IMG/VR virus record: IMGVR_UViG_3300008255_000101
Coordinates: 64,001 to 128,000 of that record
Source: a virus
DNA length: 64,000 nt
Direction: 5' to 3' (one strand)
Shown here: positions 1-64,000 of the stretch, piece after piece
How positions within the stretch are numbered: the first letter of the stretch is position 1
How the letters are laid out: the number at the start of each line of letters is the position of its first letter
Program-made: the position numbers and the translations under genes
The notes under the pieces: model-generated
What the model saw: only the letters and a program-made list of their open reading frames with translations
The model's database searches: none
What the model was told of the DNA's origin: nothing

Positions 1-375
1 GAAAAACCAAGTTTTCTCAGCATTTTCCCCGGGATTCAATCGAGACAGGGCATCTTCCTGAGTTACCAAAACTTCTTGGGTCTGGTCTCTCCAGCTCAAA
101 CTGGATATGGGCTGCTGGGTAGCGAGCTCGTATGTTCCTTGGGGGGCGTCTAGCGCCCTGTACACGTTTACACCCAGTACCTGAAGCCCGTTGTTTTGAA
201 AGTATGCTGCGGGGTTATCCCAACGTACATCTATGACCCCTATCAGGTAGGGGCTCGTTACGTTGACACTGCGGGGAGGGAGCGGTAAGGACTTAGGCTT
301 ATCGTCGCCGCTTCTGTAGGGTAGGTTGAATAAAGGCCTGCCCTGCCCCTGAATGTTACTAGTGGTGTTATCCAT
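1..375 (-). CDS. Partial CDS running off the left window end; FN3-like virion/neck structural protein (not in ORF track)
   Basis: Manual translation MDNTTSNIQGQGRPLFNLPY...VIDVRWDNP...LGVNVYRA... is open to base 1. GAGGTG RBS precedes the ATG at 375, and the start overlaps the stop of the upstream gene. Confidence 0.7.
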   Translation of the reverse strand, partial: MDNTTSNIQGQGRPLFNLPYRSGDDKPKSLPLPPRSVNVTSPYLIGVIDVRWDNPAAYFQNNGLQVLGVNVYRALDAPQGTYELATQQPISSLSWRDQTQEVLVTQEDALSRLNPGENAEKTWFF

Positions 376-1210
376 TGGTCACCTCGCCATGGCCACCTAT
401 ACCCACAACCCTCTTACCTATTTTTTGGTAGTAGGGAGCTCCGTAGGTGCCAGAATAGTAAATGATGCGTAGGGTCATCCCTTCCACTAAGGACGGTATG
501 TCCATAGCATACCCCGCCCACGTTAGGCGATTCCCAATCACTTCGAAATCTACACCCTGTTGCATGGTGGAGGCCTGAGCCAAATTAGCAGCCACCTCCG
601 TAGCATAGCTGTCTGCTATCTCCACGTACTTATTGATGATGTTCGTAGCGGTGAGCGTTATGTATTCCACAGTTACGCTTCCTGCCGTACTGGAGTCCGC
701 TGTTACCACATATTTGGTCATGCTAGTGTCCGAAACCTGTCCACTAACAGGCCTGCTCTCCACGTATACTTTCCAATCCTTGACGTTCCTATCGTTATTT
801 ACGTCTACAGAAGTGCTTAGTACTGGGAGATCATAGGACACATCGTACCTTTTAGACGCTACGGCTAACGATGCGTAGGCGTGGTTCCCTTTGACTTCAA
901 AGGTTACCCTTGCTTCCCCGTAGGGTGCGGTTAAAGCTACTGTTTCCTGTTGCCCTGCCCAACTTCCTACACCCACTAAGCTCGGATCAAAATTACCGCT
1001 AGTCAGGTTATACGTAGAGATGGCCACCAAGGCTTTTTCAGGATTCCGTCTAAAATAAACCTTGTTGAAGGGGTTAGCTAGGATGACGGTGTAGTCCGAG
1101 GGTACCGACCCTGTAGTCACAGTGAAAGAAACACTAATACCCCTTTGCCCGGTCAGGGAAGGTTTGGCGGACAGGTTCTCCAAGGTGTAAGCGGAATTCA
1201 TGGCAAACAT
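368..1210 (-). CDS. Beta-rich virion structural/appendage protein
   Basis: Likely start MFAMNS at 1210, directly after the upstream stop. C-terminal GVDFEVIGNRLTW...LRIIY module is shared with neighbouring genes. Confidence 0.65.
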   Translation of the reverse strand: MFAMNSAYTLENLSAKPSLTGQRGISVSFTVTTGSVPSDYTVILANPFNKVYFRRNPEKALVAISTYNLTSGNFDPSLVGVGSWAGQQETVALTAPYGEARVTFEVKGNHAYASLAVASKRYDVSYDLPVLSTSVDVNNDRNVKDWKVYVESRPVSGQVSDTSMTKYVVTADSSTAGSVTVEYITLTATNIINKYVEIADSYATEVAANLAQASTMQQGVDFEVIGNRLTWAGYAMDIPSLVEGMTLRIIYYSGTYGAPYYQKIGKRVVGIGGHGEVTNG

Positions 1211-1211
1211 G

Positions 1212-3332
1212 TTAAGCCCCCGAGGGGTGGGATACTGTAAACAGCCCCACAGCAAAAGCATAGGTGGAATCTAGGGATTCAGTTACCTGCCACGAGGATC
1301 CTTCCAAATCTGTGTTCATGAACCCACCCAGTAGGTAAAAATCATTCCGAGGCACGAACACTACTTTTTTACCGGCTACACCCGTGAACAGAGGGTAGCT
1401 GCCGGCCATAACAAAAATAACAGTCGCTATCGTGCTAAGGGCTTTGTCTATGGTCCGATAAGGAGCCGCAAATGAGCCGTTTCCGTCGGTGTCACTACCG
1501 TCCATAGCTACGTAGGCAGACACCCCCTCGAAAGCGGCCTGGTCAAAGGGTTGTACGAAAGCGGAATCTCTTTTTAGCACGTAAGGCGTAGCGGCCTGGG
1601 GGTTAGACACAGAAACAGAGGCACTGTTCAATTCCAACCCGTGATCGTCGAAGTACATTTTGCGATCGGAAACCTTCGCTGTAGTGCTCCCTAGATCAAA
1701 TTGTACGGGGTCGCTGGATACATCAGACATCGCCTTACTAAGGCGTCGGAGTGGTCTGTCGGAATCCCCGTCATATACAACATCGTAACCCTGTTGCCCT
1801 AAGTTTAACTCGGCCTCAGTGCGTCCGTTAACATCCGACAAATTTTCTAAGGCACCTATATCAGAACCTTCCCCCTTATACGCTCTGTTAGCTCCTACCC
1901 TATCCTGAGACTGAGGGTACGGTGCAATCTTGTTGCTTGTATAACTGGTAGAGGGGTTAGCCGTTTTTCTACTTGGCGAGGGATCGGTTAGGTTGTAATC
2001 CCCTGACCCCACAAACAAGGGATCGTCGTCCCGGTTGCCCAGGATTCCTACGAAAAGGGCCATGTCAGCGGTATTGTACACATTGTTGTACCTTACGTTT
2101 GCCAGTAGGCCCGATGTGAAGTTTACAGTATTTACGTTGGTGAAGAAATTAGAATCCAGATTGGAGTAGCCGGGTACGCCAGCTGTTCCTTGCAACTCGT
2201 ACTGCACCCGTAGGTAGTCCCCCACCTCCATAGCATCCCCCAGGTATGGGTTGAGGGGGTCCACGGAACCACTCAGGATGGATACGGTGTCTCCCCCGGT
2301 TACGGTGAAGTCAACACCGTAATCACAGGCTGACCCAGTTGTCAGGTTAATTGCCACCGCGTAGTTACCGAGACCGTCCGTTACGAAGGGGTAAGGAAAG
2401 GGTCCTATGGTTTTACTTATGATCAAGGCAGGCGTTACCGGTACGAAAAGCACTCCGTAGGAAGCAACAGAACCCACGTCATCTATGTTGAGCTCACCCA
2501 CAGAATCCACCGTGTTGTGGGCGAATTCCATACGGGTGACCCCATTAGTGACTAAACCAAAATTGGTTGGGTACCCGTCCCCATAGATGGTGTTGGACAT
2601 GATGGTAGCTTCTTCTACATCACTTAGGGAAACACCTATGTTGGTCGAGTGTACAGTATTCCTTAAAATGGAAACGTAGAGGTAGGAAGTTATGATGATG
2701 GCGTTACTGCCACCAAAGTCACAATTCCGGATCATGATTGACCCTATACGGTTACCTGACCCATTGACCGCCTGCACACCCTCAGTGCTAAAGGTCAGAG
2801 TGTCCAGTACGTATGAGAAACCGTCGAGCAGTTCTACCGAGGATAGGACGGGGGTATTACCTGACAAACCTTTTATAGTACAGGGTTTGGTACCGAAAGA
2901 ACGGGAACCATAATTACCCGTATACAAAAGCACGGCGCCTCCCCCCATAACTCTTAGGAAGGCCACGTCTAGAGAAGAAACGGGAAAGCTCATGGTACCG
3001 GGATAGGAGTTCTTTCCGTTTACTGGATCCACGTAGATAGTCGGAGTCTTAGTCTGTAGCAACCCCACTATGTCAATCTGGACTGTGTACCCCAGGGTCC
3101 CAGCATCATCAGTACGGTTGATACCCAGGGTCATAGGGTAGGACTCCTCATCGTAGGTGTCCACGTTAACTTCCAGAACCCCGTCGTACGAACCAATCTT
3201 AAAAGAATTATTGGTATTGCCAGACACTATAGCGTAAGTAGGAGCGGTGGTACCGTTCCCGGGTGCGTCAAGAGTCCCAACCATAAAGTTCTCAGGTTGG
3301 CCTGCCGGTAAGCTATAGCTGTAATCTGCCAT
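1212..3332 (-). CDS. Virion appendage protein: cadherin-like domain, DUF1565-like repeats and right-handed beta-helix
   Basis: YAIVSGNTNNSFKI (cadherin-like). IYVDPVNG and YVAMDGSDTDGNGSFAAPYRTIDKAL (DUF1565-like). Repeated xNTxx strands. DPLFV..DYNL..PSP...DIGALE (choice-of-anchor-Q-like). Confidence 0.7.
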   Translation of the reverse strand: MADYSYSLPAGQPENFMVGTLDAPGNGTTAPTYAIVSGNTNNSFKIGSYDGVLEVNVDTYDEESYPMTLGINRTDDAGTLGYTVQIDIVGLLQTKTPTIYVDPVNGKNSYPGTMSFPVSSLDVAFLRVMGGGAVLLYTGNYGSRSFGTKPCTIKGLSGNTPVLSSVELLDGFSYVLDTLTFSTEGVQAVNGSGNRIGSIMIRNCDFGGSNAIIITSYLYVSILRNTVHSTNIGVSLSDVEEATIMSNTIYGDGYPTNFGLVTNGVTRMEFAHNTVDSVGELNIDDVGSVASYGVLFVPVTPALIISKTIGPFPYPFVTDGLGNYAVAINLTTGSACDYGVDFTVTGGDTVSILSGSVDPLNPYLGDAMEVGDYLRVQYELQGTAGVPGYSNLDSNFFTNVNTVNFTSGLLANVRYNNVYNTADMALFVGILGNRDDDPLFVGSGDYNLTDPSPSRKTANPSTSYTSNKIAPYPQSQDRVGANRAYKGEGSDIGALENLSDVNGRTEAELNLGQQGYDVVYDGDSDRPLRRLSKAMSDVSSDPVQFDLGSTTAKVSDRKMYFDDHGLELNSASVSVSNPQAATPYVLKRDSAFVQPFDQAAFEGVSAYVAMDGSDTDGNGSFAAPYRTIDKALSTIATVIFVMAGSYPLFTGVAGKKVVFVPRNDFYLLGGFMNTDLEGSSWQVTESLDSTYAFAVGLFTVSHPSGA

Positions 3333-3338
3333 TTACTT

Positions 3339-3593
3339 TTATCTCTCGTACAGTACTCGTACTGTAACGTCGTGAGGGGCGTTCAGCACTTCGTTAATAT
3401 CAGATGAAGGTATAGCCCCATCGGTCCATACCAATTCGTTCCCAACCACCAGGAAGTCTACACCGTAGACCTGGGCAGGACCACCTAGGGGGTCCACCGC
3501 CACCTCTGACGGGTTCAGGGGAGTGAACGAAAGGGCTACTTTTCCAGCCACCCTGTATGGGGTTAAGTCGATTTCTTCTACTTCTAAAGCCAT
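3339..3593 (-). CDS. Small structural protein (stand-alone GVDF module)
   Basis: AGGAGG RBS before the ATG at 3593 (MALEVEE). Contains YGVDFLVVGNELVW...VRVLY. Confidence 0.65.
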   Translation of the reverse strand: MALEVEEIDLTPYRVAGKVALSFTPLNPSEVAVDPLGGPAQVYGVDFLVVGNELVWTDGAIPSSDINEVLNAPHDVTVRVLYER

Positions 3594-3606
3594 GAGAAGG
3601 CCTCCT

Positions 3607-4509
3607 TTAGGACCAATACCCACCGCCGCCAACATAGTTACTTCTGGATTGAGTACCGACTCTATTGAACGGTCCCAGGGCAGAAGAAACACCGATGCCG
3701 AAGCGAGGTTGTTTTAGTCCCTTAACGATTTTAATGCTACGCTTTGCTTGCTCCAGAGCCTTGTCAAACTCTGCTTCATAATTCTCTTTCATGCCCATGT
3801 ACTTAGATGATTTTTCCAAGTCCAGGGATACGCCGCTCACCGAGTAGTTGAACTCGTCCGCGATCCAATTCATTGCCACTGACCTACATGCTTGAGCACA
3901 AGCTCCCATGAGGATAACGGATCGCCACCGGTTGGGCATACTGAGTACAGTAATGTCCGTCACAGGAGGAGCAGCGTTGTACATGTCGATCGCTATGAGG
4001 AGATACTCGTACAATTCCTCGTCTTCCCAAATGTACCCGAACACTTCAGTCTGGGATTGGATAAATTTTTCAGTTGACGGGGGACGGAATCTATAGTTGC
4101 GGTCAGGGTTATTATCCCTCAGCATGATACGTAGACGCCTAATCAGCATCGCGTCACTAGACGCAGGATTCCCCGTGCCGATACTGGTAACTACGTTATC
4201 CCCAACCACATTGAATTCTTGAACAGCTTGTGTGATAGAGGAGGTTGCGGATTCTTTAAAATTCCAACGTACGATCCAATCGCCTATGTTGGAATCGAGC
4301 GGTAGAGTCGTCTGGACATAAAACTCCCCAATCCCCACTGAAGCGGGAACCTGATTGGGAGTACCTATTAGAACTTCTACGCCAGTGGTGTAATCGAACA
4401 AAGAGTACGTGATAGCGTAAGGATCCGTGAGGACCCCTTGGGCATTCCGTATGGCTATCTTCAGATCCTCTGGACCTAGGGTCTGCCCTTTTTTAAAAGC
4501 TACGCTCAT
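3607..4509 (-). CDS. Putative head-tail adaptor/neck protein with N-terminal Ig-like domain
   Basis: Beta-rich N-terminus, then RLRIMLRD...AIDMYNAAPPVT...YSVSGVSLDL, a pattern typical of head-completion proteins. Structural context. Confidence 0.6.
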   Translation of the reverse strand: MSVAFKKGQTLGPEDLKIAIRNAQGVLTDPYAITYSLFDYTTGVEVLIGTPNQVPASVGIGEFYVQTTLPLDSNIGDWIVRWNFKESATSSITQAVQEFNVVGDNVVTSIGTGNPASSDAMLIRRLRIMLRDNNPDRNYRFRPPSTEKFIQSQTEVFGYIWEDEELYEYLLIAIDMYNAAPPVTDITVLSMPNRWRSVILMGACAQACRSVAMNWIADEFNYSVSGVSLDLEKSSKYMGMKENYEAEFDKALEQAKRSIKIVKGLKQPRFGIGVSSALGPFNRVGTQSRSNYVGGGGYWS

Positions 4510-4519
4510 CGGTCACCCC

Positions 4520-5077
4520 CTAGCGGTACAACCCTGAAAGTTTGGCAGCATCGTCCTCATCCAGGCTTGCTTCCTTAACTTGCTGTGTACCCCCCAGCAT
4601 GCGGGACATTTCTGTGTGCATGTTTCCTGGGAGGATCTTTCGCTTGCTTATTTCGTCCTCTACCCTATCACCTTCTCGGCTGTCCATCAGTTTTTTGGGA
4701 TCGATGTCTGACGCCACTTTCTGTAAAGCAGGAACTTCCTTGATGATGTCACCGTCTACCTTGGCGGCGTCCTCGGGAGTCACTTCGTTACTGGAAGCCA
4801 TAATAGGTACTTGGTTGCTGACGGGCTTGTTAGCATTGGAGTCGTAGGCGTCGATGACTTTTTGGGCCCTTTCAATATTACCGCGGACGGCATCAGACAA
4901 CATCTTGGAAGGACGATTCTCCATCCTCTGGGAAAGGATCTTCGTCTTACCTCGAACTGTGCGGCCTAAGAAAATGTCTAAACCCTTTATTTCCTTACCA
5001 TTGGCGTAGTCGTTCGCCAATGCCAGTATCCCCAGGTAATTCTCAGCTCTTTCCACGCTAACCGGTTTATCTGCCAT
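4520..5077 (-). CDS. Hypothetical protein, possible head-associated (KVAS/KEAS motifs)
   Basis: 185-aa ORF tightly packed in the operon. Confidence 0.55.
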   Translation of the reverse strand: MADKPVSVERAENYLGILALANDYANGKEIKGLDIFLGRTVRGKTKILSQRMENRPSKMLSDAVRGNIERAQKVIDAYDSNANKPVSNQVPIMASSNEVTPEDAAKVDGDIIKEVPALQKVASDIDPKKLMDSREGDRVEDEISKRKILPGNMHTEMSRMLGGTQQVKEASLDEDDAAKLSGLYR

Positions 5078-5079
5078 GA

Positions 5080-5616
5080 TTAATCTCCTACCACTATTAC
5101 GGTGGCCTGTACATCAAAGTATCCAACATTTTCTGAAACGCCGTGATCGTAAATCCCCGCAGAACAAACCTCAAACAAAGTTTTCTTGGTCTCTTCCTCG
5201 GAATCCTCTGACACACGGTACTTCCACAATATCTCGTAATTGCCTGTAACCCACTTGTCCCCAATCTGGAAGTGTGGGTGGAACCTACCTGTCCTGATCT
5301 CTGCAGGAATCCTTTCCTCATTGCCTATGGGGTGAAACTCGGAAAAGTCGTCCCCTGAAACAAAACCCACTGCGTAGCTAAGACTGAAGGGACTTATACT
5401 GTTTCCGTTGGTGTCGTAGAAGACCACGTTCAGATCAGCTGACCCCGTCACGTAACCCTGGGTGTACGCTGGTACTACCATATCCGCTGGGATGAGGGTA
5501 ATCAAATCAGCTAGGTACCCCGTGGACCCTACGTCCGGTGGGGGAGTGTAGAACCCGGTGGCACCAAAGCCGCTCCCAAGCTGTTCTTGGTCTAGAGGGG
5601 GTAGGTACACAAGCAT
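5080..5616 (-). CDS. Structural protein paralogous to the Ig-like N-terminal domain of 3607..4509
   Basis: SPFSLSYAV/GRFHP/GNYEILW aligns with DPYAITYSL/GEFYV/GDWIVRW. Confidence 0.55.
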   Translation of the reverse strand: MLVYLPPLDQEQLGSGFGATGFYTPPPDVGSTGYLADLITLIPADMVVPAYTQGYVTGSADLNVVFYDTNGNSISPFSLSYAVGFVSGDDFSEFHPIGNEERIPAEIRTGRFHPHFQIGDKWVTGNYEILWKYRVSEDSEEETKKTLFEVCSAGIYDHGVSENVGYFDVQATVIVVGD

Positions 5617-5635
5617 AATGTGTACAGCTGTTTGG

Positions 5636-5648
5636 ATTAGAAGATTAT
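5636..5648 (-). promoter_or_regulatory. Putative late promoter motif ATAATCTTCTAAT
   Basis: Consensus copy of a recurring 13-mer, 20 nt upstream of the ATG at 5616. Confidence 0.7.
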
Positions 5649-5662
5649 CCTGAGGTAAGGGG

Positions 5663-6100
5663 TTACCCCTTATTCTCTTCCATCACTAAGAGCATTTCAA
5701 TGTCGAAGTACACTCTTTTGTTTTCGGGATCAAGCATGGGTAGATAGTCCACCTGGCTCTCCCATATAAAGTCTTCCAGACCATCTGTGATATCCGAGAG
5801 GTCTCCGTCACCATAGTTGGCCTTGAGGTACTCCGTGACAGGTAATGCCAGCTGAGTATTGAACTCATCCAAATTATCAGAAACGATATTCAGCACCAGG
5901 CCATTAAGCACGCGGATGTCCTCAGGGGGCTCTCCCTCGTAAGAAGCGGACATGTGGGCGTACAACGTGAAGTCCTCGTCAGATAGCCCCAGGACTTCCC
6001 GGTTACCGGCGTCATGAATTTCTTCCAGGGATGGGTCACCTATCTTAAAGGACCCTTCCAGCGCCTTGACGCTTTCTGCAATCTGTTGAGTGTTCAGCAT
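5663..6100 (-). CDS. Acidic hypothetical protein
   Basis: GGAGG RBS and ATG at 6100 (MLNTQQ). Very Asp/Glu-rich. Confidence 0.6.
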   Translation of the reverse strand: MLNTQQIAESVKALEGSFKIGDPSLEEIHDAGNREVLGLSDEDFTLYAHMSASYEGEPPEDIRVLNGLVLNIVSDNLDEFNTQLALPVTEYLKANYGDGDLSDITDGLEDFIWESQVDYLPMLDPENKRVYFDIEMLLVMEENKG

Positions 6101-6101
6101 G

Positions 6102-6383
6102 TTAGAATGACCTCCCCGTACGCTGTCTTCCATTACCCCTTTTGATCTCTGCACAGAGAGATTTTAAAGAGCGGATATTGTCCACCAATGCCAAAGCATC
6201 CACTTCCAACCGATGGGCCAGATACTCCTGGGTTACTCGGGAGACTAGGTCTCCATTATTGTCGTAGTGGAAATACACCCTTTCTCTTTCCTGGGTGTTC
6301 TTGGTCATTTTGTAACCTGAAGCTTGGATGCTTGCAGCCAGGTACAGATCACAAGTCTTATACTCGTCTAATTCGTTTGCCAT
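6102..6383 (-). CDS. DUF5659-like small phage protein
   Basis: YKTCDLYLAASIQASGY...RVYFHY...VDALALVDNIRSLKS pattern. Confidence 0.6.
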   Translation of the reverse strand: MANELDEYKTCDLYLAASIQASGYKMTKNTQERERVYFHYDNNGDLVSRVTQEYLAHRLEVDALALVDNIRSLKSLCAEIKRGNGRQRTGRSF

Positions 6384-6483
6384 TCTGTTATGCCCTATAT
6401 GCTTTTATTTTCGGGCAATAAGGTATTACCCGTCTTCGATGGATATACGCCTAAAAACCGATATTTAAAGAGTATGACACGAC

Positions 6484-6511
6484 AAAAGCCGGGAGTCTCC
6501 CCCCGGCTTTT
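6484..6511 (-). terminator. Rho-independent terminator
   Basis: AAAAGCCGGG-loop-CCCGGCTTTT downstream of 6538..6951. Confidence 0.75.
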
Positions 6512-6537
6512 AACCAATCAACCAATCCAAAAAAGGA

Positions 6538-6951
6538 TTAGAAGTCACCCACAGTGTTGCTGGGGTCAGTCTTGGTGCCGACAGTGCCGGCACGAGAGAG
6601 GCCCGTAGCGCCAGCGAGATCATCGATACCGGTGATCGTGATGGGGGCAGCCAGACCGGTAGGGTTACCGTCGGTACCGTAGTACACGGTTCCGCCTGCG
6701 TCTTCCACCATCTTGGCCACTTCAGGATCGTTGGCAGTTGCGAAACGCTTCAAGGTTCCTTTTTCTTCGGACATGAGCACTTCACCGGTGTTCACCAAAG
6801 CGATTTCGTCGCTGAAGTTGATCACCAGGTCTTGACCCACAACACGTTGACGGCCGGCGCCAAGTTGTGAGCGTTGTTGAATGTCTTCGAGGTACAGAGC
6901 GCCGACGTCGACACCGCGGTACGTGATGAGGCTGTATTTGTTGAGAGCCAT
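6538..6951 (-). CDS. Small, probably abundant virion protein
   Basis: AAGGAG RBS, its own promoter-like motif and terminator. Codon style resembles the capsid genes. Confidence 0.6.
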   Translation of the reverse strand: MALNKYSLITYRGVDVGALYLEDIQQRSQLGAGRQRVVGQDLVINFSDEIALVNTGEVLMSEEKGTLKRFATANDPEVAKMVEDAGGTVYYGTDGNPTGLAAPITITGIDDLAGATGLSRAGTVGTKTDPSNTVGDF

Positions 6952-7038
6952 GGTATACTCCTTGGTAGGCTTTTACAGTTCCGCCGGCACTGTAGGAGCG
7001 AACCTAACATTACCGGAGTTTCCACTTTCGTGACAAAC

Positions 7039-7070
7039 AAAAACCCCATAATACTAGATTATAGGGTTTT
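7039..7070 (-). terminator. Hairpin/terminator overlapping a variant late-promoter motif (7050-7062)
   Basis: AAAACCCCATAAT-ACTAG-ATTATAGGGTTTT imperfect inverted repeat. Confidence 0.55.
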
Positions 7071-7086
7071 CTTCTTTTAGGATAAC

Positions 7087-7746
7087 CTAGGGCTTAACAG
7101 CATCTTGGTACTCTACCTTGGTGGCTTTTCCGTCAGTAGAGAACGGTGCTGTGTAGACGATCTTCTTGGCATAGGCGCCCGAGGGGTCACTAGCACGGTA
7201 GATGAGCTCCTCCACCACATTACCCGTATCGATGGTCCGGTCTATTACCCAGTTGTCCTCATAGTATTCCACTGCGGAAGTGGATAGGGCCCCCAGAGCC
7301 GTTGCAGTGACACGCGCCCAACCTGATGCAGCTGGGGAGTAACCATAGTTATGGGCATTACTTACGGGGTTATCACGGACGTAGCCTGGAGTCACGCCCA
7401 CGACACCCACCGCCCTAGTCAGAGCGGAAGCAATCGCACTCTCCACGCCGGCAGCGCTTACTTCTGTGGCACGCAAGAAGAGTGGGGTGTTCGCGAAGGA
7501 CACACCGTCGAAGGGAGCACCCAGTGCCTGAACTTCCACCAGGGTAAGTTCGAAGTTTACTTGGTCATCCCCGCGAGGCCGTGCGGGGATGTTGGGGATG
7601 TTGCTCTTTACCTGGACATAGTTTCCTGTCACATCGGTCAGGGACAGGTACAAATTAACGGAGGCAACGTCTCCCGGGACTTTGTCGAAGAAAATCCGAA
7701 TCTTGTCTTCTGAGACAGCTAGGATTTGTAAAACTGCATTAGCCAT
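7087..7746 (-). CDS. FN3-like structural protein, paralog of 25307..25930
   Basis: Shared SEDKIRIFFD/SEKITVYWD, NIPN, and ATEVSAAGVES/ITSVDGSSVES segments. Confidence 0.6.
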   Translation of the reverse strand: MANAVLQILAVSEDKIRIFFDKVPGDVASVNLYLSLTDVTGNYVQVKSNIPNIPARPRGDDQVNFELTLVEVQALGAPFDGVSFANTPLFLRATEVSAAGVESAIASALTRAVGVVGVTPGYVRDNPVSNAHNYGYSPAASGWARVTATALGALSTSAVEYYEDNWVIDRTIDTGNVVEELIYRASDPSGAYAKKIVYTAPFSTDGKATKVEYQDAVKP

Positions 7747-7782
7747 TTTGATTACCTCATCTGATTGGTGACTATAACTGCC

Positions 7783-7795
7783 ATTAGCAGATTAT
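7783..7795 (-). promoter_or_regulatory. Putative late promoter motif
   Basis: ATAATCTGCTAAT; its TAA is the stop codon of the glycosyltransferase gene. Confidence 0.65.
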
Positions 7796-10700
7796 ATGCC
7801 GGAATCCTGTACCCACTGATCAGCGGCCCTCTCCCAAGTGTACTGGGAGACATGATCTCGCACCTTGTCGGCCTCTACCCTGCGGTAGTCCTCATCCTTA
7901 AGAAGGGCTATCACTTCCCTTAAAAAAGCACCCTGGTACTCCGGAGTCCCACTCCACCGGTGGGGCTCCAAACCTTCGGGACCTTTTATGAATAATCCTG
8001 AAGGTCCTAGGGTGGTCAACAGTCCTCCGTAGGGGGTCGTGACCACAGCATTACCGGCTAACCCGTTCTCCACTGCTGTGATGCAGAAGGTCTCGGAGAA
8101 CCACGTAGGGTATGCCCAAATCTTAGACTCCTTCTGCCGAGTCGCCAGTTCTTTTTTGTTTATGCGGCCCAGGTAGTTCACCCCAGGTTGCTTCATTTGC
8201 TTCTTAATGGCCTCTATACGGTCGAGTCCCACCTGATCACCACGAGTCTTAGCCATGGACTCCCAGTTATGGAATCCGTAAGCTACGTCGATTTCAAAAT
8301 CAGGAATCTCCTTGCGGATTTCTGGAAGCAGGTGTAATAACAACTCTAGACCCCTGTCAGGGGAGGAGCTGTACACCATCTTATTTTTCTTGATGCTATG
8401 GTCGACGTCACCGTAGTTGTCATGACGCACGCCGTTGAAGGTCATCAGCATTTTGTCATTGGGTATGCTGTGATGGGTACCAAAGAAACTCTGGTGCCAG
8501 TCGCTAAGAACTCCAAACTTTTTGACAGCCCATTTCATGGTGTCGTAACTCTTTTCGTGGTGGAGCCACACATCGTGGACCATCACGTAAAGGTTGGTGG
8601 TGTGCATCTTGAATGTTTTTAAGGGCTCACAGGTACGGGATAGGATACACATATCAATGTTTCGGTACTCTACATAATCTTTGAACCGGCTGTGGTGTAA
8701 GTAACTGACACCGTCCCGATCTATTTCCTCTACCTTAGGGTCCCCGAACAAAGTGGTCCTGTAGCCCCTCTTGCTGAACTCAGCGGAAAGCTCAGCGGCC
8801 CAAGTCTCCGACCCAGCCATACCCATGTCTACGTCTTCACGACCCCACTTCTCCCACGCTGGTCCTGTGTAGATAACCACTTCTTTCTTTTCCCACTTTT
8901 TGTGGAACAGTTGGTGGTTGTAGGCGTCTTCCTTATCATAGGATTCCTTGTTTTCCCCCTGGTAAGCCCCTCGGGAGATGCCACCAAAATGGTAAACGAA
9001 AGAGTCCAGGGATTGCCCTATGCGGTACCCCTGCTTAGAAATCCTTCGGGCATGGTCAAGATCCTCACATCCATTTTGGTACTGGGGATCCAGGTAACCC
9101 ACGTCGTTCCAAGCGGACTTGGCAAAGATAGTGGCATAGTAGGCTACCCACGCTTGGTCCATATACTTGCCTTCCAACTCTTTGTTCGAATTTTCCATGA
9201 AGGCGTTTAGCTCATCCAGGCGCGGGATGATTTGATCGTATTTCATACCGGGGACTAGCTCTAAACCGCTTGAAGGAAGTCTCATGTTGAAAACGGGTGA
9301 CTGCGGGTCACGGGGATTGCTGTGTAGCCAACCCCTATCACAATTGGATAGCACACCACAGACGGCCAACCTATCGGTGGTCTCCATCTTTTTAACCATG
9401 TTGGTTAGCCACCCCTTCGATACTAGTACATCAGAATTTAGAATGACAAAGAAACGGGAGTCCCCCGTGGCGGACACTCCATCGTTTACCGCTTCCGAGA
9501 AGTTTTTCCTAACGCCTCTGCTACCCAGAACGGTTATACCCTTAAGGGTGTCCAGGTAAGCCCAGGTGTCCTCATTACTACCCGCGTCCGATACCACAAT
9601 ATGGTACGGGTATAGGGTGTTCATATGAATGGATGTTACGCAGGCCTTTAGGTATTCCACTTCATTGTACACGGGGATAACAATGGGTACGGTCTGCTTT
9701 AGGGCCAGGGACTCGGTAGGTTGTGCAGGGGCTGTAACGGCGGGTACCGCAGGTAACGCCGCAGGTACGCTATTGACAATCTGGTCCGCCTTGGCTACCC
9801 ATTTCTTGGTAATGGCGTCCACAGAAAATTTCTGAGCGACATCCTGTCCGTTGAGGCCGACCTGTATACGCTTCTTGATGTCCTTGAGTTCTCTGAGGGC
9901 CTGTAACCATTCCCCTTTACCGTCACAGATATAACCACTGCGACCGGGTTCTATGAACTCCTTGTAGGCAGGCAGAGGTGAAGCCACCACTGGGATGCCA
10001 AAGGCCATGGCCTGCGCTGCCTTAATGTTGGACTTTGCCGGCTGCACATCAACCCGCTGGGGGCACAGAACCACATCAGCTCGGGACATGACTTCCTGCC
10101 ATGTTTCTAATTCCCATTTTTCGTCGGCATTATCCCACTCGGTACACACCACCAGGTCATAACCCGCCTCAGCTATAACATCTTTAAGGTAGTCTGTCAC
10201 CAAAAAGGAATTACCACCCATACCCATGTAGAGAGCCACCGGGTTTAGGGGTACCCCGTCCTGATCAAATCTACGGAGGAAATGGTCGTGGCTCTTTTCC
10301 ACTTTTTCCACAGCGTCTTCAACCACAGCCAATTTTTTGGAGAAAGGTTTGGCTTTTTCTAAAAGAGCCGAGGAACAAGTTATCACCGCGTCAGCGACAC
10401 CCAGGATCTTCTGGACCAGGGGGTTACCCACCAAGTCTTCGTTTAGATCCACTACGACTTTTATGCCCTTAGCCTGGATGTCCTGAATTAGGCCATACTC
10501 TTCCTCGTCAAAAACGGAAGATACCACCACGTTACTGGAGGATAGTTGGTCTAGCAGCCAGGACCTCTCAGCCTTTTGGTAATTTGTAAAGAGTACAGAG
10601 GTCACTCCCTGTTCCTGCATTTCCTGGTGGATGTTTAGGCGCCTTATACGCTGGGACGGATCCACGGGATTAAAGTACCGTAGTAACCAAGCCACCTTGA

Positions 10701-11841
10701 CTTCTTCATGGGGTTTGCTAGGGGCTCTTACAGGCTCGGGGTCGGGGATGGGGCCATCTACTTTACCGGTGAGAAAGATTTTATTTCTCTGGTAATTGGC
10801 ATCCTCCGGGTAATGCATCAAAAACTCTTCTACCACTTCTAAGGACTTTTTGTATTCCCCCCTGTCGTGGTAAATCTTCATGAGCTTATCAAGTGGGTAC
10901 TTCTTATAAAAGGCGGGCTTAGCCCCAAAGAGCCCCTGGGGGTCCTTGGACTTGGCGGTGAGGAATAGTTGTTCGGCTTCCTGCACGTCCCCCTGATCCT
11001 GGTAATAGCACCCCAAGAAATAGTACACTTCGGCGTACTGGTTGGAGTACATGGAAGCTTTCCTCAAGAAGGACACCGCCGCCACCGTATCATTTTTTGA
11101 AAACGTGTAATAGTTGTACATCTTGAGACAAGCCACTACTTTGTTATGGGCATAATCGGTAGGGCCCTTCAGGTATTCCTCGAATATCTTGACGGCCTCT
11201 TCCTCTTTTTTGTTGTCCATTAAATCTTTGGCGTAGTAGAATTTTATACGAGGGGTAGCATCGCCTCTGTCGTACTCCTTCTTGAGTATCGTTAGGTTGC
11301 GGGTAGGATCGTACTCCCTAGTTCTACGATGGTCCACCGCGATATCCGGTCTTTCCAGTCTTCGGTGCCCGCCATGGGTCAGGATGTACTCGTGGATGGG
11401 GTCATACCACCTGAGATCCTTACCGTTACGGACTATTCTCTCACGGGGGAGCGTTACCGATGGGCGGCCCTGGTCGTCGTGGCCGTAATTGTAAGTGATG
11501 TAAACGTAATCGTACTGGTGAAGGGATTCCTTCATATCCAGAATTTTCTTGTAGTTGTCGGGGGTCAGCTCGTCGTCAGCGTCCAACCACATGAGGTAGT
11601 TGCCGGTAGCCTGATCAAAGCTAAAATTTCTAGCCGCCGAAAAGTCATGCACCCACTCGAACCGAGGGGTCTTGTCAGCATACTTGCGGGCTATGGCCTC
11701 TACCTCAGGATCCTCCTGAGTGAGTGCCACTACGATCTCATCGAACAAAGGACCTTGGACGCTCTTTAGGCATCTCTCCAATTCCTTGGATTCGTTTTTA
11801 CCGACTATGACGCAAAGGGACAGTTTAACCTGTTGACTCAT
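7792..11841 (-). CDS. Multidomain glycosyltransferase GT2-TPR-GT4-GT2-GT4
   Basis: GT2 (WVHDFSAARN, WLDADD), TPR-like helices, GT-B (KSNIKAAQAMAFGIPVVASP), second GT2 (VIPVYN, ILNSDV, GCEDLD) and second GT-B (YSSSPDRGL, ETFCITAVE). Confidence 0.9.
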   Translation of the reverse strand: MSQQVKLSLCVIVGKNESKELERCLKSVQGPLFDEIVVALTQEDPEVEAIARKYADKTPRFEWVHDFSAARNFSFDQATGNYLMWLDADDELTPDNYKKILDMKESLHQYDYVYITYNYGHDDQGRPSVTLPRERIVRNGKDLRWYDPIHEYILTHGGHRRLERPDIAVDHRRTREYDPTRNLTILKKEYDRGDATPRIKFYYAKDLMDNKKEEEAVKIFEEYLKGPTDYAHNKVVACLKMYNYYTFSKNDTVAAVSFLRKASMYSNQYAEVYYFLGCYYQDQGDVQEAEQLFLTAKSKDPQGLFGAKPAFYKKYPLDKLMKIYHDRGEYKKSLEVVEEFLMHYPEDANYQRNKIFLTGKVDGPIPDPEPVRAPSKPHEEVKVAWLLRYFNPVDPSQRIRRLNIHQEMQEQGVTSVLFTNYQKAERSWLLDQLSSSNVVVSSVFDEEEYGLIQDIQAKGIKVVVDLNEDLVGNPLVQKILGVADAVITCSSALLEKAKPFSKKLAVVEDAVEKVEKSHDHFLRRFDQDGVPLNPVALYMGMGGNSFLVTDYLKDVIAEAGYDLVVCTEWDNADEKWELETWQEVMSRADVVLCPQRVDVQPAKSNIKAAQAMAFGIPVVASPLPAYKEFIEPGRSGYICDGKGEWLQALRELKDIKKRIQVGLNGQDVAQKFSVDAITKKWVAKADQIVNSVPAALPAVPAVTAPAQPTESLALKQTVPIVIPVYNEVEYLKACVTSIHMNTLYPYHIVVSDAGSNEDTWAYLDTLKGITVLGSRGVRKNFSEAVNDGVSATGDSRFFVILNSDVLVSKGWLTNMVKKMETTDRLAVCGVLSNCDRGWLHSNPRDPQSPVFNMRLPSSGLELVPGMKYDQIIPRLDELNAFMENSNKELEGKYMDQAWVAYYATIFAKSAWNDVGYLDPQYQNGCEDLDHARRISKQGYRIGQSLDSFVYHFGGISRGAYQGENKESYDKEDAYNHQLFHKKWEKKEVVIYTGPAWEKWGREDVDMGMAGSETWAAELSAEFSKRGYRTTLFGDPKVEEIDRDGVSYLHHSRFKDYVEYRNIDMCILSRTCEPLKTFKMHTTNLYVMVHDVWLHHEKSYDTMKWAVKKFGVLSDWHQSFFGTHHSIPNDKMLMTFNGVRHDNYGDVDHSIKKNKMVYSSSPDRGLELLLHLLPEIRKEIPDFEIDVAYGFHNWESMAKTRGDQVGLDRIEAIKKQMKQPGVNYLGRINKKELATRQKESKIWAYPTWFSETFCITAVENGLAGNAVVTTPYGGLLTTLGPSGLFIKGPEGLEPHRWSGTPEYQGAFLREVIALLKDEDYRRVEADKVRDHVSQYTWERAADQWVQDSGI

Positions 11842-12010
11842 TTTCGGGTCCTTTCTCTGATATGTGATTTGATCGGAAATCCGCCAGTGCTCTTCGGGCT
11901 TCTTCTTGGGGATCCGTCATACGGGACGCAGCAAAAGACAAGAACCACTCTTTAAGTTGTGGGTCCACTCTGATAGACCACGTGGTCTTGCTGTTGTTTT
12001 TAGTCCGCAT
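11825..12010 (-). CDS. Ribbon-helix-helix (Arc/CopG-like) DNA-binding protein
   Basis: 61 aa, TTWSIRVDPQLKEWFLSFA strand-helix-helix pattern. Overlaps the GT start. Confidence 0.65.
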   Translation of the reverse strand: MRTKNNSKTTWSIRVDPQLKEWFLSFAASRMTDPQEEARRALADFRSNHISEKGPENESTG

Positions 12011-12030
12011 ACGTATACAAGTGCATACGT
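12011..12030. promoter_or_regulatory. Imperfect 20-bp palindrome, candidate RHH operator
   Basis: ACGTATACA-AG-TGCATACGT between the promoter motif and the RHH ATG. Confidence 0.5.
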
Positions 12031-12031
12031 T

Positions 12032-12044
12032 ATTAGAAGATTAT
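12032..12044 (-). promoter_or_regulatory. Putative late promoter motif
   Basis: ATAATCTTCTAAT, overlapping the TAA stop of 12041..12652. Confidence 0.7.
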
Positions 12045-12652
12045 CGGTTGTATGTTATAACGTCGGCAACGGTAAGCATGGTACGGTACCTTCCAAGTCT
12101 TTCCTCGGTGAAAAAAGTGTTGGGGGTGAAACCGTACAACCACATCACACTTTCCCTAAACGAACCCGTTAGCAGGAGAGGTACCAGCTGCATTGTCTGA
12201 GCAGCTATTTCCAAACTGGAGAAACCCTCCAAGCTAGGACTAGATATACACTCCTCTCGGAACAGGGCTATAAACTCAAAACCGACCATCATATTTTGAT
12301 TTACTTCCGTGGAGTTATCCACTACTGCCTGAAGCCGGGTGCAGTTGACCTGGTACTCGATCCTAAACCTTTCTTCTGTTACGAGCACACCAAAACAATC
12401 CAATACCTCGTGATCCCCGAAGGACTGCAAAACAAGGTACGCTTCGTTTACCCAAAATGTTTTAGAGTTGTAAATGCATGACCCATCTACAAAAGTTACA
12501 CGGCTTACGTAGTTCATGTCTTTAATGTCCTGTAAAAAGGTGTATGTGAAGCTATCATGGTCGGCTAGGGTGTTTATGTAGGACAGAGCTAAAGCTTGGG
12601 TGTCGAACTTTCCTACCAGAATGCCTGTGGTTTCGTTTAGTGCGTATATCAT
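12041..12652 (-). CDS. Hypothetical protein (possible fibre chaperone)
   Basis: 203-aa ORF at the end of the fibre operon. The function is positional inference only. Confidence 0.5.
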   Translation of the reverse strand: MIYALNETTGILVGKFDTQALALSYINTLADHDSFTYTFLQDIKDMNYVSRVTFVDGSCIYNSKTFWVNEAYLVLQSFGDHEVLDCFGVLVTEERFRIEYQVNCTRLQAVVDNSTEVNQNMMVGFEFIALFREECISSPSLEGFSSLEIAAQTMQLVPLLLTGSFRESVMWLYGFTPNTFFTEERLGRYRTMLTVADVITYNR

Positions 12653-13239
12653 TCCATTACCAGGGTTAGGGTTGGACGAGTGGCTGAGGACGTGGAGGCT
12701 ACATTAGCATTGCCGCCCGTGGATAGAGACCATTCATATACGTCCCAAGTGTTACTTGTACCTACCCCTACGATTTTTTTAGTCGTGTAGCGCTCCCCCA
12801 ACCAAAACAAGTAGGTAGTGCCGGAAGTCAAAGTAGCCCGAGACCCTGAGGCCCATGTTTTGGTGTGGGTGTACTTTGTATCCGCTCCCAAGGTCCCCCC
12901 GTTAACAAACGACACACCCGATGTGGAATTGATACCGATAAACCCAGCAAGGGGTACGGCGTTACTGCCAGACGCTGTCCATATACCCCAGCAGTAGTTA
13001 TACGCCTGGGTGGTGTTGTAGGTCATGGACATGGATACTAGAACTTGATTCGACGGGGGGGTGTACTCCACAAAAAGGGCATAAGCCGAGCTATCCAACC
13101 ACTCTTCTGTAGGGCCGGCGCCCACCTCCCAAAGTATATCCCCTCCCCTAACAACCTGAACGATGTTGTTAGAACCCAGGGCGATCTCGCTCACCCCGGC
13201 TGTGAAAGAATCCATTTGGATGTTAGTAATACTGGCCAT
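12649..13239 (-). CDS. Ser/Thr/Gly-rich beta-sandwich fibre-tip-like protein
   Basis: Composition, and position immediately after the collagen/GH8 protein. Confidence 0.5.
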   Translation of the reverse strand: MASITNIQMDSFTAGVSEIALGSNNIVQVVRGGDILWEVGAGPTEEWLDSSAYALFVEYTPPSNQVLVSMSMTYNTTQAYNYCWGIWTASGSNAVPLAGFIGINSTSGVSFVNGGTLGADTKYTHTKTWASGSRATLTSGTTYLFWLGERYTTKKIVGVGTSNTWDVYEWSLSTGGNANVASTSSATRPTLTLVME

Positions 13240-13240
13240 A

Positions 13241-15814
13241 TTAACCTATGAGGAAATACATCCTACCCGCTATACGGGATGATACTGCGGGCATAGCTGT
13301 TACCACTTCGATGGAGCTTACCGGGTAGGAGGATCCCGTGGCGCCGGCTACAAATAAAGCTGTGGACGGTGTAGCCCCTGTAACTCCCCTAAGACCTGTG
13401 ACGCCTTGAAGTCCGGCACCCGTCAACCCCCTTAAGCCCGTCAGTCCTCGCAAACCCGTAACTCCCCTTAATCCCGTAACACCCTGGATACCCTGGATAC
13501 CCTGGATACCCTGGATACCCGTTACTCCCTGAATACCTACACCTGTTAATCCTCTGAGACCAGTTACTCCGGGTACACCCTGTAAGCCGGTTACTCCTTG
13601 GGTACCTATCCCTGTAGCTCCCGGAGTCCCTGCTAACCCGGTCACACCCCGTAACCCCGAACCAGTGGCCCCCTGAGGCCCAAGTAGACCAGTGACCCCC
13701 TGAGGTCCCGTGACACCTCCTGATGAGTTACCCGTCACAGACGTCCAGGTGTTAGCACCCCAAGTCAGACCCTGCACGGATCTGTAGTTGATAGCGCCTG
13801 AGCTATTAAAGGAAACCTGCATGCGGTACGGATTACTCCCGTCATCCGGGGGTATGAAGTTCAGGACATAAGTCGTCTCCATAGCCCCCGTAGCGGTGGA
13901 CTCCTTCTGCAGGTCACCGTTTATGGAACCCATACCAAACGACTTTATGGATAAGTAAAAATAGTCAGTATCATCGAAAGTGTTACCCACGGCAGCTTGC
14001 ATAGCATCGTTGGCTACGGCCTCCGAAACTGTGGCGCATAATCTCATGGGTGCCAGTATCGATAGCATCCCCAAGGAGTCCAAATGGGTACCGAAGCTCC
14101 CAGTCACGTCGATTACCAGGGCGCAAGCCGCTACGGGGTCGGCGTCCGATATGCAGGATAACAACGTGGCGTTAGTAGCTATGTTGTTTAGATAGGTATA
14201 CACGGCGGGGTCCCCATAGGCGTCATAGGCACTCACTAGCTGCTGCAGCACCCTACAGGCATCATAACCGTGCCCCTTAACACTCGACCCCGCTATGTCA
14301 TTACCGTCGTAGTCACACCAGTTACTGGGTAACCCGTACATGGCCGAATTCTTAGTCTGGTTCTGCTGGAGCAACCATAGCCCATCGTCGTAGACAGTGT
14401 CCCAACCCCTGCTGGGGTCTTGTAGAGAGAACGTGCGTATCGCTTCCAAGTCGATGTAGGAAGGATTGCAGTAGCTGTTCCAGCTATCCCCGGGCCCTAT
14501 CAACCTTTTTGTACCGCTCCCTGTGGTAGCATTGAATGTGTCAAAGTTGTAGATGTTGGCCAGCATGCTTAGGGCATCAGCCTTGTGGGAAGCGTCACCA
14601 AATTTCCCATACATGGTGAATAATATTTGGGCCACATGGATATCCGCATCGGAAGCTGAACCTGATCCCGTAACAGTACCCGTAAAACCTTGCACCTGCC
14701 AGTTCATCAGACCGCGGCTGCTTAGGTTGTCATTCCAGTATGCAAAAAGTTTGTTGAACTTTGTAACATAGGGCGATGAGGGGGAGTCAGCCACGAAAGC
14801 AGCAAGCATCATACCGTAGGAAATACCCTCAGATACAGTGAGTTCGCCAGTGAGGTGGTTTTCATCTATCCATTTTATACGGGCTAGCGTGCCGTCCACA
14901 TTCTCTTCGTAGAACTGGGTGAACCAGGAATCCACGTAGTCCTTGAACTGCTGAGAGTACGTGGCGTGGTTTTGGAAGGTTATGCCGTGGGAGTACATAT
15001 AGCCCGTTCCGTTTAGGACCACTTTGTACACTGTGAAGTTAGATGTGGTCTGCTCCGTGTCGTACTGGAACTGAAGCCCCACTAACTCGCTCAGGGGTAT
15101 GTCCCTAACGGTTCCAAAACCCGAAGGTTGGGCAAAATCGGACCACACTAACTCTAGAGTGGATTCCGCAGCTGCTATGGGTAAAGTTGTGAACCAGGAG
15201 GCTCCGTCCCCAGACAAATGGTCCCGGAGTTGCAGCTTTAGGGCTGTGTCCGATTTATAGGTTACAGTGACACCCATGTAGGTGCTAATGTCCACCGTAG
15301 GCTTGTCAGGTAAGGCCAGTGCCGAGGATTCCTTAAAGTCGAAATTAACACCACCGTAGGGGTACTGCCCCGCGCCGGAATTACCCAATAGGGCTACTGT
15401 TACGGCTAGGGACCCAGTGTCCAATTGTTGTTGTAGATCCCCGACGGCCGGGTCCACGGTAGAACCCAAAGCGTCAATGAAAGACACCCAGTTACCAATG
15501 GTAGCACCTGATGAGTCCCTGCAAAGTATTGGTAGGCTATTGCAATCGGTTAGTACCACATCATTAGTATTCTGGGGATATGTGTAAGTGGGTACAGTCA
15601 CAGACCCAGTCTTGGTGTCAGACAGGTATAACCCTGGCCCCGTGGCCCCGTTTGGGTCACTTTGCATCTGGGCCACTAGCTCATTAGCACTTAGAGCGTG
15701 CCAAGCACTTAGGGCCTCATGGTACTCAAATTTTGTATCCCCCACAACACCTACTGTCAAGTCTGCAGGGGAGTCTGCTTTTAGTGCCTCTATGCTCTCA
15801 TAAACTACGATCAT
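13241..15814 (-). CDS. CBM11/CIA30-like + GH8 glycoside hydrolase + collagen-like fibre protein
   Basis: CBM11-like ([33 protein letters not shown]). GH8 motifs [42 protein letters not shown]-terminal G-x-T/G-x-Q collagen triplets. Confidence 0.85.
13375..13715 (-). repeat. Collagen-like coding repeat ([12 protein letters not shown])
   Basis: 9/18-nt periodic sequence. Boundaries approximate. Confidence 0.85.
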
Positions 15815-18800
15815 GCTTTGATCCCCACGAAGTATCTAGTTGTGGACTCATTTCCCGCTGTCAGGGTACTGGCCGGAGGAGTGCTCTGGTTATCAAATTT
15901 CATTGCAAGGTACGGCGCTATATTGAAATTAGAAGCAGCCGATACCCCCGCGAATACGGGGGAGTTCATAGTGGTTACTATGCCCAGGTAGTAGATGCTG
16001 CCTCCCGTCAAAGTGTATGTAGACCCCGATACGAAATTACTGAGGGTGTAGCTCCTTAAACCAGCGGAAGGGTTTGTGTTTATAGACGTGTAGGCTACCA
16101 ACGACAGGGTGCTGCCTGACAGGGAGTACAGGACATAGTATAGATCTCCCCCTGATGGCTGTATCAGGAGGGCTTCCATTGTTGACGTCGTGGTGATAGC
16201 CATATCCCCGCTTGGTATCATTATGCTCAGGTGCATGGTGCGGGTATTGACGGTAAGTGCCGCTGCAGATATAGCCGAAGCTGGCAGTAGCGTCCTTTCG
16301 TAGGCTACAGAACCTCCTCCTCCAGACGGTCCCGTAGATCCGGGTACACCGGTTACTCCCTGGGTACCAGTATAACCTACACCAGTTACACCCTGGCTAC
16401 CCTGCAGACCTGTGACACCACGTAAACCAGTTAAGCCCCTAATGCCTGTAACACCCTGAACACCAGTGGCACCCTGGGGACCTGTGGACCCTTCGGCACC
16501 AGCCGCTGAAGCAGATGCGGCTCTTGAGATAGTCAGGTTATCTACACGGTATAGAGACCAGTTCCCGCCCTGGTAGTAGATAATGACGCGAGCCATAAAG
16601 GTGTATTCCAGAGAGAAACTAGGGAAATCCCCTAGTGCTAAACTCTGGGCGCTAAGAGCTTCCTGGCTACTGGCACTTCCTGCGGATTGACCCTGTATCC
16701 ATAGATACCTCTTGGCTTGGCTAACTGCATCTGCCGCAGCGGGTACCCCCATTAGCCATACGGCCATGTAGGTATTATTTGACATGGGGGTCTGTGTCCA
16801 GGTACCTCCCGAGTTCTGGTTATAGAACGGCGTGTTTCCGCTTAGCGGGACTATGTCAGACGCAGTCGTATTAAATGTAGCTGTACCTGTTCCTGTCCCC
16901 GTGAGGGAGTATTGGCAGTAAACACCACTTGTTAGTGCTGTGGACAGGGTGAGTAGGTCCTCGTCCTTGATGACTGTAGACGCTACATCCGGCCTTCTAT
17001 CGGCCACGGTGGTACTAGCCAAAACATAGTTACTGAGGGAACCACCTGACTCCCTGTAAGTACCCACCACCTCATGGAACTCTCTATGATCCTCCCACGG
17101 CATGGCCAACCCGTGACACTCCCTAATGGAGTATAGGTAGGTACCTGCGCTGTTATACACCACATAGGTTATCTGCAGCATGTCAAAGGACCACGGTGTG
17201 GTGTCCCACACGTAGGACGTACCATTATAATAAAGGAACAGAGGGGCCGTTGGGGATGCCGAGTGGGCGGGGGACACCCACCCGCTAGTAAGATCTGGTA
17301 TTAGTACACCCCGCCAATAGGCTTTAAACGTGCCAGTAAGTGCTACAGTACGGGAGGCGGAGTTGTAAGTTACTACGGGGGCCGACGTATCGTCAAAACC
17401 AGTGGGGTCTTTTAGAAGATCCTCATAACCAGTGGCTACACCAGTGGCGCCCTGGATACCGGTGTTACCCTGAGATCCGGTGTACCCCTGGATTCCTGTG
17501 GCACCCTGCACGCCTGTTGTTCCTTGAATACCTTGGGCTCCAGTAGTTCCTTGGGTACCTTGAACTCCTGTTGCTCCCTGAATACCTTGGGCTCCAGTAG
17601 CACCTTGGGTACCTTGAACTCCTGTGGTACCCTGAATGCCTGTTTCCCCTTGGATTCCCTGAATACCTTGGATTCCTTGAATTCCTTGGACTCCTGTTGT
17701 TCCTTGAATACCTTGAACACCAGTTGCTCCTTGAATACCCTGAATACCTGTGGCACCCTGGATTCCTTGTACACCAGTTGCTCCTTGAATACCCTGAACA
17801 CCAGTAGCACCCTGAATACCTTGGGCTCCAGTAGCACCCTGAATACCTTGGATTCCTTGAACGCCTGTAGATCCCTGGATTCCTTGAACCCCCGTCGACC
17901 CTTGGATACCCTGAACACCAGTTGTTCCTTGTACTCCTGTGGCACCTTGGATACCTTGGACTCCAGTTGCTCCTTGAGCGCCTGTTTCCCCTTGGATGCC
18001 CTGTACGCCAGTAGCACCCTGGATTCCTTGAACACCAGTAGTTCCTTGTAAACCAGTTACGCCCTGGCTACCGGTGTTACCTTGAACGCCTGTAGATCCC
18101 TGGACACCTGTTGTCCCTTGGGCACCCTGAACACCAGTAGCGCCTTGGGCACCTGTACTCCCTACGAAGTCCGCCCAGTACATAGTAGTGCCATCGTAGG
18201 TCAGGGCCTGGCCCAACGTGGGGTTTAGACCTGTTAGGCCCATTAGCAACTGGGCATAAATGACACCCTCTTTGGTCCACCTTCCCGTAACTACATTGTT
18301 GAAATCTTCTATTTCTAGGACTGCCCCACCGGTAATACCCGTCCCGTCCGCTATAGTTAAGGGTCCACCTAAGATGCTAGTAACTATCTCTGGGTCAGGT
18401 GAGTTGTCGTAGGCCTTTTGTAAAGTGGTAACGCCCACTGCACCAGCTCCTGCCACAACCTCACCTAATTTGGAGACACCTACGAAGGAGGCCTCTGTGG
18501 GGTCACTTAGGGAGGTGGCACCCTGCTGCACAGCCAGAACTCCGTATAGGGTGGCGTTTTCTTCTACGTCCTTCAACTTATTAAACACTTCTCTCTCCAC
18601 ACCCGCTACGGAATCTGCCAGGTTACCGTACACCTGCTGACCGTACTGCACAACGGTTCTGCCCGAGGCATACAAATAAAATCTCTGATTTGTGAATTTG
18701 TTGTTGGGTACGGCAGTTTTGGTACCGTTTAAATCGTAGAAGTTGGGGGAGATAAAAGTGGTAGGAGATTCCTCAGTGTTTGGGTCCTGGGTAGTGTAGC

Positions 18801-19917
18801 TAAATGTCAGGGGGGTAGCGACTGGGATCCCCTTAGTGTGGAGGTCCTTCACTTCTGTGCCGAAGTTTATACCGTTTCCAAACAGCGTACCCTCAGACTT
18901 GTTTAACCTAAGGTCCCCATCGTGTGGGGATAGCACGTTACCGCTTACATTTATGAACCCTAGTGCGGCCATAAAATCTCTTAACTGGGAGAAAGGTGAT
19001 ACAGACACATCTGGTTGCGTGTTAGCTACAGTTATGCTCGTGCGGTTTCTGTGCACCACCTTACCCAGCCAAACGTAATCCCTTCTTTCTGCGTTGGTGG
19101 GCTTGGTTGCGTAACTCAGCACGTTGTACTCTTTGTCCAGCAATACGTAGGTACTGTCCTGCGTAGCTAAGTTCGGAGGGGACACCCCCGTGGTACCGTT
19201 CCACTTTAGCTCTGTAATCGACGGAAAGTCGGGGTTAGACCAATCGTCTACCACAATAGCGGTTCCACTAGCTATGTCGTATTTTGTGCTGTCCAAGGGA
19301 TTGATTGATAGGGCCCCTCCTTCTATTAATCCTGTGGAATTGGACCACAAGGATCCCTTACTCATGTGGTCTAGGGGTAACCTGCCTACAGTGTCCAATG
19401 GGGCTATGCCACCCGAAGCTCCCACAGCCGCGTCAAAGGTATCAAACGCTCTCTGGACCTGGGTGTCCGCGACCGAAAGAATATTCGCGAAATTGCTTGT
19501 GTCCAGAGATATACCACTGGCGCCTTGGTGTTCTCCAACGTAGGTCATTACTGCCTGGCTGGTGGGGATAGCCGTGGACGGGCCTGTCTCGCCTAGTACG
19601 AGAACTTCACTAACTAGCACTATCTCTGAAGGCTTACTGTCCAACCCTATCAAGGCCTTGTATGCCTCGGTTCCTTTGGAACTGAGAAAGTTAGCGGTCT
19701 TGTCCGTTAGGGTATACCTGTCTTGTCCAGTTATCTCCTGGCCATCCATATCCCATAAACTTACGTTACCCTGAGTTATGGCGCTAAGGAGGTCACCCGC
19801 AAAATTTCCAAAAATTAGGGTATTGTAAAAGACTTCCTTCGTTTCCCCTGTAGCAAATGTCACCCCGTTAAGACTAAGGGGCGCTCCGCTGGTATTCTCT
19901 ATACTTTTGATTTCCAT
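15811..19917 (-). CDS. Collagen-like fibre protein (1368 aa)
   Basis: Long (GATGVQGIQ)n block flanked by two related globular domains, plus a second short collagen block. Confidence 0.85.
17440..18160 (-). repeat. Collagen-like coding repeat (GATGVQGIQ)n
   Basis: 18/27-nt periodic tandem repeats. Boundaries approximate. Confidence 0.85.
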
Positions 19918-19926
19918 AATACAGCC

Positions 19927-22900
19927 TTAGGGGGTCTCTGGATCAGTGCTCTCGAACACAAGATTGAGCATGAATCTAGCCGCAGCATTTATTTGATTAT
20001 TATTACTGCCTAAATTCGTGAACTGCCACCCAATCATGTCGTTAGCATTTCCTGTTATTCCTGTTATTCCTACGGCACTTACCTCTTGGTAAGCGGTAGT
20101 TCCCAAATTATTGTAGATACCGCACAGGGTTGGGTTGATATCGAGATCGATACTACCTATGGAGGTTCGGGAGGTACCGTCAAGCACGAATAACTCAATC
20201 CTTATCTTCGGGGAAGTACCCACCGTGCCCTGAGCAACAGCACACCTGGCTATGTGGCCATAGGCCGCTACCAACTTCCACCCGAAAGGAGTGACGTAGG
20301 GGTGAACACCTCCGTCCTGAAACTGTATGGAGCTATGTGTAAGTGGGGCCCCAAATGGATTGGCATTTCCAGATTGGATGGAGAAGTACCCCAGGGTACT
20401 AGACGCTTGTCCCATCATACCTGATAGCACGTAATCCCTAGGACGAGGACCTTGGCCTACGGGGCCAGTCTCACCCTGGGATCCGGTTTCTCCCTGTATG
20501 CCCGTGGCGCCTATCAATCCTGTTACGCCCTGGATACCCTGTACACCGGTAACGCCCTGGGCACCTGTGGCTCCTTGCACACCAGTCACACCCATCAGTC
20601 CCGTACTTCCGTCAGGTCCCGCATTACCAGTTATACCCTGGTACCCCGTGGCACCATCGGGACCCACGGACCCAGTCAGTCCATCCTCACCCGTCACACC
20701 TTGAGTGCCGTTGGCTCCTGTGATGCCTTGGACTCCCTGGATACCGTTGGCACCTGTTAAACCTTGTACGCCCTGAGAACCTGTCACACCCTGGACACCC
20801 ACAGCACCAGTGATACCCTGTATTCCTTGAGTACCCGTGACACCCTGGGTTCCCGTGCTACCCTGGACTCCGTTAGCACCTGTGGTGCCACGTAAACCTG
20901 TAATACCCTGAAGCCCTGTGATGCCCTGAGAACCGGTGATGCCCTGCACCCCGTCGAGTCCCGTGACACCCCGTGTACCCTCGGCGCCGGTGATTCCCTG
21001 TGTGCCATCGGCGCCGGTGATTCCCTGTACTCCATCAGTCCCAGTAATACCCTGGACACCGTCCGCTCCTGTGACACCGCGGAAACCTGTCAGTCCTTGT
21101 ACTCCGTTGGTACCCGTGATACCCTGGGTACCGGCTATGCCTTGAGTACCGGTAACACCCTGAAGGCCCTGAAGACCGGTGATACCGTCAAAACCAGTAT
21201 CCCCCTGGGATCCCTTTTCGCCAGTGATTCCCTGGGCACCGTCCGTTCCTGTAACACCCTGGATACCGTTGGCGCCTGTGGTGCCCTGCACTCCCGCGAT
21301 CCCCGTGATACCCTGCACACCCGCGGCACCAGTAGCACCCTGAAGGCCTTGAGTACCTGTGATACCGCCGAACCCAGTATCCCCCTGAGGACCCTGGTCA
21401 CCTGTGATGCCTTGAACACCGTCAGTACCAGTGGTTCCCTGCTCCCCTGCCACACCTTGTTGCCCTGTAATTCCTTGGACACCGCTTGCGCCCGTAATTC
21501 CTCTAATACCGGTGATGCCCTGGGTACCCGTATTACCTTGGGTACCAGTAACCCCTTGGTTACCGCTAGCACCAGTAATACCCATTAGACCGGTGATACC
21601 AGGTAAGCCGGTCTCTCCCTGAATGCCTTGTTCACCCGTGATACCCTGAGGACCTTGAGACCCAGTTATGCCTTGGGCGCCCGGAGAACCTGTTTCACCC
21701 GCAGGACCATAGGGTCCCGTTACTCCTTGGGAACCCGTGGTACCCTGTATACCCGTAGGTCCTTGGGAACCTGTGGCCCCCACCCCGGTGGATCCTTGGA
21801 TACCTTGGGTACCAGTCTCTCCTTGGGTACCAATACCTGTTTCACCTTGAACGCCTGTTTCTCCCTGGACGCCCGTTAATCCCTGGGACCCGGTGGCTCC
21901 TTGAATACCCTGAACACCAGTAGCGCCTTGAACACCAGTAGCTCCTTGAATACCCTGAACGCCTGTTGCTCCTTGAATACCCCGAACACCGGTAGCACCT
22001 TGAATGCCCTGAACACCGGTAGCACCCATTAAGCCCGTTGACCCATCGGGGCCGGGATTACCTGTGATACCCTCGAACCCAGTAATACCCTGAACACCGT
22101 CCACGCCTGTTATACCGCGGAAACCTGTAGGACCCTGGGCTCCCTCAGCACCTGTTAGACCGGCAGGTCCTGAAGGGCCTGTAAGACCTCTTGCACCTGT
22201 GTCCCCTTGGACGCCTTCAATACCCGTGAGACCCTGTAATCCAGTGTCGCCTTGAACACCATCAACACCTGTGAGGCCCTGTGCCCCCGTATCCCCTTGG
22301 ACGCCTTCCGAACCTGTGGCTCCTGCGGACCCCGTGATGCCCTGGGCACCAGTGTCCCCTTGTACGCCATCTACACCTGTAGGGCCCTGAACGCCCGTGT
22401 CACCCTGTACGCCTTCTGACCCGGTAACACCTTGAGCACCTGTGGCTCCCACACCCGTGGCGCCTGGGATACCCTGAATACCAGTTTCACCTTGGGTCCC
22501 TACACCAGTTTCACCTTGGGTACCTGTGGCACCCATTAAACCTGTGGATCCGTCTGGACCAGGGTTACCCGTGATACCGTTGAAACCTGTTAAACCCTGG
22601 ATACCGTCGGTACCAGTTATGCCTCGGAAACCTGTTAAGCCCTGGATACCGTTGGCACCGGTAATTCCGGTTACTCCCGTGATACCTTGGAGACCCGTTA
22701 GGCCTTGTTCGCCCTGGACACCGTTGAAACCGGTGGTTCCTTGAACACCGCTGCCACCTGTTATGCCCTGGAGACCAGTAGAACCCTGAGTGCCCTGTTC
22801 GCCAGTAATACCCTGGGGTCCCTGGGAACCGGTAATACCCTGAGCACCGGGGGAACCTGTTTCTCCAGCGGGACCGTAGGGACCTGTTTCTCCAGCGGGA

Positions 22901-24108
22901 CCCGTGGATCCGGACACACCAGTGGGGCCTTGGGAACCTGTGGCCCCCACTCCCGTTGAACCTTGAATGCCCTGAATACCAGTTTCACCCTGGGTACCTA
23001 CACCTGTCTCACCTTGGCTGCCTGCGCCAGTGTCACCTTGGGTACCTGTGCTACCCTGGATTCCTTGGAGACCAGTCTCACCTTGTACTCCGGTAGCACC
23101 TCTTAAACCTGTCGACCCATCCGGGCCCGGGTTACCCGTGATACCCTCAAAACCTGTTAAGCCTTGTATGCCCTCAGAACCAGTTATGCCCTGGAAACCT
23201 GTAGGACCTTGGGAGCCATCAGCACCTGTAAGTCCCGCCGGACCGGCTGGACCAGTAAGTCCCCTTGCCCCCGTGTCGCCTTGTACGCCTTCAATTCCAG
23301 TAGGTCCTTGAAGACCTGTGTCGCCTTGCAGGCCCTGCACACCAGTGTCGCCTTGCAGGCCCTCGGATCCAGTAGCACCCACAGAACCCGTTACGCCCTG
23401 GGTACCTACAGGACCTGTAATGCCCTGATCACCAGTGTCACCCTGGACACCGTCGATACCCGTAGGGCCTTGAACGCCCGTGTCACCTTGTACACCTTCA
23501 GCACCAGTCACACCCTGAGCGCCCGTGGCTCCCACACCGGTGGCGCCCTGTATTCCTGTGTCACCCTTGGCACCCGTAGCACCCTGAGTGCCAGCACCGG
23601 TCTCGCCTTGGAGACCCGTAGCACCCATCAAACCTGTGGAACCGTCGGGTCCTGGACTTCCCGTAATACCTTCGTACCCTGTTAGGCCCTGGATACCGTC
23701 CGCACCAGTTATACCTGAATCACCCGTGATGCCCTGGATCCCTGTAACTCCTGAAGTACCCGCAGGACCCGTCACCCCTTGAGGTCCGGTAACCCCTAAA
23801 CCTGTGTCCCCCTGGGGCCCAGTGGGGCCGTCGCTCCCTATGTAACCGATACCCGTAACGCCCTGTACACCAGTGGGCCCCTGGGGCCCTGTTATTCCTG
23901 GTCCCGTGTAGCTAGAGGAGCCACCTCCAGAGCAAATCCACTCCGTTCCATTGTAATACTCTAAGCAACCTGTAAGTCCGGCAGGGTTCGAAGTGTCCCC
24001 GTGGTAGATTACGTAACCCTCTTCAGCCACTAGGCTATCCCTCTCCGCCGTGGTAAGTACGGGAAGTTGAACGATTCGGCCTTTGTGTTTAATATTCAGG
24101 GTTTTCAT
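19927..24108 (-). CDS. Very long collagen-like fibre protein (1393 aa)
   Basis: About 1150 aa of G-x-y triplets dominated by G-x-T and G-x-Q. N-terminal [10 protein letters not shown]...GYVIY...LEYYNGTEW fibre module and a C-terminal globular domain. Confidence 0.9.
20450..23905 (-). repeat. Collagen-like coding repeat with higher-order duplications
   Basis: GPDGSTGL(M/R)G recurs five times and a ~1.1-kb block is duplicated. Boundaries approximate. Confidence 0.85.
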
Positions 24109-24150
24109 GTGCTATCGCTAGGGTACGGGTTCATGCCTTGCCCCATGGCG

Positions 24151-24163
24151 ATTAGTACATTAT
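24151..24163 (-). promoter_or_regulatory. Putative late promoter motif (variant)
   Basis: ATAATGTACTAAT upstream of the fibre operon. Confidence 0.55.
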
Positions 24164-24197
24164 AGCGGTAAGCCCCCGTGTTTAGTGGGGTTGTGGG

Positions 24198-25307
24198 CTA
24201 CCTAGCGTACACCCAGAGTTTGTATAGAGCCAGGCTCGTGTCGATATTTATCTTGACCACATCGTCCGATGTATTGGACCAATCGAAAGACCTTGTCCTT
24301 ACTCTCATTTCGGAAACAGAGCTATCGTGAGCGGTGGAATCCATCCTGAGATTACGGGGCCTTCCGTGCTTTGTGAGGCACCCCTGTATGAGAGTTTCAC
24401 CCAGTATGCCGAAGTCCGCCAAGTTAGGTTTACCGTCATTAACTGAGTCGTTACCTTCCGCCGTGTTGTTGGTGGTGTACAACATAGCACTAGGGTAGTT
24501 GGTATCGTTGCTGTCGTCATTAAAGTAAAGATGGACGGTGGCTAGCGAATTGTTTGAAAAATGGGAGCATTCCACTTTGATATTGCTATAAACTGAGGGG
24601 TCCCAGGTTATGGATCTCTGCGTCGTCTCTGGAGCACTGAGGCTGCTGAAAGAATCTAGGAGTACCCAGTCGCTAGGGGGAGCTGCCGGCGCGGATGCTC
24701 CCGTGGCACCTTGGGCGCCATCGATACCGTAGATACCACCTGGGGTGGGCAGGTATCCTGAGGTGGACACAATTGTTAGGTGCCAAGTCCCCACTATAGG
24801 GGTTCCGTCAACTAGAGACACTTCCACATTGTAGAGGTCCGCAGCACGTATCTCCGTGGGAAGAACGAGTTGGTTCAAATTATCGTACACCTGGACAATT
24901 ACTGATTCAGATCCCAGGTTGTGGTACACGGGTAATATGTCATTAACAAGGTCAGCCTGTGTGAAGGACCTAGCGTAAGAACCTATGCTATTGCAACCAC
25001 CCGTCTGGGAGATCAAGGTCACTCGCCAGGTTCCGGTTATGGGGGTACCGTCCACCAGAGAAACATCAACGTCGTACCCGTCGTTAATAATTATTTCAGA
25101 CGGCAACACTAACTGGTTGTTTTCATCGTACACCTGCACAATGACATTCTCGGTGCCAAAAGTATGATGCACGTTCACTATGTCGTCGACCAGGTCAGCT
25201 TGAGTGAACAGCCTAGTGAAAGCGCCTACACCGTCCCCGGCACAACCCGTATAGCCACCACCTCCACCACCGCCGTATGCCGGGCTCTGTACGAATCCTA
25301 GCATCAT
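24198..25307 (-). CDS. Fibre/appendage protein with two tandem beta domains
   Basis: Two copies of FTQADLV.DI..V.H..G.E.VIVQVYD..NQLVLP.EI...VSLVDGTPI.GTW. Confidence 0.7.
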   Translation of the reverse strand: MMLGFVQSPAYGGGGGGGYTGCAGDGVGAFTRLFTQADLVDDIVNVHHTFGTENVIVQVYDENNQLVLPSEIIINDGYDVDVSLVDGTPITGTWRVTLISQTGGCNSIGSYARSFTQADLVNDILPVYHNLGSESVIVQVYDNLNQLVLPTEIRAADLYNVEVSLVDGTPIVGTWHLTIVSTSGYLPTPGGIYGIDGAQGATGASAPAAPPSDWVLLDSFSSLSAPETTQRSITWDPSVYSNIKVECSHFSNNSLATVHLYFNDDSNDTNYPSAMLYTTNNTAEGNDSVNDGKPNLADFGILGETLIQGCLTKHGRPRNLRMDSTAHDSSVSEMRVRTRSFDWSNTSDDVVKINIDTSLALYKLWVYAR

Positions 25308-25930
25308 TAGTAGTGCACCACTATCCTTACGTCGGCTATGTCGCCGTCGGTTATGATGGAGACTCCGTTGTCCTTAGAAAGATTTCTGAAGATGGTGTAG
25401 TACACCAAGGGGTATACAGGCATGCTCTTGGTTACCGTAGCGTCCACTCCCGTTATATCCACGTAGACCACTGCAGTCTTGGCCGCATTGGAGTTATTGA
25501 ATATCTCCATGAAGGTCACATCGTGTGTGAACTTGATGCGGGTAGCATTTGAGTTTGCTACGTGAGTGGATATATTCTCTGACGCTGTGATGGGACTGTT
25601 TAGGGCCCCCGCGTCGGCCATCTGGTCCGCGATGTAGGGAATCAACCTAGGTGTACCCAAAGACGATTCAACCGAGGACCCGTCTACCGAAGTGATGGAC
25701 AGGTAGAAGGTGTCGCCCTCGGTAAGGCCTATTTTGGCTCTGTTAAAACTCGCAGAGGTGGCCCTCTTACCAAAAGTTCCAAAATTAGGGATGTTGTCCT
25801 GCAGCAAGTTAAAAGTTCCCGCAGACCCTGTGGGGGACCAGTACAGCCTAAATTTTTTCGCACCAGGAAGTAAGTCCCAGTACACTGTGATCTTTTCGGA
25901 ATTCTCGTGGAGCTGTATAGCGGGCAACAT
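25307..25930 (-). CDS. FN3-like structural protein
   Basis: ITVYWD..PGA..FRLYWS...FYLSITSVD..VES FN3-type pattern. Confidence 0.65.
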   Translation of the reverse strand: MLPAIQLHENSEKITVYWDLLPGAKKFRLYWSPTGSAGTFNLLQDNIPNFGTFGKRATSASFNRAKIGLTEGDTFYLSITSVDGSSVESSLGTPRLIPYIADQMADAGALNSPITASENISTHVANSNATRIKFTHDVTFMEIFNNSNAAKTAVVYVDITGVDATVTKSMPVYPLVYYTIFRNLSKDNGVSIITDGDIADVRIVVHY

Positions 25931-25972
25931 AACTAATCCCTGTTTTGTTATCTGTGAAACAGGATGGGCCCC

Positions 25973-25985
25973 ATAAGGAGATTAT
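25973..25985 (-). promoter_or_regulatory. Putative late promoter motif (variant)
   Basis: ATAATCTCCTTAT upstream of 25930. Confidence 0.55.
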
Positions 25986-25987
25986 CC

Positions 25988-26425
25988 TTAGTGGATGTTC
26001 TTAGCCTTTTCCTTTAAGGCTTTGAGCCGACGTTCGTCGATCCCTGCCGAGTTCTGGGAGTTCTCCTCTTTCTCCACGTATTTCTTGAACTTAGTGGAGT
26101 CCTTGAGTCCGTTGTCCTTAGCCAACTGCTCCGCTTCTTTCCATGAGGAAACCTCTTGGCCGTTCACATTGGGGACCAACTTATTTTTACCACCGTATCT
26201 CTCAAGTTGGCGTATCTCCAGCTGAGCGTTTTTCTTCTTACGAAGGCGCTCTTGCTTTTGGTACTTACCTACTGTGGTAGCTTTAACGAAAGAGCCCGTA
26301 CCCCCTGATAGCACACGCCTCATAGGTTCTTGGCACTCCCCACATTTGAACTCGGGGTCCTCAGTCATTCCGTGCGTCTTGGCAGCTGTGTGCCCGTTTT
26401 CACACCGGTACTGGTATAAAGGCAT
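25988..26425 (-). CDS. FmdB-family zinc-ribbon protein
   Basis: MPLYQYRCENGH...CGEC..PMRRVLS. Confidence 0.8.
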   Translation of the reverse strand: MPLYQYRCENGHTAAKTHGMTEDPEFKCGECQEPMRRVLSGGTGSFVKATTVGKYQKQERLRKKKNAQLEIRQLERYGGKNKLVPNVNGQEVSSWKEAEQLAKDNGLKDSTKFKKYVEKEENSQNSAGIDERRLKALKEKAKNIH

Positions 26426-26435
26426 CTTTGGCCTC

Positions 26436-27755
26436 CTAGCTTATTTTATCTTTGATTACTTCGTACGCCGTGTTTATCAAGTTCACAGGTACACTTCCGA
26501 ATTCTTTTTTGTACTCCATCAGTAACAGGATCAGGATATCAGGAGAATTCGAAAATTCTTCTAATATCAGTTCCTGGGTCCTGGGGTCTTGCGTTGCAAA
26601 ATCACCGGTAACATAATCTGCCACTTGGTGCTCTTCCATACCGTTGGCCTTAAGGAGTTTAAGACCGTCATTGTACACTTGGCGGTGCATCTCGGCATCT
26701 TCAAGAAACTGTTTAAGCTTGGTTTTGCGATCCACATGGAACCTTTCCAAAACATCCATAGCTTCTTCGGGTACTTGAATATCCTTGATGTCCAGCAAAT
26801 TCTCTTTGACCTCGTCAGAGTACGCTTGGTCTACACCCATCTCAGTTAAGTGGGTAGCCACGGCATACACGTGCTTACAAAACGTCAGATTCTTTCCGCG
26901 ACCACCGTTAGTCACTTCACGGGGTTCGATAATTTGTGGCCTAAACATGGGCATGTACATGTAGTTGTTTTTCACAGCGTAGTACTGGGGACCCCAAAAC
27001 AAAAAGGAGTTACAGTCGCAAGCCAACTGGCAAGGATGGTCCAGTAAATTGGTGGTAGGGCCTGAGGCCTTGAGGAACTGTATCTTAACTACATGGCTCT
27101 CGTCGTCACCGGACACCTCAAATTCGTACAGTCCGTGCTTCTCCTGCTCAGGGTCGTTTCGTTTTCTGGGTTCCAGGGATCTTCCGCGAGTCTTGAACTC
27201 ATCAGTTTTTTCGTGCTTACTTGAACCCAAAATCTGATGGATATTCTTAGAAGCAGTTTTGATGCCGGCTGTTTTTAAGGACGCCTCCAAATTTGACACG
27301 TTGACGTCCTCGCCGTACAAACCGCTACCCCATGGATTACCTGTGGCCTCGTCCTGCCTCTCACGTGCAGCCCACCACCACTTAAGGGAAGTCTCCGGGG
27401 TAGTCTGCCTATCAAACTTATTGAACTCGATAGGGAAGCTCATCGCGTCCCCGTCAGACCTGTAGGAGTCGTTCTCGTTAGCAGGAGGTACATCCTGGGT
27501 CTTGTTCATACTGAGAGCGTCGTTCACGCCGTCCAGCAGATTAGGTCCTACATCGCCGTCCCCACTAGGGATATCCTTTACAGGTACCTTGCCCTTGTTC
27601 TTTTCTTCCACGTGGATATTACCCGGCGCGTTCTGGTCGGTATCCTTTCCGGGGAGATTCTTACGCATCATGTAGTCCATCCAGGGGATGTCCAAGCTCT
27701 CTTGGTTATTCCCTAGGTATTGGGCTATGATTTCTCTGGTAAAGTCTTTCTTCAT
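26436..27755 (-). CDS. SWIM zinc-finger protein with long N-terminal extension
   Basis: CDCNSF...CKHVYAV SWIM signature. KTA motifs precede the domain. Confidence 0.75.
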   Translation of the reverse strand: MKKDFTREIIAQYLGNNQESLDIPWMDYMMRKNLPGKDTDQNAPGNIHVEEKNKGKVPVKDIPSGDGDVGPNLLDGVNDALSMNKTQDVPPANENDSYRSDGDAMSFPIEFNKFDRQTTPETSLKWWWAARERQDEATGNPWGSGLYGEDVNVSNLEASLKTAGIKTASKNIHQILGSSKHEKTDEFKTRGRSLEPRKRNDPEQEKHGLYEFEVSGDDESHVVKIQFLKASGPTTNLLDHPCQLACDCNSFLFWGPQYYAVKNNYMYMPMFRPQIIEPREVTNGGRGKNLTFCKHVYAVATHLTEMGVDQAYSDEVKENLLDIKDIQVPEEAMDVLERFHVDRKTKLKQFLEDAEMHRQVYNDGLKLLKANGMEEHQVADYVTGDFATQDPRTQELILEEFSNSPDILILLLMEYKKEFGSVPVNLINTAYEVIKDKIS

Positions 27756-27773
27756 ACTAAGGGGTTAGACCTT

Positions 27774-27786
27774 ATTTATAGATCAT
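27774..27786 (-). promoter_or_regulatory. Putative late promoter motif (variant)
   Basis: ATGATCTATAAAT, 19 nt upstream of 27755. Confidence 0.45.
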
Positions 27787-27818
27787 AAAAAGCAGCCCCT
27801 GGACGGGGGCTGCTTTCT
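27787..27818 (-). terminator. Rho-independent terminator
   Basis: AAAAAGCAGCCCC-loop-GGGGCTGCTTT. Confidence 0.75.
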
Positions 27819-27848
27819 AGTGAAGGGCATAAGACAAAGGGAGGAGTC

Positions 27849-29117
27849 CTATGCCAAGGCACTAATTTGTTCTTTGGCAGCTTTACGCACGGACCAATGG
27901 GACTTAACATGTACCCGGATGGCTTCCAGGAGAGTGGGGTCCTTGAATGTCTTGACGTAGGCCACTTTGGACTTGTAGTCGATATCAGACCACTTCTTAC
28001 CTCCCACTACCAAGTCATTGACGTCGGAGACAGCCACTGCAGCAGGAGTGGGATCCTTGGGTGCCTGTTGTTTGGCCTTGAGACGGGCGGTTGCTTCATT
28101 CTTCTTCAATTGGAAGTCGTCAATCCTCTTGCGAGGAGTTTGCTCCTTCTCGTTTATGCCGGAAGAATGGGTCTTCTGCAAGATTGGAGCGTCTTGCGCC
28201 TGCCTGGTGGTACTGTCCAGGTTAGTGAGACTCTGGTCTTTCGAAGGGGGAGCGATAGCGGATGACTCCATGGTCTTTGACGAGGGCCCTACGGCAGGCT
28301 TACCCATACCCTCACCTTCGTCCACCACCGTGGTCACGGCTTTTGCTTCAAGGGTGGAACCCTGGGTACCTAGGCCGGCATTTTTGGAAATCAATTTATC
28401 GAAACCTTCCTCACTCTTGGGAGAAGAAGCGTCCAACTCAATGGTCATCTTGGCGGGAACCATCCTACGCATAGGGATAGCTTCGCCGTCCACGGGGGGA
28501 GGATTCTCCCCTCTGTTCTCGATGAGGGCCTGTTGCTTGGCGGATACAGCCCGGGCACCCATCTTAATGGCACCCTCATTATTGGAGCTCATGGCCACTG
28601 CTTCGCGGTTACCCTTCAAAGGTGCCACGATTTCCATATCTTCACCCATGATGACACCAAGCTTCTGGCGTTCCGTGGATACAGAGGTGGAGTGGTTCTG
28701 GCGGGATCCGGCATCGTCGAAGGCGGTCTTGCGTACGGTGTTGCCCTCAACCGTCTCCACGGGCATTCCCCGTTTGGCGGAGGACCCCTCGACCATGACG
28801 AGATGGCCGTTGTTATTACTGGAGGCAACCGAAGTTGGGGCCACGTTTTCAAACATTTCCTGTGCGGCAGGAGCCTGCGTAGGAGAGCTGGTCTCGTACA
28901 TAGGTACTTCTTCCGTTTCCCCCACAACTCGTAACCACCCTTCTCGGATAGCTGCCTTAAGGGATACAGAGGCATCACGAATGCCATTGTACTCTACATT
29001 GAACCCGTCGTAGAAAAGAACCTCTCCCACTTTTGTGGAAAGGCCCATTGACAAAGCGGGGTTATTGATGAGGGACAGAGTGAACGCCTCGGTCACCAGG
29101 TATTTCTGCATGGACAT
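27849..29117 (-). CDS. Hypothetical, largely low-complexity protein
   Basis: AGGAG RBS. Globular ends with a disordered-looking centre. Confidence 0.6.
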   Translation of the reverse strand: MSMQKYLVTEAFTLSLINNPALSMGLSTKVGEVLFYDGFNVEYNGIRDASVSLKAAIREGWLRVVGETEEVPMYETSSPTQAPAAQEMFENVAPTSVASSNNNGHLVMVEGSSAKRGMPVETVEGNTVRKTAFDDAGSRQNHSTSVSTERQKLGVIMGEDMEIVAPLKGNREAVAMSSNNEGAIKMGARAVSAKQQALIENRGENPPPVDGEAIPMRRMVPAKMTIELDASSPKSEEGFDKLISKNAGLGTQGSTLEAKAVTTVVDEGEGMGKPAVGPSSKTMESSAIAPPSKDQSLTNLDSTTRQAQDAPILQKTHSSGINEKEQTPRKRIDDFQLKKNEATARLKAKQQAPKDPTPAAVAVSDVNDLVVGGKKWSDIDYKSKVAYVKTFKDPTLLEAIRVHVKSHWSVRKAAKEQISALA

Positions 29118-29199
29118 CTGGGTGTCTCCTTTTTGGGATCTGTTATATCCTACACATAGGCTAAAAAGTCTACGTACGTGTGCATATGGGGTACCCCGG

Positions 29200-29212
29200 A
29201 TTAGGAGATTAT
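29200..29212 (-). promoter_or_regulatory. Putative late promoter motif
   Basis: ATAATCTCCTAAT. Confidence 0.65.
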
Positions 29213-29233
29213 CAGATATTCAAAAAGGACGGA

Positions 29234-29794
29234 TTACAATTTAGCGTATGGCGGGGCCACAGCTTCTTTTTCTTCGGCCAGTATGGTTTCCAAATCATCC
29301 TGATGGCTTTCCTCATCCACCAAGATGTCTTGGAGGATGTCTGCCAAACCGTACTCGCCCAGGGTAAGTGCCTGAGCGATACGTTCTTTGTAACGGGCCA
29401 CGGCTGTCTTCTCGTCCACAAGGTCAAGTTCCAGCATCTGTTTAGCACCTGGTGCCAACTTCACATCACCCACGCCTACAGCTGGTACGCCGCCCATGTA
29501 GTTTATGCGGTCGGCTAGGGAGGAGGCGTGGCCTATTTCTTCCATCCCGTGAGTCTTGAGTTCATCCCTGAAGCTGTCGTACTTCCTGCCCTGCGTACGG
29601 GCATAGTGCTGGAAGTATTGGAGGGCTGCCGTGTACTCGAGAATGAGATCCTCATTCAGCAATTCGATCAACTGGCCCTTACTGACTAATGGGGTGGGGA
29701 TAGCAGCCTGGGGGATGGAGGCCGACTTAATCTTTTCTGTTTTCTGATTTTCGCCGAAAATACTAGCGAACACAGAACTGGCGGTTTTTTGCAT
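29234..29794 (-). CDS. Ferritin-like (bacterioferritin-type) diiron protein with N-terminal extension
   Basis: LNEDLILEYTAALQY, EEIGHA..LADRI..MGGVP, DEKTAVARY and ILVDEESH are ferroxidase-centre patterns. GGAGG RBS before MQKTAS at 29794. Confidence 0.85.
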   Translation of the reverse strand: MQKTASSVFASIFGENQKTEKIKSASIPQAAIPTPLVSKGQLIELLNEDLILEYTAALQYFQHYARTQGRKYDSFRDELKTHGMEEIGHASSLADRINYMGGVPAVGVGDVKLAPGAKQMLELDLVDEKTAVARYKERIAQALTLGEYGLADILQDILVDEESHQDDLETILAEEKEAVAPPYAKL

Positions 29795-29804
29795 GGGGCC
29801 TCCG

Positions 29805-32800
29805 TTAGAATAGGCTCTGTTGGTTTGGGTCACCCTTAGGTGCTTTCACAGCGGGGCCCGGGCGGTAGTTTTCTTTGAATGGGTTTCCAAATGGACGAGG
29901 GGGAGCAGGGATATGTACATCCTTAATGGTGTAGGCACCCTTGTTGTACAGATCAGCAGTCACTACTCCTATCTGGGGTACGTGGGCCCTGGCCAGGATC
30001 CTCCCTATGGCACCCCTAATGGCAGTGGCATCCTTCCTTCTTGAGCTATCTATGCTCTCGCTTCCCGGATACCCATACACGGTCAGTTCACTGCGGGCGG
30101 GGACAGACGCTTTCTTGTTTAGAAAAGCTTCTACCACCCGGTTAACCAGCGGTGATGACGCTGTCTTTACCACTGGGTTACTTTCTTTCATATGACTTCC
30201 AAGATCCTTGATCATGGAATCGTATTCTTCAACTAACTCGGGGTCCCTGTCGAAGTCTGTTTTGTCACCAAGGGCCTTTGCGAACTTATCGAGACTTGCT
30301 AAAAAAGACTTTTTATTGACGCCATCGTTACGGCCTACAAGGGCCTTGGCGCTGCGTAGCAAATCCTTGGCCTCTGACCCTACACCCATACCCGAAAGAA
30401 CCCCGTCACCCATGTACTCGGACTTCCCGTACTGCAGGTACATGGCCACTATGTCAGCTACCTCGTACAAGTCGTCAGGGACCTCCAGCAATGCTGTGTG
30501 TACCTCGTTTCCTAGATCCCTATGCTCATCGTTGGAATCATCGGGAACCTTTTCCTCGGCGGGCTCAGACTGAGAGGGCTCTATCTTAGGATCCTCAGGG
30601 GCCTTGAGTCGGGTCCATATGTTAGCGCTTTCCTGCACTATGCTATCGGTGTTCAATATTAGTTTGGCGCCCTGAACGGATTGCATAGCCTTGGCCTTGC
30701 TACGGATCTCGTTAAGTATGCCCTTGATCTGGTCGAGCTCCGAATTAATCCCGTCACCCAACTTGCCCAGCAGGGACTCTACTTCTTCCACAGACTTTAT
30801 AGATCCGCGGTTATCGAAAAGGTACTTCATGAGTCCCTTAACCTGATCACCTATGTCACCAACTAATTCCTTATTGTCCAGAACTTCCCGAGCTTTTACC
30901 AGGGCCTTACTAAGGGCACCGCGAGCGAAGTCTAAGGCCTCCTCAGGGTCCTCTTTTTTGGCTACAAAGGCTTCAACCCTTTCTAGGTAATCCACTATAG
31001 CTTCCGCTTTCTCCACATCCCTCGTGCTGGGGACTTCAGGGGAGGCGCTTCCGGGTTCTTCCACCAAAACCTCAGCTATGGCTTCTGCTTGGGTTTCGTC
31101 CTCGGGCAGGACCTCGCCTTTCTCCTCAATCCTATCGGCCAATTCCTGTAGCATTTTACTGGCATTTTCTGGAGTCACTGGGTCAGAAACTTCCGGGGTA
31201 GCTGGTTTTTCCCCAGTACCCGCCGGCTTATCGGTGACAGTCCCACCTTGTTCTTTTTCATCAGCCTTAGCCCTGGCTGCTTGCTCCTTGGACCTCTTCA
31301 AAAAATCCTTATAGAAAGCTTCACCCCAAGCCTTAAGCTTATCTGCGGCGGGAGTTACCTCGCTGACCACATCAGCAGGAGTCGTCACACCGGGGCGAGC
31401 ATCGTACAAAGCCTCGTCAAGGGCATTATAAAATGCCGAGAAGGGGCTGTGTTTGGATTTGATGATAGTCTCCAACACACGCGGACGATTTAGAACATCC
31501 TCGCTGAAATCTAATCTGTTACCAAGCTTGGACATGACCTGGTCTAGCGTACGGGAAAGCCACGCTTTGTCCACCTTACCGTTCTGCCTATACCAAGCCT
31601 TCATGGTACCGTTGTGGTAGGATCTGAAACCACTAGTGAAAGAACCCTTCTGACGAATCTCGTTAACCAGGTTCTCCCGATCGGGCGCTACTGGGGAGTT
31701 TGGTCCCTTCTCACCCATTTCTTCGGCACTGTAGCCCCCGTCACCCTGCTCTTCGTTAGCGGGAGCCTGCTCTTCAGGTTTGCCCTCTTCCGGTGCTTCG
31801 GTATCCTCTGGTTTGGAGTCCTCAGGTTCTTCCTTAGCCTTGGCAGGTTCGGTACTGTCGGGGACTCCAGCAGTCTCCTTCTTAATGGAGTCGTGCAGAC
31901 TTTTCAGTGCTTTGTACAGGTTGTCCTTACCGTCCAGTATCAATTCGAAGTAGGTATCCGTGACAGCTTTGGACCACTCTGGAGAATCCTTGTATTCCTG
32001 AAGCGCCCGGAGGTACGAATCGTACGTACCTAAAAACTCTTTCTTGAGATCGGGTAGGGAACCTACAAAATCCCCTTCGGCGGCGGTCTTAACTAAATCT
32101 TCGAACTGGCGAAAGCGGGACTCAAAAGCCTTGCGGTCAAAGGACCCGTCTGCTTTGAATCCAAATTTTTCTAAGGAACCCTTTAACCGGCCACTCCAGT
32201 CACTCCCCACCACTCTAGTGGTGGCGTCCTCAACAACCTGGTCAAACTTCGCACGGTCAGGGCTTCCCTCAACGGGCTTCTTCTTTTCAATGACCTTATT
32301 AATTGCCTGGGATATTTGTTGGATACCGTCGGTACCTATCCACTGAATCTTCTTTTTCTTCTCTTCCGTACTTACGGGTTTGCCTTCGGGCTCCTTGGCA
32401 CTCTCGTTGCCAAACACCTTGACCAGTTCCTCCAGAGATGTTACCAGCCCGTCCTTATCCATCAAAGAATCGTAGACCAAACGGTACAGACCGTCCAGGT
32501 ACGAGGGGTCTTTTTCATTTTTGAGGTCCTGGACAGCTTCCTTTAGGAAAACAGGAGACTCCTCCAGAAATTTAAGAACCTTGGGGCCGATCGCATTGGC
32601 CCTAAATTCGGCGGCGAACTTGGTTAGGCCCATGAACTGATCGTGGGTAGATCGGTACCTCTTACCATCGTAATGAGGCCACAAACCATGATTTTGGAAC
32701 ACGTTCGTGATTCTAGTAAAATTCTGGATCAGGGACTGGGTGATCTCTTTGTACTGGCGGGTCTGCTCAGGGGTCATGCCACCACGTTCCCCGTTTGCCA

Positions 32801-32972
32801 ACCTTTGGGCGTTATCCCAGGCTTCCTCTACCCTTTCCATGCGGTCCCGAGGATTAGCTATGAAGTCCTGGACCACCTTAATCTCTTGAGGAGACACAGT
32901 GTCCATCTTGTTTTTGTTACCCCAAAACAAACCTGCGGTGACTTCCTTGTAGCTTTTTTCCACATCATTCAT
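29805..32972 (-). CDS. Large charged alpha-helical protein, putative internal head protein
   Basis: About 1055 aa, E/K/D-rich, with KTA/KKA motifs. Start MNDVEK overlaps the end of the upstream gene. Confidence 0.55.
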   Translation of the reverse strand: MNDVEKSYKEVTAGLFWGNKNKMDTVSPQEIKVVQDFIANPRDRMERVEEAWDNAQRLANGERGGMTPEQTRQYKEITQSLIQNFTRITNVFQNHGLWPHYDGKRYRSTHDQFMGLTKFAAEFRANAIGPKVLKFLEESPVFLKEAVQDLKNEKDPSYLDGLYRLVYDSLMDKDGLVTSLEELVKVFGNESAKEPEGKPVSTEEKKKKIQWIGTDGIQQISQAINKVIEKKKPVEGSPDRAKFDQVVEDATTRVVGSDWSGRLKGSLEKFGFKADGSFDRKAFESRFRQFEDLVKTAAEGDFVGSLPDLKKEFLGTYDSYLRALQEYKDSPEWSKAVTDTYFELILDGKDNLYKALKSLHDSIKKETAGVPDSTEPAKAKEEPEDSKPEDTEAPEEGKPEEQAPANEEQGDGGYSAEEMGEKGPNSPVAPDRENLVNEIRQKGSFTSGFRSYHNGTMKAWYRQNGKVDKAWLSRTLDQVMSKLGNRLDFSEDVLNRPRVLETIIKSKHSPFSAFYNALDEALYDARPGVTTPADVVSEVTPAADKLKAWGEAFYKDFLKRSKEQAARAKADEKEQGGTVTDKPAGTGEKPATPEVSDPVTPENASKMLQELADRIEEKGEVLPEDETQAEAIAEVLVEEPGSASPEVPSTRDVEKAEAIVDYLERVEAFVAKKEDPEEALDFARGALSKALVKAREVLDNKELVGDIGDQVKGLMKYLFDNRGSIKSVEEVESLLGKLGDGINSELDQIKGILNEIRSKAKAMQSVQGAKLILNTDSIVQESANIWTRLKAPEDPKIEPSQSEPAEEKVPDDSNDEHRDLGNEVHTALLEVPDDLYEVADIVAMYLQYGKSEYMGDGVLSGMGVGSEAKDLLRSAKALVGRNDGVNKKSFLASLDKFAKALGDKTDFDRDPELVEEYDSMIKDLGSHMKESNPVVKTASSPLVNRVVEAFLNKKASVPARSELTVYGYPGSESIDSSRRKDATAIRGAIGRILARAHVPQIGVVTADLYNKGAYTIKDVHIPAPPRPFGNPFKENYRPGPAVKAPKGDPNQQSLF

Positions 32973-33621
32973 AGTAGGATCCCATCCTGTCCTTAAAATA
33001 CTGGCCCTTACTGTCAGGGATGAACCCATCCATGGAGGCTACCTTAAAAGCAAATGTGTCTGCAAAATCATCCCAAGGGTTACGGCGAGCGTAAAAACGC
33101 ACGAACTTCGAAGAGGGGTCGTAGAACCACTCCCCTACCACGTTTTCCTCAGAGTCCTTGTCATTTATAACGATGCGAACTTTACCGTCTTCAGGTTTCT
33201 CACACCACCCCGATAATTGCAACCACTCGGGTTTCTTGCAGAGCTCGCCCTTAACCATATCCCACCCATGTCCCAGCTCGTGAAACAGGGTGTGGTCAAA
33301 ACGATCCAAAATCTTACCCGAGGTGTCCTTGAAAACTACGGGATCGTCCACCAAGCGCGTATTAAGGACCAGCGTCTCCCCCACGTAGTAACCGTGGTTG
33401 GGGAAGTACTCCTTGGACTCGCCCAAATCCTCGAACCCTATATCCTTTATTCCACAATCCTTGACAAGTCCGTCAGGAAGCTGGTGAAGGGCCCGGGCCA
33501 AACGGGACACCAGGTGCTGGTGGGATCCAGGGCGTACGGCCATACCGTACCTTTTGAGGATACCGCCTGGTGTAGAATTTAAACCAATGTCAGCCATAGC
33601 AAAATACTGTTGTTTTTTCAA
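32965..33621 (-). CDS. Zincin-type metallopeptidase
   Basis: FHELGH (HExxH) and downstream YARRNPWDDFADTF. Confidence 0.75.
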   Translation of the reverse strand: MKKQQYFAMADIGLNSTPGGILKRYGMAVRPGSHQHLVSRLARALHQLPDGLVKDCGIKDIGFEDLGESKEYFPNHGYYVGETLVLNTRLVDDPVVFKDTSGKILDRFDHTLFHELGHGWDMVKGELCKKPEWLQLSGWCEKPEDGKVRIVINDKDSEENVVGEWFYDPSSKFVRFYARRNPWDDFADTFAFKVASMDGFIPDSKGQYFKDRMGSYYE

Positions 33622-33639
33622 CTTGCTTAGGCCGACTCC

Positions 33640-33652
33640 ATTAGAAGATTAT
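33640..33652 (-). promoter_or_regulatory. Putative late promoter motif
   Basis: ATAATCTTCTAAT, overlapping the TAA of 33649..33885. Confidence 0.7.
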
Positions 33653-33885
33653 CCTTGACCCTTTTTATCCCTTAGCTCCAGTATGTCTTTCACCGTCCGG
33701 TCAAAAAACTCTGGATGGAAGTAAAGCTTGGCGGCCTCACGGGGTGTCAAACCCATACCCCGGGTTTTCCTCATCCTGTACACAGCTGTATACATGAGAG
33801 GGGGTAGGCGCCCCAGAATCCTCTGGACCTCCAGAAAAAACTGTCGCTCCTCTAAAGGAGTGGGGCGGGGTGCTTTAGTAGCCAT
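33649..33885 (-). CDS. Hypothetical protein
   Basis: 78-aa ORF in the operon. Confidence 0.5.
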   Translation of the reverse strand: MATKAPRPTPLEERQFFLEVQRILGRLPPLMYTAVYRMRKTRGMGLTPREAAKLYFHPEFFDRTVKDILELRDKKGQG

Positions 33886-34223
33886 TCGCTTAGCTTCCGC
33901 ATGCCTTCATCTTTGGAGGATAGCTTCTCGATCTGATCGGAAGCCTTAGAAAACATTAGCATGTCCATAAACTCTTGCACAGTTTCCTTAACGCTTACTT
34001 TGTAGATGCCTATAACCTCAGGAGGAGCTGCTGGGAAAAGGGCCTTGGACACATCCGCGGAAACCTCACTCACCAGGTCATCTAGGCTACCACACTCTCC
34101 CCTAAACTTCCGAAACGACTCTAGGTACAGAGAGTACCTAGGGGTGAAGGCGTCTAAGTCTTCTAGCTCCGTGTCCGTGTGTCTAGCGTGTATGGCCATA
34201 GTGTAACAATGTACATAATGCAC
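33852..34223 (-). CDS. Hypothetical protein
   Basis: ORF fills the gap in the operon. Start uncertain. Confidence 0.5.
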   Translation of the reverse strand: MHYVHCYTMAIHARHTDTELEDLDAFTPRYSLYLESFRKFRGECGSLDDLVSEVSADVSKALFPAAPPEVIGIYKVSVKETVQEFMDMLMFSKASDQIEKLSSKDEGMRKLSEWLLKHPAPLL

Positions 34224-34232
34224 CCGTAATTT

Positions 34233-34826
34233 TTAACTTAGACCCATGACCTTCCTGTACAATTCCCTGGCAGCGGACGAAGGATCCTTGTAAAGAATAC
34301 CTATGCCACCCTTGGCCTCCCACGGCCCTAGGAATTTCTCCATGTCGTCTACTAAGATAGACCTACCGTCAGCATAGCGCTGCTTCTGTGTGTCCAGGAT
34401 GTATGGAGTAGACTCACCCAGATTCTCGGATACCCAGAAGGCCTTGCCCTCTTTTGAGTACCTACTGATGCCGGGGGATGATAATACAGTGGGGTTCAAG
34501 TGCTTTAGGCTGTCCCACAGCTCATGACCGCCTGGTAACCATTTCATGGTAGACCAAAAAGGCAGACTCTGCGTTACCTTCCAGTCAATGTCATTGTGGT
34601 CCACAAAATCCTGCCCACCAAAATCCAGGTACTGCTTCTTCCAATCTGTGAGAACCCCGTCCATATCCACGAAAAGTCTCATGGACTTCCGGCGGAAAGT
34701 ATCCAAAAATTCGGGGTCATGTAGGATGCTGGTGACAGACTTACCTGCCAAAAACTTATCGATGTCCTGGGAGCCACTCGCCAGAATCAGTCTGCTTAAT
34801 TTATCTGCAATTTTTAACGCTATCAT
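34233..34826 (-). CDS. HAD-family 5'(3')-deoxyribonucleotidase-like protein with N-terminal leader
   Basis: FVDMDGVL (DxD motif I), LSSP, ILVDD, WEAKGGIGILY. Confidence 0.85.
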   Translation of the reverse strand: MIALKIADKLSRLILASGSQDIDKFLAGKSVTSILHDPEFLDTFRRKSMRLFVDMDGVLTDWKKQYLDFGGQDFVDHNDIDWKVTQSLPFWSTMKWLPGGHELWDSLKHLNPTVLSSPGISRYSKEGKAFWVSENLGESTPYILDTQKQRYADGRSILVDDMEKFLGPWEAKGGIGILYKDPSSAARELYRKVMGLS

Positions 34827-34862
34827 GGAAACCCCAGGGATTGTTGCAGCAGTGCCTACCCC

Positions 34863-34899
34863 ATTAAAAGAGTATGGGGGTCAAGCATAATCTTCAAAT
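34863..34899. promoter_or_regulatory. Back-to-back pair of putative late promoter motifs
   Basis: Minus copy ATACTCTTTTAAT (34863-34875) and plus copy ATAATCTTCAAAT (34887-34899) between divergent genes. Confidence 0.6.
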
Positions 34900-34935
34900 G
34901 ATGCTGGTGGGATACTAAAAGAAAAGGTAATCCAT

Positions 34936-35466
34936 ATGCAGCCTCAAGAATTCGCATCATACATGTCCAGCGCCTGCGGAGGCCTCCTCGTAGCGGGATC
35001 GCTTGGACTGCTGTACAAGGGAGTGATTACTCTCTCCCAAAAATCCCAGGAAGAAGCTATATCCATCGAATACAAAAAGCTGCTTAGGGTGTCCAGCCAC
35101 TACCCAGCTCTCGCCCTATTCCTTATAGGGTGGTTTTTCGTGGGAATACCCATGGTTATCCCGTCTGCTGGGGGACCCACCAGGGTCGTGGTAAACGGTA
35201 CGATCGTCATAGACCCGCCGGATGCTATCAACAGCGTGTCAGTGCGTGTGGTGGGTGGGCCGTGGGGTATAGATCCCGACAGTGATGGGTCTTTGAACAA
35301 AGAACTTTACCCAAGCATGGATAAGCTAAAGGTGGAAATCACTTCCCCAGGTCGCATACCCTTCCATAAAACCGTTAGTGTGCAGAAAGACGGATCCATG
35401 GATGTAGGTGAGATCCAGATACCAGACCCCATTATAAATATCAGAACGGTACCCGCGGGTCCGTAA
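34936..35466 (+). CDS. Two-TM membrane protein with C-terminal beta domain
   Basis: Hydrophobic segments GGLLVAGSLGLL and PALALFLIGWFFVGIPMV. Confidence 0.65.
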   Translation: MQPQEFASYMSSACGGLLVAGSLGLLYKGVITLSQKSQEEAISIEYKKLLRVSSHYPALALFLIGWFFVGIPMVIPSAGGPTRVVVNGTIVIDPPDAINSVSVRVVGGPWGIDPDSDGSLNKELYPSMDKLKVEITSPGRIPFHKTVSVQKDGSMDVGEIQIPDPIINIRTVPAGP

Positions 35467-35476
35467 GGAGATCACA

Positions 35477-35911
35477 GTGAAAATATCCCTCATAGTGGCT
35501 ATACTAATGGCGTGGTGTTTTGCCCAGCAGGACGGTACAAGCGTCCATAAGAAGTCGGCACCCGTAGTGACACTCCACACCATGGACTCTCAGCAGAAAA
35601 TGGTGTCCATACCCATAGACCACACTCAGGTACCAGGTACCGAGAACAACGACATACAGAATCTTCTTGTGGTGGAAGTATCCGCCTTCGCGGGGGATAC
35701 CCTACGTGTACCAGGAATGACAGTATTGTTGAAAGGGGTGCCCGGAGGTTTTTCAGATACGGGGACTACCGACCAATACGGACAAGCCACCTTCCACGGG
35801 TTCCAAAGTGATAGCACTTATGTCCTAGAGATATACGCAGGTAAGGCCCTAGTGTACAGGGGGTCGCTTGATCTTTTCAGGGGAGCCAATAAGACTAGGG
35901 TCAATCTTTAG
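35477..35911 (+). CDS. Secreted protein with carboxypeptidase-regulatory-like (prealbumin-type) domain
   Basis: Signal peptide MKISLIVAILMAWCFA. VPGMTVLL...TTDQYGQATF...TYVLEI. AAGGAG RBS. Confidence 0.65.
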   Translation: MKISLIVAILMAWCFAQQDGTSVHKKSAPVVTLHTMDSQQKMVSIPIDHTQVPGTENNDIQNLLVVEVSAFAGDTLRVPGMTVLLKGVPGGFSDTGTTDQYGQATFHGFQSDSTYVLEIYAGKALVYRGSLDLFRGANKTRVNL

Positions 35912-36530
35912 CTAGACCCTCAAGGTACTTTTCGATCTTACCCCAAGTACCATTCAGACGGGCTTGGACCATGGGGAAAACCACACTCTTATGATCCAAG
36001 AGCTCCATTAGGTCGTGAGCGGGAGCAGTCCTTAGGTACTGCACGAAATACAGAGAATTCTCTAGTAACCACCCCTCCGAAAAAAGACGTAGACCTCTCC
36101 TCCTAACCCACCTGTCGGCATCATTAGTACGGTCGAACGTCTGTACGGGCACGGTTCCGGACCTACGAGCATAGGGGTCCAAGTCCCTCATAAACTCTTG
36201 CACGTCGTAGTCTGGGCATCCACTCTCTTCAAAATGCAGCATGCCCTGCAACCACTTTAGGTCTGGGGATATCCTAATAAAACCCCCAGTGAGGTCGTCA
36301 GAACGGAGCAGTTGCTCGAAATGCCCCAAGAAAAAAACTCTGTACTGGCATGACCGGCCTTTGGAGTAATAATTTCGAACCTTCTCTCTATTGGCTAGAG
36401 CCTGGCCCCTGATGCTATCGGGGCCTTGTATCATGAGGGAATCGGTATTCAGCAAAATTTCCTTGTTCCTACATGCCTGGCACACCCTTTGGGGCCGTCC
36501 ATACCTAAGTTGGGCTTCCTTCATGGACAT
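35901..36530 (-). CDS. Hypothetical protein with CxxC
   Basis: 209-aa ORF containing VCQACR. Confidence 0.55.
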   Translation of the reverse strand: MSMKEAQLRYGRPQRVCQACRNKEILLNTDSLMIQGPDSIRGQALANREKVRNYYSKGRSCQYRVFFLGHFEQLLRSDDLTGGFIRISPDLKWLQGMLHFEESGCPDYDVQEFMRDLDPYARRSGTVPVQTFDRTNDADRWVRRRGLRLFSEGWLLENSLYFVQYLRTAPAHDLMELLDHKSVVFPMVQARLNGTWGKIEKYLEGLAKD

Positions 36531-36688
36531 TCCACCCTTCCTAGGCGATCTCCTGAGTATGCGTCGGTAGCAGCACCCACAAGCAGTTTTACTACATAAC
36601 TGCCGTTACCAGGATGGGCGTACTCGAGGGGGCTCTGATGCAGGACCTCCTCACTCACGGCTATTTCGTAATATCTTCTTCTTCCCAT
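36521..36688 (-). CDS. Small 55-aa ORF (not in ORF track)
   Basis: MGRRRYYEIAVSEE...GRVECP. Its TGA overlaps the ATG (ATGA) of the downstream ORF. Confidence 0.45.
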   Translation of the reverse strand: MGRRRYYEIAVSEEVLHQSPLEYAHPGNGSYVVKLLVGAATDAYSGDRLGRVECP

Positions 36689-36717
36689 GGCTTAGTATAT
36701 AGACGGGATTGGTGTTT

Positions 36718-37707
36718 CTAACGGTAAAACTCTACGCATACGGAAGACACTACGTCATCTGCACTGACGTTACCGTCCAAAAAATCCTTAACCGTGTCCA
36801 AGAACCCCGGAACCTTTCTTATTACCTTATTGACCCTGCCCGCGTACTTAGGGGCCCCCTTATAACGAGCAAATTCGGGGCCCGTCAAGACGGAACCTAC
36901 CTCTTTGCAACTCTGTAGGTACTCTCCCAGCTGGCTGGGTAACCCCTGGCGGGCGGGCGTCACTTCACAGTAACTCACGAACTCGGACCACGACCCAAAA
37001 TGATGTTCTATTTGAGCTGTGGTGGCGGACAAAGGGTAATCCACCGTACCATGGAGTTTGGATAACGCTGACCTTGCAGGGGAACCACCTTTCCGGGTAT
37101 GTGCCCGCATCTCCTCCCTCCAGGTCTCTTCCTCCCCCGTGTGATCCCCACGCCGGGTATCTATACCCATTTCCTCGCACCACTTTGCCAAGGTGACCGA
37201 GGACACTCCAAACTCGTTGGCAACACTTTTAAGTAGGACGCCTCTAGACACTCTATCCCTTAGAAGGTCCTCAGCGGGGCACACTTTTCGGTTTTTACCC
37301 GCATGGGATTTACCCTCGGCGTGGAGCTTTTTCATATTTTCCCGGGATTTAGCACGAGCGGATTCCGTCTGGGAGTAGTGCTCCACTCCGTGGTTCTTTA
37401 AGGTTGTTTCCCGGGCCTTTGCTTTATTGTAAACAGGCCCTGTTAACTCTCGGACTTTGCTCCGATTACTCAAGACCTGGGGGTCCCTCATGGGGTGCCC
37501 TCCCGCGTACCTCTCAAAAGTTTTAGCAGTCTTGATTTTTGCTGCTACGTAATCCCGGGAGCACACAGCCCGGGCCACAACATCCTCATCGAGTAGAGGG
37601 GTGCCTGGGTACTCCCGACGTAAGTCCGCTACAGATTTCCCATGCTTATTTATTATGTGGGAAGTCAGTACGCGATGTACCTCTTTACAGTATGGACACG
37701 TACTCAC
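36718..37707 (-). CDS. Basic DNA-binding protein with C2H2-like finger, HTH and homing-endonuclease-associated-type motifs
   Basis: CPYC...HIINKH, VANEFGVSSVTLAKW (HTH), HFGSWSEF. ATGA-coupled to the methyltransferase gene. Confidence 0.6.
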   Translation of the reverse strand: MSTCPYCKEVHRVLTSHIINKHGKSVADLRREYPGTPLLDEDVVARAVCSRDYVAAKIKTAKTFERYAGGHPMRDPQVLSNRSKVRELTGPVYNKAKARETTLKNHGVEHYSQTESARAKSRENMKKLHAEGKSHAGKNRKVCPAEDLLRDRVSRGVLLKSVANEFGVSSVTLAKWCEEMGIDTRRGDHTGEEETWREEMRAHTRKGGSPARSALSKLHGTVDYPLSATTAQIEHHFGSWSEFVSYCEVTPARQGLPSQLGEYLQSCKEVGSVLTGPEFARYKGAPKYAGRVNKVIRKVPGFLDTVKDFLDGNVSADDVVSSVCVEFYR

Positions 37708-39566
37708 TTACAAACCTCCATCAACAAGACCTTGTCGGTGTACCCGCTGTCCCACCTACCCGAACTGCATATTTCAAGAACGTCTATCATTTTGTACCCG
37801 GCAGAAAGGAACACTCTTATGGAGTCGGTTACCAGGGAGTACTTACCCACGTCACCTATTACCCAGGCTACTTTCCCTCCGGGCTTAACCGACCTACGTA
37901 TGTTGCAAACTACGGGGTACACAAAGCCATCTACCCACGCTCTGTAGCTATGGAATTGATTCACACTTTGCAGGGGATCCTCTGAGTACAGCTCATGCCT
38001 GTAATACGGGGGGCACGCAATGCAGATATCCGCCGTGTTCTCCTCAGGGTAATTGCTAGGGTCACTGGAGCACCCCTGTACCACTGTGATGTCCTTTACC
38101 GATGTGTGCTCCTTTAAAAACGACGCCAGCTCAAGTGCCCCACTTACTGTAAGGGGTTCGGAGTCTATGCCGTGATAGCTACGTTCCCCTGTTACGGAAG
38201 CCCCAACCATACGCCCGCCCCATCCAGAAAAAGGGTCCAGGACCAAGTCGTCAGGCCCCCTACCGTATTTCTCCAGGAGGTACTTAGCCCACACAGGGTT
38301 AAAATTGGACGCTACCTTGGACCCGTAGTAGGATAGCGCTCCTCTGATGTTGGAGTTCTCGTACCGAGACCCTTCCTTTATCTGCTTACCCAGGCAGTCG
38401 GTAAGTAAGCCTTTACTACGGAACACCTCCACTGGGGACGGTCTACCCCCGGACGACACACCGTACCTATTCTTATAAAAACTAGAGGGTAGGGACGTGT
38501 ACCGTGAGTGTGCCAGAATCTTATGACCCCTGGTGGAAACCTCTGCATCCCTTATGAACCCCAAGTTTTTGACCATATTTTCTTTAGACATTACGGGGTA
38601 AGGGAAGCCCCTCGCTTTCGTGCGAGACACAAGGATGTGTGCCTTGGGGTCCGAGGGGTCCCATAGGGGGTGATCAATGTCCCTGAACAACTCTTCACTT
38701 TTTTCAGAAAGACCCCTAGCCCAGTACTTGATAGGTGTCTCCCATAGCCTGTCGGTAATTTTATACTTGAGGTTGTTCACGAAATAATGGGATAGACGCG
38801 CCAGAGAGTCCTTGCAAGTTATGCGGAGTAAGAAGGAGTGGTGGTCCTGTACGGGAGCTACGGGGACTCCCGTTTTTGACTCAATCAGACGAGCTACTTC
38901 CTCCAGTCTACTAAGTGTGTAGTGGTCCTGGAACCCTATGGATATCTTGATACCGCTTTTCTTGTCATACCTGGACCCGTCGTCCATAGCCCATATGGCT
39001 AGGGTGTCCTCCCCGAACTCGTCGTACACAGACGGATTCATGATGTCCTTAAACCCCCCAGGATAGAAAAGATCCCTGAGACGTTTAGCCCACGCGGTGC
39101 AGGCACTTTTGGCATGCACCTGCATGTCCTCTCTAGCCGTGGCGGTTGAGCTTACTCCTAGTCTTAAACTAGACAGGGAGTCCCCGAGCATTGCCGCCTT
39201 CATCCACATGTAAGGAGCTTGAGAGAAAGCGTGGGATTCCAGGAAGTACGGGGAGGGTCCCCCACTTATGCACCCATCCCCAAATAAACTGTTGTAGGCC
39301 AACCTCTCCGCCTCGCCCCGTATGTTTAGACCGCGTGCCGCTACGAATAGTTTTTCGGACAGGGTATCAGGGGTAGCCATGGTAAGGGCCTCTAGTTTCT
39401 TATTAGAAACCGAACCAGTTTTCCTGTTTACTGCTTTCCGTGTGGACCCGCCCGCTAACCTCTTGTAGGAGCTGTGTGTAAGGTACGGAAAGTTCTTCTG
39501 AACTTCCTCAAGAGTGGAACCTTTGTCGATCATTGCTTGTAGGGCTAGCATATTACTCATTTCCAT
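37704..39566 (-). CDS. LAGLIDADG-like domain fused to an amino (N4C/N6A) DNA methyltransferase
   Basis: NSLFGDGCI and LAIWAMDDGS (LAGLIDADG pair). VLDPFSGWGGR (SAM-binding motif I), CPPYY..ELYS (motif IV), VKPGG. Confidence 0.75.
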   Translation of the reverse strand: MEMSNMLALQAMIDKGSTLEEVQKNFPYLTHSSYKRLAGGSTRKAVNRKTGSVSNKKLEALTMATPDTLSEKLFVAARGLNIRGEAERLAYNSLFGDGCISGGPSPYFLESHAFSQAPYMWMKAAMLGDSLSSLRLGVSSTATAREDMQVHAKSACTAWAKRLRDLFYPGGFKDIMNPSVYDEFGEDTLAIWAMDDGSRYDKKSGIKISIGFQDHYTLSRLEEVARLIESKTGVPVAPVQDHHSFLLRITCKDSLARLSHYFVNNLKYKITDRLWETPIKYWARGLSEKSEELFRDIDHPLWDPSDPKAHILVSRTKARGFPYPVMSKENMVKNLGFIRDAEVSTRGHKILAHSRYTSLPSSFYKNRYGVSSGGRPSPVEVFRSKGLLTDCLGKQIKEGSRYENSNIRGALSYYGSKVASNFNPVWAKYLLEKYGRGPDDLVLDPFSGWGGRMVGASVTGERSYHGIDSEPLTVSGALELASFLKEHTSVKDITVVQGCSSDPSNYPEENTADICIACPPYYRHELYSEDPLQSVNQFHSYRAWVDGFVYPVVCNIRRSVKPGGKVAWVIGDVGKYSLVTDSIRVFLSAGYKMIDVLEICSSGRWDSGYTDKVLLMEVCK

Positions 39567-39680
39567 AATTTAGATATTTTAACAACGGGTAGCCCTATTA
39601 GACTAACTTTTGTTTCTAGCGCCGTCAGCACAGAACTTTTATGGTCGGAGGGGGTACCCCTACGCACCCCTATAAAACAC

Positions 39681-39713
39681 AAAAAGACCCGGAGTAAACT
39701 CCGGGTCTTTTTT
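39681..39713. terminator. Strong terminator after the major capsid gene
   Basis: AAAAAGACCCGGAGT-AA-ACTCCGGGTCTTTTTT perfect inverted repeat. Confidence 0.85.
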
Positions 39714-39730
39714 GCAAGATGAATTGCGGG

Positions 39731-40609
39731 TTACCGAGCAATCTTAATGCGAGTGATCGCCTTAGGATTGAATGCTCCAATACCCAGCATTTCAAAGATG
39801 CTGAAGCCGATGCGGCGAGCTTTAGGATCATCCGCGCTCAGAACGGTAAGTTCCGTACGAACGGGGATACGTCCCAAGAACTCAGGCTCTGCACAGACAT
39901 ACACGTAGCCAGGTTCCACGATACGGGAGATCATGATCTGGGCACCGTGCAAGGTAGCCATAAGGCCAGTCTTGAGCAGGGTAGCTTGAGTTTCGATGTC
40001 CAAAACATCACGTCCCCACTTACGCAGGTCAGCAAAGTCACGGGCATTCATGAACACGCGAGCAACGCGGTTGTCCCACTGTTCGATTTCAGCGAAAGCA
40101 TCGATGAAAGCGGCAGGAGTGACAGGAGCGTTCACGTTCACCTGAGGGTTAGGATTGGTATCGGTATCGAAACCATTCACATTCAGCTGATCCAAGACTT
40201 CGAAGACGCGAGAGTCTTCAGCAGCCTGAATCTGAGCCTTACCCAGGTTCTGAGCACGTTCGATCAGGTCGAAACGACGTTCCTTGATCTGAGACAAAGG
40301 AATCTCAGGATTGGAAGCCAGTTCGAAGAGAGGGAAGATCACACGAGTACCGCGAGCAGTACCGAGGATGTTTTCACCTTCTTCAGACACGGCATAGGCA
40401 CGTACGTCCGGATCCTTGTCGTAGATGGGCAATGCGCCGTCAGGCAACTGTTCCACTTCGAAAGTCTTACGACCAACGGAGGAATAGTCGCGACGTTCGC
40501 GGAGGGGCTGCTGCATGGAAGCAGCAAGCTTTTGGCGGCCTTCGATCGTTCCAATGTATTGGGCGATCACTTGGCTCTTTTGTTCGTTGGAAAGTTTAGA
40601 CATACTCAT
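39731..40609 (-). CDS. Major capsid protein (HK97 fold, 292 aa)
   Basis: AAGGAGG RBS before MSMSKL at 40609. GRQKLAASM..PLR..RDY..VGRK.F.VEQLPDGALPIYDKD. Located after protease-scaffold-decoration and followed by a strong terminator. Confidence 0.85.
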   Translation of the reverse strand: MSMSKLSNEQKSQVIAQYIGTIEGRQKLAASMQQPLRERRDYSSVGRKTFEVEQLPDGALPIYDKDPDVRAYAVSEEGENILGTARGTRVIFPLFELASNPEIPLSQIKERRFDLIERAQNLGKAQIQAAEDSRVFEVLDQLNVNGFDTDTNPNPQVNVNAPVTPAAFIDAFAEIEQWDNRVARVFMNARDFADLRKWGRDVLDIETQATLLKTGLMATLHGAQIMISRIVEPGYVYVCAEPEFLGRIPVRTELTVLSADDPKARRIGFSIFEMLGIGAFNPKAITRIKIAR

Positions 40610-40622
40610 TTTTCTGTCCTCC

Positions 40623-41195
40623 TTAAACGCGCAGCTGAACAACCATGACGGGGCTGCTGGCGGTTGGGGGTTCAATGATTACGCCTACGATCGTTGCACC
40701 AGATGCAGCGACACCACCAGTCAAGCCAGCAGCGATGGTCAGAAGACCATTAGCGGAAGCATAGACGGGGAGACCGGCAGCGGTGGAATAATCGAGCGCG
40801 GTTCCGGCAGTGTCAGCAGTCTCGTAAACGGGAACTTCGACAACGGAGCCAGTGCCGTGCAGATAGGTGATGGAGCCAGAAGCCACGGATGAGGTGGATT
40901 CGTAAGCTTCGCCAGCAGCATTGCGAACAGCGATACCGACGATACCTACTTGAACGCCTGTAGCAGCGTCGTTAGCAGGACCGACAGTAGCGGCATCTAC
41001 GATGCGAACTACGGAGCCAGCCAGAATACCGTCAGGAGTGGCGGTGTTCAGAGTGGTGTTGGCCAGAGCTTGAGTTCCAGAGCGATTGTCCACGGTAAGC
41101 CCTTCATCACTGATTGCACAGTAAGAGTTCAGGGTACCACGGTACAGAGGCTGGAGTTCAAGCGCAGGAGCAATTTTATTGCTTTGTCCACGCAT
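40623..41195 (-). CDS. Capsid decoration/cement protein
   Basis: Gly/Ala/Val-rich 190 aa between scaffold and MCP. Contains GILAGSVV, VYASANGLLT, IVGVIIEPP. Confidence 0.7.
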   Translation of the reverse strand: MRGQSNKIAPALELQPLYRGTLNSYCAISDEGLTVDNRSGTQALANTTLNTATPDGILAGSVVRIVDAATVGPANDAATGVQVGIVGIAVRNAAGEAYESTSSVASGSITYLHGTGSVVEVPVYETADTAGTALDYSTAAGLPVYASANGLLTIAAGLTGGVAASGATIVGVIIEPPTASSPVMVVQLRV

Positions 41196-41279
41196 GGTTT
41201 ACCTTCCTTGTGAGGTTGGGTTACATTCCCTACCGCGAGGCACGGTAGGAGTATTTTGTGTCTCTTCTAACCCCAGGTG

Positions 41280-42188
41280 TTAGCTGAAAACAGCTGACAC
41301 GTTGGGAGTAGAACCCCAGAGAGAATCAAGAATGTCGTCGGAGGATCCGGCAGAAGCCTTTTTGACCATCGAGCTGGTCAAGGAAGCAGCGGCAGGTTCC
41401 ACAGCACTGAAAATGGATTCCAAAGCGTCATCGCCATGGGAAGAAGCAGTCTTGGCAGAAGCCTCAACAATGTTTTCTTTTCCCATTTCGATTTCGGGTT
41501 CGGGCTCAGGAGCGGGTTCGTCACCATCGGGCTCAGGAGCGGGAGCAGGTTCGGTAGCGGCTTGGGCCATGGCCATCACCACGTCGGTCAACTTGGCGAG
41601 CTTGTCTTCGAGAGCGGCCATCTTGTCTTCAGCTTCTTTGGCTTCAGGAGCTTCTTCAGTCTCGGGAGCTTTAGGAGCTTCGTCACCGTCGGGCTCACCT
41701 TCACCGGCAGCTTTAGGAGCTTCAGGAGCTTCAGGTTCGTCGGCAGCGGAAGTCACGCTCAAAGCCAAAGAGGCTTGGCGAGAAAGCACACCGTCAATGG
41801 CGGAGTCGGGGAGGAACATGAGATCGGAAGAGTTAGCGATCAGAGCTTCTTGGCTTGCACCAGGCAGCATACGCTCGGAGGCGATCATGCACTTGGCTGC
41901 GTGTTCACGCATCTGGCTGGATTGCTTGATGGCTTGAGCGAAGGCCATGCGGATTTCACCGAGATTCATCTCGTTGCGCTTGGCATCTTCGGTATTGAGT
42001 TTTGCAGTTTCTTGCGTGGAGATCGGATCTTCCTTCCATGAAGAAGTGTCGCCGGTCTGGTATTCCTTTTGGAATGTTTCACCGGATCCGTTACCGCCGC
42101 GCTTGGCTTCATCGGGGCGTGCACCATTCATGGTGTACACGTCGTTGACTTCCCCCGCCTTCTTGTCTGTAAGCCTAGTTCTTTCCAT
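41280..42188 (-). CDS. Capsid scaffolding protein
   Basis: E/A/P-rich helical protein between protease and decoration genes. GAGG RBS before MERTRL. C-terminal LDSLWGSTPNVSAVF. Confidence 0.7.
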   Translation of the reverse strand: MERTRLTDKKAGEVNDVYTMNGARPDEAKRGGNGSGETFQKEYQTGDTSSWKEDPISTQETAKLNTEDAKRNEMNLGEIRMAFAQAIKQSSQMREHAAKCMIASERMLPGASQEALIANSSDLMFLPDSAIDGVLSRQASLALSVTSAADEPEAPEAPKAAGEGEPDGDEAPKAPETEEAPEAKEAEDKMAALEDKLAKLTDVVMAMAQAATEPAPAPEPDGDEPAPEPEPEIEMGKENIVEASAKTASSHGDDALESIFSAVEPAAASLTSSMVKKASAGSSDDILDSLWGSTPNVSAVFS

Positions 42189-42324
42189 TTGAGTATCCTC
42201 TTGGGTTCTGATTTTGTTCATCCCCCTCGCGGCTGGAATGCCCTGCGGGGACCAAGTCACTTCCTCTGCGTTTACATCAAATTCTGCTGTAGACTCATAA
42301 GGAATTTTCGAAGTTTTCGATATG

Positions 42325-42337
42325 ATTAATAGATTAT
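42325..42337 (-). promoter_or_regulatory. Putative late promoter motif for the scaffold-decoration-MCP operon
   Basis: ATAATCTATTAAT. Confidence 0.7.
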
Positions 42338-42373
42338 CAGTTCTGGTAAAATTTCTGGTAAAAGACCGCTAGG

Positions 42374-44008
42374 CTAGATACCGTCTAGGATGGCGGGCCA
42401 TGTCCGTAAAACTTTTTTCTCGTGGTCCGAGGGACGCCTTACGTTGTCAAGAACAAATTTCAGCATATAATCCTTGTCAACGGGTCCTTTATGGTCCACA
42501 ACGTGTTGCACCACATCGTCACCCACGGGCTGTCCGTTCCTGCGTTCATCCACAAATCGAAGTACAGCGGCGGCATCCTTTCGTGTGAACCCCAGCTTAG
42601 AGATATCAGACAATTTGGGTACTGAGGCCATGGCCATTAGGGACGCGGCAAGCTTCACATTCTGGATCTTGGTGACGTCCACTGAGTACTTGTCTTGCAA
42701 GTACCTGGCAGTGTTGTGAGATGACGCCTCTTTCACCAGAGAGTCCGACTGTCTGAAAATGCTTTCAGTGTCCGCATTGTCCTCGCCCACTTCTTCCGTA
42801 GGATTCTTATCCTTGAAGGCTTCGTTGACCTGGTCCATGAGCTGTTGCTTGATCTGAAGCATAAGCCCGTCTTGAATTTCCTTTTTAATGGAATCCAAAG
42901 GAGTGGCCTGTGCTTCCTCAGGTGTAGTCTGGGGGTCAGCGGGGTCAGCGGCGGCATCTTCCCCGAATAGGCTATCGGCGCCAGCACCAGCATCTCCACC
43001 GGCACCTGCTTCAGGTTCAGGGAAATCTGCGTCGCTCTTACCCTCAGCAGGAGCCTCAGCAGGCTCACCAAATCTGGCGGAGGAGTCGTCCTCACCTTCA
43101 GCTATCTTCATAGAAGCGGCTTTAGCAAAAGCAGACACATCATGGTGCTCAGTTTTGATTACTTCGCGGGACTTAACATTCTCCATGAGGGGGTCGCCCG
43201 TTCCGCGAGCGGCAGCTTTAGCGGCCTGGTACACAGCCTTGGGAGGAGACACGATGTTACGTATCACAGCACCAGGGAACGCAGGCTTGCGGACCCAGGA
43301 GGCATCAATGAATGTGACACTCGACGGGTCCTTCTTGTCACCGCAGATCTCGGCGATGATTCGCTTGTTCCCGTTATCATCGTAGAAAGTGTTTCTACGG
43401 TAGAAACGGATATGCTCACAATGTTCGGATTCGTCTTTGGCCGTCTTACCACAACGACTACAGGTTGAGTACTGTATGAGGCAGCCCATACTAACGGCGT
43501 TGTACTCACCGGTCAGGATCTTGTTACAAATGTCAGGGTATTCCCAGCTGGTAGCGATCAACAGATCCACATACAGAGTGGTGAGGGGGTTGCCACGGGA
43601 ATCTAGTCCCAGATCGACTTCCCTGATGGCCGCGTCAATAACTTTACCCTTGGAGTGTTCCGGCAGCTGGACATGCTCAACATAGTTGTTGGCGCCCACG
43701 AAAGTCTTGTAGGTGGCTGCAAGAAGATCTCTTTCCCAGCAGTCTCCATTATTGTTCACAAAGATGCTGTGCTCTGGCTTGATGAGGTAGGCAGACTTGG
43801 GGTCTCCTGACTTAGCTTCTTCCAGATCCACGGAAGCCATGATAGTGACGTGAGAAAGGAGCCACTTAGACGGATCGTACTTTGACAAGGCCTCTGAAGC
43901 AGTCTTGACCTGGCCCCCTGAACGATTCCTGGATGTAGCGTTCACCCATTTACTGGCATTTACTCGGGGAGTAACCAGAAGGGCTTTACTTTCTTTTCTC
44001 ATTGCCAT
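42374..44008 (-). CDS. Prohead (capsid maturation) protease
   Basis: NNNGD, NNYVEH..KGKVIDA, VSMGC, CSRC...CEH insert, FIDASWV..PAF, consistent with an HK97/assemblin-type serine protease. Position before scaffold and MCP. Confidence 0.75.
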   Translation of the reverse strand: MAMRKESKALLVTPRVNASKWVNATSRNRSGGQVKTASEALSKYDPSKWLLSHVTIMASVDLEEAKSGDPKSAYLIKPEHSIFVNNNGDCWERDLLAATYKTFVGANNYVEHVQLPEHSKGKVIDAAIREVDLGLDSRGNPLTTLYVDLLIATSWEYPDICNKILTGEYNAVSMGCLIQYSTCSRCGKTAKDESEHCEHIRFYRRNTFYDDNGNKRIIAEICGDKKDPSSVTFIDASWVRKPAFPGAVIRNIVSPPKAVYQAAKAAARGTGDPLMENVKSREVIKTEHHDVSAFAKAASMKIAEGEDDSSARFGEPAEAPAEGKSDADFPEPEAGAGGDAGAGADSLFGEDAAADPADPQTTPEEAQATPLDSIKKEIQDGLMLQIKQQLMDQVNEAFKDKNPTEEVGEDNADTESIFRQSDSLVKEASSHNTARYLQDKYSVDVTKIQNVKLAASLMAMASVPKLSDISKLGFTRKDAAAVLRFVDERRNGQPVGDDVVQHVVDHKGPVDKDYMLKFVLDNVRRPSDHEKKVLRTWPAILDGI

Positions 44009-44012
44009 GGTA

Positions 44013-44162
44013 TTATTTCTCTTCTTTGTTTTCTTCCTCTACACCAACTTCTTTACCCATGGCGCCATTTTGCTTGGCGGGGATACCCGTGTTCTTGATC
44101 CGACCCCAGCTGGGGTTGGTGGACACGGGGGAAATCGATGCGCCTCTCTTAATCATTGCCAT
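44013..44162 (-). CDS. Small 49-aa ORF (not in ORF track)
   Basis: AGGAGG RBS. MAMIKRGASISPVSTNPSWG...EEENKEEK. Ends just before the protease ATG at 44008. Confidence 0.6.
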   Translation of the reverse strand: MAMIKRGASISPVSTNPSWGRIKNTGIPAKQNGAMGKEVGVEEENKEEK

Positions 44163-44175
44163 GAGAAGCCTCCTG

Positions 44176-44745
44176 TTATTCTTCGTTGTATTCCTGGGTA
44201 AGGGCTTGCTTGATCAAGCTGTCACTCAGATAGGAACCGTGTTTGTCGTACATGATGTCGTAAGCCTGCATGGCCGTTTTGCCAGCACTTCTCAGGGAAG
44301 CGGCTTCGTCCATCACAGTGTTGGCGACGCGAAGGGCATGCTGGGCAGTCAGGTCATCAGCGTTCTTACGGAACGACGCCATCTTGTTGTGCATGTCCAC
44401 CATAGCCTCGAAGCTGCGAGCGACCACAGATGCGGCCTTTTCACGGAAAGACGGGGTCATGGTGCCAAATGTCTCGGCGGACATTTGCTTGTCGTAAGAG
44501 TCGTACCCGTTGTCTTCCTGCACCACGGACATACCCTGGAACTTGGGTACCAGGATTAATTCTTCGGGGGCATGTTGCTGGGTTTCTCCGATGGGCCATG
44601 TCACCCAGACCTTATAGGTCTTGGGGCTTACGGCTACGACTTTTCCCACATAAGGGGAAACATCGGTAGAGCTGGTGAACCAACGTACGTTGTCGCCCAC
44701 CTTGAAGTCCTCAGCGGCAACTGAGATAGGGTATAAAGCGGCCAT
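44176..44745 (-). CDS. SH3-like barrel + helical head-associated protein
   Basis: FKVGDNVRW...YVGKVVAV..KVWVTWP. Confidence 0.6.
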   Translation of the reverse strand: MAALYPISVAAEDFKVGDNVRWFTSSTDVSPYVGKVVAVSPKTYKVWVTWPIGETQQHAPEELILVPKFQGMSVVQEDNGYDSYDKQMSAETFGTMTPSFREKAASVVARSFEAMVDMHNKMASFRKNADDLTAQHALRVANTVMDEAASLRSAGKTAMQAYDIMYDKHGSYLSDSLIKQALTQEYNEE

Positions 44746-44817
44746 GATCACTCCACGGGCTGAAATTCTAAGGCATACCACACCCTAGGTGCAGCATTAT
44801 TCAAATTCCGGTGGACG

Positions 44818-44830
44818 ATTAAGAGATTAT
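44818..44830 (-). promoter_or_regulatory. Putative late promoter motif
   Basis: ATAATCTCTTAAT. Confidence 0.7.
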
Positions 44831-44835
44831 AAGTA

Positions 44836-45429
44836 CTAGGAGTACTTGTGCTGTGTTCTGTTCAAGAAGTGCATCAAAGTCCCGTAGCGCTTGGCAGGCT
44901 TGGGGGCTACCCTATCTGCTTCCATACTGGCCGCTGGGACATTGTTTTCCTGGTCCTTACGGAAGGCTTCCAGTACCACATCCATTTCACGTAGGACCTG
45001 ATCCTCTTGGCCCCGCGGCATGGATGCTGATATGCTGTGGACGAAGTCCATAACCTTGTCTCCCCGTGTGGGGTCATCCATATGAACAGAGCGTGCCACG
45101 GTCCTGAGGTCTTCCAGAAGTTTTCCCCATCGACTTAGCAGGTGCTTCAGGCCCTGCAGTTTGTGGGAGTCGTCCAGAGTATCAATGTCCTTGACTTCTT
45201 TGCGAATGACATCTAGGGCTCCAGGTATGTCGGCACCAACTAATTGGCTTACAAAGGTACCGCGAGCCTCTTCGCTCATTACGGGGTTGTTGCGGATATC
45301 CAAAAAGGAGGTTAGGTTACCGGCAGTTTTTTCCGCAGGTCCCTCTAAGTTAGCAGCAGCCAGCAGAAGGTCGTACCCTTCCATTTCCTTTTTCTTAGCC
45401 TCGATGAGGTTACTCAGATTCGCAAACAT
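44836..45429 (-). CDS. Helical hypothetical (putative head) protein
   Basis: 197 aa with EKTAG. Late motif upstream. Confidence 0.55.
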   Translation of the reverse strand: MFANLSNLIEAKKKEMEGYDLLLAAANLEGPAEKTAGNLTSFLDIRNNPVMSEEARGTFVSQLVGADIPGALDVIRKEVKDIDTLDDSHKLQGLKHLLSRWGKLLEDLRTVARSVHMDDPTRGDKVMDFVHSISASMPRGQEDQVLREMDVVLEAFRKDQENNVPAASMEADRVAPKPAKRYGTLMHFLNRTQHKYS

Positions 45430-45463
45430 AAGCTATTCCCTATTTTTAGGACCTACACAGGCT

Positions 45464-45476
45464 ATTAATAGGTTAT
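45464..45476 (-). promoter_or_regulatory. Putative late promoter motif
   Basis: ATAACCTATTAAT. Confidence 0.65.
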
Positions 45477-45521
45477 AAACCGGTGGGTACTTTATATGCT
45501 TGGGTATCGGAGGATACCCCT

Positions 45522-46022
45522 ATGGCCTTAGAACAAACAATCACTTCTGCTGAGTGGGAGACTCTTTTAGGTCTGTACGTGGATACGTATGGCTTGGACA
45601 GGAAAGCTACTCCTGCGGAGGCCCTTTATTCCGAGACCACATCACTAGGGGTAGTGGACCCTGTGTTCCCCGTTTTAGCTGGGCACATTTGGCCAGGAGA
45701 GGAGACCCCCGACAGACCTGAGACGTTCGGGCACCTGTTGGAAGGTATTGCAGCATGGGTTAGTAACAGAAGCTGTACGGACTACATCCCCCTGCGTGCC
45801 AAACAGTTAACCAATTGCAGTGAAGTCCTGAACAGGCCCCTTACGGACATGGTGTTCTTTATTCACAAAAACCGGGAGGCCAATACCAACTACAACAACA
45901 TGATGGAAAGCATGCGAGAACAAGCTGACCTAGGTCTCGGTCTGGGAATCCCTGCGAACGAGCTGTGGCCCATGAGGTCTGAAAAAGTTATCGCCATGTG
46001 GCGGATCAAGATCGGAAAGTGA
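45522..46022 (+). CDS. Hypothetical protein, WRxKIGK paralog 1
   Basis: GGAGG RBS. Ends VIAMWRIKIGK. Confidence 0.65.
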   Translation: MALEQTITSAEWETLLGLYVDTYGLDRKATPAEALYSETTSLGVVDPVFPVLAGHIWPGEETPDRPETFGHLLEGIAAWVSNRSCTDYIPLRAKQLTNCSEVLNRPLTDMVFFIHKNREANTNYNNMMESMREQADLGLGLGIPANELWPMRSEKVIAMWRIKIGK

Positions 46023-46233
46023 TCAGATCAGCTAGGACCTCATCACTGTGCTGCCGGATGCCATTGACCTCTTGCTCGGTCACGCCCTCGGGGTAGTGCA
46101 CACCATTTTCGTGAAGGTATTTCACCAAACCGTCCAGGGACCCAGGTGAGACCAGGAAAGTTAAGGCCCTGCTGCCATCTATCCTGATCACGTGACCGTC
46201 AGGCATTACTTCACGAACTTCTTTACTCACCAT
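46006..46233 (-). CDS. Hypothetical protein
   Basis: 75-aa ORF. Confidence 0.45.
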   Translation of the reverse strand: MVSKEVREVMPDGHVIRIDGSRALTFLVSPGSLDGLVKYLHENGVHYPEGVTEQEVNGIRQHSDEVLADLITFRS

Positions 46234-46334
46234 ATGGATAAGACCCCTTTTTGAACTTTTTCAATATACAATTTCTTTTCCTGTTATTTAATGGATCAGG
46301 GGTTATATACTGTTAGTAGAGAGAGGATAGTTCT

Positions 46335-46814
46335 ATGGGAAAGCTACTTACAAAAAACGACATAGACCTACTGGTCCGCATGTATGAAGAAGCCTCCCAC
46401 GCTAGTTGGAGTGAGATCCACTACATGTCACGGGAGAAACGGTTCGATTTCAACTTCCACTATTTTTCCAACGACATAGCAGTCATTCTGAATCTATTTG
46501 AGGGGGTCTCATTCCACTCCACGGGTATCATGTACGTGTCCGAGCTCGCCAATCCCGTTCACCATGCTTTGGCTAGACTGGACGGATGCTCCCTACCTGA
46601 AGAGGCTAAGCTTGCCAGGGAAGAGAGGAAGCTCATGGTGCGCCTTTTAAAATCCCCTCTGCCCACCGCTATCGAATACCTCAGCCACGAGTCCTTTGAC
46701 CCTGCGGACTACCGGGGCCGCCTACAGATGGGTACAACCAGAACCCCCGTGCGTCCTGGGAATTTATCACACATTGCCTTAGTGGCTGCCTGGAGAGTTA
46801 AAATTGGAAAATAG
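46335..46814 (+). CDS. Hypothetical protein, WRxKIGK paralog 2
   Basis: GAGG RBS. Ends LVAAWRVKIGK. Confidence 0.65.
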   Translation: MGKLLTKNDIDLLVRMYEEASHASWSEIHYMSREKRFDFNFHYFSNDIAVILNLFEGVSFHSTGIMYVSELANPVHHALARLDGCSLPEEAKLAREERKLMVRLLKSPLPTAIEYLSHESFDPADYRGRLQMGTTRTPVRPGNLSHIALVAAWRVKIGK

Positions 46815-46849
46815 AAAAGCTCCCCGCTTTCACGAGGAGCTTGACTTTT
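46815..46849. terminator. Probable bidirectional terminator
   Basis: AAGCTCC...GGAGCTT hairpin between convergent genes. Confidence 0.55.
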
Positions 46850-46859
46850 ATCAGTAATG

Positions 46860-47627
46860 TCACCCTAAAGCGTTGTAGGCATTTCTGAAATTGTTTGTGT
46901 ACCCTCTTAGGGTATTTACGAACTGCAAGAAGTTGGGACCCTTCCACCGATCGATTTTTCCGGCCATGTCTATGATGTTGGCAAAAAGCTCCAGAGCCTT
47001 CTTGGCCTGAGGGATCTTGTTAGGATCCTTCTGAGCGAAGGTCTTCTTTCCAAATTCTAGCAAAGAGGCATCCGTCTTGTACAGAGAGGGGAAGTCCTTC
47101 AGGAACATACGGAGTTCGTTCATTTCCTGGGGGTTAGCTCCTTTCTCATTCTGGATTCGATTAGCCAAGTTCTGCATAGCTGCTTCGTAGTTAAGAGCAC
47201 CGCCCGCTGCGGGAGGAGCCCCGTTACGAAGGGCCACCAGGGACCCCCAAGCTTTCTTAACCAGATCCTGCCAGTAGGCCTTATGTCCTGGATCGCTGTT
47301 CTTAGCCACGATCTCGGCCTGATCCAATGGCTCGGTGAGAGACTTCTCGAAGTTGGTACCGTAGTCGGCTTCCTTGGATTCTTCTCCACCTTCGTCCAAC
47401 ACATTTAGGGCGGCCAACTGCTTAACCTTATTGGCTATCAAAGCTTGCAGAACTTCTCCTGATGGTATCCCCATGGAGAGATCCACGCTTTGTTCGAAAG
47501 CGAGGCATTCCTCTAGGGCACCTAGGGCCTGTAACTCAGCTTGCTTAGAAGCCATAGCTTCCTGGATGTCGGGTATACCCGCCAGGGCTGCCAAGATTAC
47601 TCTGTGTTGGTCACTTTTTACGGACAT
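46860..47627 (-). CDS. Putative internal head protein
   Basis: Helical, with an internal repeat ELQALGALEE / KQLAALNVLDE. Confidence 0.5.
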   Translation of the reverse strand: MSVKSDQHRVILAALAGIPDIQEAMASKQAELQALGALEECLAFEQSVDLSMGIPSGEVLQALIANKVKQLAALNVLDEGGEESKEADYGTNFEKSLTEPLDQAEIVAKNSDPGHKAYWQDLVKKAWGSLVALRNGAPPAAGGALNYEAAMQNLANRIQNEKGANPQEMNELRMFLKDFPSLYKTDASLLEFGKKTFAQKDPNKIPQAKKALELFANIIDMAGKIDRWKGPNFLQFVNTLRGYTNNFRNAYNALG

Positions 47628-47631
47628 GGTC

Positions 47632-48138
47632 TTACATCTTTTGGTAGGGAGCAGGATTCTTTACGAAGTTGGCTACTTCCACGGTGTCATCCGTTTCGAG
47701 CTTCTTGGCAAAAGGTTTGCCCTTGTCTTCAGAGGGAATTTCCACGACACCGTCGCGGAAGAACTGGTCCACCTCGGGTTCGGGGTCGACGAGGTCCTTC
47801 TCATACACGAAAGAGTTTTTGCGAACAGCCTCAGCAGCAAGCCTAAGCTCACCGGCCTGTACGCGGATTTCTTCCTTGTCGGACTTTTCCAACTCGGAGG
47901 CTACACTTTCCAGGATTTCCAAAGAGGCTGCTTTGTATTCGTCAGAAAGCATGAGGACCATGCCGCCTTCTTCAGGCTCTGCTTCGGGTTCGCCTTCCGT
48001 CACTACGGGCATGGGGTCACCTTCGACTCTCATGGCTCCGCCCTTCAGTAGGTCCTGTGCTTCAGAAAGTTTTTGCAAACCTTCCAGCTCAAGGGAAGCT
48101 GCCTTTTTCATTCTCTGGATGTCTTCTTGATTAAGCAT
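47632..48138 (-). CDS. Putative internal head protein
   Basis: Acidic. LESVASELE...ELRLAAEAVRKNS motif is shared with 48429..49520. Confidence 0.5.
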   Translation of the reverse strand: MLNQEDIQRMKKAASLELEGLQKLSEAQDLLKGGAMRVEGDPMPVVTEGEPEAEPEEGGMVLMLSDEYKAASLEILESVASELEKSDKEEIRVQAGELRLAAEAVRKNSFVYEKDLVDPEPEVDQFFRDGVVEIPSEDKGKPFAKKLETDDTVEVANFVKNPAPYQKM

Positions 48139-48151
48139 AGCTCTAATTCCT

Positions 48152-48427
48152 TTACTCGAAAGTATTCTCGCTGCCTTCACCGCTGGCAGACTTAGTCTTG
48201 GAGAACCCGTTGTAGGCCATGGCCATTCCGATGAATGCCAGGATACCCGTGTCGGGGCCAGCGCCGGTGATCATGTAGTGCTTACACATGATCACTAGGA
48301 TCACCAGAAGAGGAGCTCTCCCGATGGAAACCTTGCGTTTACCTGCAGGATTGGTGTCCGTGAACAGGGGGAGGAAACCTCCCAGTAGGCCAGTCACAGC
48401 CTTTATTGCTTTCTTGACCATTTCCAT
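48152..48427 (-). CDS. Small membrane protein, holin candidate
   Basis: About 91 aa with 2-3 hydrophobic segments, KVSIGR motif, charged C-terminus, dual Met start (MEM). Confidence 0.5.
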   Translation of the reverse strand: MEMVKKAIKAVTGLLGGFLPLFTDTNPAGKRKVSIGRAPLLVILVIMCKHYMITGAGPDTGILAFIGMAMAYNGFSKTKSASGEGSENTFE

Positions 48428-48428
48428 G

Positions 48429-49520
48429 TTAGGCCTCCGCTTTACCCATAGGGGCATCTTTATGTGATTCGATGAGCTTCATCAGCTCCTCGTAGTAGTT
48501 TTTGGTATCCAATATGGAGTTCACCAAGCGAGTGGCGCGCTCATAATCCTGAGGGTTCCACAGATTCTTGAACATGTCCCTGTTGGCTGGGTTAAGAAGA
48601 AATTCCTTCTGGATTTTTTTGGCAGTGGGGTTTGGTTCCCATCCTGCACCGGCCTTATGCCATTCTTCGATAAGCTGAATGAGCCAGGGAAAATTCTTCT
48701 GGATATCGGTGTCGTCCGGGTTAGACGGACGATTTTCTTCACCAGGCTGGTCTGAGGGACCGGTGCCCGGGCTGAAAAAGGATTCTTTCTCCAAGGTATT
48801 CGCCACAGCGTCCAGTTTGGCGGCGAGAGCCTCCATACCAGCGTCCTGGATGCTACCGGCTACTTTATCCAGCTGGCCAAGGATAGATGACAAAATCACA
48901 GTGTCGCCCTTGCTAAGCATTTTCTTGACGGTAGCACGTTGACGTCCGCTCATCTGGGAGACAGCTTTATTGGTCTGACCGCTGGACTGCTGCTGGGCCC
49001 GTCCGCTTGGTTTAAGCTTAACTACCACGCCCTTCTTGGGCGGAGCGACGGGAGCGGCTTCCGCTGCCATTTTACTCATCTCATCAGGGGTCTGTCCGTT
49101 CTTGTTGGTAAACTCCATGTTCTGGTCTTCCTTTTCTTCCACCTTCTTTTCTTCAGAAGGGGTCAAGAGTTTGTCCACCATATCCGCTAAGAGAGTGGAG
49201 GTACTAGCGCTGACCTTGCTTTGCCACTTACCTTCGTCCATGCTTCCTATGGCCATGGAGACGGCTGAGTTTACGGCGGCCACACGATTATCTTCCAAGA
49301 GATCTTTGTCCACACAGTTCAAAGCGAACTTAGCGAGCTTCTCCATATCGTCATCGGTGATCTCGTAGGCCTGGGTCTCTTTCTCACGGGAGTCCCCGCG
49401 GTTGACCACTTCTTCAATCACAGGTTGTTTCTCGTAAAAGAAATAATCCTGAGCGTTGTTCTTAACCTCAGGGTGCTGCTCCAGAATGTTTTCGTCTTTC
49501 TTGCTCATGGTTCGACCCAT
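48429..49520 (-). CDS. Putative internal head protein
   Basis: LDKVAGSIQDAGMEALAAKLDAVANTLEKES helical hairpin motif. Confidence 0.5.
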   Translation of the reverse strand: MGRTMSKKDENILEQHPEVKNNAQDYFFYEKQPVIEEVVNRGDSREKETQAYEITDDDMEKLAKFALNCVDKDLLEDNRVAAVNSAVSMAIGSMDEGKWQSKVSASTSTLLADMVDKLLTPSEEKKVEEKEDQNMEFTNKNGQTPDEMSKMAAEAAPVAPPKKGVVVKLKPSGRAQQQSSGQTNKAVSQMSGRQRATVKKMLSKGDTVILSSILGQLDKVAGSIQDAGMEALAAKLDAVANTLEKESFFSPGTGPSDQPGEENRPSNPDDTDIQKNFPWLIQLIEEWHKAGAGWEPNPTAKKIQKEFLLNPANRDMFKNLWNPQDYERATRLVNSILDTKNYYEELMKLIESHKDAPMGKAEA

Positions 49521-49584
49521 CCGTGTATAAAGTTCTTATGCCTGGGGCCCTAGGACCGGCAGGCTTACCGATTCCTTGGGAACG

Positions 49585-49597
49585 ATTAAAAGATTAT
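49585..49597 (-). promoter_or_regulatory. Putative late promoter motif
   Basis: ATAATCTTTTAAT, overlapping the TAA of the upstream gene ending at 49594. Confidence 0.7.
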
Positions 49598-49905
49598 CCC
49601 AGCTGTTTTTTAACTTTTCCAGCAAATTGGCGTAGGACCTCTTCGCTCGCGAACCGAGACATGTCGGTGCTAGCTTTAGCCCCTATCGCGTCTTCTCCTG
49701 GAAATGACGAAACATCCGCCTCCAACCCTTCTCTCATCTTACTGAGATCGAACTGAAGCTTGTTGGCAGCACGCTGCTGCTTAAGCATCTCTTTCTTTAG
49801 GTCGTCGGAAGTTACAAGTTCTTCTGCATCCTTTTCAGAAAATGACTTCAGAGAGGTTTCCAGATTTTTAAGCTGGTTCATTAATTCCTGGTATAGCTCA
49901 TCCAT
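49594..49905 (-). CDS. Coiled-coil hypothetical protein
   Basis: Start MDELYQ overlaps the end of the upstream gene. Confidence 0.55.
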   Translation of the reverse strand: MDELYQELMNQLKNLETSLKSFSEKDAEELVTSDDLKKEMLKQQRAANKLQFDLSKMREGLEADVSSFPGEDAIGAKASTDMSRFASEEVLRQFAGKVKKQLG

Positions 49906-50176
49906 CTTGGCCTTCCTTGCTCTTCTTGGGTCCCTTAGGGATGTACCCATTTCCGTTTTCTTCCCGATACTCTTTTTGGTACTGGTTGCGGTACTCTCTC
50001 GTATCTGTCACATTGTTACTCTTGCGCCGTGGAGGCTTATCATTTGGCATTTTCAAAAACGGCTTTTCCTTCGTGGAAGAGCCGTCCTCCAATAACCGGG
50101 ATTCTTTGTTCTCCACCATTTCCTGAGCCAGCTTTCGTAGCTCGGACGCTATGATCAACTTCTTAGTCAATTCCAT
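49898..50176 (-). CDS. Small basic protein with IASELRKLAQE leader
   Basis: 92 aa directly downstream of the portal. Confidence 0.55.
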   Translation of the reverse strand: MELTKKLIIASELRKLAQEMVENKESRLLEDGSSTKEKPFLKMPNDKPPRRKSNNVTDTREYRNQYQKEYREENGNGYIPKGPKKSKEGQDG

Positions 50177-52076
50177 TCACCTTCACTACGGGAGCTTGCC
50201 TAGATTTAAGAAACTTGATAACCTTAGCCACACCCTCGGGGTCACTAGCCAATAGAGATTCCAATTCGATTTTTTGGGCCTTATCGCTTGCGAACCTTAA
50301 GCCCCCAAGTCCGCCTCCGCCACCGCCTGCAGCTTCTCCGCCTGCTTCCTCAGTGGGCTCCTTATATGTGACGCCAAGAGCTGTAGCCAACTTGGACATG
50401 ATATCCGTACGGTTAGGCATCTCATTGGCTGCCGCCTGGTACACGCCACGGACCAGGTCGTTAAACGCAGAGTCGTTGACGGACAGGAGATCGCTCTTCA
50501 GACGGGCTGTGGCCGTGGTGGAGTCTATCCCTATCAAGTCGTAGATGTCTTCGATGGGGACGCTTCCCTTATTGTACAGCTGCATGAGCTGATCGAATAC
50601 AGAGTCGTTATCCCTGATGGAGAGACGTGCAAAGGATATCTTAGGGTAGATGACCTTTTCATTACCGTACTTATCCGTTTCCACAAAACCTTTTCTGCGG
50701 GCCACGGGTTCGAACAGATATTTCTCAATGTACTCCTGCAGCATGTCGCGGAACAGGAGGTACTGAATATTCAGCAATTCCAAAGTTATCTTGGACCCCG
50801 AGTAGGACGCTTCACCAGTCATCATTTCTTTGGTGACACCCAGACCAGCGTACAAGTCCGAGTCATACCGTTCAAACTCAGCAGAAAGGTCTAGGAGCCT
50901 CTGATTGGACCCGTACTCTTCCCAGCTGATTTGGTAGTTAGCTACGATCGAGTAGTCAGGGTCCATAAGGGCCATGTCAATCTGCGACCTTAAATCTTCC
51001 ACATCCATCTCACTAAGATCTTCAGCCGTGACCACCCGTATGGGTGTCATGTGCCTACTGGCGATGGATGTCTGGGCCTGGCGTAGCTTATCCTTGACCA
51101 GAAGGGTGTTAACACACCTTTCCAGGATGGATACACCATTGGTTTCGTACTGGGACTTCTTACGTGCAAAATGAAAAACAAAGGATCCGGCGTTAGGGTC
51201 CTGCTCTAGGGGTATGGTTCCTCCCCTAGACACTTGCTCCCTGATTTCCTCAGGGACATCGGGGCGAGAGGATTTGCTCAGGTTCTTAAAGGCATCTCCA
51301 CCAGATTCTTCAAATCTTGTGATGGCTGCCTTAGTCTCGGGGTCAGGTAGGTACTCAATGAGGGGGTTGTCCGCAAAAGGGATCTTGGTGACACGCACTT
51401 GGTCAGGTGGTAGGATGATGAGTTTTCTCCACCCTATGTAGTTGGGGTCTGTGTCCGTTATGCGGTATTCCTTCAGAAGCATATCAGACTGGGCCTTACC
51501 CCTCGCTTCAAGGGCTGCCCTAGCATCCTTGCTTAATCCGTCATAGGGATTGTGGTCCTCTGCGAACGTGTGGCAATTGCCTATCAGCCAAAATTCATGA
51601 CTTATTTCCGAAAGGCTTCTGAGCATCTTCAAGCGTTCGGACATCTTATCAAAAAAGCGGTAGCTGTACTCAGCCAAATGTTCGTTCTTCGCCTTGGGCT
51701 TCTGCAGCTTTATTTTGGAAAGGGGTATGGTGGAATGCAGATCGATAGCCGCACCGATGATCTCGGTGGAGTTGTAAAAGTGGCGATACCACGCCCTGCG
51801 TTCCCGCAGATTCTGTGGTTTTTCCAGAAAGTCGGTGGACAGCTGGGGGCTGTACCAATTACCGCCGGAACCCATGGACACGTCTCCGGATCCGTAGAAG
51901 CTGGCGGTTTTACTGGACCCGAACCCGCCGGCTAGAGCTGCCACTTTTTTGCGGGCCATTCTCTCTTTGTCCGAGAGGGGGGTGCTCTTAGGGATTACAT
52001 CGGAAACCACGGTCACGCCAGGTGTGCGAGTGTTCGCAACCTTGACCATAGGTGTATTTGATTTTTTTCCAGCCAT
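50163..52076 (-). CDS. Portal protein
   Basis: WYRHFY...IIGAAIDLHSTIP, EFWLIGN, VFHFARKKSQYETNGVSILERC, LYAGLGVT...GEASYS, RDMLQEYIEKYLFEPVA. Size and position fit a portal. Confidence 0.85.
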   Translation of the reverse strand: MAGKKSNTPMVKVANTRTPGVTVVSDVIPKSTPLSDKERMARKKVAALAGGFGSSKTASFYGSGDVSMGSGGNWYSPQLSTDFLEKPQNLRERRAWYRHFYNSTEIIGAAIDLHSTIPLSKIKLQKPKAKNEHLAEYSYRFFDKMSERLKMLRSLSEISHEFWLIGNCHTFAEDHNPYDGLSKDARAALEARGKAQSDMLLKEYRITDTDPNYIGWRKLIILPPDQVRVTKIPFADNPLIEYLPDPETKAAITRFEESGGDAFKNLSKSSRPDVPEEIREQVSRGGTIPLEQDPNAGSFVFHFARKKSQYETNGVSILERCVNTLLVKDKLRQAQTSIASRHMTPIRVVTAEDLSEMDVEDLRSQIDMALMDPDYSIVANYQISWEEYGSNQRLLDLSAEFERYDSDLYAGLGVTKEMMTGEASYSGSKITLELLNIQYLLFRDMLQEYIEKYLFEPVARRKGFVETDKYGNEKVIYPKISFARLSIRDNDSVFDQLMQLYNKGSVPIEDIYDLIGIDSTTATARLKSDLLSVNDSAFNDLVRGVYQAAANEMPNRTDIMSKLATALGVTYKEPTEEAGGEAAGGGGGGLGGLRFASDKAQKIELESLLASDPEGVAKVIKFLKSRQAPVVKVNGID

Positions 52077-52110
52077 CTGTAATATTTTCTCCGTATCCTA
52101 AAAAAGCCTA

Positions 52111-52434
52111 TCAAGAGACTATGACACTATTCTTCTGGGTATCTTTTAGCCTACCCAAGTTTGAGCGGACCCCAGAGGCTATCCGGAGATTGAGACCATT
52201 GGCCGCTTTTAGCAGTCGAAGACTGGTGACCCCTTCCTCAGAATTATCCATTCCCTCTAAGACTGCTATGAAGTTTTGAAGCTCGGAATCCAATTCCGAG
52301 GATATGCCACTTAGCTTCCCCAGCACTTTGGAGGCTTCCCCTGACATTTTGGCGAAATTCTGCAGTAGGTTATTCACCTTATCTGCCCGGCGCCTTAGTT
52401 CGGTAGCCTCATTTGTGGCTTTCGCGGTTTTCAT
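52111..52434 (-). CDS. Coiled-coil hypothetical protein
   Basis: AGGAG RBS, 107 aa. Confidence 0.55.
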   Translation of the reverse strand: MKTAKATNEATELRRRADKVNNLLQNFAKMSGEASKVLGKLSGISSELDSELQNFIAVLEGMDNSEEGVTSLRLLKAANGLNLRIASGVRSNLGRLKDTQKNSVIVS

Positions 52435-52753
52435 TGGTATCTCCTATCTTGGATAAATGGCCATCTACGACCAAGTGGTTGGTTTTCAAGAATTCCTCCA
52501 TAAAAGACTGGACCTTATCCTCAAAACCATCCTTGCCAGCTTGCTCCATGATCCCCTTCTGCTCCAACTCCTTCCAGATCCAATCCTTCAGGTAGGGGGT
52601 TACCCCCGGGAAATACCTGCGGATTGTCCACTGGACGGAGTCCATAGGTATCTTTGCAGAGATGGACGGAAACCGGGTCTTACCCATGGTAGGACCTTCA
52701 TGATAACCCATGAAAAACGGGTTGTCTCCTGCGTCATCTAAATTAGCTGGCAT
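52409..52753 (-). CDS. Hypothetical protein
   Basis: ATG at 52753, 17 nt from the late motif. Confidence 0.55.
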   Translation of the reverse strand: MPANLDDAGDNPFFMGYHEGPTMGKTRFPSISAKIPMDSVQWTIRRYFPGVTPYLKDWIWKELEQKGIMEQAGKDGFEDKVQSFMEEFLKTNHLVVDGHLSKIGDTNENRESHK

Positions 52754-52769
52754 ATAAGTAGTCACGGAG

Positions 52770-52782
52770 ATTAAAAGGTTAT
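52770..52782 (-). promoter_or_regulatory. Putative late promoter motif for the portal operon
   Basis: ATAACCTTTTAAT. Confidence 0.65.
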
Positions 52783-52921
52783 GTGCCTATTTTGACGTTT
52801 TTTGGCATATGGCCAATTTTTCTTTTAAAAAATGTGATAATGTAGGACTACCCGGTTATATACTGTATTGTAGGGCACTGCTACGGCAGGTATTAAAAAA
52901 ACCATGAGAGGAGATACCATC

Positions 52922-54118
52922 ATGAAAAAGAACACCATCATTATGCTGATTACGGCAGCCCTGTTACTTCTGGTAAACGGGTGCCTCTCTGACGACTCCG
53001 TTGTCGGGGTACAGGACGAAAAGGGTAACGTCACTTACGTGCATGTCACCTCATTCGATGAAACCACTGGTATCGGTACCGCTGTGGACACCGCCACGGG
53101 TACTGTTTACACAGGCCAGTTCCTTAACGTGGACGGGGATTCCGCCCAGGTCGTTACACCTACTGGTGACACCCTCGATTTCAAAATTGTGTCGATCGAC
53201 CCCGGTACGCCCATCCCCGTGGACACTACCATTGTACCCGTGGACACGGCATTCGTTCCCGGCGACACTTCTACCCTCGTAACCGACACCACCGATACCG
53301 TACTGGTGACACCATCATTTCTGAACTTTTCTGGACCCAACTTTGCCTTCCTGGATTCCACCAAAACCATGGATGCCCAATTGCAAGCCCTTGGGTTCGA
53401 AGCTACCCCTCGGGTGTACCCCGCAGTGGCTGACCCCGACACCAGCGTACTACCTTCCATATACACCCTACAGGATGGACTCGTCACAAACTACACCATC
53501 AACGAGTACACCTTTGACGAAGGCCGTGCGTATGTGCTAAACGGTGAAATGGTCATTCTGTTCCCAAATACGATCATCTATCCCCTGGGTCTTACGGGTA
53601 CCGTCCGGGATTCTGCTACGCTCATTAAGATGGACATAGCATTTGAAGAAGACCGTACCAACTCAGTGATTGACTTTAAAACTACGTTATACGGGTCCTT
53701 GGGTAGCTACGAAGCCCTTATGCAAACTGTAAACCTGGGTACAGGTGAGGGGATTGAGGTACTGGCATCTTACTACCGTACCAGCTGTAGTTCCGAGGGG
53801 AACTTCGCAGACAACGACGGATTAGATGGCCACCGTGACCCTGCTTGCGGCGTACCCCTGGGTCCAGATCGCGTAGGGGGTGGTACCTACAATAACATGG
53901 CGGAGAACTCTTCGGGGTGCCACGATTGGTACAAGGGATTGCGTACTTCCATTCTAGCGGGTGAGTGGGTTGGGACTGCACCCTATTTCTTTGACGCCCT
54001 CAAGGTTAACCCCTCCGAAAACCTAGATACCCACTTCACCAATAACCCCTTCAAGTGGTTCTCGTATTTCCTCTACGGCTCTTTCCCTTCGGAGAGTTCC
54101 GTGGACCTGTCCTGTTAG
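52922..54118 (+). CDS. Lipoprotein
   Basis: MKKNTIIMLITAALLLLVNG-C lipobox, GAGGAG RBS, Asp/Thr-rich linker. Confidence 0.8.
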   Translation: MKKNTIIMLITAALLLLVNGCLSDDSVVGVQDEKGNVTYVHVTSFDETTGIGTAVDTATGTVYTGQFLNVDGDSAQVVTPTGDTLDFKIVSIDPGTPIPVDTTIVPVDTAFVPGDTSTLVTDTTDTVLVTPSFLNFSGPNFAFLDSTKTMDAQLQALGFEATPRVYPAVADPDTSVLPSIYTLQDGLVTNYTINEYTFDEGRAYVLNGEMVILFPNTIIYPLGLTGTVRDSATLIKMDIAFEEDRTNSVIDFKTTLYGSLGSYEALMQTVNLGTGEGIEVLASYYRTSCSSEGNFADNDGLDGHRDPACGVPLGPDRVGGGTYNNMAENSSGCHDWYKGLRTSILAGEWVGTAPYFFDALKVNPSENLDTHFTNNPFKWFSYFLYGSFPSESSVDLSC

Positions 54119-54138
54119 AAAACATAAGGGTATTAATT

Positions 54139-54169
54139 AAAAAAGGCGGCCTCTCTAGGCCGCCTTTTT
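54139..54169. terminator. Bidirectional terminator
   Basis: AAAAAAGGCGGCCT-CTCT-AGGCCGCCTTTTT between convergent genes. Confidence 0.85.
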
Positions 54170-54172
54170 AAG

Positions 54173-57100
54173 TTACCAACCAAAGAGGGTTGTGTTGTGA
54201 CTACGTATGTACGTAATGGCTCCGTCTGTCTCACTGGCTTGGTACGACTCTGGTATGCGGACTGTAGCGTTACGTGCCCTGTACGTGACAAACTTACATG
54301 ATACGTGGAACCATACCCCTACAGGTAAACCTAGAGCCCAGGTGCTGCTGCCGGACACACAGTGCCGAGCCAGAACTTTCAGAGCCCTGTATCGGGACGG
54401 CGCCGACGCATCAGAGGTTGTTTCACTAGTGTACCCCACGTGGGTGAGAGATACCATGTTGTTCACCTGAACCAACGTAGGCTGGTTTGCTCCTGAGTTA
54501 GCACTTGAGCCCCAGGCAAAGGCCTCCACATTCTGTGGCAACCCGAACAGCCTTCTTCCCGTGTCACCGAAGTAGTAGTTAGCAGTACTGGGGGGGAGCT
54601 GTCCCGTGTGCATATCCGGAACAGTTATCCCGTATGTGTCCGAGTACCCGGCGGCCCCCAGTATAAACCTAGTCTCAGTCAGTTCCGTGCTTCGCACGTT
54701 AATGAGCTTGCTAGCGGAATTGTCCTTTACTATGACATCGTACACCCCTCCGTCATTGAATGAGTTTGACGACTCATTAAGAGAGATGGCCTCAAAGATA
54801 TAGTCCCACGCAAAGTTACCTGGCGACCCGTACCCATTGGGGTAGTAGGGACTGATCATATTGTCCTCAACAAGGGGGTACTTAACATCGAAGGCATTGC
54901 CCGTGATTACGGTGTCCTCTGCTGTAGCACTGGCCGCGTCGGGTATCAGAACTATGAAGCTGTCCACCACGGGATCCTTCTGCACGGAACCCAGGTCGAC
55001 ATTACACTCGAATATATTACCGGTGATGATCAACTCCTTGCAACCGTATGATTGGTACTTGGTGTTGATGAAGGTGTTGTTAGACACCTGGCACTGGTTG
55101 TGGGTGTACAAAGCGTTACTCAGGAAATCATCCGCACCCACAGTATACATGTTAGGTACTTCAAACACGTTACCCATCACCTGGCTGTAGCCCGAGGAAG
55201 AGACATTGTAGGCACCCGCTAACAATAGGTACTCGGCACCAATCACGTTACTGGTGGACGAACTAGTCACCACCTTGAACCTGTTGAACAGGAACTTGGC
55301 CCTAGTGTTAGAAGGGGATTGGACAATTGAATTCTCAAAAGTACACCATTGCACAGTTCCGTGGTAGAAAGCAGTGGCGACTGCCCCCGTGCTGGATAGG
55401 GATACTTCAGAGCGATAGAAGTTGCAATTGCTTATCACAGCGCCGTAGGTTTGTCTAAGGGACAAAGTCTGGGACCATACCGTAGTAGACCCCTGTCCGT
55501 AGAATGAGCAATTCTCTATGCGGAGCCCAACCGTGGAACAACGGTAGCTTCCCACAGATGTACCCGCAGGGGATGTGGTGAGGTAGCCAAAAGTGGGGTA
55601 AGCCAGGGTGTTGTGGTCATAGTCCAATACCAAGTTTCGGACACCTAGGTTCCTGCTCACAGCTGTAGCAGTACGACCATCCTTATAACCAGGAAGCATG
55701 GTGATGCCACCGTCCAGGTAGTAAGGAACCGATCCGCCATCCAGCCACATGTACTCGCTGTCCAGCGCGTAAGACTCTGCCAGAGGGTCTGGGGAGGTTT
55801 CGTCCCCGTCCCATGTAGAAGCTGTCAGACAGTTAAAGGCCATCTGAAGAGCTTGGGTGTCGCTAACCAAAGTATTGGCACGGAACCACTCAGGACGAAC
55901 GATACCACCACCCAAAGACGGGGCCCATGTGTCGGTCCACAGGCTAACTACTGTTGGTGAGTAGTAGGTGTGGTCAAACTTGGCGTTCATGCTGTCCACT
56001 GGGTACTTGATGCGGACATTCATCTTATACCAGGTCAGGAGAGCCCCGGGGGCCTGCTCCACAGGGTTTTCGAAGAAGTCCATGACGGGGTCGCCGTCAG
56101 TACCTAGCTGGTAGATTCCTGCAGGGAAGTATAGAGTGGCATTTACACCGCTGCACTCAAAGTTGTTGAGAAGGTTGCGTAGCTTGTCAGAAACTCCGGC
56201 CACGGCTCCAGGAAGGACACCGAACCAGGTCACATTGACTTTGCTGGGGGCATTTGCTCCCCACGATACAGGACCTTCAGAACAGTAGTAAACTGTTCCG
56301 GCAGCCACATCGGGGAATGTGAAGATAGTGTAATTGGGGGCAACTATGTCCGCGTTTACGGTAAGGGTAGCGGAACCGGTTAGCTCTATACCCGAGGAAC
56401 CTACGAACTTGGAACGAGATGTCATTTCCACATCACCTTCGATACCATAGAAACCCGCAGGACCTCCAGACCCAAACTTACCTAGGGACCCGTAAACTAC
56501 AGTAAACCCTCTTGAGTAACTGCCCCGTATGGGTTCCTTGTCCGCGTCCGCCAGGAGCGAGGAGTACATGTCGTTGAGAGCATCCGTGTTGTCGTAGGCC
56601 ACCCCGAACTCATCTTTACCGGAAAGGGCAAACCACCACTCTGGCCGCACCTCTGTTAAGGCGGAAGGTGCAAAGTGGAGGATAGGCCCAGTCACGGGGT
56701 GTGTCAGCGCCGTGTAGGTATTGATTGTGGTAGGGCCCCTGAATGTCCAAATAGGACGGGTAGTGTTGTTGTAGAGGAAAACTCCCGACCCTATGGTTAA
56801 TGCCACGGTCTCAGGGAATTCCATATCTGCTGTGGTGAGGTAGACGGACTCCGCGGGTATAACCAAGTCCATACCAAACTGCTCCGCAGCTGCGATAGCA
56901 GCAGCTATCTCGGCATCTCTGTTCAGAGGGGCGGAACCGGATAATCCAGGTATGGCGCCATAGTCGTAAACGCTGAGGGTGTTTTGCCTTACTTGCCTTA
57001 CAAATCTTCCAGGATTGAGATTGTCCCCCTGGTAAGCTATGTAGATCCCGCTATCGTCGTCTTCAGTGGAAGTCGCGTCATAAATGAATATGTCACTGCT

Positions 57101-60055
57101 TCCATCACCGGAGGCGTAGTAGCCCTTAACCAAGACAGCCTTGGCGGCTAAAGTGACGGGGTCTAGCGTACGTAGCTCCGCTATACTGTCCACTGCGAAA
57201 ATAGGTATGTCCCTCCACAGCACACCATCGATGGCTGCGGATAGGTACTGCCCGTCTCTTCCAACGGTCCAGCTCAAATCCTTGATGCGGGGTCCTGAGG
57301 GCATAGCACCAGTACCGGTTAGGCCCCACACATCAGGGTCAGACATATCCAAGAAAGCATTCCGACCTCTAAGAGCAACCGAAGCGGTGGACGCCAAAGC
57401 GTTCTGCTGGATATCGGGCTCAGCACTCATGGGAGTAGCCCTTACCGTTCGAATGTAGGCGTCCGCTGAAACCAGAGCGCCCGCACCTGCTACCAGTGCT
57501 GTCGTGGTGTCTTCCCTTCCGGCCAAGACCAAAGGTTCGGCTACAGTATTGCCCCCAAAGAAGGGATCTTCACTGACTTCTATTGTCAGATTCCGAAGCG
57601 CTGCCGAGGAGGGGATGTAAGAGTCACTCAGGTACATATTCAAATTGTACGTGGAGGCGCCAGGTCCTATGGCAAACTTGACTAGGCCGAAGTCGCCGTA
57701 GGGGCTCTGCTTGGTCCAGGTAAGATCGGTAACTGTAAGGGCCGGTGTACTGGCACCCAAGGTGGCGTCGGGTATCTGAACCTTTACGCGACAGGAGGCA
57801 TTGACTGAGTTGGACCGGGTGGGGTCCTTGATAACCACTACGAAAGACTGGTAGCTAGCAGACACTGCCGCTAGCGGTCTTGAGGCGATGGTGTACTCGA
57901 ACAAAGTACCCTGGAGGTCCACGGCAGCAGTCAGAGTGTTGTAGGACATGCGGTCGGCATGCAATGTACCAAAGTGGCCTTCGGCGTAGGTCAGGGTTTC
58001 TGCTGGGAGTATGCCCAGGGGTGCGGTGGCTGTCCAAGAGGTAGTACCGGTTTGGTAAAATGCCAAGGACCCACCATTCACATTGACTGTGTCTGTAGCG
58101 TTGTAGCTATAGACCTTTCCATAATTTTCATCGTAGAGGTGGGCCTGCAGGGTCATGCTATTCGATGTCGAAGACACCACTGAGAAACGCAGGTTCTCCT
58201 TGAGGAAATTATGGGATTGGAGTGCTACTGCTTCGAATGTAGGCAGGGCCCCCGAGGATGTCTTATTCAAACGAATCTTGAAACTTCCAAAACGGTCGGG
58301 TTGGGCCAAGCTTCCACTGCTAGCAGCCACATTCAAAATAAAAGTCAAATCCGTTGCCTGTGCAGCGTCTGTAGAGAACTCACAAATCTTCCAGTAGGCG
58401 TTGCCGCCCAATCCGTTTACAGGGGTCCTGTACATGTTGGTCTGGCGATCCCACTGTGCGTCGAAGATGTGAGCGGATCCCGAGACCCCTACATCGTTCC
58501 AGAACTGATTGGTACCACCCCTAAGATCCACGTGCTCGTCAAAGTTGGCTCGGTCTGCTACATCCAGCTGATAACCTGAAGCTCCCCTGACTTCTTTACC
58601 AAGGGCTAGTTTACCCTCATTGTCCAGCTGGGAGACCACGCTTTCATCATCTTTCTTCTGGGTCCAGAAAAAGTTACTCAGAGCAGGATCAGCCGAGGTA
58701 CGCGCCTCGATGAGAGATCCCGTGAACCCTCTTCCTTCCAAAACCACAAGGGAGTCTTCCAGATCGGATCGAGCTTCCTCGACGGTGGGCATGGAATCCG
58801 CGTTAGCTGCAGCTCTAACGTACAACCTGCCTGCGAATACTTTGTCCGAAGTTATCTCGCCTGGTACAAGGCCATCGGGATTTGGTTGGATTGTTCCGGC
58901 GGCACCAGTTTCACCGGTACCGGCTACGGCCAAAGCCCTGATTCGGTAATCTCCCTCATTGTCCAGGACACGGGGAGTGACCGAGTTGCTATTGAAAGCT
59001 TCAGTGTCTACGCCCTCGTTCCTTCCAGTGGCGCCCCAAGTCTCGTCCACGTCAGAGGAAAGGGCTCTTCCGGCGTCCACGTCGTTTTGGGTGTACCCGC
59101 CGTGTCGTAGGCGATGGGTGATCTCCACGGGTGGGCAGACTCTCTTGTCCTGAAGCTCCAGGATGTCCGTAAAATCCCCTTCACTGAAAATAGTGGAGTG
59201 ACTACGAGTCAAAACAGATATGGGGGCGCGGAGGTATTTCACGCCCGTGGCGTATTCGCCTTCAGCGAAGAAGGGGTCATCGTAAATAGCACCGGTTAGG
59301 GGATCAGTGCCCGTCCAGTTCTCGGCGACCAGGAACTTAACACTAGCCTTGATACGGTTGGCAGTCTGATTGCCCACCACTGGGTCTTTTATGCCTGGGT
59401 CTTGAAGGTCGGGAGCACTGTCCGAAGGAGAACTCCCTCCGTCAGTAACTTCATCGAGGGTAAGTTCCACATAGATGACATCGGTCTGGCCCACACTTCC
59501 GGGTTGGATCTGGCCCACATCCTTGACATAGGTATCACTACGCATAGCGTACTTAAGCTTTTCAGCCAAAGTAGTGCTGGGATTGTTGGGGTCGGGAATG
59601 GTCTCACCAGGGTATTCCTTGATGATGGACCCCATGTGGTCGTCAGGATTGTCATTCTGTTCGGACCACTTGATATCAGAACTTAGGAAGATGTACCAAC
59701 CCTTCAGGTACATGATAGCAGGAAGATCGTTGTAACCATCGCTATTCAATCCACCGTACACAGTGAAGTCTAAGTTTTGTTCGTTGGAGTTTCCATCCAC
59801 CGCCGTGACTTTGAATCCGTCTACACGATGCATTCCAGCAGCATCGGGGTAGTCACTGTATCGACGCGACACTACGGCTACATCCCCATAGGAGTTGCGT
59901 GCCAACCACCTGTTCAGGTCCAGCATAGTCTCAGAAAGCTCGCGTACTTCTGCGTCCAGTAGTGGAGTGTTACGCTGAGCCTGTAACACATAATAACGCT
60001 TCTTGGCGCTATACTGGATAGAATTTGAGTACTTACCCTTAAATGGAGTAGTCAT
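54173..60055 (-). CDS. Large tail-spike/baseplate protein (DUF6519-like N-terminus, pectin-lyase-like beta-helix C-terminus)
   Basis: KRYYVLQAQRNTPLLDAEVRE N-terminus. SIAELR..VLVKGYYASGDG, SVYDYGA, VRPEWW/VRPEWF, LYFPAGIY, then repeated xxGNxF strands. Confidence 0.75.
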   Translation of the reverse strand: MTTPFKGKYSNSIQYSAKKRYYVLQAQRNTPLLDAEVRELSETMLDLNRWLARNSYGDVAVVSRRYSDYPDAAGMHRVDGFKVTAVDGNSNEQNLDFTVYGGLNSDGYNDLPAIMYLKGWYIFLSSDIKWSEQNDNPDDHMGSIIKEYPGETIPDPNNPSTTLAEKLKYAMRSDTYVKDVGQIQPGSVGQTDVIYVELTLDEVTDGGSSPSDSAPDLQDPGIKDPVVGNQTANRIKASVKFLVAENWTGTDPLTGAIYDDPFFAEGEYATGVKYLRAPISVLTRSHSTIFSEGDFTDILELQDKRVCPPVEITHRLRHGGYTQNDVDAGRALSSDVDETWGATGRNEGVDTEAFNSNSVTPRVLDNEGDYRIRALAVAGTGETGAAGTIQPNPDGLVPGEITSDKVFAGRLYVRAAANADSMPTVEEARSDLEDSLVVLEGRGFTGSLIEARTSADPALSNFFWTQKKDDESVVSQLDNEGKLALGKEVRGASGYQLDVADRANFDEHVDLRGGTNQFWNDVGVSGSAHIFDAQWDRQTNMYRTPVNGLGGNAYWKICEFSTDAAQATDLTFILNVAASSGSLAQPDRFGSFKIRLNKTSSGALPTFEAVALQSHNFLKENLRFSVVSSTSNSMTLQAHLYDENYGKVYSYNATDTVNVNGGSLAFYQTGTTSWTATAPLGILPAETLTYAEGHFGTLHADRMSYNTLTAAVDLQGTLFEYTIASRPLAAVSASYQSFVVVIKDPTRSNSVNASCRVKVQIPDATLGASTPALTVTDLTWTKQSPYGDFGLVKFAIGPGASTYNLNMYLSDSYIPSSAALRNLTIEVSEDPFFGGNTVAEPLVLAGREDTTTALVAGAGALVSADAYIRTVRATPMSAEPDIQQNALASTASVALRGRNAFLDMSDPDVWGLTGTGAMPSGPRIKDLSWTVGRDGQYLSAAIDGVLWRDIPIFAVDSIAELRTLDPVTLAAKAVLVKGYYASGDGSSDIFIYDATSTEDDDSGIYIAYQGDNLNPGRFVRQVRQNTLSVYDYGAIPGLSGSAPLNRDAEIAAAIAAAEQFGMDLVIPAESVYLTTADMEFPETVALTIGSGVFLYNNTTRPIWTFRGPTTINTYTALTHPVTGPILHFAPSALTEVRPEWWFALSGKDEFGVAYDNTDALNDMYSSLLADADKEPIRGSYSRGFTVVYGSLGKFGSGGPAGFYGIEGDVEMTSRSKFVGSSGIELTGSATLTVNADIVAPNYTIFTFPDVAAGTVYYCSEGPVSWGANAPSKVNVTWFGVLPGAVAGVSDKLRNLLNNFECSGVNATLYFPAGIYQLGTDGDPVMDFFENPVEQAPGALLTWYKMNVRIKYPVDSMNAKFDHTYYSPTVVSLWTDTWAPSLGGGIVRPEWFRANTLVSDTQALQMAFNCLTASTWDGDETSPDPLAESYALDSEYMWLDGGSVPYYLDGGITMLPGYKDGRTATAVSRNLGVRNLVLDYDHNTLAYPTFGYLTTSPAGTSVGSYRCSTVGLRIENCSFYGQGSTTVWSQTLSLRQTYGAVISNCNFYRSEVSLSSTGAVATAFYHGTVQWCTFENSIVQSPSNTRAKFLFNRFKVVTSSSTSNVIGAEYLLLAGAYNVSSSGYSQVMGNVFEVPNMYTVGADDFLSNALYTHNQCQVSNNTFINTKYQSYGCKELIITGNIFECNVDLGSVQKDPVVDSFIVLIPDAASATAEDTVITGNAFDVKYPLVEDNMISPYYPNGYGSPGNFAWDYIFEAISLNESSNSFNDGGVYDVIVKDNSASKLINVRSTELTETRFILGAAGYSDTYGITVPDMHTGQLPPSTANYYFGDTGRRLFGLPQNVEAFAWGSSANSGANQPTLVQVNNMVSLTHVGYTSETTSDASAPSRYRALKVLARHCVSGSSTWALGLPVGVWFHVSCKFVTYRARNATVRIPESYQASETDGAITYIRSHNTTLFGW

Positions 60056-60075
60056 GTACTATTCTCCCTCGAAAA

Positions 60076-62040
60076 TTACCTTCGGCGGGGACCTGGGCCC
60101 ATCCCAGGACCCATACCACCACCAAATCCGTTGTACCTCCCACCACCAGATTTATAGATCATGCCTGTGGAGGGTCTATTTAGATCCATTCTTCTAAGAT
60201 TCTTAGAAAGTGCCATATGGCCCTGGCGGCCCTTTGATGTCCTAGGCACTTTGGACCCCTTGCCTCCACCAGTGATGTACTCCGAGGCAAGCTTGACAGA
60301 ACGAGCTAGAGCATCACTCAAGTCGTCATGGCGGTCCTTTCCTTCGGGCATAAACACCTTGATAACGTACTTGGATTTTTGAAGGACCTGCAGTTTGAGT
60401 AGTTCCTGGACAAGCTCGGAGTCCTCAGGTTTCCCGTTGGGTCCTGTAACGCCGGACGCTGGTAGCCTTATACCACGAGTCATGAACTTGGCCATAAGGT
60501 TCTGGTAGATCTCTGAGTTCAGGGTATCGTTGAAATGCCTGTCCTGCATGGTCAGGATCCCCTTCCTTTTAAGAATGGGGAGCACAGACATAGCGTAGTA
60601 TTGGTCGAGAAGACCCGCATGTATATTGTAGTGCCCGTGGATTTCGGCTATCCAATCAGCCATTTCCGCGGGGTCGAATGCCTGAAGCTTACCAGTGCTT
60701 TCGTCAAAGGTCTTTTCGTCTTTAGCGTAACGGACAGCGATCCAATCCAGAACGATCACGGGAGATTCCACCCCATCTACCACATCGCGTTCCACATGGG
60801 TCACTGCGATAGCAGTTCCATCGTTCTTAAGACCAACGTCAATACCCATAAAGTACGGTATACGCTCACTGGATCTTTCCTTCATGAAAAGTTTTTCGTC
60901 CACGCAATCGTAGACCAGGTCAGCGTCCTCAATCCACCCAGAAAGTCTATCCGAGAACTCAGCACCGTACTCCACAGAGAACACCACGGGGCTCTTGTAA
61001 TACTGAGATTTCAAAAAGGCAGTAGGAATTTTAGGATTCATTTCCCAGGACGGTAGCTGGATCATTAGGATGTCGCCACCCTTCTCTTCATCGAAAGATC
61101 TCTCGTACTCCTCCCAAAGCAATCCAGACTTATCGGCAGGCGAGGATATTAGGATAATCTTGCCTGCTGGGGAGCCGTCCGGGTTAGGGTACATAGCTAG
61201 CGATGGTATAATGGCTTCGTAAACAGCTTTGTCACTCTTATCGGAGGTGGACTTGCTACCTATTTCCTTAAAAAAGTGAGCGACCTCATCGAAAGCCACA
61301 AAGATATTGTTACGTCCGCGGGTGCTGCGGGCAGAGCATGCTTCAGCAATAAATTCAATGGTATACTTTCCGCCGCCAAAATCCTGGATATCCCTTTGGG
61401 ACTTCAGGTACATTTCTGTTTTATTTGGGGACTTAAGCAGATAATCCCTGAAAAATAGGGCACGTTCCAGATTGTTTGTAACACGGTCATAAAGAATCTT
61501 GGCGTTCTCTTCACTCGTGGACAGACAGGTCATAGATATGGGGTCATCAGGCATCACACCGTAATAACCCTGGGGGTGGTACTGCAGCATCATACAGTAC
61601 ATCTCGTAGTTGGCGATCATGGATGTCACAGTGGTTTTGGTACCACGGCGCCCACAAATCAGGGCCAGCGTATTACGAGTTCCGTTTAGGGGGCCGGGGC
61701 TTATTCGGCCCTCCTCCAGGAGGTACAAGTAAAACTCCTGTTCCGTAAAGGTGTACAGAAGATTTTCGTTGAACCTATCAAAAATTGGTATGTACCTATC
61801 GGTGTCATCCAGGGGTATACCGTAATAGGCTTTAAGGATAAATCTTTGGGCGGGTAGCAAAGGGGGCACTCCGGATATAGACCCCATGCCCAGACCCCAC
61901 GGGGCCTCTACGAATGTAATGACATCTACCTTGGTGTCGGCCTGATCTGTAACGCCCGCGGCAGACCCCAACATGCCGGCAAAGGTGGTCTTTACCTTCT
62001 CGGGGTTGTTTCTTCGGGGTACTAGATCTTTAGGGGCCAT
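60076..62040 (-). CDS. terL: Terminase large subunit
   Basis: Walker A ICGRRGTKT, Walker B FVAFDE, motif III ISSP, nuclease MGIDVG and HDDLSDA. Confidence 0.92.
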   Translation of the reverse strand: MAPKDLVPRRNNPEKVKTTFAGMLGSAAGVTDQADTKVDVITFVEAPWGLGMGSISGVPPLLPAQRFILKAYYGIPLDDTDRYIPIFDRFNENLLYTFTEQEFYLYLLEEGRISPGPLNGTRNTLALICGRRGTKTTVTSMIANYEMYCMMLQYHPQGYYGVMPDDPISMTCLSTSEENAKILYDRVTNNLERALFFRDYLLKSPNKTEMYLKSQRDIQDFGGGKYTIEFIAEACSARSTRGRNNIFVAFDEVAHFFKEIGSKSTSDKSDKAVYEAIIPSLAMYPNPDGSPAGKIILISSPADKSGLLWEEYERSFDEEKGGDILMIQLPSWEMNPKIPTAFLKSQYYKSPVVFSVEYGAEFSDRLSGWIEDADLVYDCVDEKLFMKERSSERIPYFMGIDVGLKNDGTAIAVTHVERDVVDGVESPVIVLDWIAVRYAKDEKTFDESTGKLQAFDPAEMADWIAEIHGHYNIHAGLLDQYYAMSVLPILKRKGILTMQDRHFNDTLNSEIYQNLMAKFMTRGIRLPASGVTGPNGKPEDSELVQELLKLQVLQKSKYVIKVFMPEGKDRHDDLSDALARSVKLASEYITGGGKGSKVPRTSKGRQGHMALSKNLRRMDLNRPSTGMIYKSGGGRYNGFGGGMGPGMGPGPRRR

Positions 62041-62045
62041 ATCAG

Positions 62046-62663
62046 TTATTCTCGTGTCTTAGCAAAAGCTTGTGCGTTCATGGCTGCATCCTTCTTAGCG
62101 GATTTCTGACCTTTGTAGGCCTGCTCAGCCATCTCCTCGAAACCCGTAAGTTTCTGCTGGAGCTTTAAGAAAAATCTCTTCTCGGTAGCTTCCTGCATCC
62201 CAGTTTCTTTAACGGCCTGCAGTATGAGACCGGTCATAAGACTGAGCACATCTTGGAAGCTGTCACTGTAGAAATCGATTTTACCGCCACTCTTGTCCTT
62301 CAGCTCTTTACTACGCTGGGACACCATCTTGGCAGCTTTTTCTAGGGATATGATTCTTTTTTCCGAGAGGATAGCCTTGGAGGCAACGTCGTTCGGTTGT
62401 GTCTGATTGGACAAAGACTTTAGGTAGGACGCCTCGGCAGCGACCTCCTCCAGAATGATGTCATAAAGACTGGAGTCGTCGTCCTTGGACCTTATGGCAA
62501 TACTCAGCCTGTCGTTGCTCTCGCTCCGCTCATCCACCAAATCTGTGGACACCGATCTACCGCCGACATCTGCGGACAGTACCTCGTGCGACCCTGATTC
62601 TTCAAGGGTTTCGGCATCGACGACTTCCACTTCCTCGACGTCGACTTCATTGTTCTTTCTCAT
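62046..62663 (-). CDS. Putative terminase small subunit
   Basis: Helical 205-aa protein immediately upstream of terL. Confidence 0.5.
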   Translation of the reverse strand: MRKNNEVDVEEVEVVDAETLEESGSHEVLSADVGGRSVSTDLVDERSESNDRLSIAIRSKDDDSSLYDIILEEVAAEASYLKSLSNQTQPNDVASKAILSEKRIISLEKAAKMVSQRSKELKDKSGGKIDFYSDSFQDVLSLMTGLILQAVKETGMQEATEKRFFLKLQQKLTGFEEMAEQAYKGQKSAKKDAAMNAQAFAKTRE

Positions 62664-62761
62664 AGTCGACTTCCGTTTTCGTATGTTATATCTTCCCAGT
62701 CTAGTTTACGCCCCCTCACTGGGGAGGGCTCGGGACTTCCTTTGGGGAAGTCCCTTTACGA

Positions 62762-63997
62762 TCAGAAATTGATGTTTCCCATCTGGCCCATCACGATGTC
62801 AGTGCTCTTACGTGGAGGTGTAATAACCGCAGACATGTCAATGTCCAAGGAGTTGGCAGTCAACCCCATGGAAACCGATGGGTCAATGTCGGGAGTAACC
62901 TGCGAAGCTTTCTTCACATGGGTCACTTTAAACGAGCGGCCTTGACGGCTGCAAGCCCCACAAACCTTACGGACGCAACTCCTGCACTTGGAACCTTCAA
63001 TGAGGGAGGCGGTCTTTGCCAAGGGGTAACCTTGAGACTGGCAGTTGTCGAGGGAATCCGCATGAATCTCATCCATAGCGGCCATAGCCTCTCTAACGAT
63101 CCCTATGGCTTCGCCAATTGGTACGTAGTTGGCAACTTTACTTTCCACGGAAGAGGCGCTTAGGCCAGCCTGGAACGACTTAGTGGCAGCAGTCTTGATG
63201 GCGCCGCGATCCACTTCTTGGCGAGTGGGTCCCACGGAGCTATACAGGTAACCCTGCTGGGTGCTTGCTATCTTCACATCAGTGGATGCCTTCTTTTCCT
63301 TATAGGAAGTCATGGCGGCCTTGATGATGCTGACAGGGGAAAGGGACGCATTCTTCACAGCGTCCAAAAGCTGTACAGCCACGTCACTGCTCAACTTGGC
63401 GGCACCGTGCAAAGAGGAAACCACTTCAGAAGCATGCTTCATAGTGATGTCTTCCACACCTGTAAGGATAGGTAGGCCTGTGCGGGTACGAATCTTTTCC
63501 ATGAAACCGTCGTCGACGGGCAAAGAATTGTGAATGAACTGTGGCTTCATGAAGGATCCGCCCACAGCATTGGTGGCAGCGTCTACATCAGGATAAGCCG
63601 ACACGTCCACAACCAATGGCCCTATGATACCTTGCTTCTTCACCATGCTGCCGATCTCAGGAGCGAACTCCTGGATGGTCGCAGTGTCCATGCAAGCACG
63701 GATACCATTCTTGAGGTCATCGTCCATGGCGCCCTTCAGCATGAGGTCCTGCACACGAGCAAGGACAGGCCTTACACGAGCGATACGAATCTGCGAGGCT
63801 ATCCTGGCGTCGCTGGCCATAACTTCGTTATGGATGGAAGCCATAGCTTGCTGTACGGTTTCAGGATTAGCGACCACAGATTCAACTGCGTCTGCGTGCC
63901 CTGGGTCCAACAAGGTCTCAGCCCTCTTTAGGCGGCCCTGCAAGAAAGCCTGGCGAAGATCCTCTTTGGTGCGAATGCTCGCTTCCTTAGTGATCAC
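62762..63997 (-). CDS. Head-associated protein rich in KxA(S) motifs with Cys cluster; may extend beyond the window
   Basis: KEAS, RIAS, KKAS, KIAS, KTAA, KTAS motifs and CRSC..VCGAC. Confidence 0.55.
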   Translation of the reverse strand: MITKEASIRTKEDLRQAFLQGRLKRAETLLDPGHADAVESVVANPETVQQAMASIHNEVMASDARIASQIRIARVRPVLARVQDLMLKGAMDDDLKNGIRACMDTATIQEFAPEIGSMVKKQGIIGPLVVDVSAYPDVDAATNAVGGSFMKPQFIHNSLPVDDGFMEKIRTRTGLPILTGVEDITMKHASEVVSSLHGAAKLSSDVAVQLLDAVKNASLSPVSIIKAAMTSYKEKKASTDVKIASTQQGYLYSSVGPTRQEVDRGAIKTAATKSFQAGLSASSVESKVANYVPIGEAIGIVREAMAAMDEIHADSLDNCQSQGYPLAKTASLIEGSKCRSCVRKVCGACSRQGRSFKVTHVKKASQVTPDIDPSVSMGLTANSLDIDMSAVITPPRKSTDIVMGQMGNINF

Positions 63998-64000
63998 GCC

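Follow-up and report, generated by a model that had tools for sequence, protein, structure and literature searches.

A four-domain glycosyltransferase encoded downstream of collagen-like fibre genes: a candidate phage system for virion O-glycosylation

Glycosylated phage virions have, to our knowledge, been documented experimentally only in mycobacteriophages so far, and there the virion glycans alter antibody recognition. In PBCV-1, the multi-domain enzyme A064R builds a glycan on a virion protein. A bacterial system provides the closest precedent for the locus described here. SgtA of C. difficile, a 358-aa protein composed of a GT2 domain (residues 1-255) and a TPR domain (262-358), is encoded beside bclA3 and transfers O-GlcNAc onto Thr residues of collagen-repeat peptides, G-A-T-G contexts included (PMC7157674).

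We analyzed a 64,000-nt stretch of DNA from a huge, uncultured phage (IMG/VR record IMGVR_UViG_3300008255_000101, positions 64,001 to 128,000), referred to below as the window. An earlier note, made from the letters alone, had proposed that this DNA encodes a virion O-glycosylation system. A megablast comparison of the region with cultured phages gave no match.

Fibre genes, enzyme and shared upstream motif

The collagen-like genes and the genes that accompany them are arranged as follows.

24198..25930, minus strand: two cassette-linked genes (369 aa, 207 aa) before the collagens, with homologues in the related loci L002, L003 and L013
19927..24108, minus strand: collagen-like fibre protein C, 1393 aa, 375 G-x-y triplets (Y positions 39% Thr, 32% Gln)
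15811..19917, minus strand: collagen-like fibre protein B, 1368 aa, 102 triplets in three runs (Y positions 37% Thr, 54% Gln)
13241..15814, minus strand: collagen-like fibre protein A, 857 aa; a GH8 domain, then 32 triplets, then a conserved 56-aa C-terminus
12649..13239, minus strand: 196-aa collagen-cassette protein of no family, with same-position homologues only in L002, L003 and L013
12041..12652, minus strand: 203-aa collagen-cassette protein of no family, with same-position homologues only in the same three loci

The repeats alternate between G-x-T and G-x-Q, and Pro is rare. Across the 509 triplets of all three fibres, the Y position is Thr in 198 (39%) and Gln in 183 (36%), with ranges of ~37-41% Thr and 22-54% Gln among the individual proteins; the original description of these triplets as overwhelmingly G-x-T was an overstatement. 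The presence of G-x-T had also been taken to indicate glycosylation. This is a weak sign because such repeats are common in phage fibres: dozens of phage tail-fibre PHROGs match the G-x-T/G-x-Q repeat, as against only 12 matches to the enzyme among 50,697 phage records. Given how frequent the repeat is and how rare matches to the enzyme are, the Thr residues may therefore be purely structural.

If its triplets form one continuous triple helix, fibre C would have a helix length of ~320 nm. Its N-terminal 70 aa are conserved in the same three loci, and its C-terminal head is a 172-aa jelly-roll (structure model pLDDT 87). Foldseek matched the head model to TNF-family proteins and ExsFA with probabilities of 0.97-1.0, yet at TM values of only 0.3-0.4, and VIA returned Z scores up to 8.3 that were spread over many jelly-roll folds. 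We describe the fold as a generic jelly-roll and do not assign a BclA-like head. The Atlas lead for the head was 'BclB-related' (score 0.91). The main repeat of fibre B is GATGVQGIQ, and outside its repeats the N-terminal part matches the tail-fibre family phrog_16641 (residues 187-541, E 1e-29). The GH8 domain of fibre A is a BcsZ-like endoglucanase (PF01270, E 1e-16; NF008305 BcsZ, E 2.5e-13). The 196-aa and 203-aa proteins had no Pfam, PHROG or NCBIfam match. The 369-aa and 207-aa genes are present only where the collagen cassette adjoins the enzyme gene, and the 369-aa protein has a weak PHROG match to 'virion structural protein'.

The enzyme gene follows on the same strand, 1.4 kb beyond the last collagen gene.

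7792-11841, minus strand: four-domain glycosyltransferase ORF, 1349 aa, GT2-TPR-GT4-GT2-GT4 by Pfam, PHROG, NCBIfam and PDB-profile matches
10747..11841, minus strand: residues 1-365, GT2 (GT-A) plus TPR, SgtA/GmaR/SunS-like (PF00535/PF10111; TPR matches at 249-353)
9742..10704, minus strand: residues 380-700, first GT-B (GT4-like) domain (PF13692/PF00534/PF13524 at 565-667; overall match extent 565-688)
8887..9699, minus strand: residues 715-985, second GT2 domain (PF00535 at 720-847)
7795..8886, minus strand: residues 986-1349, second GT-B (GT4-like) domain, MshA/PimA-like (phrog_2170 at 1076-1345)

Both the domain order and the position downstream of three collagen-like proteins thus agree with the earlier note. 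We set the residue bounds at ~1-200 (GT2), ~235-358 (TPR), 380-700 (GT-B/GT4), 715-985 (GT2) and 986-1349 (GT-B/GT4). DxD, ED or ExE motifs are conserved in all four glycosyltransferase domains among 23 homologues. The DxD motif of the first GT2 domain (D87-x-D89-D90) is invariant across 23 phage and 17 mixed sequences. The first GT-B domain also carries invariant residues among the 23 homologues, and its nearest solved chains are the Bacillus group-1 glycosyltransferases 2jjm and 3mbo. In the second GT2 domain, for which the PDB profile search returned chondroitin synthase (2z87) and GalT1 (5hea), the invariant residues are D752, N802-S803-D804 and E926-D927-x-D929. The second GT-B domain has the motif E1250-x7-E1258, the first Glu of which is invariant in the same set.

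We collected 382 protein homologues of the enzyme and took phage gene contexts from IMG/VR loci; viral-contig loci were found with an alignment query, a single-protein query having given none. Some relatives have an insertion near residue ~1253, which we interpret as an intein, and some homologues carry a fused methyltransferase.

The two units also share an upstream motif.

24151..24163, minus strand: promoter-like motif ATAATGTACTAAT, one mismatch, within the 89-nt gap before the first collagen gene
12032..12044, minus strand: promoter-like motif ATAATCTTCTAAT, exact, at the head of the glycosyltransferase unit
11825..12010, minus strand: 61-aa ORF overlapping the glycosyltransferase gene start, ribbon-helix-helix-like by eye

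The two units thus carry one and the same promoter-like motif, in line with the proposed late promoter. The motif, ATAATCTNNTAAT, occurs 15 times in the window against 0.67 copies expected; 14 of these copies are on the minus strand, and each of the 14 lies in a short gap upstream of a gene, two of them overlapping the last few bases of the gene before. It recurs throughout the virion module rather than being specific to the collagen and glycosyltransferase units. In ten of 16 close relatives, it precedes the enzyme gene by 213-279 nt. In the glycosyltransferase unit, motif ATAATCTTCTAAT is followed by two ACGTATGC direct repeats. A second string common to both upstream regions, GCTTACCG, was rejected as a promoter element, since it lies 1 nt from the motif in one upstream region but ~25 nt from it in the other, and further copies fall within genes. 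The 61-aa ORF had no family match; a counterpart 53-65% identical to it occupies the same place in L002, L003 and L013.

Linkage of enzyme and collagens across phages

Terminase, portal and protease genes lie upstream of the glycosyltransferase gene on the same strand, and the synteny of the locus is conserved. Related phages of 200-470 kb conserve the fused enzyme gene within the virion module. A collagen gene is found within 10 kb of it in 14 of 24 phage loci, from lineages only 32-53% identical. Of the four near-complete genomes, three (G019, 356 kb; G024, 424 kb; G022, 211 kb) have all of their collagen genes adjoining the enzyme gene or within ~15 kb of it; in the fourth, G004, the enzyme is at least 60 kb from any collagen gene. 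Co-occurrence in relatives, which had been suggested as a check, therefore holds for most loci and breaks down in one subclade. In that subclade (L004, L005, L007, L009, L010, L014-L017), a conserved gene for a 145-aa zinc-ribbon protein immediately precedes that of the enzyme, and the collagens are far off. A marker-gene control for relatives lacking the enzyme yielded three extra contigs, which as 9-14% fragments make a weak control; two of them had neither enzyme nor collagen, which agrees with the linkage.

Because the enzyme is retained without nearby collagens in one subclade, it is the conserved element and the collagens are movable cassettes, so the enzyme may have another, conserved acceptor. 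Its position is fixed, after the zinc-ribbon gene, and the collagen cassette adjoins it there only in the subclade of the window. This pattern, together with the distant collagens of G004, would be expected if the enzyme modifies other phage or host proteins, such as conserved proteins of the capsid, tail or neck, in the way known from mycobacteriophages, and if the adjacency to collagens merely reflects a shared virion module. Glycosylation of mycobacteriophage capsid and tail-tube proteins has been published (Freeman et al. 2023, as cited in PMC12619734), and in the podovirus MW202524 a related fused enzyme lies right after the capsid gene, around a protein with 26% Ser/Thr, and the 14.2 kb examined there contain no collagen. 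Nevertheless, we consider this alternative unlikely. The clustering of all collagen genes around the enzyme gene in three of the four near-complete genomes argues against it, as does the specific link between Thr-rich collagens and the cellular proteins nearest to the putative priming module (below). Other virion proteins offer few equivalent sites: outside long collagen runs, G-x-T-[GA] is not enriched in the large virion proteins of the window, and only two small proteins, of 178 and 145 aa, have as many as two copies each (0.1-0.2 expected).

The putative priming module and a proposed pathway

Residues 1-365 are 31-39% identical, end to end, to stand-alone GT2-TPR proteins of 355-365 aa from Bacillota, and the full-length alignment takes in stand-alone proteins of 353-367 aa. 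Among the closest 80 cellular loci, which were kept for the context count and do not include C. difficile SgtA, a Thr-rich collagen-like ORF lies within 8 kb of the GT2-TPR gene in 47 and within 600 bp in 37. The collagen-linked genomes have only ~2-9 collagen genes per 3-8.5 Mb. These collagens are of GPT type, with Thr typically at 50-95% of Y positions, and no counterparts of the three extension domains were found at the cellular collagen loci. In the PDB profile search, the N-terminal module matched GmaR (22ao, E 1.2e-28), SunS (7msp, 1.1e-20) and the chain 7msn (3.3e-20 over residues 5-313), as well as 7msk across both its GT-A and helical domains (residues 10-359, E 2.7e-16). The match to the SunS model TIGR04195 (E 2.4e-10) was under that model's cut-off. 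The best solved relatives are thus the protein and peptide glycosyltransferases GmaR and SunS/ThuS, in keeping with the idea that enzymes of GT2-plus-TPR make-up act on proteins. Since the first domain belongs to a family that is encoded beside Thr-rich collagen-like spore proteins and glycosylates one of them, the phage probably glycosylates its own fibres.

A rather improbable alternative is that the four domains synthesize or modify a polysaccharide or host envelope glycan (exopolysaccharide, O-antigen-like), with the TPR part docking on host machinery. Alternation of GT2 and GT4 domains in one enzyme is typical of polysaccharide polymerases, chondroitin synthase is the best solved match of the second GT2 domain, and PHROGs label such genes 'moron / host takeover'. 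However, the N-terminal module groups with protein and peptide transferases rather than polysaccharide synthases, and the gene lies amid virion genes under the virion-module promoter. Furthermore, no flippase, polymerase, lipid-carrier or nucleotide-sugar gene was found nearby, and epimerase and NTP-transferase nucleotide-sugar families were not found in the 150-kb record, which represents 32% of the genome. Glycosylation of hypermodified bases in phage DNA against restriction is exceedingly improbable: phage glycosyltransferases often act on DNA (10.1101/2023.12.21.572611), but no hydroxymethylase, TET/JBP or methyltransferase partner adjoins this gene, and its virion-module position, TPR domain and homology to protein-directed enzymes all point elsewhere.

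We therefore favor phage-encoded O-glycosylation of virion fibres, to which we assign a probability of roughly 0.58. Late in infection, the virion-module promoter would drive two units, encoding the three fibre proteins and a soluble four-domain glycosyltransferase. The TPR part of the N-terminal GT2-TPR module would bind unassembled or assembling collagen chains in the cytoplasm, and the module would place the first sugar, from a host nucleotide-sugar, on Thr of G-x-T triplets, in the manner of SgtA acting on BclA3. Further along the chain, the tethered GT4, GT2 and GT4 domains could then add further sugars to give a short defined glycan. Up to ~200 Thr might be glycosylated per set of three chains, producing sugar-coated fibres of roughly 30 to 320 nm, and the glycan would most likely stabilize and shield a Pro-poor triple helix.

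The steps of this pathway differ in strength. Priming of fibre Thr by the N-terminal module, as predicted from sequence, is well supported by inference, given the Bacillota homology, the 37 of 80 collagen-linked loci and the GmaR/SunS relatives; this part of the earlier proposal stands. Extension by the other three domains, its second part, is plausible, the evidence being the conserved catalytic motifs and the fusion itself. Acceptor, donor sugars, domain order and consequences for the fibre are all inferred. A more ambitious version is tentative, and the odds are somewhat against it: one 1349-aa chain would be a complete glycan assembly line, with a SgtA-like primer and three tethered extenders placing a defined oligosaccharide on hundreds of fibre Thr, and would provide a clade of 200-470 kb phages with a bottle-brush, exosporium-like coat without a host glycosylation pathway. 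If true, virion glycosylation would be much more widespread, and viruses would be tied to the SgtA/BclA system of spores. Biomaterials work could also gain a compact, soluble enzyme that places defined glycans on collagen-like peptides.

Comparison with known systems

The virus systems resemble this locus in part. In the account of Freeman et al. (2023, Cell Host Microbe) given in PMC12619734, mycobacteriophages likewise encode glycosyltransferases among their virion genes and O-glycosylate their own structural proteins, whereas the acceptors described there are capsid and tail-tube C-termini, the enzymes are separate and small, and no collagen is involved. Mimivirus encodes both collagens and glycosyltransferases, but the residue glycosylated is hydroxylysine and not Thr (PMC9546862). 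Mimivirus and PBCV-1, with its A064R, also differ in having eukaryotic hosts, and their enzyme architectures are unrelated to that of the phage enzyme.

GmaR, the Listeria flagellin O-GlcNAc transferase (22ao, PMC9638930), and SunS/ThuS (7msp, 7msn, 7msk) are the best solved relatives of the N-terminal module and share with it a GT-A domain with a helical or TPR acceptor-binding part, acting on proteins or peptides in the cytoplasm. Unlike the phage enzyme, they are single-domain enzymes with no collagen partner, and their acceptors are Ser/Thr of flagellin and Cys of sublancin-type peptides, respectively.

The strongest likeness is to SgtA/BclA3 of C. difficile, here compared by its published description. 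In size and domain make-up, the N-terminal 365 residues correspond to SgtA, and the phage gene lies beside Thr-rich collagen-like genes, a pairing repeated by the cellular relatives of this module. Moreover, the G-A-T-G context that SgtA accepts is the dominant context of fibre B. Two differences are evident. The phage module is fused to three more glycosyltransferase domains that the cellular loci lack, and its candidate acceptors are fibres of up to ~320 nm with a Pro-poor Thr/Gln repeat rather than GPT. BclA-type exosporium glycoproteins have a central G-x-T collagen region, mostly GPT; the collagen regions of the phage fibres combine Thr and Gln at Y, with rare Pro.

The enzyme and its place in the virion module

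Nearly all genes of the window lie on the minus strand. The window corresponds to bases 64001-128000 of a 150-kb IMG/VR record; CheckV places the completeness of this record at 32%, which implies a genome of approximately 470 kb. The terminase, portal, and protease genes are located upstream of the enzyme and collagen genes, indicating that the latter belong to the virion module, here of an uncultured huge phage.

Genes of the virion module and the enzyme
60076-62040, terminase
50163-52076, portal
42374-44008, head-maturation protease
7792-11841, minus strand, the enzyme (1349 aa)

The GT2-TPR-GT4-GT2-GT4 order that the earlier note assigned to this protein is confirmed by Pfam, PHROG, NCBIfam, and PDB profile matches. 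Pfam places the TPR repeats at residues 249-353 and detects two GT2 stretches, one at the N-terminus and the best at 720-847, as well as two of the GT-B "group 1" type (best 580-652); the second GT-B domain, at ~1076-1345, is MshA/PimA-like by PHROG, NCBIfam, and PDB profile search. Approximately 100 of 382 homologues are full-length, with 40-62% identity, and many are found on contigs of 100-470 kb. An alignment of 23 homologues retains the DxD of the first GT2 (D87, D89, D90); in the second GT2 it retains D752, N802-S803-D804, and E926-D927-x-D929, and in the last GT-B domain the first Glu of the E-x7-E motif, E1250. Given this conservation, all four domains look catalytically competent.

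Several relatives contain a ~1.2-kb insertion near residue 1253, adjacent to E1250, an invariant residue in the last GT-B domain (~13830-15100 of each locus in phage loci L009, L012, L016, and L017; proteins P0045, P0047, P0063, P0068, P0071, and P0075). Its precomputed Pfam labels (intein and LAGLIDADG) mark it as a predicted intein. Since inteins are usually located in essential catalytic sites, its position argues that the last GT-B domain is active. Other homologues differ in domain content: the N-terminal module is a separate ORF just upstream in split variants (phage loci L022 and L025), and a methyltransferase domain is fused in P0049, P0084, P0090, P0091, and P0108, making methylated sugars possible. 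P0090 is annotated as coming from a Nitrosarchaeum MAG but probably derives from a mis-binned phage contig.

Collagen-like fibres and the upstream region

Three collagen-like proteins are encoded upstream of the enzyme gene on the same strand: fibres C (1393 aa; 375 G-x-y triplets), B (1368 aa; 102 triplets), and A (857 aa; 32 triplets). These triplets had been described as overwhelmingly G-x-T, which does not hold. Thr occupies 39-41% of Y positions and Gln 22-54%, with Pro rare, so that the repeats are of an alternating G-x-T/G-x-Q type. Outside long collagen runs, G-x-T-[GA] is not enriched in the large virion proteins of the window; two small window proteins (178 and 145 aa) have two copies each.

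Fibre domains and upstream elements
19930-20445, minus strand, C-terminal jelly-roll head of fibre C (172 aa; predicted model, pLDDT 87)
13241-15814, minus strand, fibre A, the shortest collagen protein, with a GH8 domain (PF01270, E 1e-16; BcsZ-like, E 2.5e-13)
24151-24163, ATAATCTNNTAAT motif heading the first collagen gene
12032-12044, ATAATCTNNTAAT motif heading the enzyme unit
11825-12031, minus strand, 61-aa ORF and preceding gap

Glucanase domains are typical of fibres that degrade the host surface, and the GH8 domain suggests that fibre A may carry a beta-glucan or cellulose depolymerase. The part of fibre B outside the repeats has a match to a tail-fibre PHROG. The fibre C head has no Pfam family; it recurs as a C-terminal domain in 129 protein clusters that vary greatly in length, and in some of them collagen repeats precede it. 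Its predicted model gave TNF-like Foldseek matches (TM 0.3-0.4), and an independent aligner returned Z up to 8.3 for many jelly-roll folds, including phage fibre tips. The model thus fits a receptor-binding head of generic jelly-roll fold, but this fit is not specific to BclA. Among relatives, the short terminal anchors of the fibres are conserved and the non-collagen domains are not, as expected for exchangeable fibres. Collagen genes of relatives can be very large, with an open frame of 6593 aa in genome G017 (locus L018) and one of at least 2814 aa in G019 (L020), which spans the terminal repeat of this 356-kb genome and is its sole collagen gene.

The ATAATCTNNTAAT motif recurs in aligned upstream gaps of minus-strand genes. 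Allowing at most one mismatch, the window contains 15 copies versus 0.67 expected, 14 of them on the minus strand, each in a short gap ahead of a gene. The promoter proposed to be shared by the enzyme and collagen units does head both, but it is a promoter-like motif general to the virion module, with further copies upstream of other module genes (for example 5636, 7783, 25973, 29200, 33640, 42325, 44818, 49585, and 52770). Of 16 close relatives, 10 carry a copy 213-279 nt ahead of their enzyme gene, against a background of ~1 copy per 10 kb of strand.

Between the collagens and the enzyme gene lie two small ORFs of unknown function (196 and 203 aa) and the 61-aa ORF. The 61-aa ORF overlaps the enzyme start codon, and phage loci L002, L003, and L013 have it in the corresponding position with 53-65% conservation; it has no family matches and looks, by eye, ribbon-helix-helix-like. 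The stretch from the promoter-like motif to the ATG of this ORF contains a pair of ACGTATGC direct repeats spaced 16 nt apart, which could represent an operator.

Association with collagen in bacteria and phages

The best non-designed PDB match of the family profile is Listeria GmaR (22ao, E 1.2e-28), followed by SunS (7msp and 7msn, E ~1e-20) and a 7msk chain (E 2.7e-16, residues 10-359). These GT-A enzymes glycosylate flagellin or peptides in the cytoplasm and bind the acceptor through a helical part. Shorter relatives of the priming module (residues 1-365) number >2000 proteins, and the named ones are stand-alone GT2-TPR proteins of Bacillota (353-367 aa) that are 31-39% identical over the whole module. 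C. difficile SgtA (358 aa; GT2 1-255, TPR 262-358), encoded immediately upstream of bclA3, transfers beta-O-GlcNAc in vitro onto Thr of peptides with collagen repeats, among them a G-A-T-G peptide with a single site (PMC7157674).

We scanned the best 80 cellular loci, all from Bacillota except one stray MAG contig, for collagen-like ORFs with at least 30% Thr at Y. Such an ORF was present within 8 kb at 47 of the 80 and within 600 bp at 37, mostly on the same strand. Five of these genomes have just ~2-9 collagen genes per 3-8.5 Mb; chance adjacency should be well under 1%. Of all the evidence, this pairing, which generalises the sgtA-bclA3 arrangement, argues most strongly that the phage module acts on collagen-repeat Thr. 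Neighbours were heterogeneous at ten sampled loci that lack collagen, including GT2-methyltransferase fusions in three and flagellin in none; in Bacilli whose GT2-TPR gene has no collagen beside it, the adjoining gene is often such a fusion (L039, L051, L081). Counterparts of the three extension domains were essentially absent from the cellular loci, indicating that the four-domain fusion is a phage feature.

An alignment-based search of IMG/VR with the enzyme yielded 24 loci, 14 with a collagen-like ORF within 10 kb of the enzyme gene and 21 with one anywhere in the record; the other three are fragments of 10-16%. Genes in the window's subclade (L002, L003, L013) are ordered 145-aa zinc-ribbon, 207-aa, 369-aa, collagens, 196-aa, 203-aa, 61-aa ORF, and enzyme, and in L005-L007, L009, L010, L012, and L014-L016 the enzyme gene comes straight after the 145-aa gene. 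These two patterns indicate that the enzyme gene is conserved and that the collagen cassette next to it is a movable insert. Collagens are again adjacent in L008, L011, and L018-L025, where the enzyme is just 32-44% identical. A control search with a conserved neighbouring marker added three contigs, all small fragments, two of which lack both enzyme and collagen.

Near-complete genomes are most telling. The co-occurrence expected by the earlier note is seen in G019 (356 kb, terminal repeats), where one giant collagen gene divergently adjoins the enzyme gene, in G024 (424 kb), where all collagen genes lie at 323-328 and 341-345 kb around an enzyme gene at 332-337 kb, and in G022 (211 kb), where all lie within ~15 kb of it. 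In G004 (467 kb), however, collagens at 33-42, 354, and 367-374 kb are far from the enzyme gene (~290 kb). Linkage is therefore frequent and recurrent across divergent lineages but not universal.

Proposed mechanism and known systems

These data are best read as the enzyme O-glycosylating the collagen chains late and in the cytoplasm, a scheme for which we infer acceptor, sugars, and domain order alike. Late in infection, the SgtA-like module would prime collagen chains in the cytoplasm, and the tethered GT4, GT2, and GT4 domains would extend the glycan using host nucleotide-sugars as donors. Epimerase and NTP-transferase genes are absent from the 150-kb record, which covers 32% of the genome.

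Several observations weigh against fibre glycosylation. The phage repeats differ in composition from the GPT type beside cellular enzymes, and this repeat type is common in phage fibres, yet the enzyme matches only 12 of 50,697 phage records. One subclade has its collagens far from the enzyme gene. Finally, a related fused enzyme occurs in a 42.6-kb podovirus, where it follows the capsid gene and is grouped around a protein that is rich in Ser/Thr but is not a collagen. In this virus, from Manatee Spring (L124; MW202524.1, 1-14177), the glycosylation cluster directly follows the major capsid gene and comprises a GT2-TPR-GT fusion of 761 aa, a further three glycosyltransferases, and two methyltransferases surrounding a 598-aa Gly-rich protein with 26% Ser+Thr; this stretch encodes no collagen.

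Our literature search found no paper tying SgtA-type enzymes to phage fibres. Virion glycosylation is already known in mycobacteriophages, as a citation in PMC12619734 indicates. The components of the proposed collagen-chain glycosylation are of known kinds, represented by SgtA/BclA3 and mycobacteriophage virion glycosylation; the present system stands out by its four-domain fusion, which a clade of huge phages has conserved.

Follow-up and report, generated by a model that had tools for sequence, protein, structure and literature searches.

A predicted GH8 glycanase head on a collagen stalk, encoded in a fibre gene cluster of a huge phage

To our knowledge, virion-borne depolymerases are nearly all trimers of beta-helix or beta-propeller type. 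Which role, then, can a glycoside hydrolase of family 8 (GH8), with its (alpha/alpha)6 barrel, have when it is encoded as one part of a collagen-like protein among the fibre genes of a phage? The question is raised by the protein P0001, encoded in the window, by which is meant the whole 64-kb stretch of DNA that was analysed. The window comes from a 150-kb IMG/VR virus record with an estimated completeness of 32%, from which it follows that the phage is huge. Genes for terminase, portal and protease are present in the window and no tRNA genes were found there, while scans for promoters and terminators between positions 7000 and 26500 gave signals at or below chance.

P0001 is built from six parts, which are an N-terminal domain, a beta-sandwich, the GH8 barrel, a beta-rich domain, a collagen-like segment and a C-terminal tail (Table 1), and this architecture is common to homologues of 34-66% identity. 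As judged from the sequence, a signal peptide is absent. The AF2 model of residues 1-700, computed as a monomer, has a mean pLDDT of 92.3 and a pTM of 0.86. Residues 1-58 are conserved in the homologues P0002-P0005 but not in P0006, P0007 and P0162, and thus differ between phage lineages; a possible role for them is that of an adaptor. Two likenesses noted by eye, one between the N-terminus of P0006 and that of the neighbouring fibre protein P0009 and the other between the first 58 residues of P0001 and those of P0162, gave nothing significant in BLASTP, and a shared adaptor is therefore not claimed. Between enzyme and stalk, residues 641-698 are modelled with strands at 644-653, 665-669 and 675-679 at a pLDDT of 77-82, and this segment is kept in the homologues.

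Table 1. Positions in the window of P0001, its parts, its predicted active-site residues and the neighbouring genes.
Feature	Position	Strand	Length or basis
GH8-collagen fibre protein P0001, whole gene	13241..15814	-	857 aa, open throughout (ORF list, translation)
Small beta-rich N-terminal domain, residues 1-58	15641..15814	-	AF2 pLDDT 87-95 over residues 1-40
CBM11/CIA30-like beta-sandwich, residues 78-272, putative beta-glucan-binding	14999..15583	-	Foldseek, VIA-align, homologues
GH8 (alpha/alpha)6 barrel, residues 283-640, GH8a type, Asp as predicted base	13895..14968	-	Pfam PF01270, Foldseek, profile
E329 (TVSEG), equivalent to CelA Glu95, predicted catalytic acid	14828..14830	-	1cem profile alignment, codon checked
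D389 (SDAD), equivalent to CelA Asp152	14648..14650	-	1cem profile alignment, codon checked
Y453 (NPSY), equivalent to CelA Tyr215	14456..14458	-	1cem profile alignment, codon checked
D518 (YDACR), equivalent to CelA Asp278, predicted GH8a catalytic base	14261..14263	-	1cem profile alignment, codon checked
Small beta-rich domain and linker, enzyme to stalk, residues 641-698	13721..13894	-	AF2, homologue conservation
Collagen-like stalk, residues 700-815	13370..13717	-	Pfam Collagen, triplet count
Conserved C-terminal tail, residues 816-857 (17 terminal letters not shown)	13244..13369	-	homologue alignment
Partner gene	12649..13239	-	196 aa; starts one base past the GH8 stop codon
203-aa gene	12041..12652	-	overlaps partner gene by 4 nt; ORF list
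Upstream collagen fibre protein P0009	15811..19917	-	1368 aa; Pfam Collagen, PHROG 16641
Collagen fibre protein P0010	19927..24108	-	1393 aa; 375 G-X-Y triplets
Multi-domain glycosyltransferase (GT2, TPR, GT1-type)	7792..11841	-	1349 aa; Pfam and PHROG matches

The enzymatic part of P0001 matches the Pfam family Glyco_hydro_8 (PF01270) with 61.2 bits over residues 324-545 (E 1.2e-16, curated cut-off 24), and the same gene scores 63.3 bits in a genome-wide search. Its best Foldseek match is the GH8a enzyme CelA of Clostridium thermocellum (1cem; also 1kwf), with E 7e-19 and a target TM of 0.82. This match extends over 379 alignment columns for a target of 363 residues, and the barrel is therefore complete. 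When the family is represented by a profile, its alignment to CelA reaches E 3e-93 and 317 bits, while xylanases score about 100-115 bits. Counterparts of CelA Glu95, Asp152, Tyr215, Asp278, Trp132 and Arg281 are all present in P0001, where YDACR with D518 aligns with KYDATR of CelA. The four residues E329, D389, Y453 and D518 are invariant in eight phage-type homologues with identities of 34-66%, and E329 is at least 90% conserved in a second alignment (A2); W372, W499 and R521 are likewise invariant across the phage-type sequences. A complete GH8 domain that retains the catalytic acid, the SDAD Asp and the YDAxR Asp had been claimed in an earlier note on this DNA, and the fold comparison, the profile alignment and the HMM search, the last of which the same note had proposed as a check, bear this out.

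Subfamily a of GH8 is defined by a catalytic base at the position of CelA Asp278 (PMC5407803), and with Asp at this position in the profile alignment the barrel of P0001 is assigned to that subfamily. The likeness to CelA has clear limits: the identity is about 20%, and to any characterised GH8 it is at most 20%; furthermore, CelA is secreted and, being part of the cellulosome, carries a dockerin, whereas P0001 lacks an export signal and its barrel is fused to a collagen stalk, to a CBM11-like module and to ends that are specific to the phage. A BcsZ-like reading was also considered. BcsZ, the periplasmic GH8 endoglucanase of cellulose synthase, has the same fold and Asp base, and BcsZ-type structures (5cd2, 5gy3, 1wzz) are the only matches, with 19-32 bits, when the single sequence is searched against the PDB. 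The NCBIfam BcsZ model (NF008305) gives 49.7 bits with a cut-off of 299, which does not qualify P0001 as an equivalog, and CelA is far ahead by profile and fold, so that this reading was rejected. There is no bcs operon context around P0001. Taken together, the barrel is apparently a catalytically intact, CelA-type inverting endo-beta-glycanase.

The beta-sandwich in front of the barrel has its closest structural matches, which were obtained for residues 81-271, in two families. Foldseek ranks 1-4 are CtCBM11 of Lic26A-Cel5E (6r31, 1v0a, 6r3m, 2lro) and ranks 5-6 are CIA30/NDUFAF1; VIA-align gives Z 15.3 to 7zkq_A and Z 15.1 to 1v0a, with the next family at Z 12. The identity to these CtCBM11 and CIA30/NDUFAF1 structures is 14-19%, and P0001 has no match at E <= 0.01 to Pfam CBM_11 (PF03425) or CIA30 (PF08547), and it is therefore called CBM11/CIA30-like rather than filed as a member. 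The predicted assignment rests on the fold and on homologues that link both families. To exemplify, the module aligns with the CIA30 region of a GH8 protein from Chitinispirillaceae at 26% identity over 170 aa (E 5e-8); Pfam CIA30 scores 21.1 bits on that protein, which is below the cut-off of 24, and on the adjacent paralogue CIA30 scores 26.4 bits, above the same cut-off, and CBM_11 23.5 bits, below its cut-off of 27. Bacterial GH5 cellulases carry the same CBM11/CIA30-like module. Y151, Y153, Y186, W224, F227 and Y251 are conserved aromatic residues of the phage module. CtCBM11 is a type B module, the ligands of which are beta-1,3-1,4 and beta-1,4 glucan chains (PMC8612152).

After the enzyme comes the stalk, which matches Pfam Collagen (PF01391) with 45.4 bits at a cut-off of 27.2. 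It contains 36 G-X-Y triplets, arranged in five runs of 4-13 triplets with four two-residue G-X breaks between them, and 16 of the 36 triplets have Thr in the Y position. If it forms a triple helix with the standard rise per residue, its length would be roughly 33 nm, and such a stalk would make P0001 a trimer. The 42-residue tail is near-identical in P0002, P0004 and P0005, and P0006 has a recognisable version of it; its function may lie in the nucleation of the trimer or in docking. The stalk also matches NCBIfam adhesin models, with 50.8 bits at a cut-off of 500. A globular head, a Thr- or Gln-rich G-X-Y stalk and a short terminal anchor are found in streptococcal Scl1/Scl2, Bacillus BclA and Legionella Lcl as well, but there the likeness is architectural only, and the head of P0001 is, unlike theirs, an enzyme. 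The order proposed in the earlier note, with a CBM11/CIA30-like module before the GH8 domain and a collagen stalk behind it, thus stands, for the first of these modules on the basis of its fold and of the linking homologues.

The gene of P0001 lies in a structural fibre module. Its start codon is overlapped for 4 nt by the stop codon of the gene for P0009, and with the single-nucleotide junction on the other side (Table 1) the GH8 gene is flanked by translationally coupled genes. The non-collagen residues 187-541 of P0009 match PHROG 16641 (tail fibre) with E 1e-29. For P0001 itself, nearly all PHROG matches lie in the collagen part at the C-terminal end (residue 621 onward), and the GH8 catalytic core has no PHROG match. 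Neither the partner gene, which follows P0001, nor the 203-aa gene after it has a family match in Pfam, PHROG or NCBIfam, and the glycosyltransferase gene forms the downstream end of the cluster. That the gene belongs to a phage fibre cluster, as the earlier note had it, agrees with these coupled collagen fibre genes, with the terminase, portal and protease genes of the window and with the IMG/VR classification of the record as a virus.

The GH8 gene and its partner, of roughly 197 aa, are co-inherited as a conserved two-gene module. A complete phage of 375 kb that is only distantly related (L002) also has the pair, and there the partner homologue directly follows the GH8 gene with 41% identity over 102 aa. 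The portal of the window is 25% identical to that of this phage, and the terminase of the window was not found in the same phage or in four MAGs, from which it follows that the two huge phages are not close relatives. A P2/Mu-like prophage in the chromosome of a member of the Fibrobacterota (L086; contig of MNYL01000077 type) has the pair as well, at the place of the tail fibre and directly after baseplate genes (wedge subunit, Mu gp48-like). Here the GH8 homologue is 41% identical to P0001, collagen is absent, and the partner homologue again comes directly after it (40% over 135 aa, E 6.5e-20). The partner protein probably serves the fibre as a chaperone or an adaptor.

Where do the two modules come from, and which host do they point to? 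Among cellular GH8 genes, those nearest to the phage gene belong for the most part to Fibrobacterota and next to Bacteroidota, and some of them carry the same CBM11/CIA30 module. In the GH8 tree, the phage-type sequences group in a single clade with a support of 100, which lies within GH8s of Fibrobacterota and Bacteroidota and has a stem of 0.92 changes per site. Secreted Fibrobacterota GH8s, such as the tandem genes of Chitinispirillaceae (L027), have the same combination of GH8 and CIA30/CBM_11; in the bacterial proteins the CBM comes after the catalytic domain, whereas in the phage protein it comes first and the collagen stalk follows the enzyme. Unlike P0001, the bacterial GH8 and GH5 relatives are marked for export by a signal peptide or a T9SS sorting domain. 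The phyletic placement indicates that the phage took both modules from glucanases that are secreted by bacteria of Fibrobacterota or Bacteroidota type. Because the phage clade branches off on a long stem and its identity to characterised GH8s is low, the substrate could have shifted.

The bacterial flank of the prophage contains a GH5 cellulase gene, a TIGR02147 (Fsuc_second) gene and glgA, and TIGR02147 occurred in 36 of the 41 Fibrobacterota genomes that were sampled and in none of 14 control genomes. Phage-type fragments have also been binned in MAGs of Izemoplasmatales and Dysgonamonadaceae, and fibre genes move between phages, which makes the link of the present phage to a host an indirect one. 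Its host is probably a member of the Fibrobacterota. The resemblance to enzymes of cellulolytic Fibrobacterota, which the earlier note had offered as a tentative host clue, recurs both in the cellular GH8s and in the phylogeny that it had suggested, and the clue itself is strengthened by the prophage with its Fibrobacterota-typical flank.

A tblastn search with residues 59-690 gave no match in 50,697 GenBank phage genomes; with a bacterial GH8 (P0018) as the query, the single match was a weak one, to Microcystis phage MaAM05. BFVD contained no convincing GH8 barrel. A viral contig of 51.7 kb (L003) has a GH8-like stretch in an ORF of 1414 aa, which gives no Pfam GH8 match. In the literature that was searched, nothing relevant turned up on GH8 as a component of phage tails or among the auxiliary genes of viruses, the apparent matches being to GH87, nor was a description of the tail fibre of a Fibrobacterota phage found there.

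We consider it rather probable that P0001 is a virion fibre with a two-module glycanase head, which cuts beta-glucan during adsorption to a host that is likely to be a member of the Fibrobacterota. In place of the secretion signals of the bacterial enzymes, P0001 has an N-terminal domain of phage type, the collagen stalk and the conserved tail. Each fibre would then present three enzyme heads that bind a beta-glucan, of beta-1,4 or mixed linkage, on the host or in its surroundings. This glucan may be an exopolysaccharide that the host makes itself, or it may be cellulose or cellodextrin to which the host is attached. By cutting this glucan, the heads would let the virion work its way through to the outer membrane, like the classical tailspike depolymerases.

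In this proposal the glucan belongs to the surface of the host or to its immediate surroundings. Consider instead a fibre that binds and trims the insoluble plant or particulate beta-glucan colonised by the host and so keeps virions where the host feeds, while another fibre finds the receptor, in analogy with the Ig-like domains that have been proposed to hold phages on mucus. Both modules derive from enzymes directed against plant fibre outside the cell, which would fit such an arrangement, as would the several other fibres of the cluster that could carry receptor specificity, but the GH8 protein of the small prophage fills the main tail-fibre slot, which argues for direct host recognition and makes the arrangement unlikely. 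It may also be asked if cutting matters at all, or if the GH8 cleft and the CBM form a receptor-recognition head in which hydrolysis is irrelevant or very slow. Receptor-binding proteins are often derived from enzymes, and the stem of the phage GH8 clade is long. Yet seven residues, the four of Table 1 together with W372, W499 and R521, remain invariant amid an overall identity of 34-66%, which is the pattern expected from selection for catalysis, and we regard a purely binding head as improbable.

With hydrolysis retained, the heads could act not on beta-glucan but on a different beta-1,4 polymer, for example xylan, chitosan or chitin that is partly deacetylated, or on a capsule specific to the host. 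GH8 also takes in xylanases, and its GH8b branch holds chitosanases and lichenases; xylanases and chitosanases are among the top structural matches of the barrel in Foldseek, and some of its relatives are from Chitinispirillaceae, which are chitin degraders. The Asp at the CelA Asp278 position, however, excludes the GH8b arrangement, which has Asn there, as in both the chitosanase ChoK and the 5xd0 lichenase. Since, in addition, the family profile places CelA far above the xylanases and the nearest CBM fold binds glucans, a substrate of this kind is judged to be quite unlikely. The remaining alternative places the protein outside the virion, as an auxiliary or lysis-time enzyme that is set free when the cell bursts and that would release the progeny from a cellulose or biofilm matrix or boost the use of polysaccharides by the host. 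This is how viral glycoside hydrolases are usually read, namely as auxiliary metabolic genes (e.g., PMC8725595), but P0001 has a collagen stalk and no export signal, its gene is coupled to fibre genes and co-inherited with the partner gene, and its prophage homologue sits in the tail-fibre slot. All of this speaks for a fibre, and we give a non-virion enzyme little credence.

Erwinia phage S6 uses cellulose as its first receptor and encodes the cellulases gp094 (GH48-like) and gp095 (GH5), of which only gp095 has been shown to be active (PMC9544554). The likeness to the fibre proposed here is that a bacterial beta-1,4-glucan is needed for infection and that the cellulases are encoded in the tail-fibre region. 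The differences are that S6 is an N4-like podovirus of a gammaproteobacterium, that its enzymes are from other GH families and that they have no collagen. GH48 and GH8 have the (alpha/alpha)6 fold in common and belong to clan GH-M.

What appears to be new in P0001, as read from its sequence and model, is the use of an (alpha/alpha)6 GH8 barrel, together with its own carbohydrate-binding module on a collagen stalk, as the equivalent of a depolymerase. The architecture looks borrowed from glucanases that fibre-degrading bacteria secrete, and this points to a mode of attachment that is new for phages. It also provides a hypothesis for the hosts of huge aquifer-type phages, namely that they are Fibrobacterota. 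Some of the viral glycoside hydrolases that virome surveys list under metabolic genes may be adsorption hardware, which calls for caution in such surveys. The enzyme head of P0001 is compact and well modelled (pLDDT 92), and it can be directly expressed and assayed.

On a more speculative reading, to which we assign a low probability, the mobile module of GH8 and partner gene defines an unseen group of Fibrobacterota phages that find their hosts via the polymer on which these feed. The virion, equipped with a cellulase from the lineage of its host, would dock on cellulose or beta-glucan, or on cellodextrin held at the cell surface, and cut it. Such a group may span from prophages of about 30 kb to genomes of more than 370 kb, and its virions would be predators of fibre degraders and, at the same time, minor contributors to the breakdown of fibre.

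The gene for P0001, the GH8-collagen protein, is open throughout its 857 codons, and profile searches bear out both the GH8 domain and the collagen stalk that the earlier note read from the sequence. Pfam Glyco_hydro_8 matches residues 324-545 with 61.2 bits (cut-off 24), and Pfam Collagen scores 45.4 bits (cut-off 27.2). Residues 1-700 were modeled with AF2 from a 54-sequence alignment (mean pLDDT 92.3, pTM 0.86), and the top Foldseek match of this model in the PDB is CelA, the GH8a endoglucanase of C. thermocellum (1cem; E 7e-19, target TM 0.82, 379 columns over a 363-residue target), followed by a beta-1,3-1,4-glucanase, chitosanases, xylanases and BcsZ-type enzymes. The family profile matches CelA with 317 bits (E 3e-93), the lichenase 5xd0 with 267, chitosanase with about 205, xylanases with about 100-115 and BcsZ with about 50. 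A BcsZ identity, taken from single-sequence searches, was rejected, as its scores were weak and the NCBIfam BcsZ cut-off was missed widely.

CelA-type GH8 enzymes are inverting endo-glucanases. When equivalences are counted along the profile alignment, and the codons then checked, CelA residues Glu95, Trp132, Asp152, Tyr215, Asp278 and Arg281 correspond to phage E329 (motif TVSEG), W372, D389 (SDAD), Y453 (NPSY), D518 (YDACR) and R521. These six are invariant in 8 phage-type homologues that are only 34-66% identical overall, and in the 54-sequence set their conservation is 90% or higher. The position of Asp278 is occupied by Asn in the chitosanase and lichenase structures, and from the Asp at D518 follows that the phage enzyme has the GH8a arrangement defined by Adachi et al. 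and summarized in PMC5407803.

The N-terminal module had been called CBM11/CIA30-like, and this description is accurate, since both fold matches and homologues tie the module to these families; P0001 itself has no Pfam CBM_11 or CIA30 match, and the module is not counted as a formal member of CBM11. CIA30/NDUFAF1 is a complex I assembly factor. Residues 1-281 were also modeled on their own (pLDDT 84); in a Foldseek search with this model, ranks 1-4 are all CtCBM11 and ranks 5-6 CIA30/NDUFAF1, with CBM30 and CBM29 thereafter. VIA-align, which is independent of Foldseek and compared the model with 48,161 representative chains, scores 7zkq_A at Z 15.3 and 1v0a at Z 15.1 (rmsd 2.9 Å over 152 residues, 19% identity), while the next family after CBM11/CIA30 reaches Z 12.0. 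The homologues lie in a 252-kb Chitinispirillaceae contig (L027), where two tandem GH8 genes each have a C-terminal module of this kind, scoring 26.4 bits against Pfam CIA30 in one gene and 21.1 in the other (cut-off 24), and 23.5 against CBM_11 (below the cut-off of 27). The phage module aligns with exactly this Pfam-CIA30 region (26% over 170 aa, E 5e-8). Bacterial GH5 cellulases also carry the module, some with T9SS sorting domains.

In the stalk (residues 700-815), two-residue G-X breaks divide 36 G-X-Y triplets into five runs, and Thr is found at 16 of the 36 Y positions; at the standard rise per residue the stalk would, if a triple helix, be about 33 nm long. The last 42 residues are nearly identical among the closest homologues, and the first 58 form a small, confidently modeled beta domain that differs between lineages. 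Either end of P0001 may dock on the virion: its head-stalk-tail order is similar to that of bacterial collagens of the Scl and BclA type, whereas the prophage homologue that lacks collagen would be expected to attach by the N-terminus, as tail fibers usually do.

The GH8 gene is flanked by genes for two collagen fiber proteins of 1368 and 1393 aa, in the former of which a tail-fiber PHROG match falls outside the collagen part. The GH8 gene begins in the last 4 nt of the upstream 1368-aa gene, the 196-aa partner gene starts 1 base past the GH8 stop, and a 203-aa gene overlaps the partner gene by 4 nt; the fiber-cluster genes are thus tightly packed on one strand. Scans for consensus promoters and terminators around the cluster added nothing. 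The 1393-aa fiber has Thr at 147 of 375 Y positions, and such stalks rich in G-X-T triplets, together with the adjacent glycosyltransferase, fit glycosylated fibers. A second, classical beta-helix fiber enzyme (DUF1565, pectate-lyase type) seems to be present both here, near the C-terminus of a 706-aa protein, and in a complete IMG/VR phage (L002). Large terminase, portal and head protease genes also lie in the window. The window covers positions 64001-128000 of an IMG/VR virus record of 150,182 bp with a CheckV completeness of 32%, which puts the whole genome at several hundred kb. The closest terminases belong to an uncultured phage of 485 kb (33% identity) and to Tunturiibacter phage Tunturi_5, of 309 kb (30%), and are too remote to inform on the host.

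Positions of the genes and matches considered
Sequence	Feature	Position	Strand
Window	GH8-collagen protein P0001	13241-15814	-
Window	Partner, ~197 aa, no family match	12649-13239	-
Window	Multi-domain glycosyltransferase, 1349 aa (GT2, TPR, GT1-type domains), end of fiber cluster	7792-11841	-
Window	706-aa protein, DUF1565	1212-3332	-
L002	714-aa protein, collagen + DUF1565	1637-3781	
L002	Partner	13691-14287	
L086, prophage contig	Partner	6440-7042	
L086	GH5 cellulase	10375-12264	-
L027	Tandem genes, each GH8 + InlB B-repeat + CIA30/CBM_11 module	2869-5127; 5383-7731	
L003, 51.7-kb high-GC IMG/VR contig	1414-aa ORF	7154-11398	
MW495066.1, Microcystis phage MaAM05	Weak GH8 match	178408-179055	

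A search of 5.8 billion proteins gave 7 relatives, 6 with GH8 and collagen; few of the 601 matches of an exhaustive representative search span both modules, the others being GH8-only or module-only. The cassette recurs in L002, a genome of 375.5 kb with terminal repeats, which encodes a collagen fiber of 2004 aa, a GH8-collagen protein of 974 aa (37% identity), a partner of 198 aa and a GT/methyltransferase. The portals of L002 and the window share only 25% identity, and the window's terminase was not detected in L002. The best match among GTDB species genomes (41% over residues 103-672) lies in a Fibrobacteres MAG. On the contig concerned (L086, 37.9 kb), genes for terminase, portal, protease, major head protein, tail sheath, tape measure, baseplate wedge, a Mu gp48-like baseplate protein and a 402-aa protein precede a 780-aa GH8 protein without collagen and a partner of about 200 aa. 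The bacterial part that follows encodes, in this order, a GH5 cellulase, a CarboxypepD_reg protein, a TIGR02147 "Fsuc_second" paralogue (194.6 bits) and glycogen synthase. Of 41 genomes sampled from the phylum that includes the Chitinispirillaceae MAG, 36 have TIGR02147, usually in many copies; the 14 control genomes have none. Phage genes beside such a flank show that the contig is part of a Fibrobacterota chromosome with an integrated prophage, in which the GH8 protein occupies the tail-fiber slot. The flank opens with the cellulase, so that the prophage adjoins its host's own fiber-degrading genes. In a local all-against-all BLAST, nothing but the GH8 protein and its partner is common to the window and this prophage; the two genes behave as a mobile module. 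The partner, which directly follows the GH8 fiber gene in all three cases (33-41% identity), falls in virus-only Atlas clusters with weak lectin-like or beta-sandwich leads, and may be a fiber chaperone or adaptor.

About half of the best 79 cellular loci are from Fibrobacterota (Fibrobacter, Fibrimonadaceae, Chitinispirillaceae), the others mostly from Bacteroidales or Flavobacterium. In the GH8 phylogeny (FastTree, 132 domains picked by similarity to the query, midpoint-rooted and without characterized outgroups), every phage-type sequence falls into a single clade with support 100, on a stem of 0.92 changes per site; this clade is nested within a set of GH8s from Fibrobacterota, Bacteroidales and T9SS-tagged metagenomic proteins, with no resolved immediate sister. 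A bacterial gene of the L027 type is likely the kind of donor of the phage's two modules, although the phage protein has them in reverse order. Phage-type GH8 fiber fragments occur also on a 3-kb contig of an Izemoplasmatales MAG, nearly identical to the Fibrobacterota prophage gene, and on a 2.6-kb contig of a Dysgonamonadaceae MAG, omitted from the tree because most of the domain is missing. Both are probably mis-binned phage DNA, and such tiny contigs in unrelated MAGs warn against inferring hosts from bins.

With the phage query, tblastn found no GH8 in GenBank phages. A bacterial GH8 query gave a weak match (24.7%, E 4e-4) to a hypothetical protein of MaAM05, a 274-kb cyanophage. PHROG matches of P0001 fall almost all in the collagen part, none on the catalytic core, and no PHROG family covers the GH8 domain; BFVD has no convincing viral GH8 model, and a literature search found no paper describing a phage GH8. 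The L003 ORF has a stretch 31% identical to GH8 residues 326-522 and no Pfam GH8 match, and may be an independent, more divergent phage GH8.

The best-supported reading of the sequence is that P0001 would be a virion-borne beta-glucan depolymerase and adhesin acting during adsorption. Built into the fiber cluster, it would be trimerized by its collagen segment and so present three CBM + GH8 heads. That it is instead a non-structural enzyme is less likely; its bacterial GH8 relatives are secreted, whereas P0001 has no signal peptide. A head used for binding only, despite its conserved GH8 residues, is likewise the less probable case, and so is a polymer other than beta-glucan; CtCBM11, a type B module, binds internal stretches of beta-1,3-1,4 and beta-1,4 glucan chains (PMC8612152). 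For a virion-borne glucan depolymerase there is a parallel in Erwinia phage S6, which requires bacterial cellulose and encodes GH5 and GH48-like cellulases in its tail-fiber region (PMC9544554). The target could be host-made, or plant or particulate fiber under the host; the sequence fits either. The concept of a virion depolymerase, phage cellulases included, is already known; the new features are a catalytic domain of family GH8, a CBM11-like module as its partner, mounting on collagen and a link to Fibrobacterota.

Follow-up and report, generated by a model that had tools for sequence, protein, structure and literature searches.

The question raised by this locus is why a ferritin-like gene with an N-terminal leader should lie among the late structural genes of a phage, and whether its product enters the phage head. 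The initial annotation had suggested that the protein might be packaged in a manner parallel to the loading of encapsulin cargo. The window (the whole stretch of 64,000 nucleotides analysed) is part of a 150-kb contig recorded as viral in IMG/VR and rated 32% complete. Among sequencing runs, the only one listed with the complete sequence is an aquifer metagenome, probably the source sample; none of the listed runs is of RNA. Judged by its sequence, the source element, which is uncultured, is a huge phage with a phage-G-like capsid protein; terminase, portal, protease and major capsid protein (MCP) were all detected, and about 1,950 relatives of the MCP were found. We propose that the ferritin-like protein, P0001, is a predicted pro-protein that is processed during head maturation and is probably loaded into the phage capsid. 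The features on which this reading draws are listed in Table 1.

The open reading frame that had been proposed for P0001 was recovered exactly, with an ATG start at 29794-29792 and a TAA stop at 29236-29234. The GGAGG that precedes it, a strong ribosome-binding site, is located immediately 3' of the TAA ending the upstream 1074-residue gene, and because of its position near the ATG this start is preferred to an in-frame GTG at 29833. P0001 matches the Pfam Ferritin family (PF00210) over residues 43-174 (E 3.1e-27; 95.7 bits, where the gathering score is 24.5) and contains the E, ExxH, E, ExxH pattern of the ferritin-like superfamily (E53, E86/H89, E128, E161/H164). Alignment revealed that these six Bfr-type di-iron ligands, together with Y60, are invariant across the phage clade described below. 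The AF2 model (pLDDT 92.9) consists of four long helices (residues 39-66, 73-99, 117-144 and 148-172), so that the bundle of ferroxidase type described in the initial annotation is indeed intact. Outside the bundle there are 37 N-terminal residues and a C-terminal tail of 11 residues, and C-terminal extensions of up to 82 residues are found among the relatives of P0001.

P0001 is accordingly best described as a predicted ferroxidase of the mini-bacterioferritin type, in which a catalytically intact di-iron centre lies inside the subunit. Two other assignments were considered and rejected. The bacterioferritin equivalog model TIGR00754 gives 58.4 bits, well short of its cut-off (125.55), the structural model is without a fifth helix, and an Ile occupies the position of the haem-binding Met. 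The NCBIfam Dps/DpsA equivalogs score 40.9 bits at best where 170 would be required, and the ligands form an intrasubunit site of the Bfr type. When the annotated phage collection was searched with the ferritin by tblastn, no match was obtained at 1e-5, with weak bacterioferritin-like matches appearing only at E <= 5.

Phylogenetic analysis placed 22 phage proteins in one clade (SH-aLRT 90) that adjoins leaderless cellular forms. These cellular homologues are 138-141 residues long and are encoded either in an operon with FUR, thioredoxin-reductase-like and desulfoferrodoxin genes, or near ribosomal protein genes. The leader is therefore phage-specific, which settles the concern, voiced in the initial annotation, that it might be common to ordinary cellular homologues. 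It had been described as an extension of about 35 residues with two putative cleavage motifs; the extension was found, with the sequence quoted and a length of 37 residues, and both K-T-A-S and K-S-A-S are present, but only the second is conserved in relatives. At this second site K-[TSLA]-[AS]-x occurs in all 12 leader-bearing relatives, in 10 of them as strict [KR]-x-A-[SA] (the variants are KTSS and KASE), and the P0001 site agrees with the consensus of the head module, hydrophobic P4 included. Phage-clade proteins that lack an N-terminal leader instead carry [KR]-hydrophobic-A-[SAT] 10-16 residues from the C-terminal end (9/9), whereas a motif of any such kind is present in only 7 of 67 cellular relatives. 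Among the 150 representatives, many long N-terminal extensions resemble over-extended gene calls on GC-rich cellular contigs, and these were left uncounted.

Cleavage after A25 would leave a mature N-terminus at S26 (SIPQAAIPTPLVSK...) and would remove a propeptide that contains a conserved helix, aromatic-x-x-[ILM]-[FYW]-G, at residues 5-13. In the AF2 model the leader is docked on the bundle (pLDDT 79-89), an arrangement equally compatible with a pro-segment that acts intramolecularly and with a targeting peptide. An HMM of the leader found nothing better than E 0.39 among all other proteins of the genome. We also considered that the leader might mimic C-terminal peptides of the scaffold, since strings resembling ASIF and SLWG can be seen by eye in scaffold tails, but the leader HMM scored the scaffold at the level of noise (E 4) and a strict pattern search retrieved only one other site, which is unrelated.

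Table 1. Features of the window that bear on P0001 and on its proposed processing
Feature	Coordinates	Strand	Evidence or remarks
Ferritin-like pro-protein gene (predicted), P0001, 186 aa	29234..29794, stop included	minus	ORF and translation, Pfam, AF2
Shine-Dalgarno GGAGG, 4 nt 5' of P0001 ATG	29799..29803	minus	direct sequence reading
Proposed propeptide, residues 1-25	29720..29794	minus	kept in 12 leader-bearing relatives, absent from cellular homologues
First K-T-A-S, residues 3-6	29777..29788	minus	unconserved, without hydrophobic P4
Conserved protease-type site I22-K23-S24-A25-S26, hydrophobic-[KR]-x-A/S	29717..29731	minus	12 relatives, head-module consensus
Four-helix bundle with di-iron centre, residues 39-172	29279..29680	minus	Pfam, alignment, AF2, 9qq4 superposition
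422-aa protein, R-D-A-S at residue 47	27849..29117	minus	immediately downstream of ferritin
1074-aa protein, K-x-A-S at 955 and 972	29805..33029	minus	immediately upstream of ferritin
Zincin-like HExxH protein	32965..33621	minus	weak Peptidase_Mx match, E 0.008
Major capsid protein, 292 aa	39731..40609	minus	phrog_2522 1.9e-54; PDB 6wkk (phage G gp27) 1.9e-64
Probable scaffolding protein, 326 aa	41280..42260	minus	gene flanked by those for protease and MCP; motif sites kept in relatives
Capsid maturation protease, 544 aa	42374..44008	minus	phrog_18299 2.8e-16; assemblin-fold domain at about residues 45-255
Portal protein	50163..52076	minus	phrog_16240 1.7e-36

The type of motif found in the leader is enriched in the head module. 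Head-module proteins contain 29 copies of K-x-A-S, compared with 5.2 +/- 2.2 expected from 1000 shuffles and 5 copies of the reversed motif S-A-x-K, while the rest of the genome is unenriched (15 against 11.3 expected). A similar excess surrounds the head genes of relatives, namely LR745208 (18 versus 5.1), Tunturi_5 (14 versus 3.7) and phage G (14 versus 3.8). In the portal protein the motif is found twice, as K-T-A-S (residue 56) and as R-F-A-S (residue 594), an arrangement shared with phage G gp14. The sites in the protease itself, at residues 35, 296 and 426, are situated in linkers, that is, in the low-pLDDT stretches flanking the confidently modelled domain; location in linkers or near termini is the pattern known for substrates of the T4 and phiKZ proteases. 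Among 64 homologues of the protease (35-68% identity) a basic residue [KR] at position 296 and A298 are each conserved in 64/64 and S299 in 50/64, and these proteins together contain 150 K-x-A-S motifs but only 7 reversed ones.

At the sequence level the protease has no Pfam match, and neither phmmer nor a profile search found a match in the PDB. Clear similarity was obtained from VIA-align only, Foldseek giving E >= 0.057 at best. VIA-align relates the protease domain to herpesvirus assemblins (Z 11.0, rmsd 2.5 with 118 residues aligned, and Z 10.9) and to T4 gp21 (Z 9.9); the top 21 rows are exclusively capsid proteases and the next row has Z 6.8. H112 and S173 are invariant in the 64 homologues and on grounds of conservation are candidates for the catalytic His and Ser. 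Hydrophobic-[KR]-x-A/S is the putative motif by which the phage's own assemblin-fold protease recognises its substrates. The motif is short, and it is position, conservation and analogy that suggest both this assignment and the A/S scissile bond. The corresponding R- and M-sites in pseudorabies virus are YLQA-T and VQA-S (PMC4498786).

A link between this ferritin subfamily and head maturation is also found in another, unrelated phage lineage. Two proteins, P0359 and P0383, consist of an S78 (HK97-type) prohead protease fused to the same ferritin domain, which shows 45-48% identity, retains all ligands and is followed by a conserved C-terminal tail; each of their genes is located between a portal gene and an HK97 MCP gene. 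Further ferritin-fold domains occur in BFVD in proteins named 'Prohead protease'. All of these fusions resemble the window in tying the same ferritin subfamily to the head-maturation machinery. They differ in that the link to the S78 protease is covalent, whereas the window encodes a free protein with a putatively cleavable leader. A literature search revealed no published description of a ferritin packaged into a phage head, nor of a fusion between such a protease and ferritin.

Since the leader contains a conserved site of the type assigned to a protease that acts only within assembled proheads, we propose that P0001 enters the prohead during assembly, is shortened there so as to begin at S26, and then stays with the DNA. 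We assign a probability of roughly 0.55 to this explanation in its entirety, by which P0001 is a pro-ferritin that is cut between A25 and S26 within the prohead and remains inside the head thereafter, with the predicted ferroxidase activity and with recognition of the motif by the phage protease. One lineage among the huge phages that resemble phage G may have acquired the ferritin from anaerobic cellular hosts and converted it to a head pro-protein. Inside the head the ferritin would remove Fe(II), by oxidising and sequestering it, and would also use up O2 or H2O2. In an iron-rich aquifer whose redox conditions fluctuate, the genome, which may be several hundred kb in length, would in this way be shielded from Fenton damage. 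It is also possible that the ferritin is delivered together with the DNA.

The ferritin gene forms an accessory block with the genes for the zincin-like, 1074-residue and 422-residue proteins. The presence of a zincin was borne out, in that a zincin-like HExxH protein is encoded upstream on the same strand. A large protein is likewise encoded upstream on the same strand, as had been noted, but its description as head-like was not upheld: neither the 1074-residue protein nor the 422-residue protein on the other side of the ferritin gene gave any lead in Pfam, PHROG or the ESM Atlas. For the supposed late motifs of the operon, a scan for sigma-70 promoters and terminators gave background levels, no clear terminator was found 3' of the ferritin gene, and the intergenic regions contained no sharp shared 9-mer. 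The order zincin, ~1000-residue protein, ferritin, ~430- and ~435-residue proteins, Zn ribbon and fibres is kept in L002-L007, L014 and L015, so that the conserved place of the ferritin gene is the late structural block; the residue-47 position of R-D-A-S in the 422-residue protein is kept in L007. The zincin-like gene is syntenic in every ferritin-bearing relative examined. Both the ferritin gene and the block, zincin-like gene included, are missing from LR745208 (a close relative with 69% MCP identity), Tunturi_5 and phage G, and the ferritin is therefore accessory and not a core component of the head.

Such dispensability in close relatives would also be expected of an unpackaged auxiliary ferritin, made late in the cell as a buffer against iron and oxidants or as a supply of iron to phage enzymes, in which the extension serves solubility, oligomerisation or stability and K-x-A-S occurs by chance or is cleaved in the cytoplasm. 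The oxidative-stress operons of the cellular homologues and the docking of the modelled leader on the bundle are consistent with this alternative, and leaderless ferritin-like genes in unrelated viral contigs indicate a viable role for the family in this form. Dps-like genes of Lactobacillus phages, which are located near replication genes (PMC6669764), provide a further precedent. We nevertheless consider an unpackaged ferritin unlikely, as it leaves unexplained why each member of the phage clade has one protease-type motif at whichever end is extended, why the gene has a fixed position within the structural block, and why the sister domain is fused to prohead proteases encoded between portal and MCP genes.

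A second alternative is that the ferritin, perhaps as a 12-mer, is an assembly factor in the scaffolding core that is released by cleavage and, through loss or degradation, does not outlast DNA packaging; it would thus be absent from mature virions. In P0359 and P0383 the ferritin domain, with the conserved tail behind it, occupies the place of the scaffold domain in protease-scaffold polyproteins, which accords with this idea. However, the window has a separate candidate for the scaffold, identified as such from its position and motifs: the product of the gene between those for the protease and the MCP has [KR]-x-A-S at residue 161 and K-x-A-S at residues 270 and 300 near its C-terminal end, at positions kept in relatives. 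Moreover, the di-iron ligands are strictly conserved in every phage and fusion form, although a purely architectural role would not need them, and a folded 12-mer could not pass out through the capsid pores. The K-x-A-S near the C-terminal end of the window scaffold does resemble the herpesvirus M-site (PMC4498786), which again would suit an assembly role; on balance we regard a transient function of this type as improbable. It is highly unlikely that [KR]-x-A-S marks some other process, such as modification or docking, in which the ferritin leader takes part uncut, for while no cleavage product has been observed and the motif also occurs within folded-looking regions of some proteins, the sites lie in disordered linkers on either side of the protease domain as well as close to the ends of the portal and scaffold proteins, and the A-S pair agrees with assemblin specificity (PMC4498786).

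If the proposal of a processed and packaged ferritin is correct, an iron-detoxifying enzyme inside the phage head would add a new class to the proteins that phages package, and would connect phage capsids in function with encapsulin nanocompartments, both of which have the HK97 fold and the latter of which load ferritin-like cargo. The occurrence of hydrophobic-[KR]-x-A-S in terminal extensions would then be a rule for predicting the internal head proteome across a very large and mostly uncultured clade of huge phages, the phage protease would be linked to the Ala-Ser specificity of herpesvirus assemblins, and the leader and trailer peptides might be put to use in directing foreign proteins into large capsids. 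A wider generalisation, which we advance tentatively and with considerable doubt, is that tailed-phage capsids of at least two lineages are ferritin-loaded compartments, employing a cleavable terminal peptide in the phage-G-like lineage and a prohead-protease fusion in the HK97 type. These would be the counterpart, and possibly the evolutionary root, of ferritin loading in encapsulins, the phage-G-like route being driven by an assemblin-fold protease with herpesvirus Ala-Ser specificity.

With respect to known systems, P0001 would be a variant of kinds already described, the processed internal proteins of T4-type phages and the ferritin cargo of encapsulins. The best solved structural match to its model is the mini-bacterioferritin Mper-mBfr (PDB 9qq4; Wissink et al. 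2026, PMC13168243), with an rmsd of 1.0 A over 133 columns, TMt 0.93-0.94 and 32% identity. Both proteins consist of the bundle only, without an E or BC helix, and have an intrasubunit di-iron centre, and Gly34 in the A-B loop of mBfr corresponds to P0001 G69, which is invariant in 89 sequences. In contrast, the haem-binding Met52 of mBfr (MSA numbering of PMC13168243) aligns with I87; this position is I or L in members of the phage clade and M in some cellular relatives. The signature dimer-interface His29 aligns with Y64, although the adjacent H63 is conserved and a register error of one residue is possible. According to its authors mBfr has no N- or C-terminal extensions (PMC13168243), unlike P0001, which has both and is encoded in a phage structural module.

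The T4 internal proteins with a capsid targeting sequence (CTS) and the head proteins of phiKZ and SPN3US provide a parallel for the proposed processing, as they possess a short N-terminal propeptide ending at a prohead protease motif, as P0001 would if cleaved; in these systems too the cargo is not needed for building the shell, and the window protease shares the fold family of T4 gp21. Prohead protease motifs of the T4 and phiKZ type are L/I-x-E or S/A/G-x-E, whereas the window motif is hydrophobic-[KR]-x-A-S. The cargo of the window also differs in being an enzyme of the ferritin family whose incorporation is predicted, and its leader occurs on no other protein of the genome by HMM, while the T4 CTS is a shared targeting sequence. 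Phage G, which has a capsid protein and a protease related to those encoded in the window, provides a precedent in its Dps-type ferritin-like protein, Gp346, which was detected in particle proteomics (PMC12484599). Gp346 likewise belongs to the ferritin superfamily and has a long N-terminal extension, but it is of the Dps branch, shows no similarity to P0001 by tblastn and is encoded far from the head module. It was rejected as a motif-bearing parallel, since it contains no [KR]-x-A-[SA].

The herpesvirus assemblin system, in which pUL26 comprises protease, R-site, scaffold, M-site and an MCP-binding tail, resembles that of the window in the fold of the protease and in conserved sites with an Ala-Ser pair, which follow the protease domain and are also found towards the C-terminal ends of scaffold proteins. 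It differs in that P3 is hydrophobic, while the window has a basic P3 with a hydrophobic P4, and in the window protease and scaffold are separate genes and cleavage is putative. Encapsulin cargo proteins (EncFtn/Flp, IMEF and EncB), which enter their shells by means of terminal targeting peptides, are comparable to P0001 as ferroxidases of the ferritin superfamily with a short N- or C-terminal extension and an HK97-fold shell. The cargo models do not recognise P0001 (EncB_fam 18.7 bits against a cut-off of 90; ferrit_encaps no match), and P0001 has a full four-helix bundle as opposed to the two helices of EncFtn. The shell in the window is a genuine phage capsid, accompanied by portal, terminase and protease, and the extension of P0001, in contrast to that of encapsulin cargo, carries a protease-type site, which suggests that it is removed.

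The ATG of the 186-aa ferritin-like protein (P0001) is preceded at 4 bases by GGAGG, right behind the stop codon of a 1074-aa gene, so the start codon chosen in the initial annotation is likely. The ferroxidase-type four-helix bundle recognised there is borne out by a match to Pfam Ferritin (residues 43-174, E 3.1e-27), by a full ligand set (E53, E86-x-x-H89, E128 and E161-x-x-H164), which like Y60 is invariant across the phage relatives, and by an AlphaFold2 (AF2) model with four long helices (mean pLDDT 92.9, alignment of 89 sequences). The best solved-structure match of this model is the mini-bacterioferritin (mBfr) of Ca. Methanoperedens (9qq4, rmsd 1.0 A, TMt 0.93); the B. anthracis di-iron protein 2qqy is also among the best matches, and true bacterioferritins and Dps-like proteins rank lower. 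P0001 shares the bundle-only fold, the di-iron site and Gly34 with the recently described mBfr (signature in PMC13168243), but the haem Met is replaced by Ile87, His29 aligns with Tyr64 and terminal extensions are present, which rules out a strict mBfr. Given this partial fit we regard P0001, as judged from sequence and predicted fold, as an mBfr-like ferroxidase. Family-model scoring rejected membership of the bacterioferritin, Dps and encapsulin cargo families.

A homologue search with this protein returned 113 proteins in two groups. The cellular forms are 138-143 aa long and have no extension, so that the leader, when compared with cellular homologs, proves to be phage-specific; of two cellular contexts examined, one is a cluster of FUR, ferritin-like, thioredoxin-reductase-like and desulfoferrodoxin genes and the other the vicinity of genes for ribosomal proteins. 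The phage forms (approximately 22 proteins, 170-254 aa) constitute a single clade (SH-aLRT 90) with three architectures, namely an N-terminal leader only, as in the window, a leader plus a long C-terminal extension, or a C-terminal extension only. All those with known context lie in the same late block, in the order nucleotidase, zincin-like, ~1000-aa protein, ferritin, ~430-aa protein, ~435-aa protein, Zn-ribbon protein and collagen-like fibre genes.

Two putative cleavage motifs had been proposed in the leader. The second, I-K-S-A-S (residues 22-26), is conserved among relatives, unlike the first, KTAS (residues 3-6). Leaders share a consensus of aromatic-x-x-[ILM]-[FYW]-G joined by a short spacer to [IV]-K-[TS]-A-[SA]-[IVL]-P. 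In every leader-bearing phage protein the leader contains this motif or a closely similar one, and all leaderless proteins carry [KR]-hydrophobic-A-[SAT] 10-16 residues from the C-terminus; only 7/67 cellular relatives contain such a motif anywhere. Retention of one motif per protein, at whichever end is extended, is difficult to account for unless the motif has a function. A profile of the leader found no shared leader among all other proteins of the genome, and a resemblance to scaffold tail peptides failed the profile test. In the AF2 model the leader helix (residues 5-13) packs against the bundle, at fair confidence, so a pro-segment controlling oligomerisation is also possible.

The window belongs to a 150-kb IMG/VR virus entry, rated 32% complete, whose genes include those for a large terminase, a portal and a head-maturation protease; the only sequencing run that contains it in full is an aquifer metagenome, probably the source sample. 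The 292-aa major capsid protein (MCP) of this virus matches phage G gp27 (PDB 6wkk, E 1.9e-64) and phrog_2522 (1.9e-54). Annotated relatives of the MCP are found in LR745208, an uncultured 485-kb phage (69% identity), Tunturiibacter phage Tunturi_5 (48%) and Bacillus phage G (42%), and more distantly in cluster C mycobacteriophages; the protein collection includes about 1,950 MCP relatives in all, on contigs up to 470 kb. The next gene after that for the MCP is DNA methyltransferase-like and carries a LAGLIDADG endonuclease insert, and behind it comes a gene for an HNH endonuclease; two ferritin-bearing loci (L002 and L014) lack these mobile elements at the equivalent place.

The K-x-A-S motif occurs 44 times in the whole genome against 16.4 expected, and the excess is confined to the head block, with 29 occurrences there (5.2 +/- 2.2 expected; 5 for the reversed control) and 15 outside it (11.3 expected). 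At the P4-type position, just before K/R, 18/37 sites have I, L, V, M or F (background 25%). LR745208, Tunturi_5 and phage G show equal enrichment around their head genes (14-18 vs 4-5 each), and motif positions are kept in diverged homologues of the portal (near the N- and C-ends), the scaffold candidate (near the C-end) and the protease. Hydrophobic-[KR]-x-A-S marks head-module proteins (window 26436-64000 and beyond) and probably reports the cleavage specificity of the clade's capsid protease. A 639-aa protein encoded upstream of the terminase genes has 10 [KR]-x-A-S motifs and is possibly a polyprotein made up of internal head proteins.

Coordinates of the features discussed (window positions unless a locus or genome is named)
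Feature	Position	Strand	Basis
Ferritin-like ORF, 186 aa	29794-29234	minus	translation
Head block	26.4-66.2 kb	minus	
439-aa protein	26436-27755		
Zincin-like, 1074-aa, ferritin and 422-aa genes	27849-33621		
Mobile elements together	36718-39566		
HNH endonuclease gene	36718-37707		
Methyltransferase-like gene with LAGLIDADG insert	37704-39566		
MCP	39731-40609		
Scaffold candidate	41280-42260		
Capsid protease	42374-44008		
639-aa protein	62762-64000; ORF runs on to genome 128681		
S78 protease-ferritin fusion gene	L028:6393-8600		
Phage G MKRLxKKA proteins	L025, L026, L027 (phage G 28218, 255160, 256453)		

In the AF2 model of the capsid protease, residues 45-255 form a confidently predicted domain, and all three K-x-A-S sites fall in low-confidence linkers, the third being followed by a 115-aa helical C-terminal domain. 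The domain resembles herpesvirus assemblins (Z 11.0 and 10.9) and T4 gp21 (Z 9.9), and the first 21 rows of structural matches are all capsid proteases. Within an otherwise variable linker, the site C-terminal to the catalytic domain retains both [KR] and A in 64/64 homologues (35-68% identity) and S in 50/64; K-x-A-S totals 150 in these proteins, compared with 7 for the reversed motif. A cysteine cluster (C176, C183, C186 and C197), inserted in the assemblin-fold domain, is invariant in the 64 homologues, and many protease homologues of relatives contain inteins (PF05203, PF14528, PF14890). At herpesvirus assemblin sites the cut follows an Ala, P1' is Ser or Thr, and the general consensus is (V/L/I)-x-A|S. 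The pseudorabies virus R- and M-sites are YLQA-T and VQA-S (PMC4498786). The A-S pair of the phage motif is the same pair as at assemblin sites. By analogy with this Ala|Ser cutting, cleavage between A and S is most likely, and the ferritin would start at S26. The herpesvirus R-/M-site layout is mirrored here: the protease domain is followed by a site, a linker and a C-terminal domain, and the scaffold has its sites close to the C-end.

The zincin-like, 1074-aa, ferritin and 422-aa genes co-occur in all ferritin-bearing relatives, which suggests one accessory module. None of the four occurs in LR745208, Tunturi_5 or phage G, and the block is therefore an accessory module of one sub-lineage. 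The 439-aa protein, with a CxC...CxH pattern (LACDCNSF...FCKHVYAV) like a SWIM zinc finger, is the only product of the late block for which LR745208 and Tunturi_5 have homologues; the Tunturi_5 homologue is annotated as 'tail protein'. That the ferritin is an unpackaged auxiliary gene is a reading we consider unlikely; the proposal of packaged cargo in the initial annotation gains partial support from the motif's tie to head maturation and from fusions to prohead proteases. The protein falls outside the encapsulin cargo families.

These fusions emerged from a search of 1.84 billion protein representatives, in which some far longer proteins proved to carry a close relative of the ferritin domain at their C-terminal end. 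P0359 (630 aa) and P0383 (735 aa) join an HK97-type prohead serine protease (Peptidase_S78; phrog_80) to a ferritin domain with 45-48% identity and all six ligands kept, and both end in a common short tail, ...ES[VL]KLFD[DE]. On unrelated phage contigs, each of their genes has a portal(+Mu F) gene on one side and an HK97 MCP gene on the other, a position occupied in other phages by a protease-scaffold polyprotein. They provide independent support for a tie of ferritin to head maturation. Two further fusions involve the same ferritin subfamily, one joining gamma-glutamyl cyclotransferase (GGACT) to ferritin (P0370) and one joining ferritin to DUF5661 (P0363). In BFVD, ferritin-fold domains occur in several uncultured-phage proteins named 'Prohead protease' and in phage G Gp346, a Dps-type protein reported from particle proteomics (PMC12484599); Gp346 has no sequence similarity to the window's ferritin and no motif. 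Exactly three phage G proteins start with MKRLxKKA (none in the reversed-pattern control), namely gp38 in the head region (MKRLIKKAS), Gp346 (MKRLFKKAL) and a divergent neighbour of Gp346 (MKRLTKKAN), and this may be a common N-terminal leader. A literature search found no paper on ferritin as phage head cargo or on protease-ferritin fusions.

In the best reading of these data, pro-ferritin would enter the prohead and there be cut by the assemblin-fold protease, at A25|S26 or, in leaderless relatives, at the C-terminal site, and the trimmed ferritin would stay beside the DNA, scavenging Fe(II) and oxidants. A transient assembly factor is an unlikely alternative. An enzymatic role is supported by the strict retention of the catalytic site and by the gene context of the two cellular relatives, one of which lies in an oxidative-stress cluster. 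A non-proteolytic role of the motif is very unlikely. As a trimmed cargo, the window ferritin would be a variant of the protease-processed internal head proteins, and likewise a variant of the ferritin cargo of HK97-fold shells.
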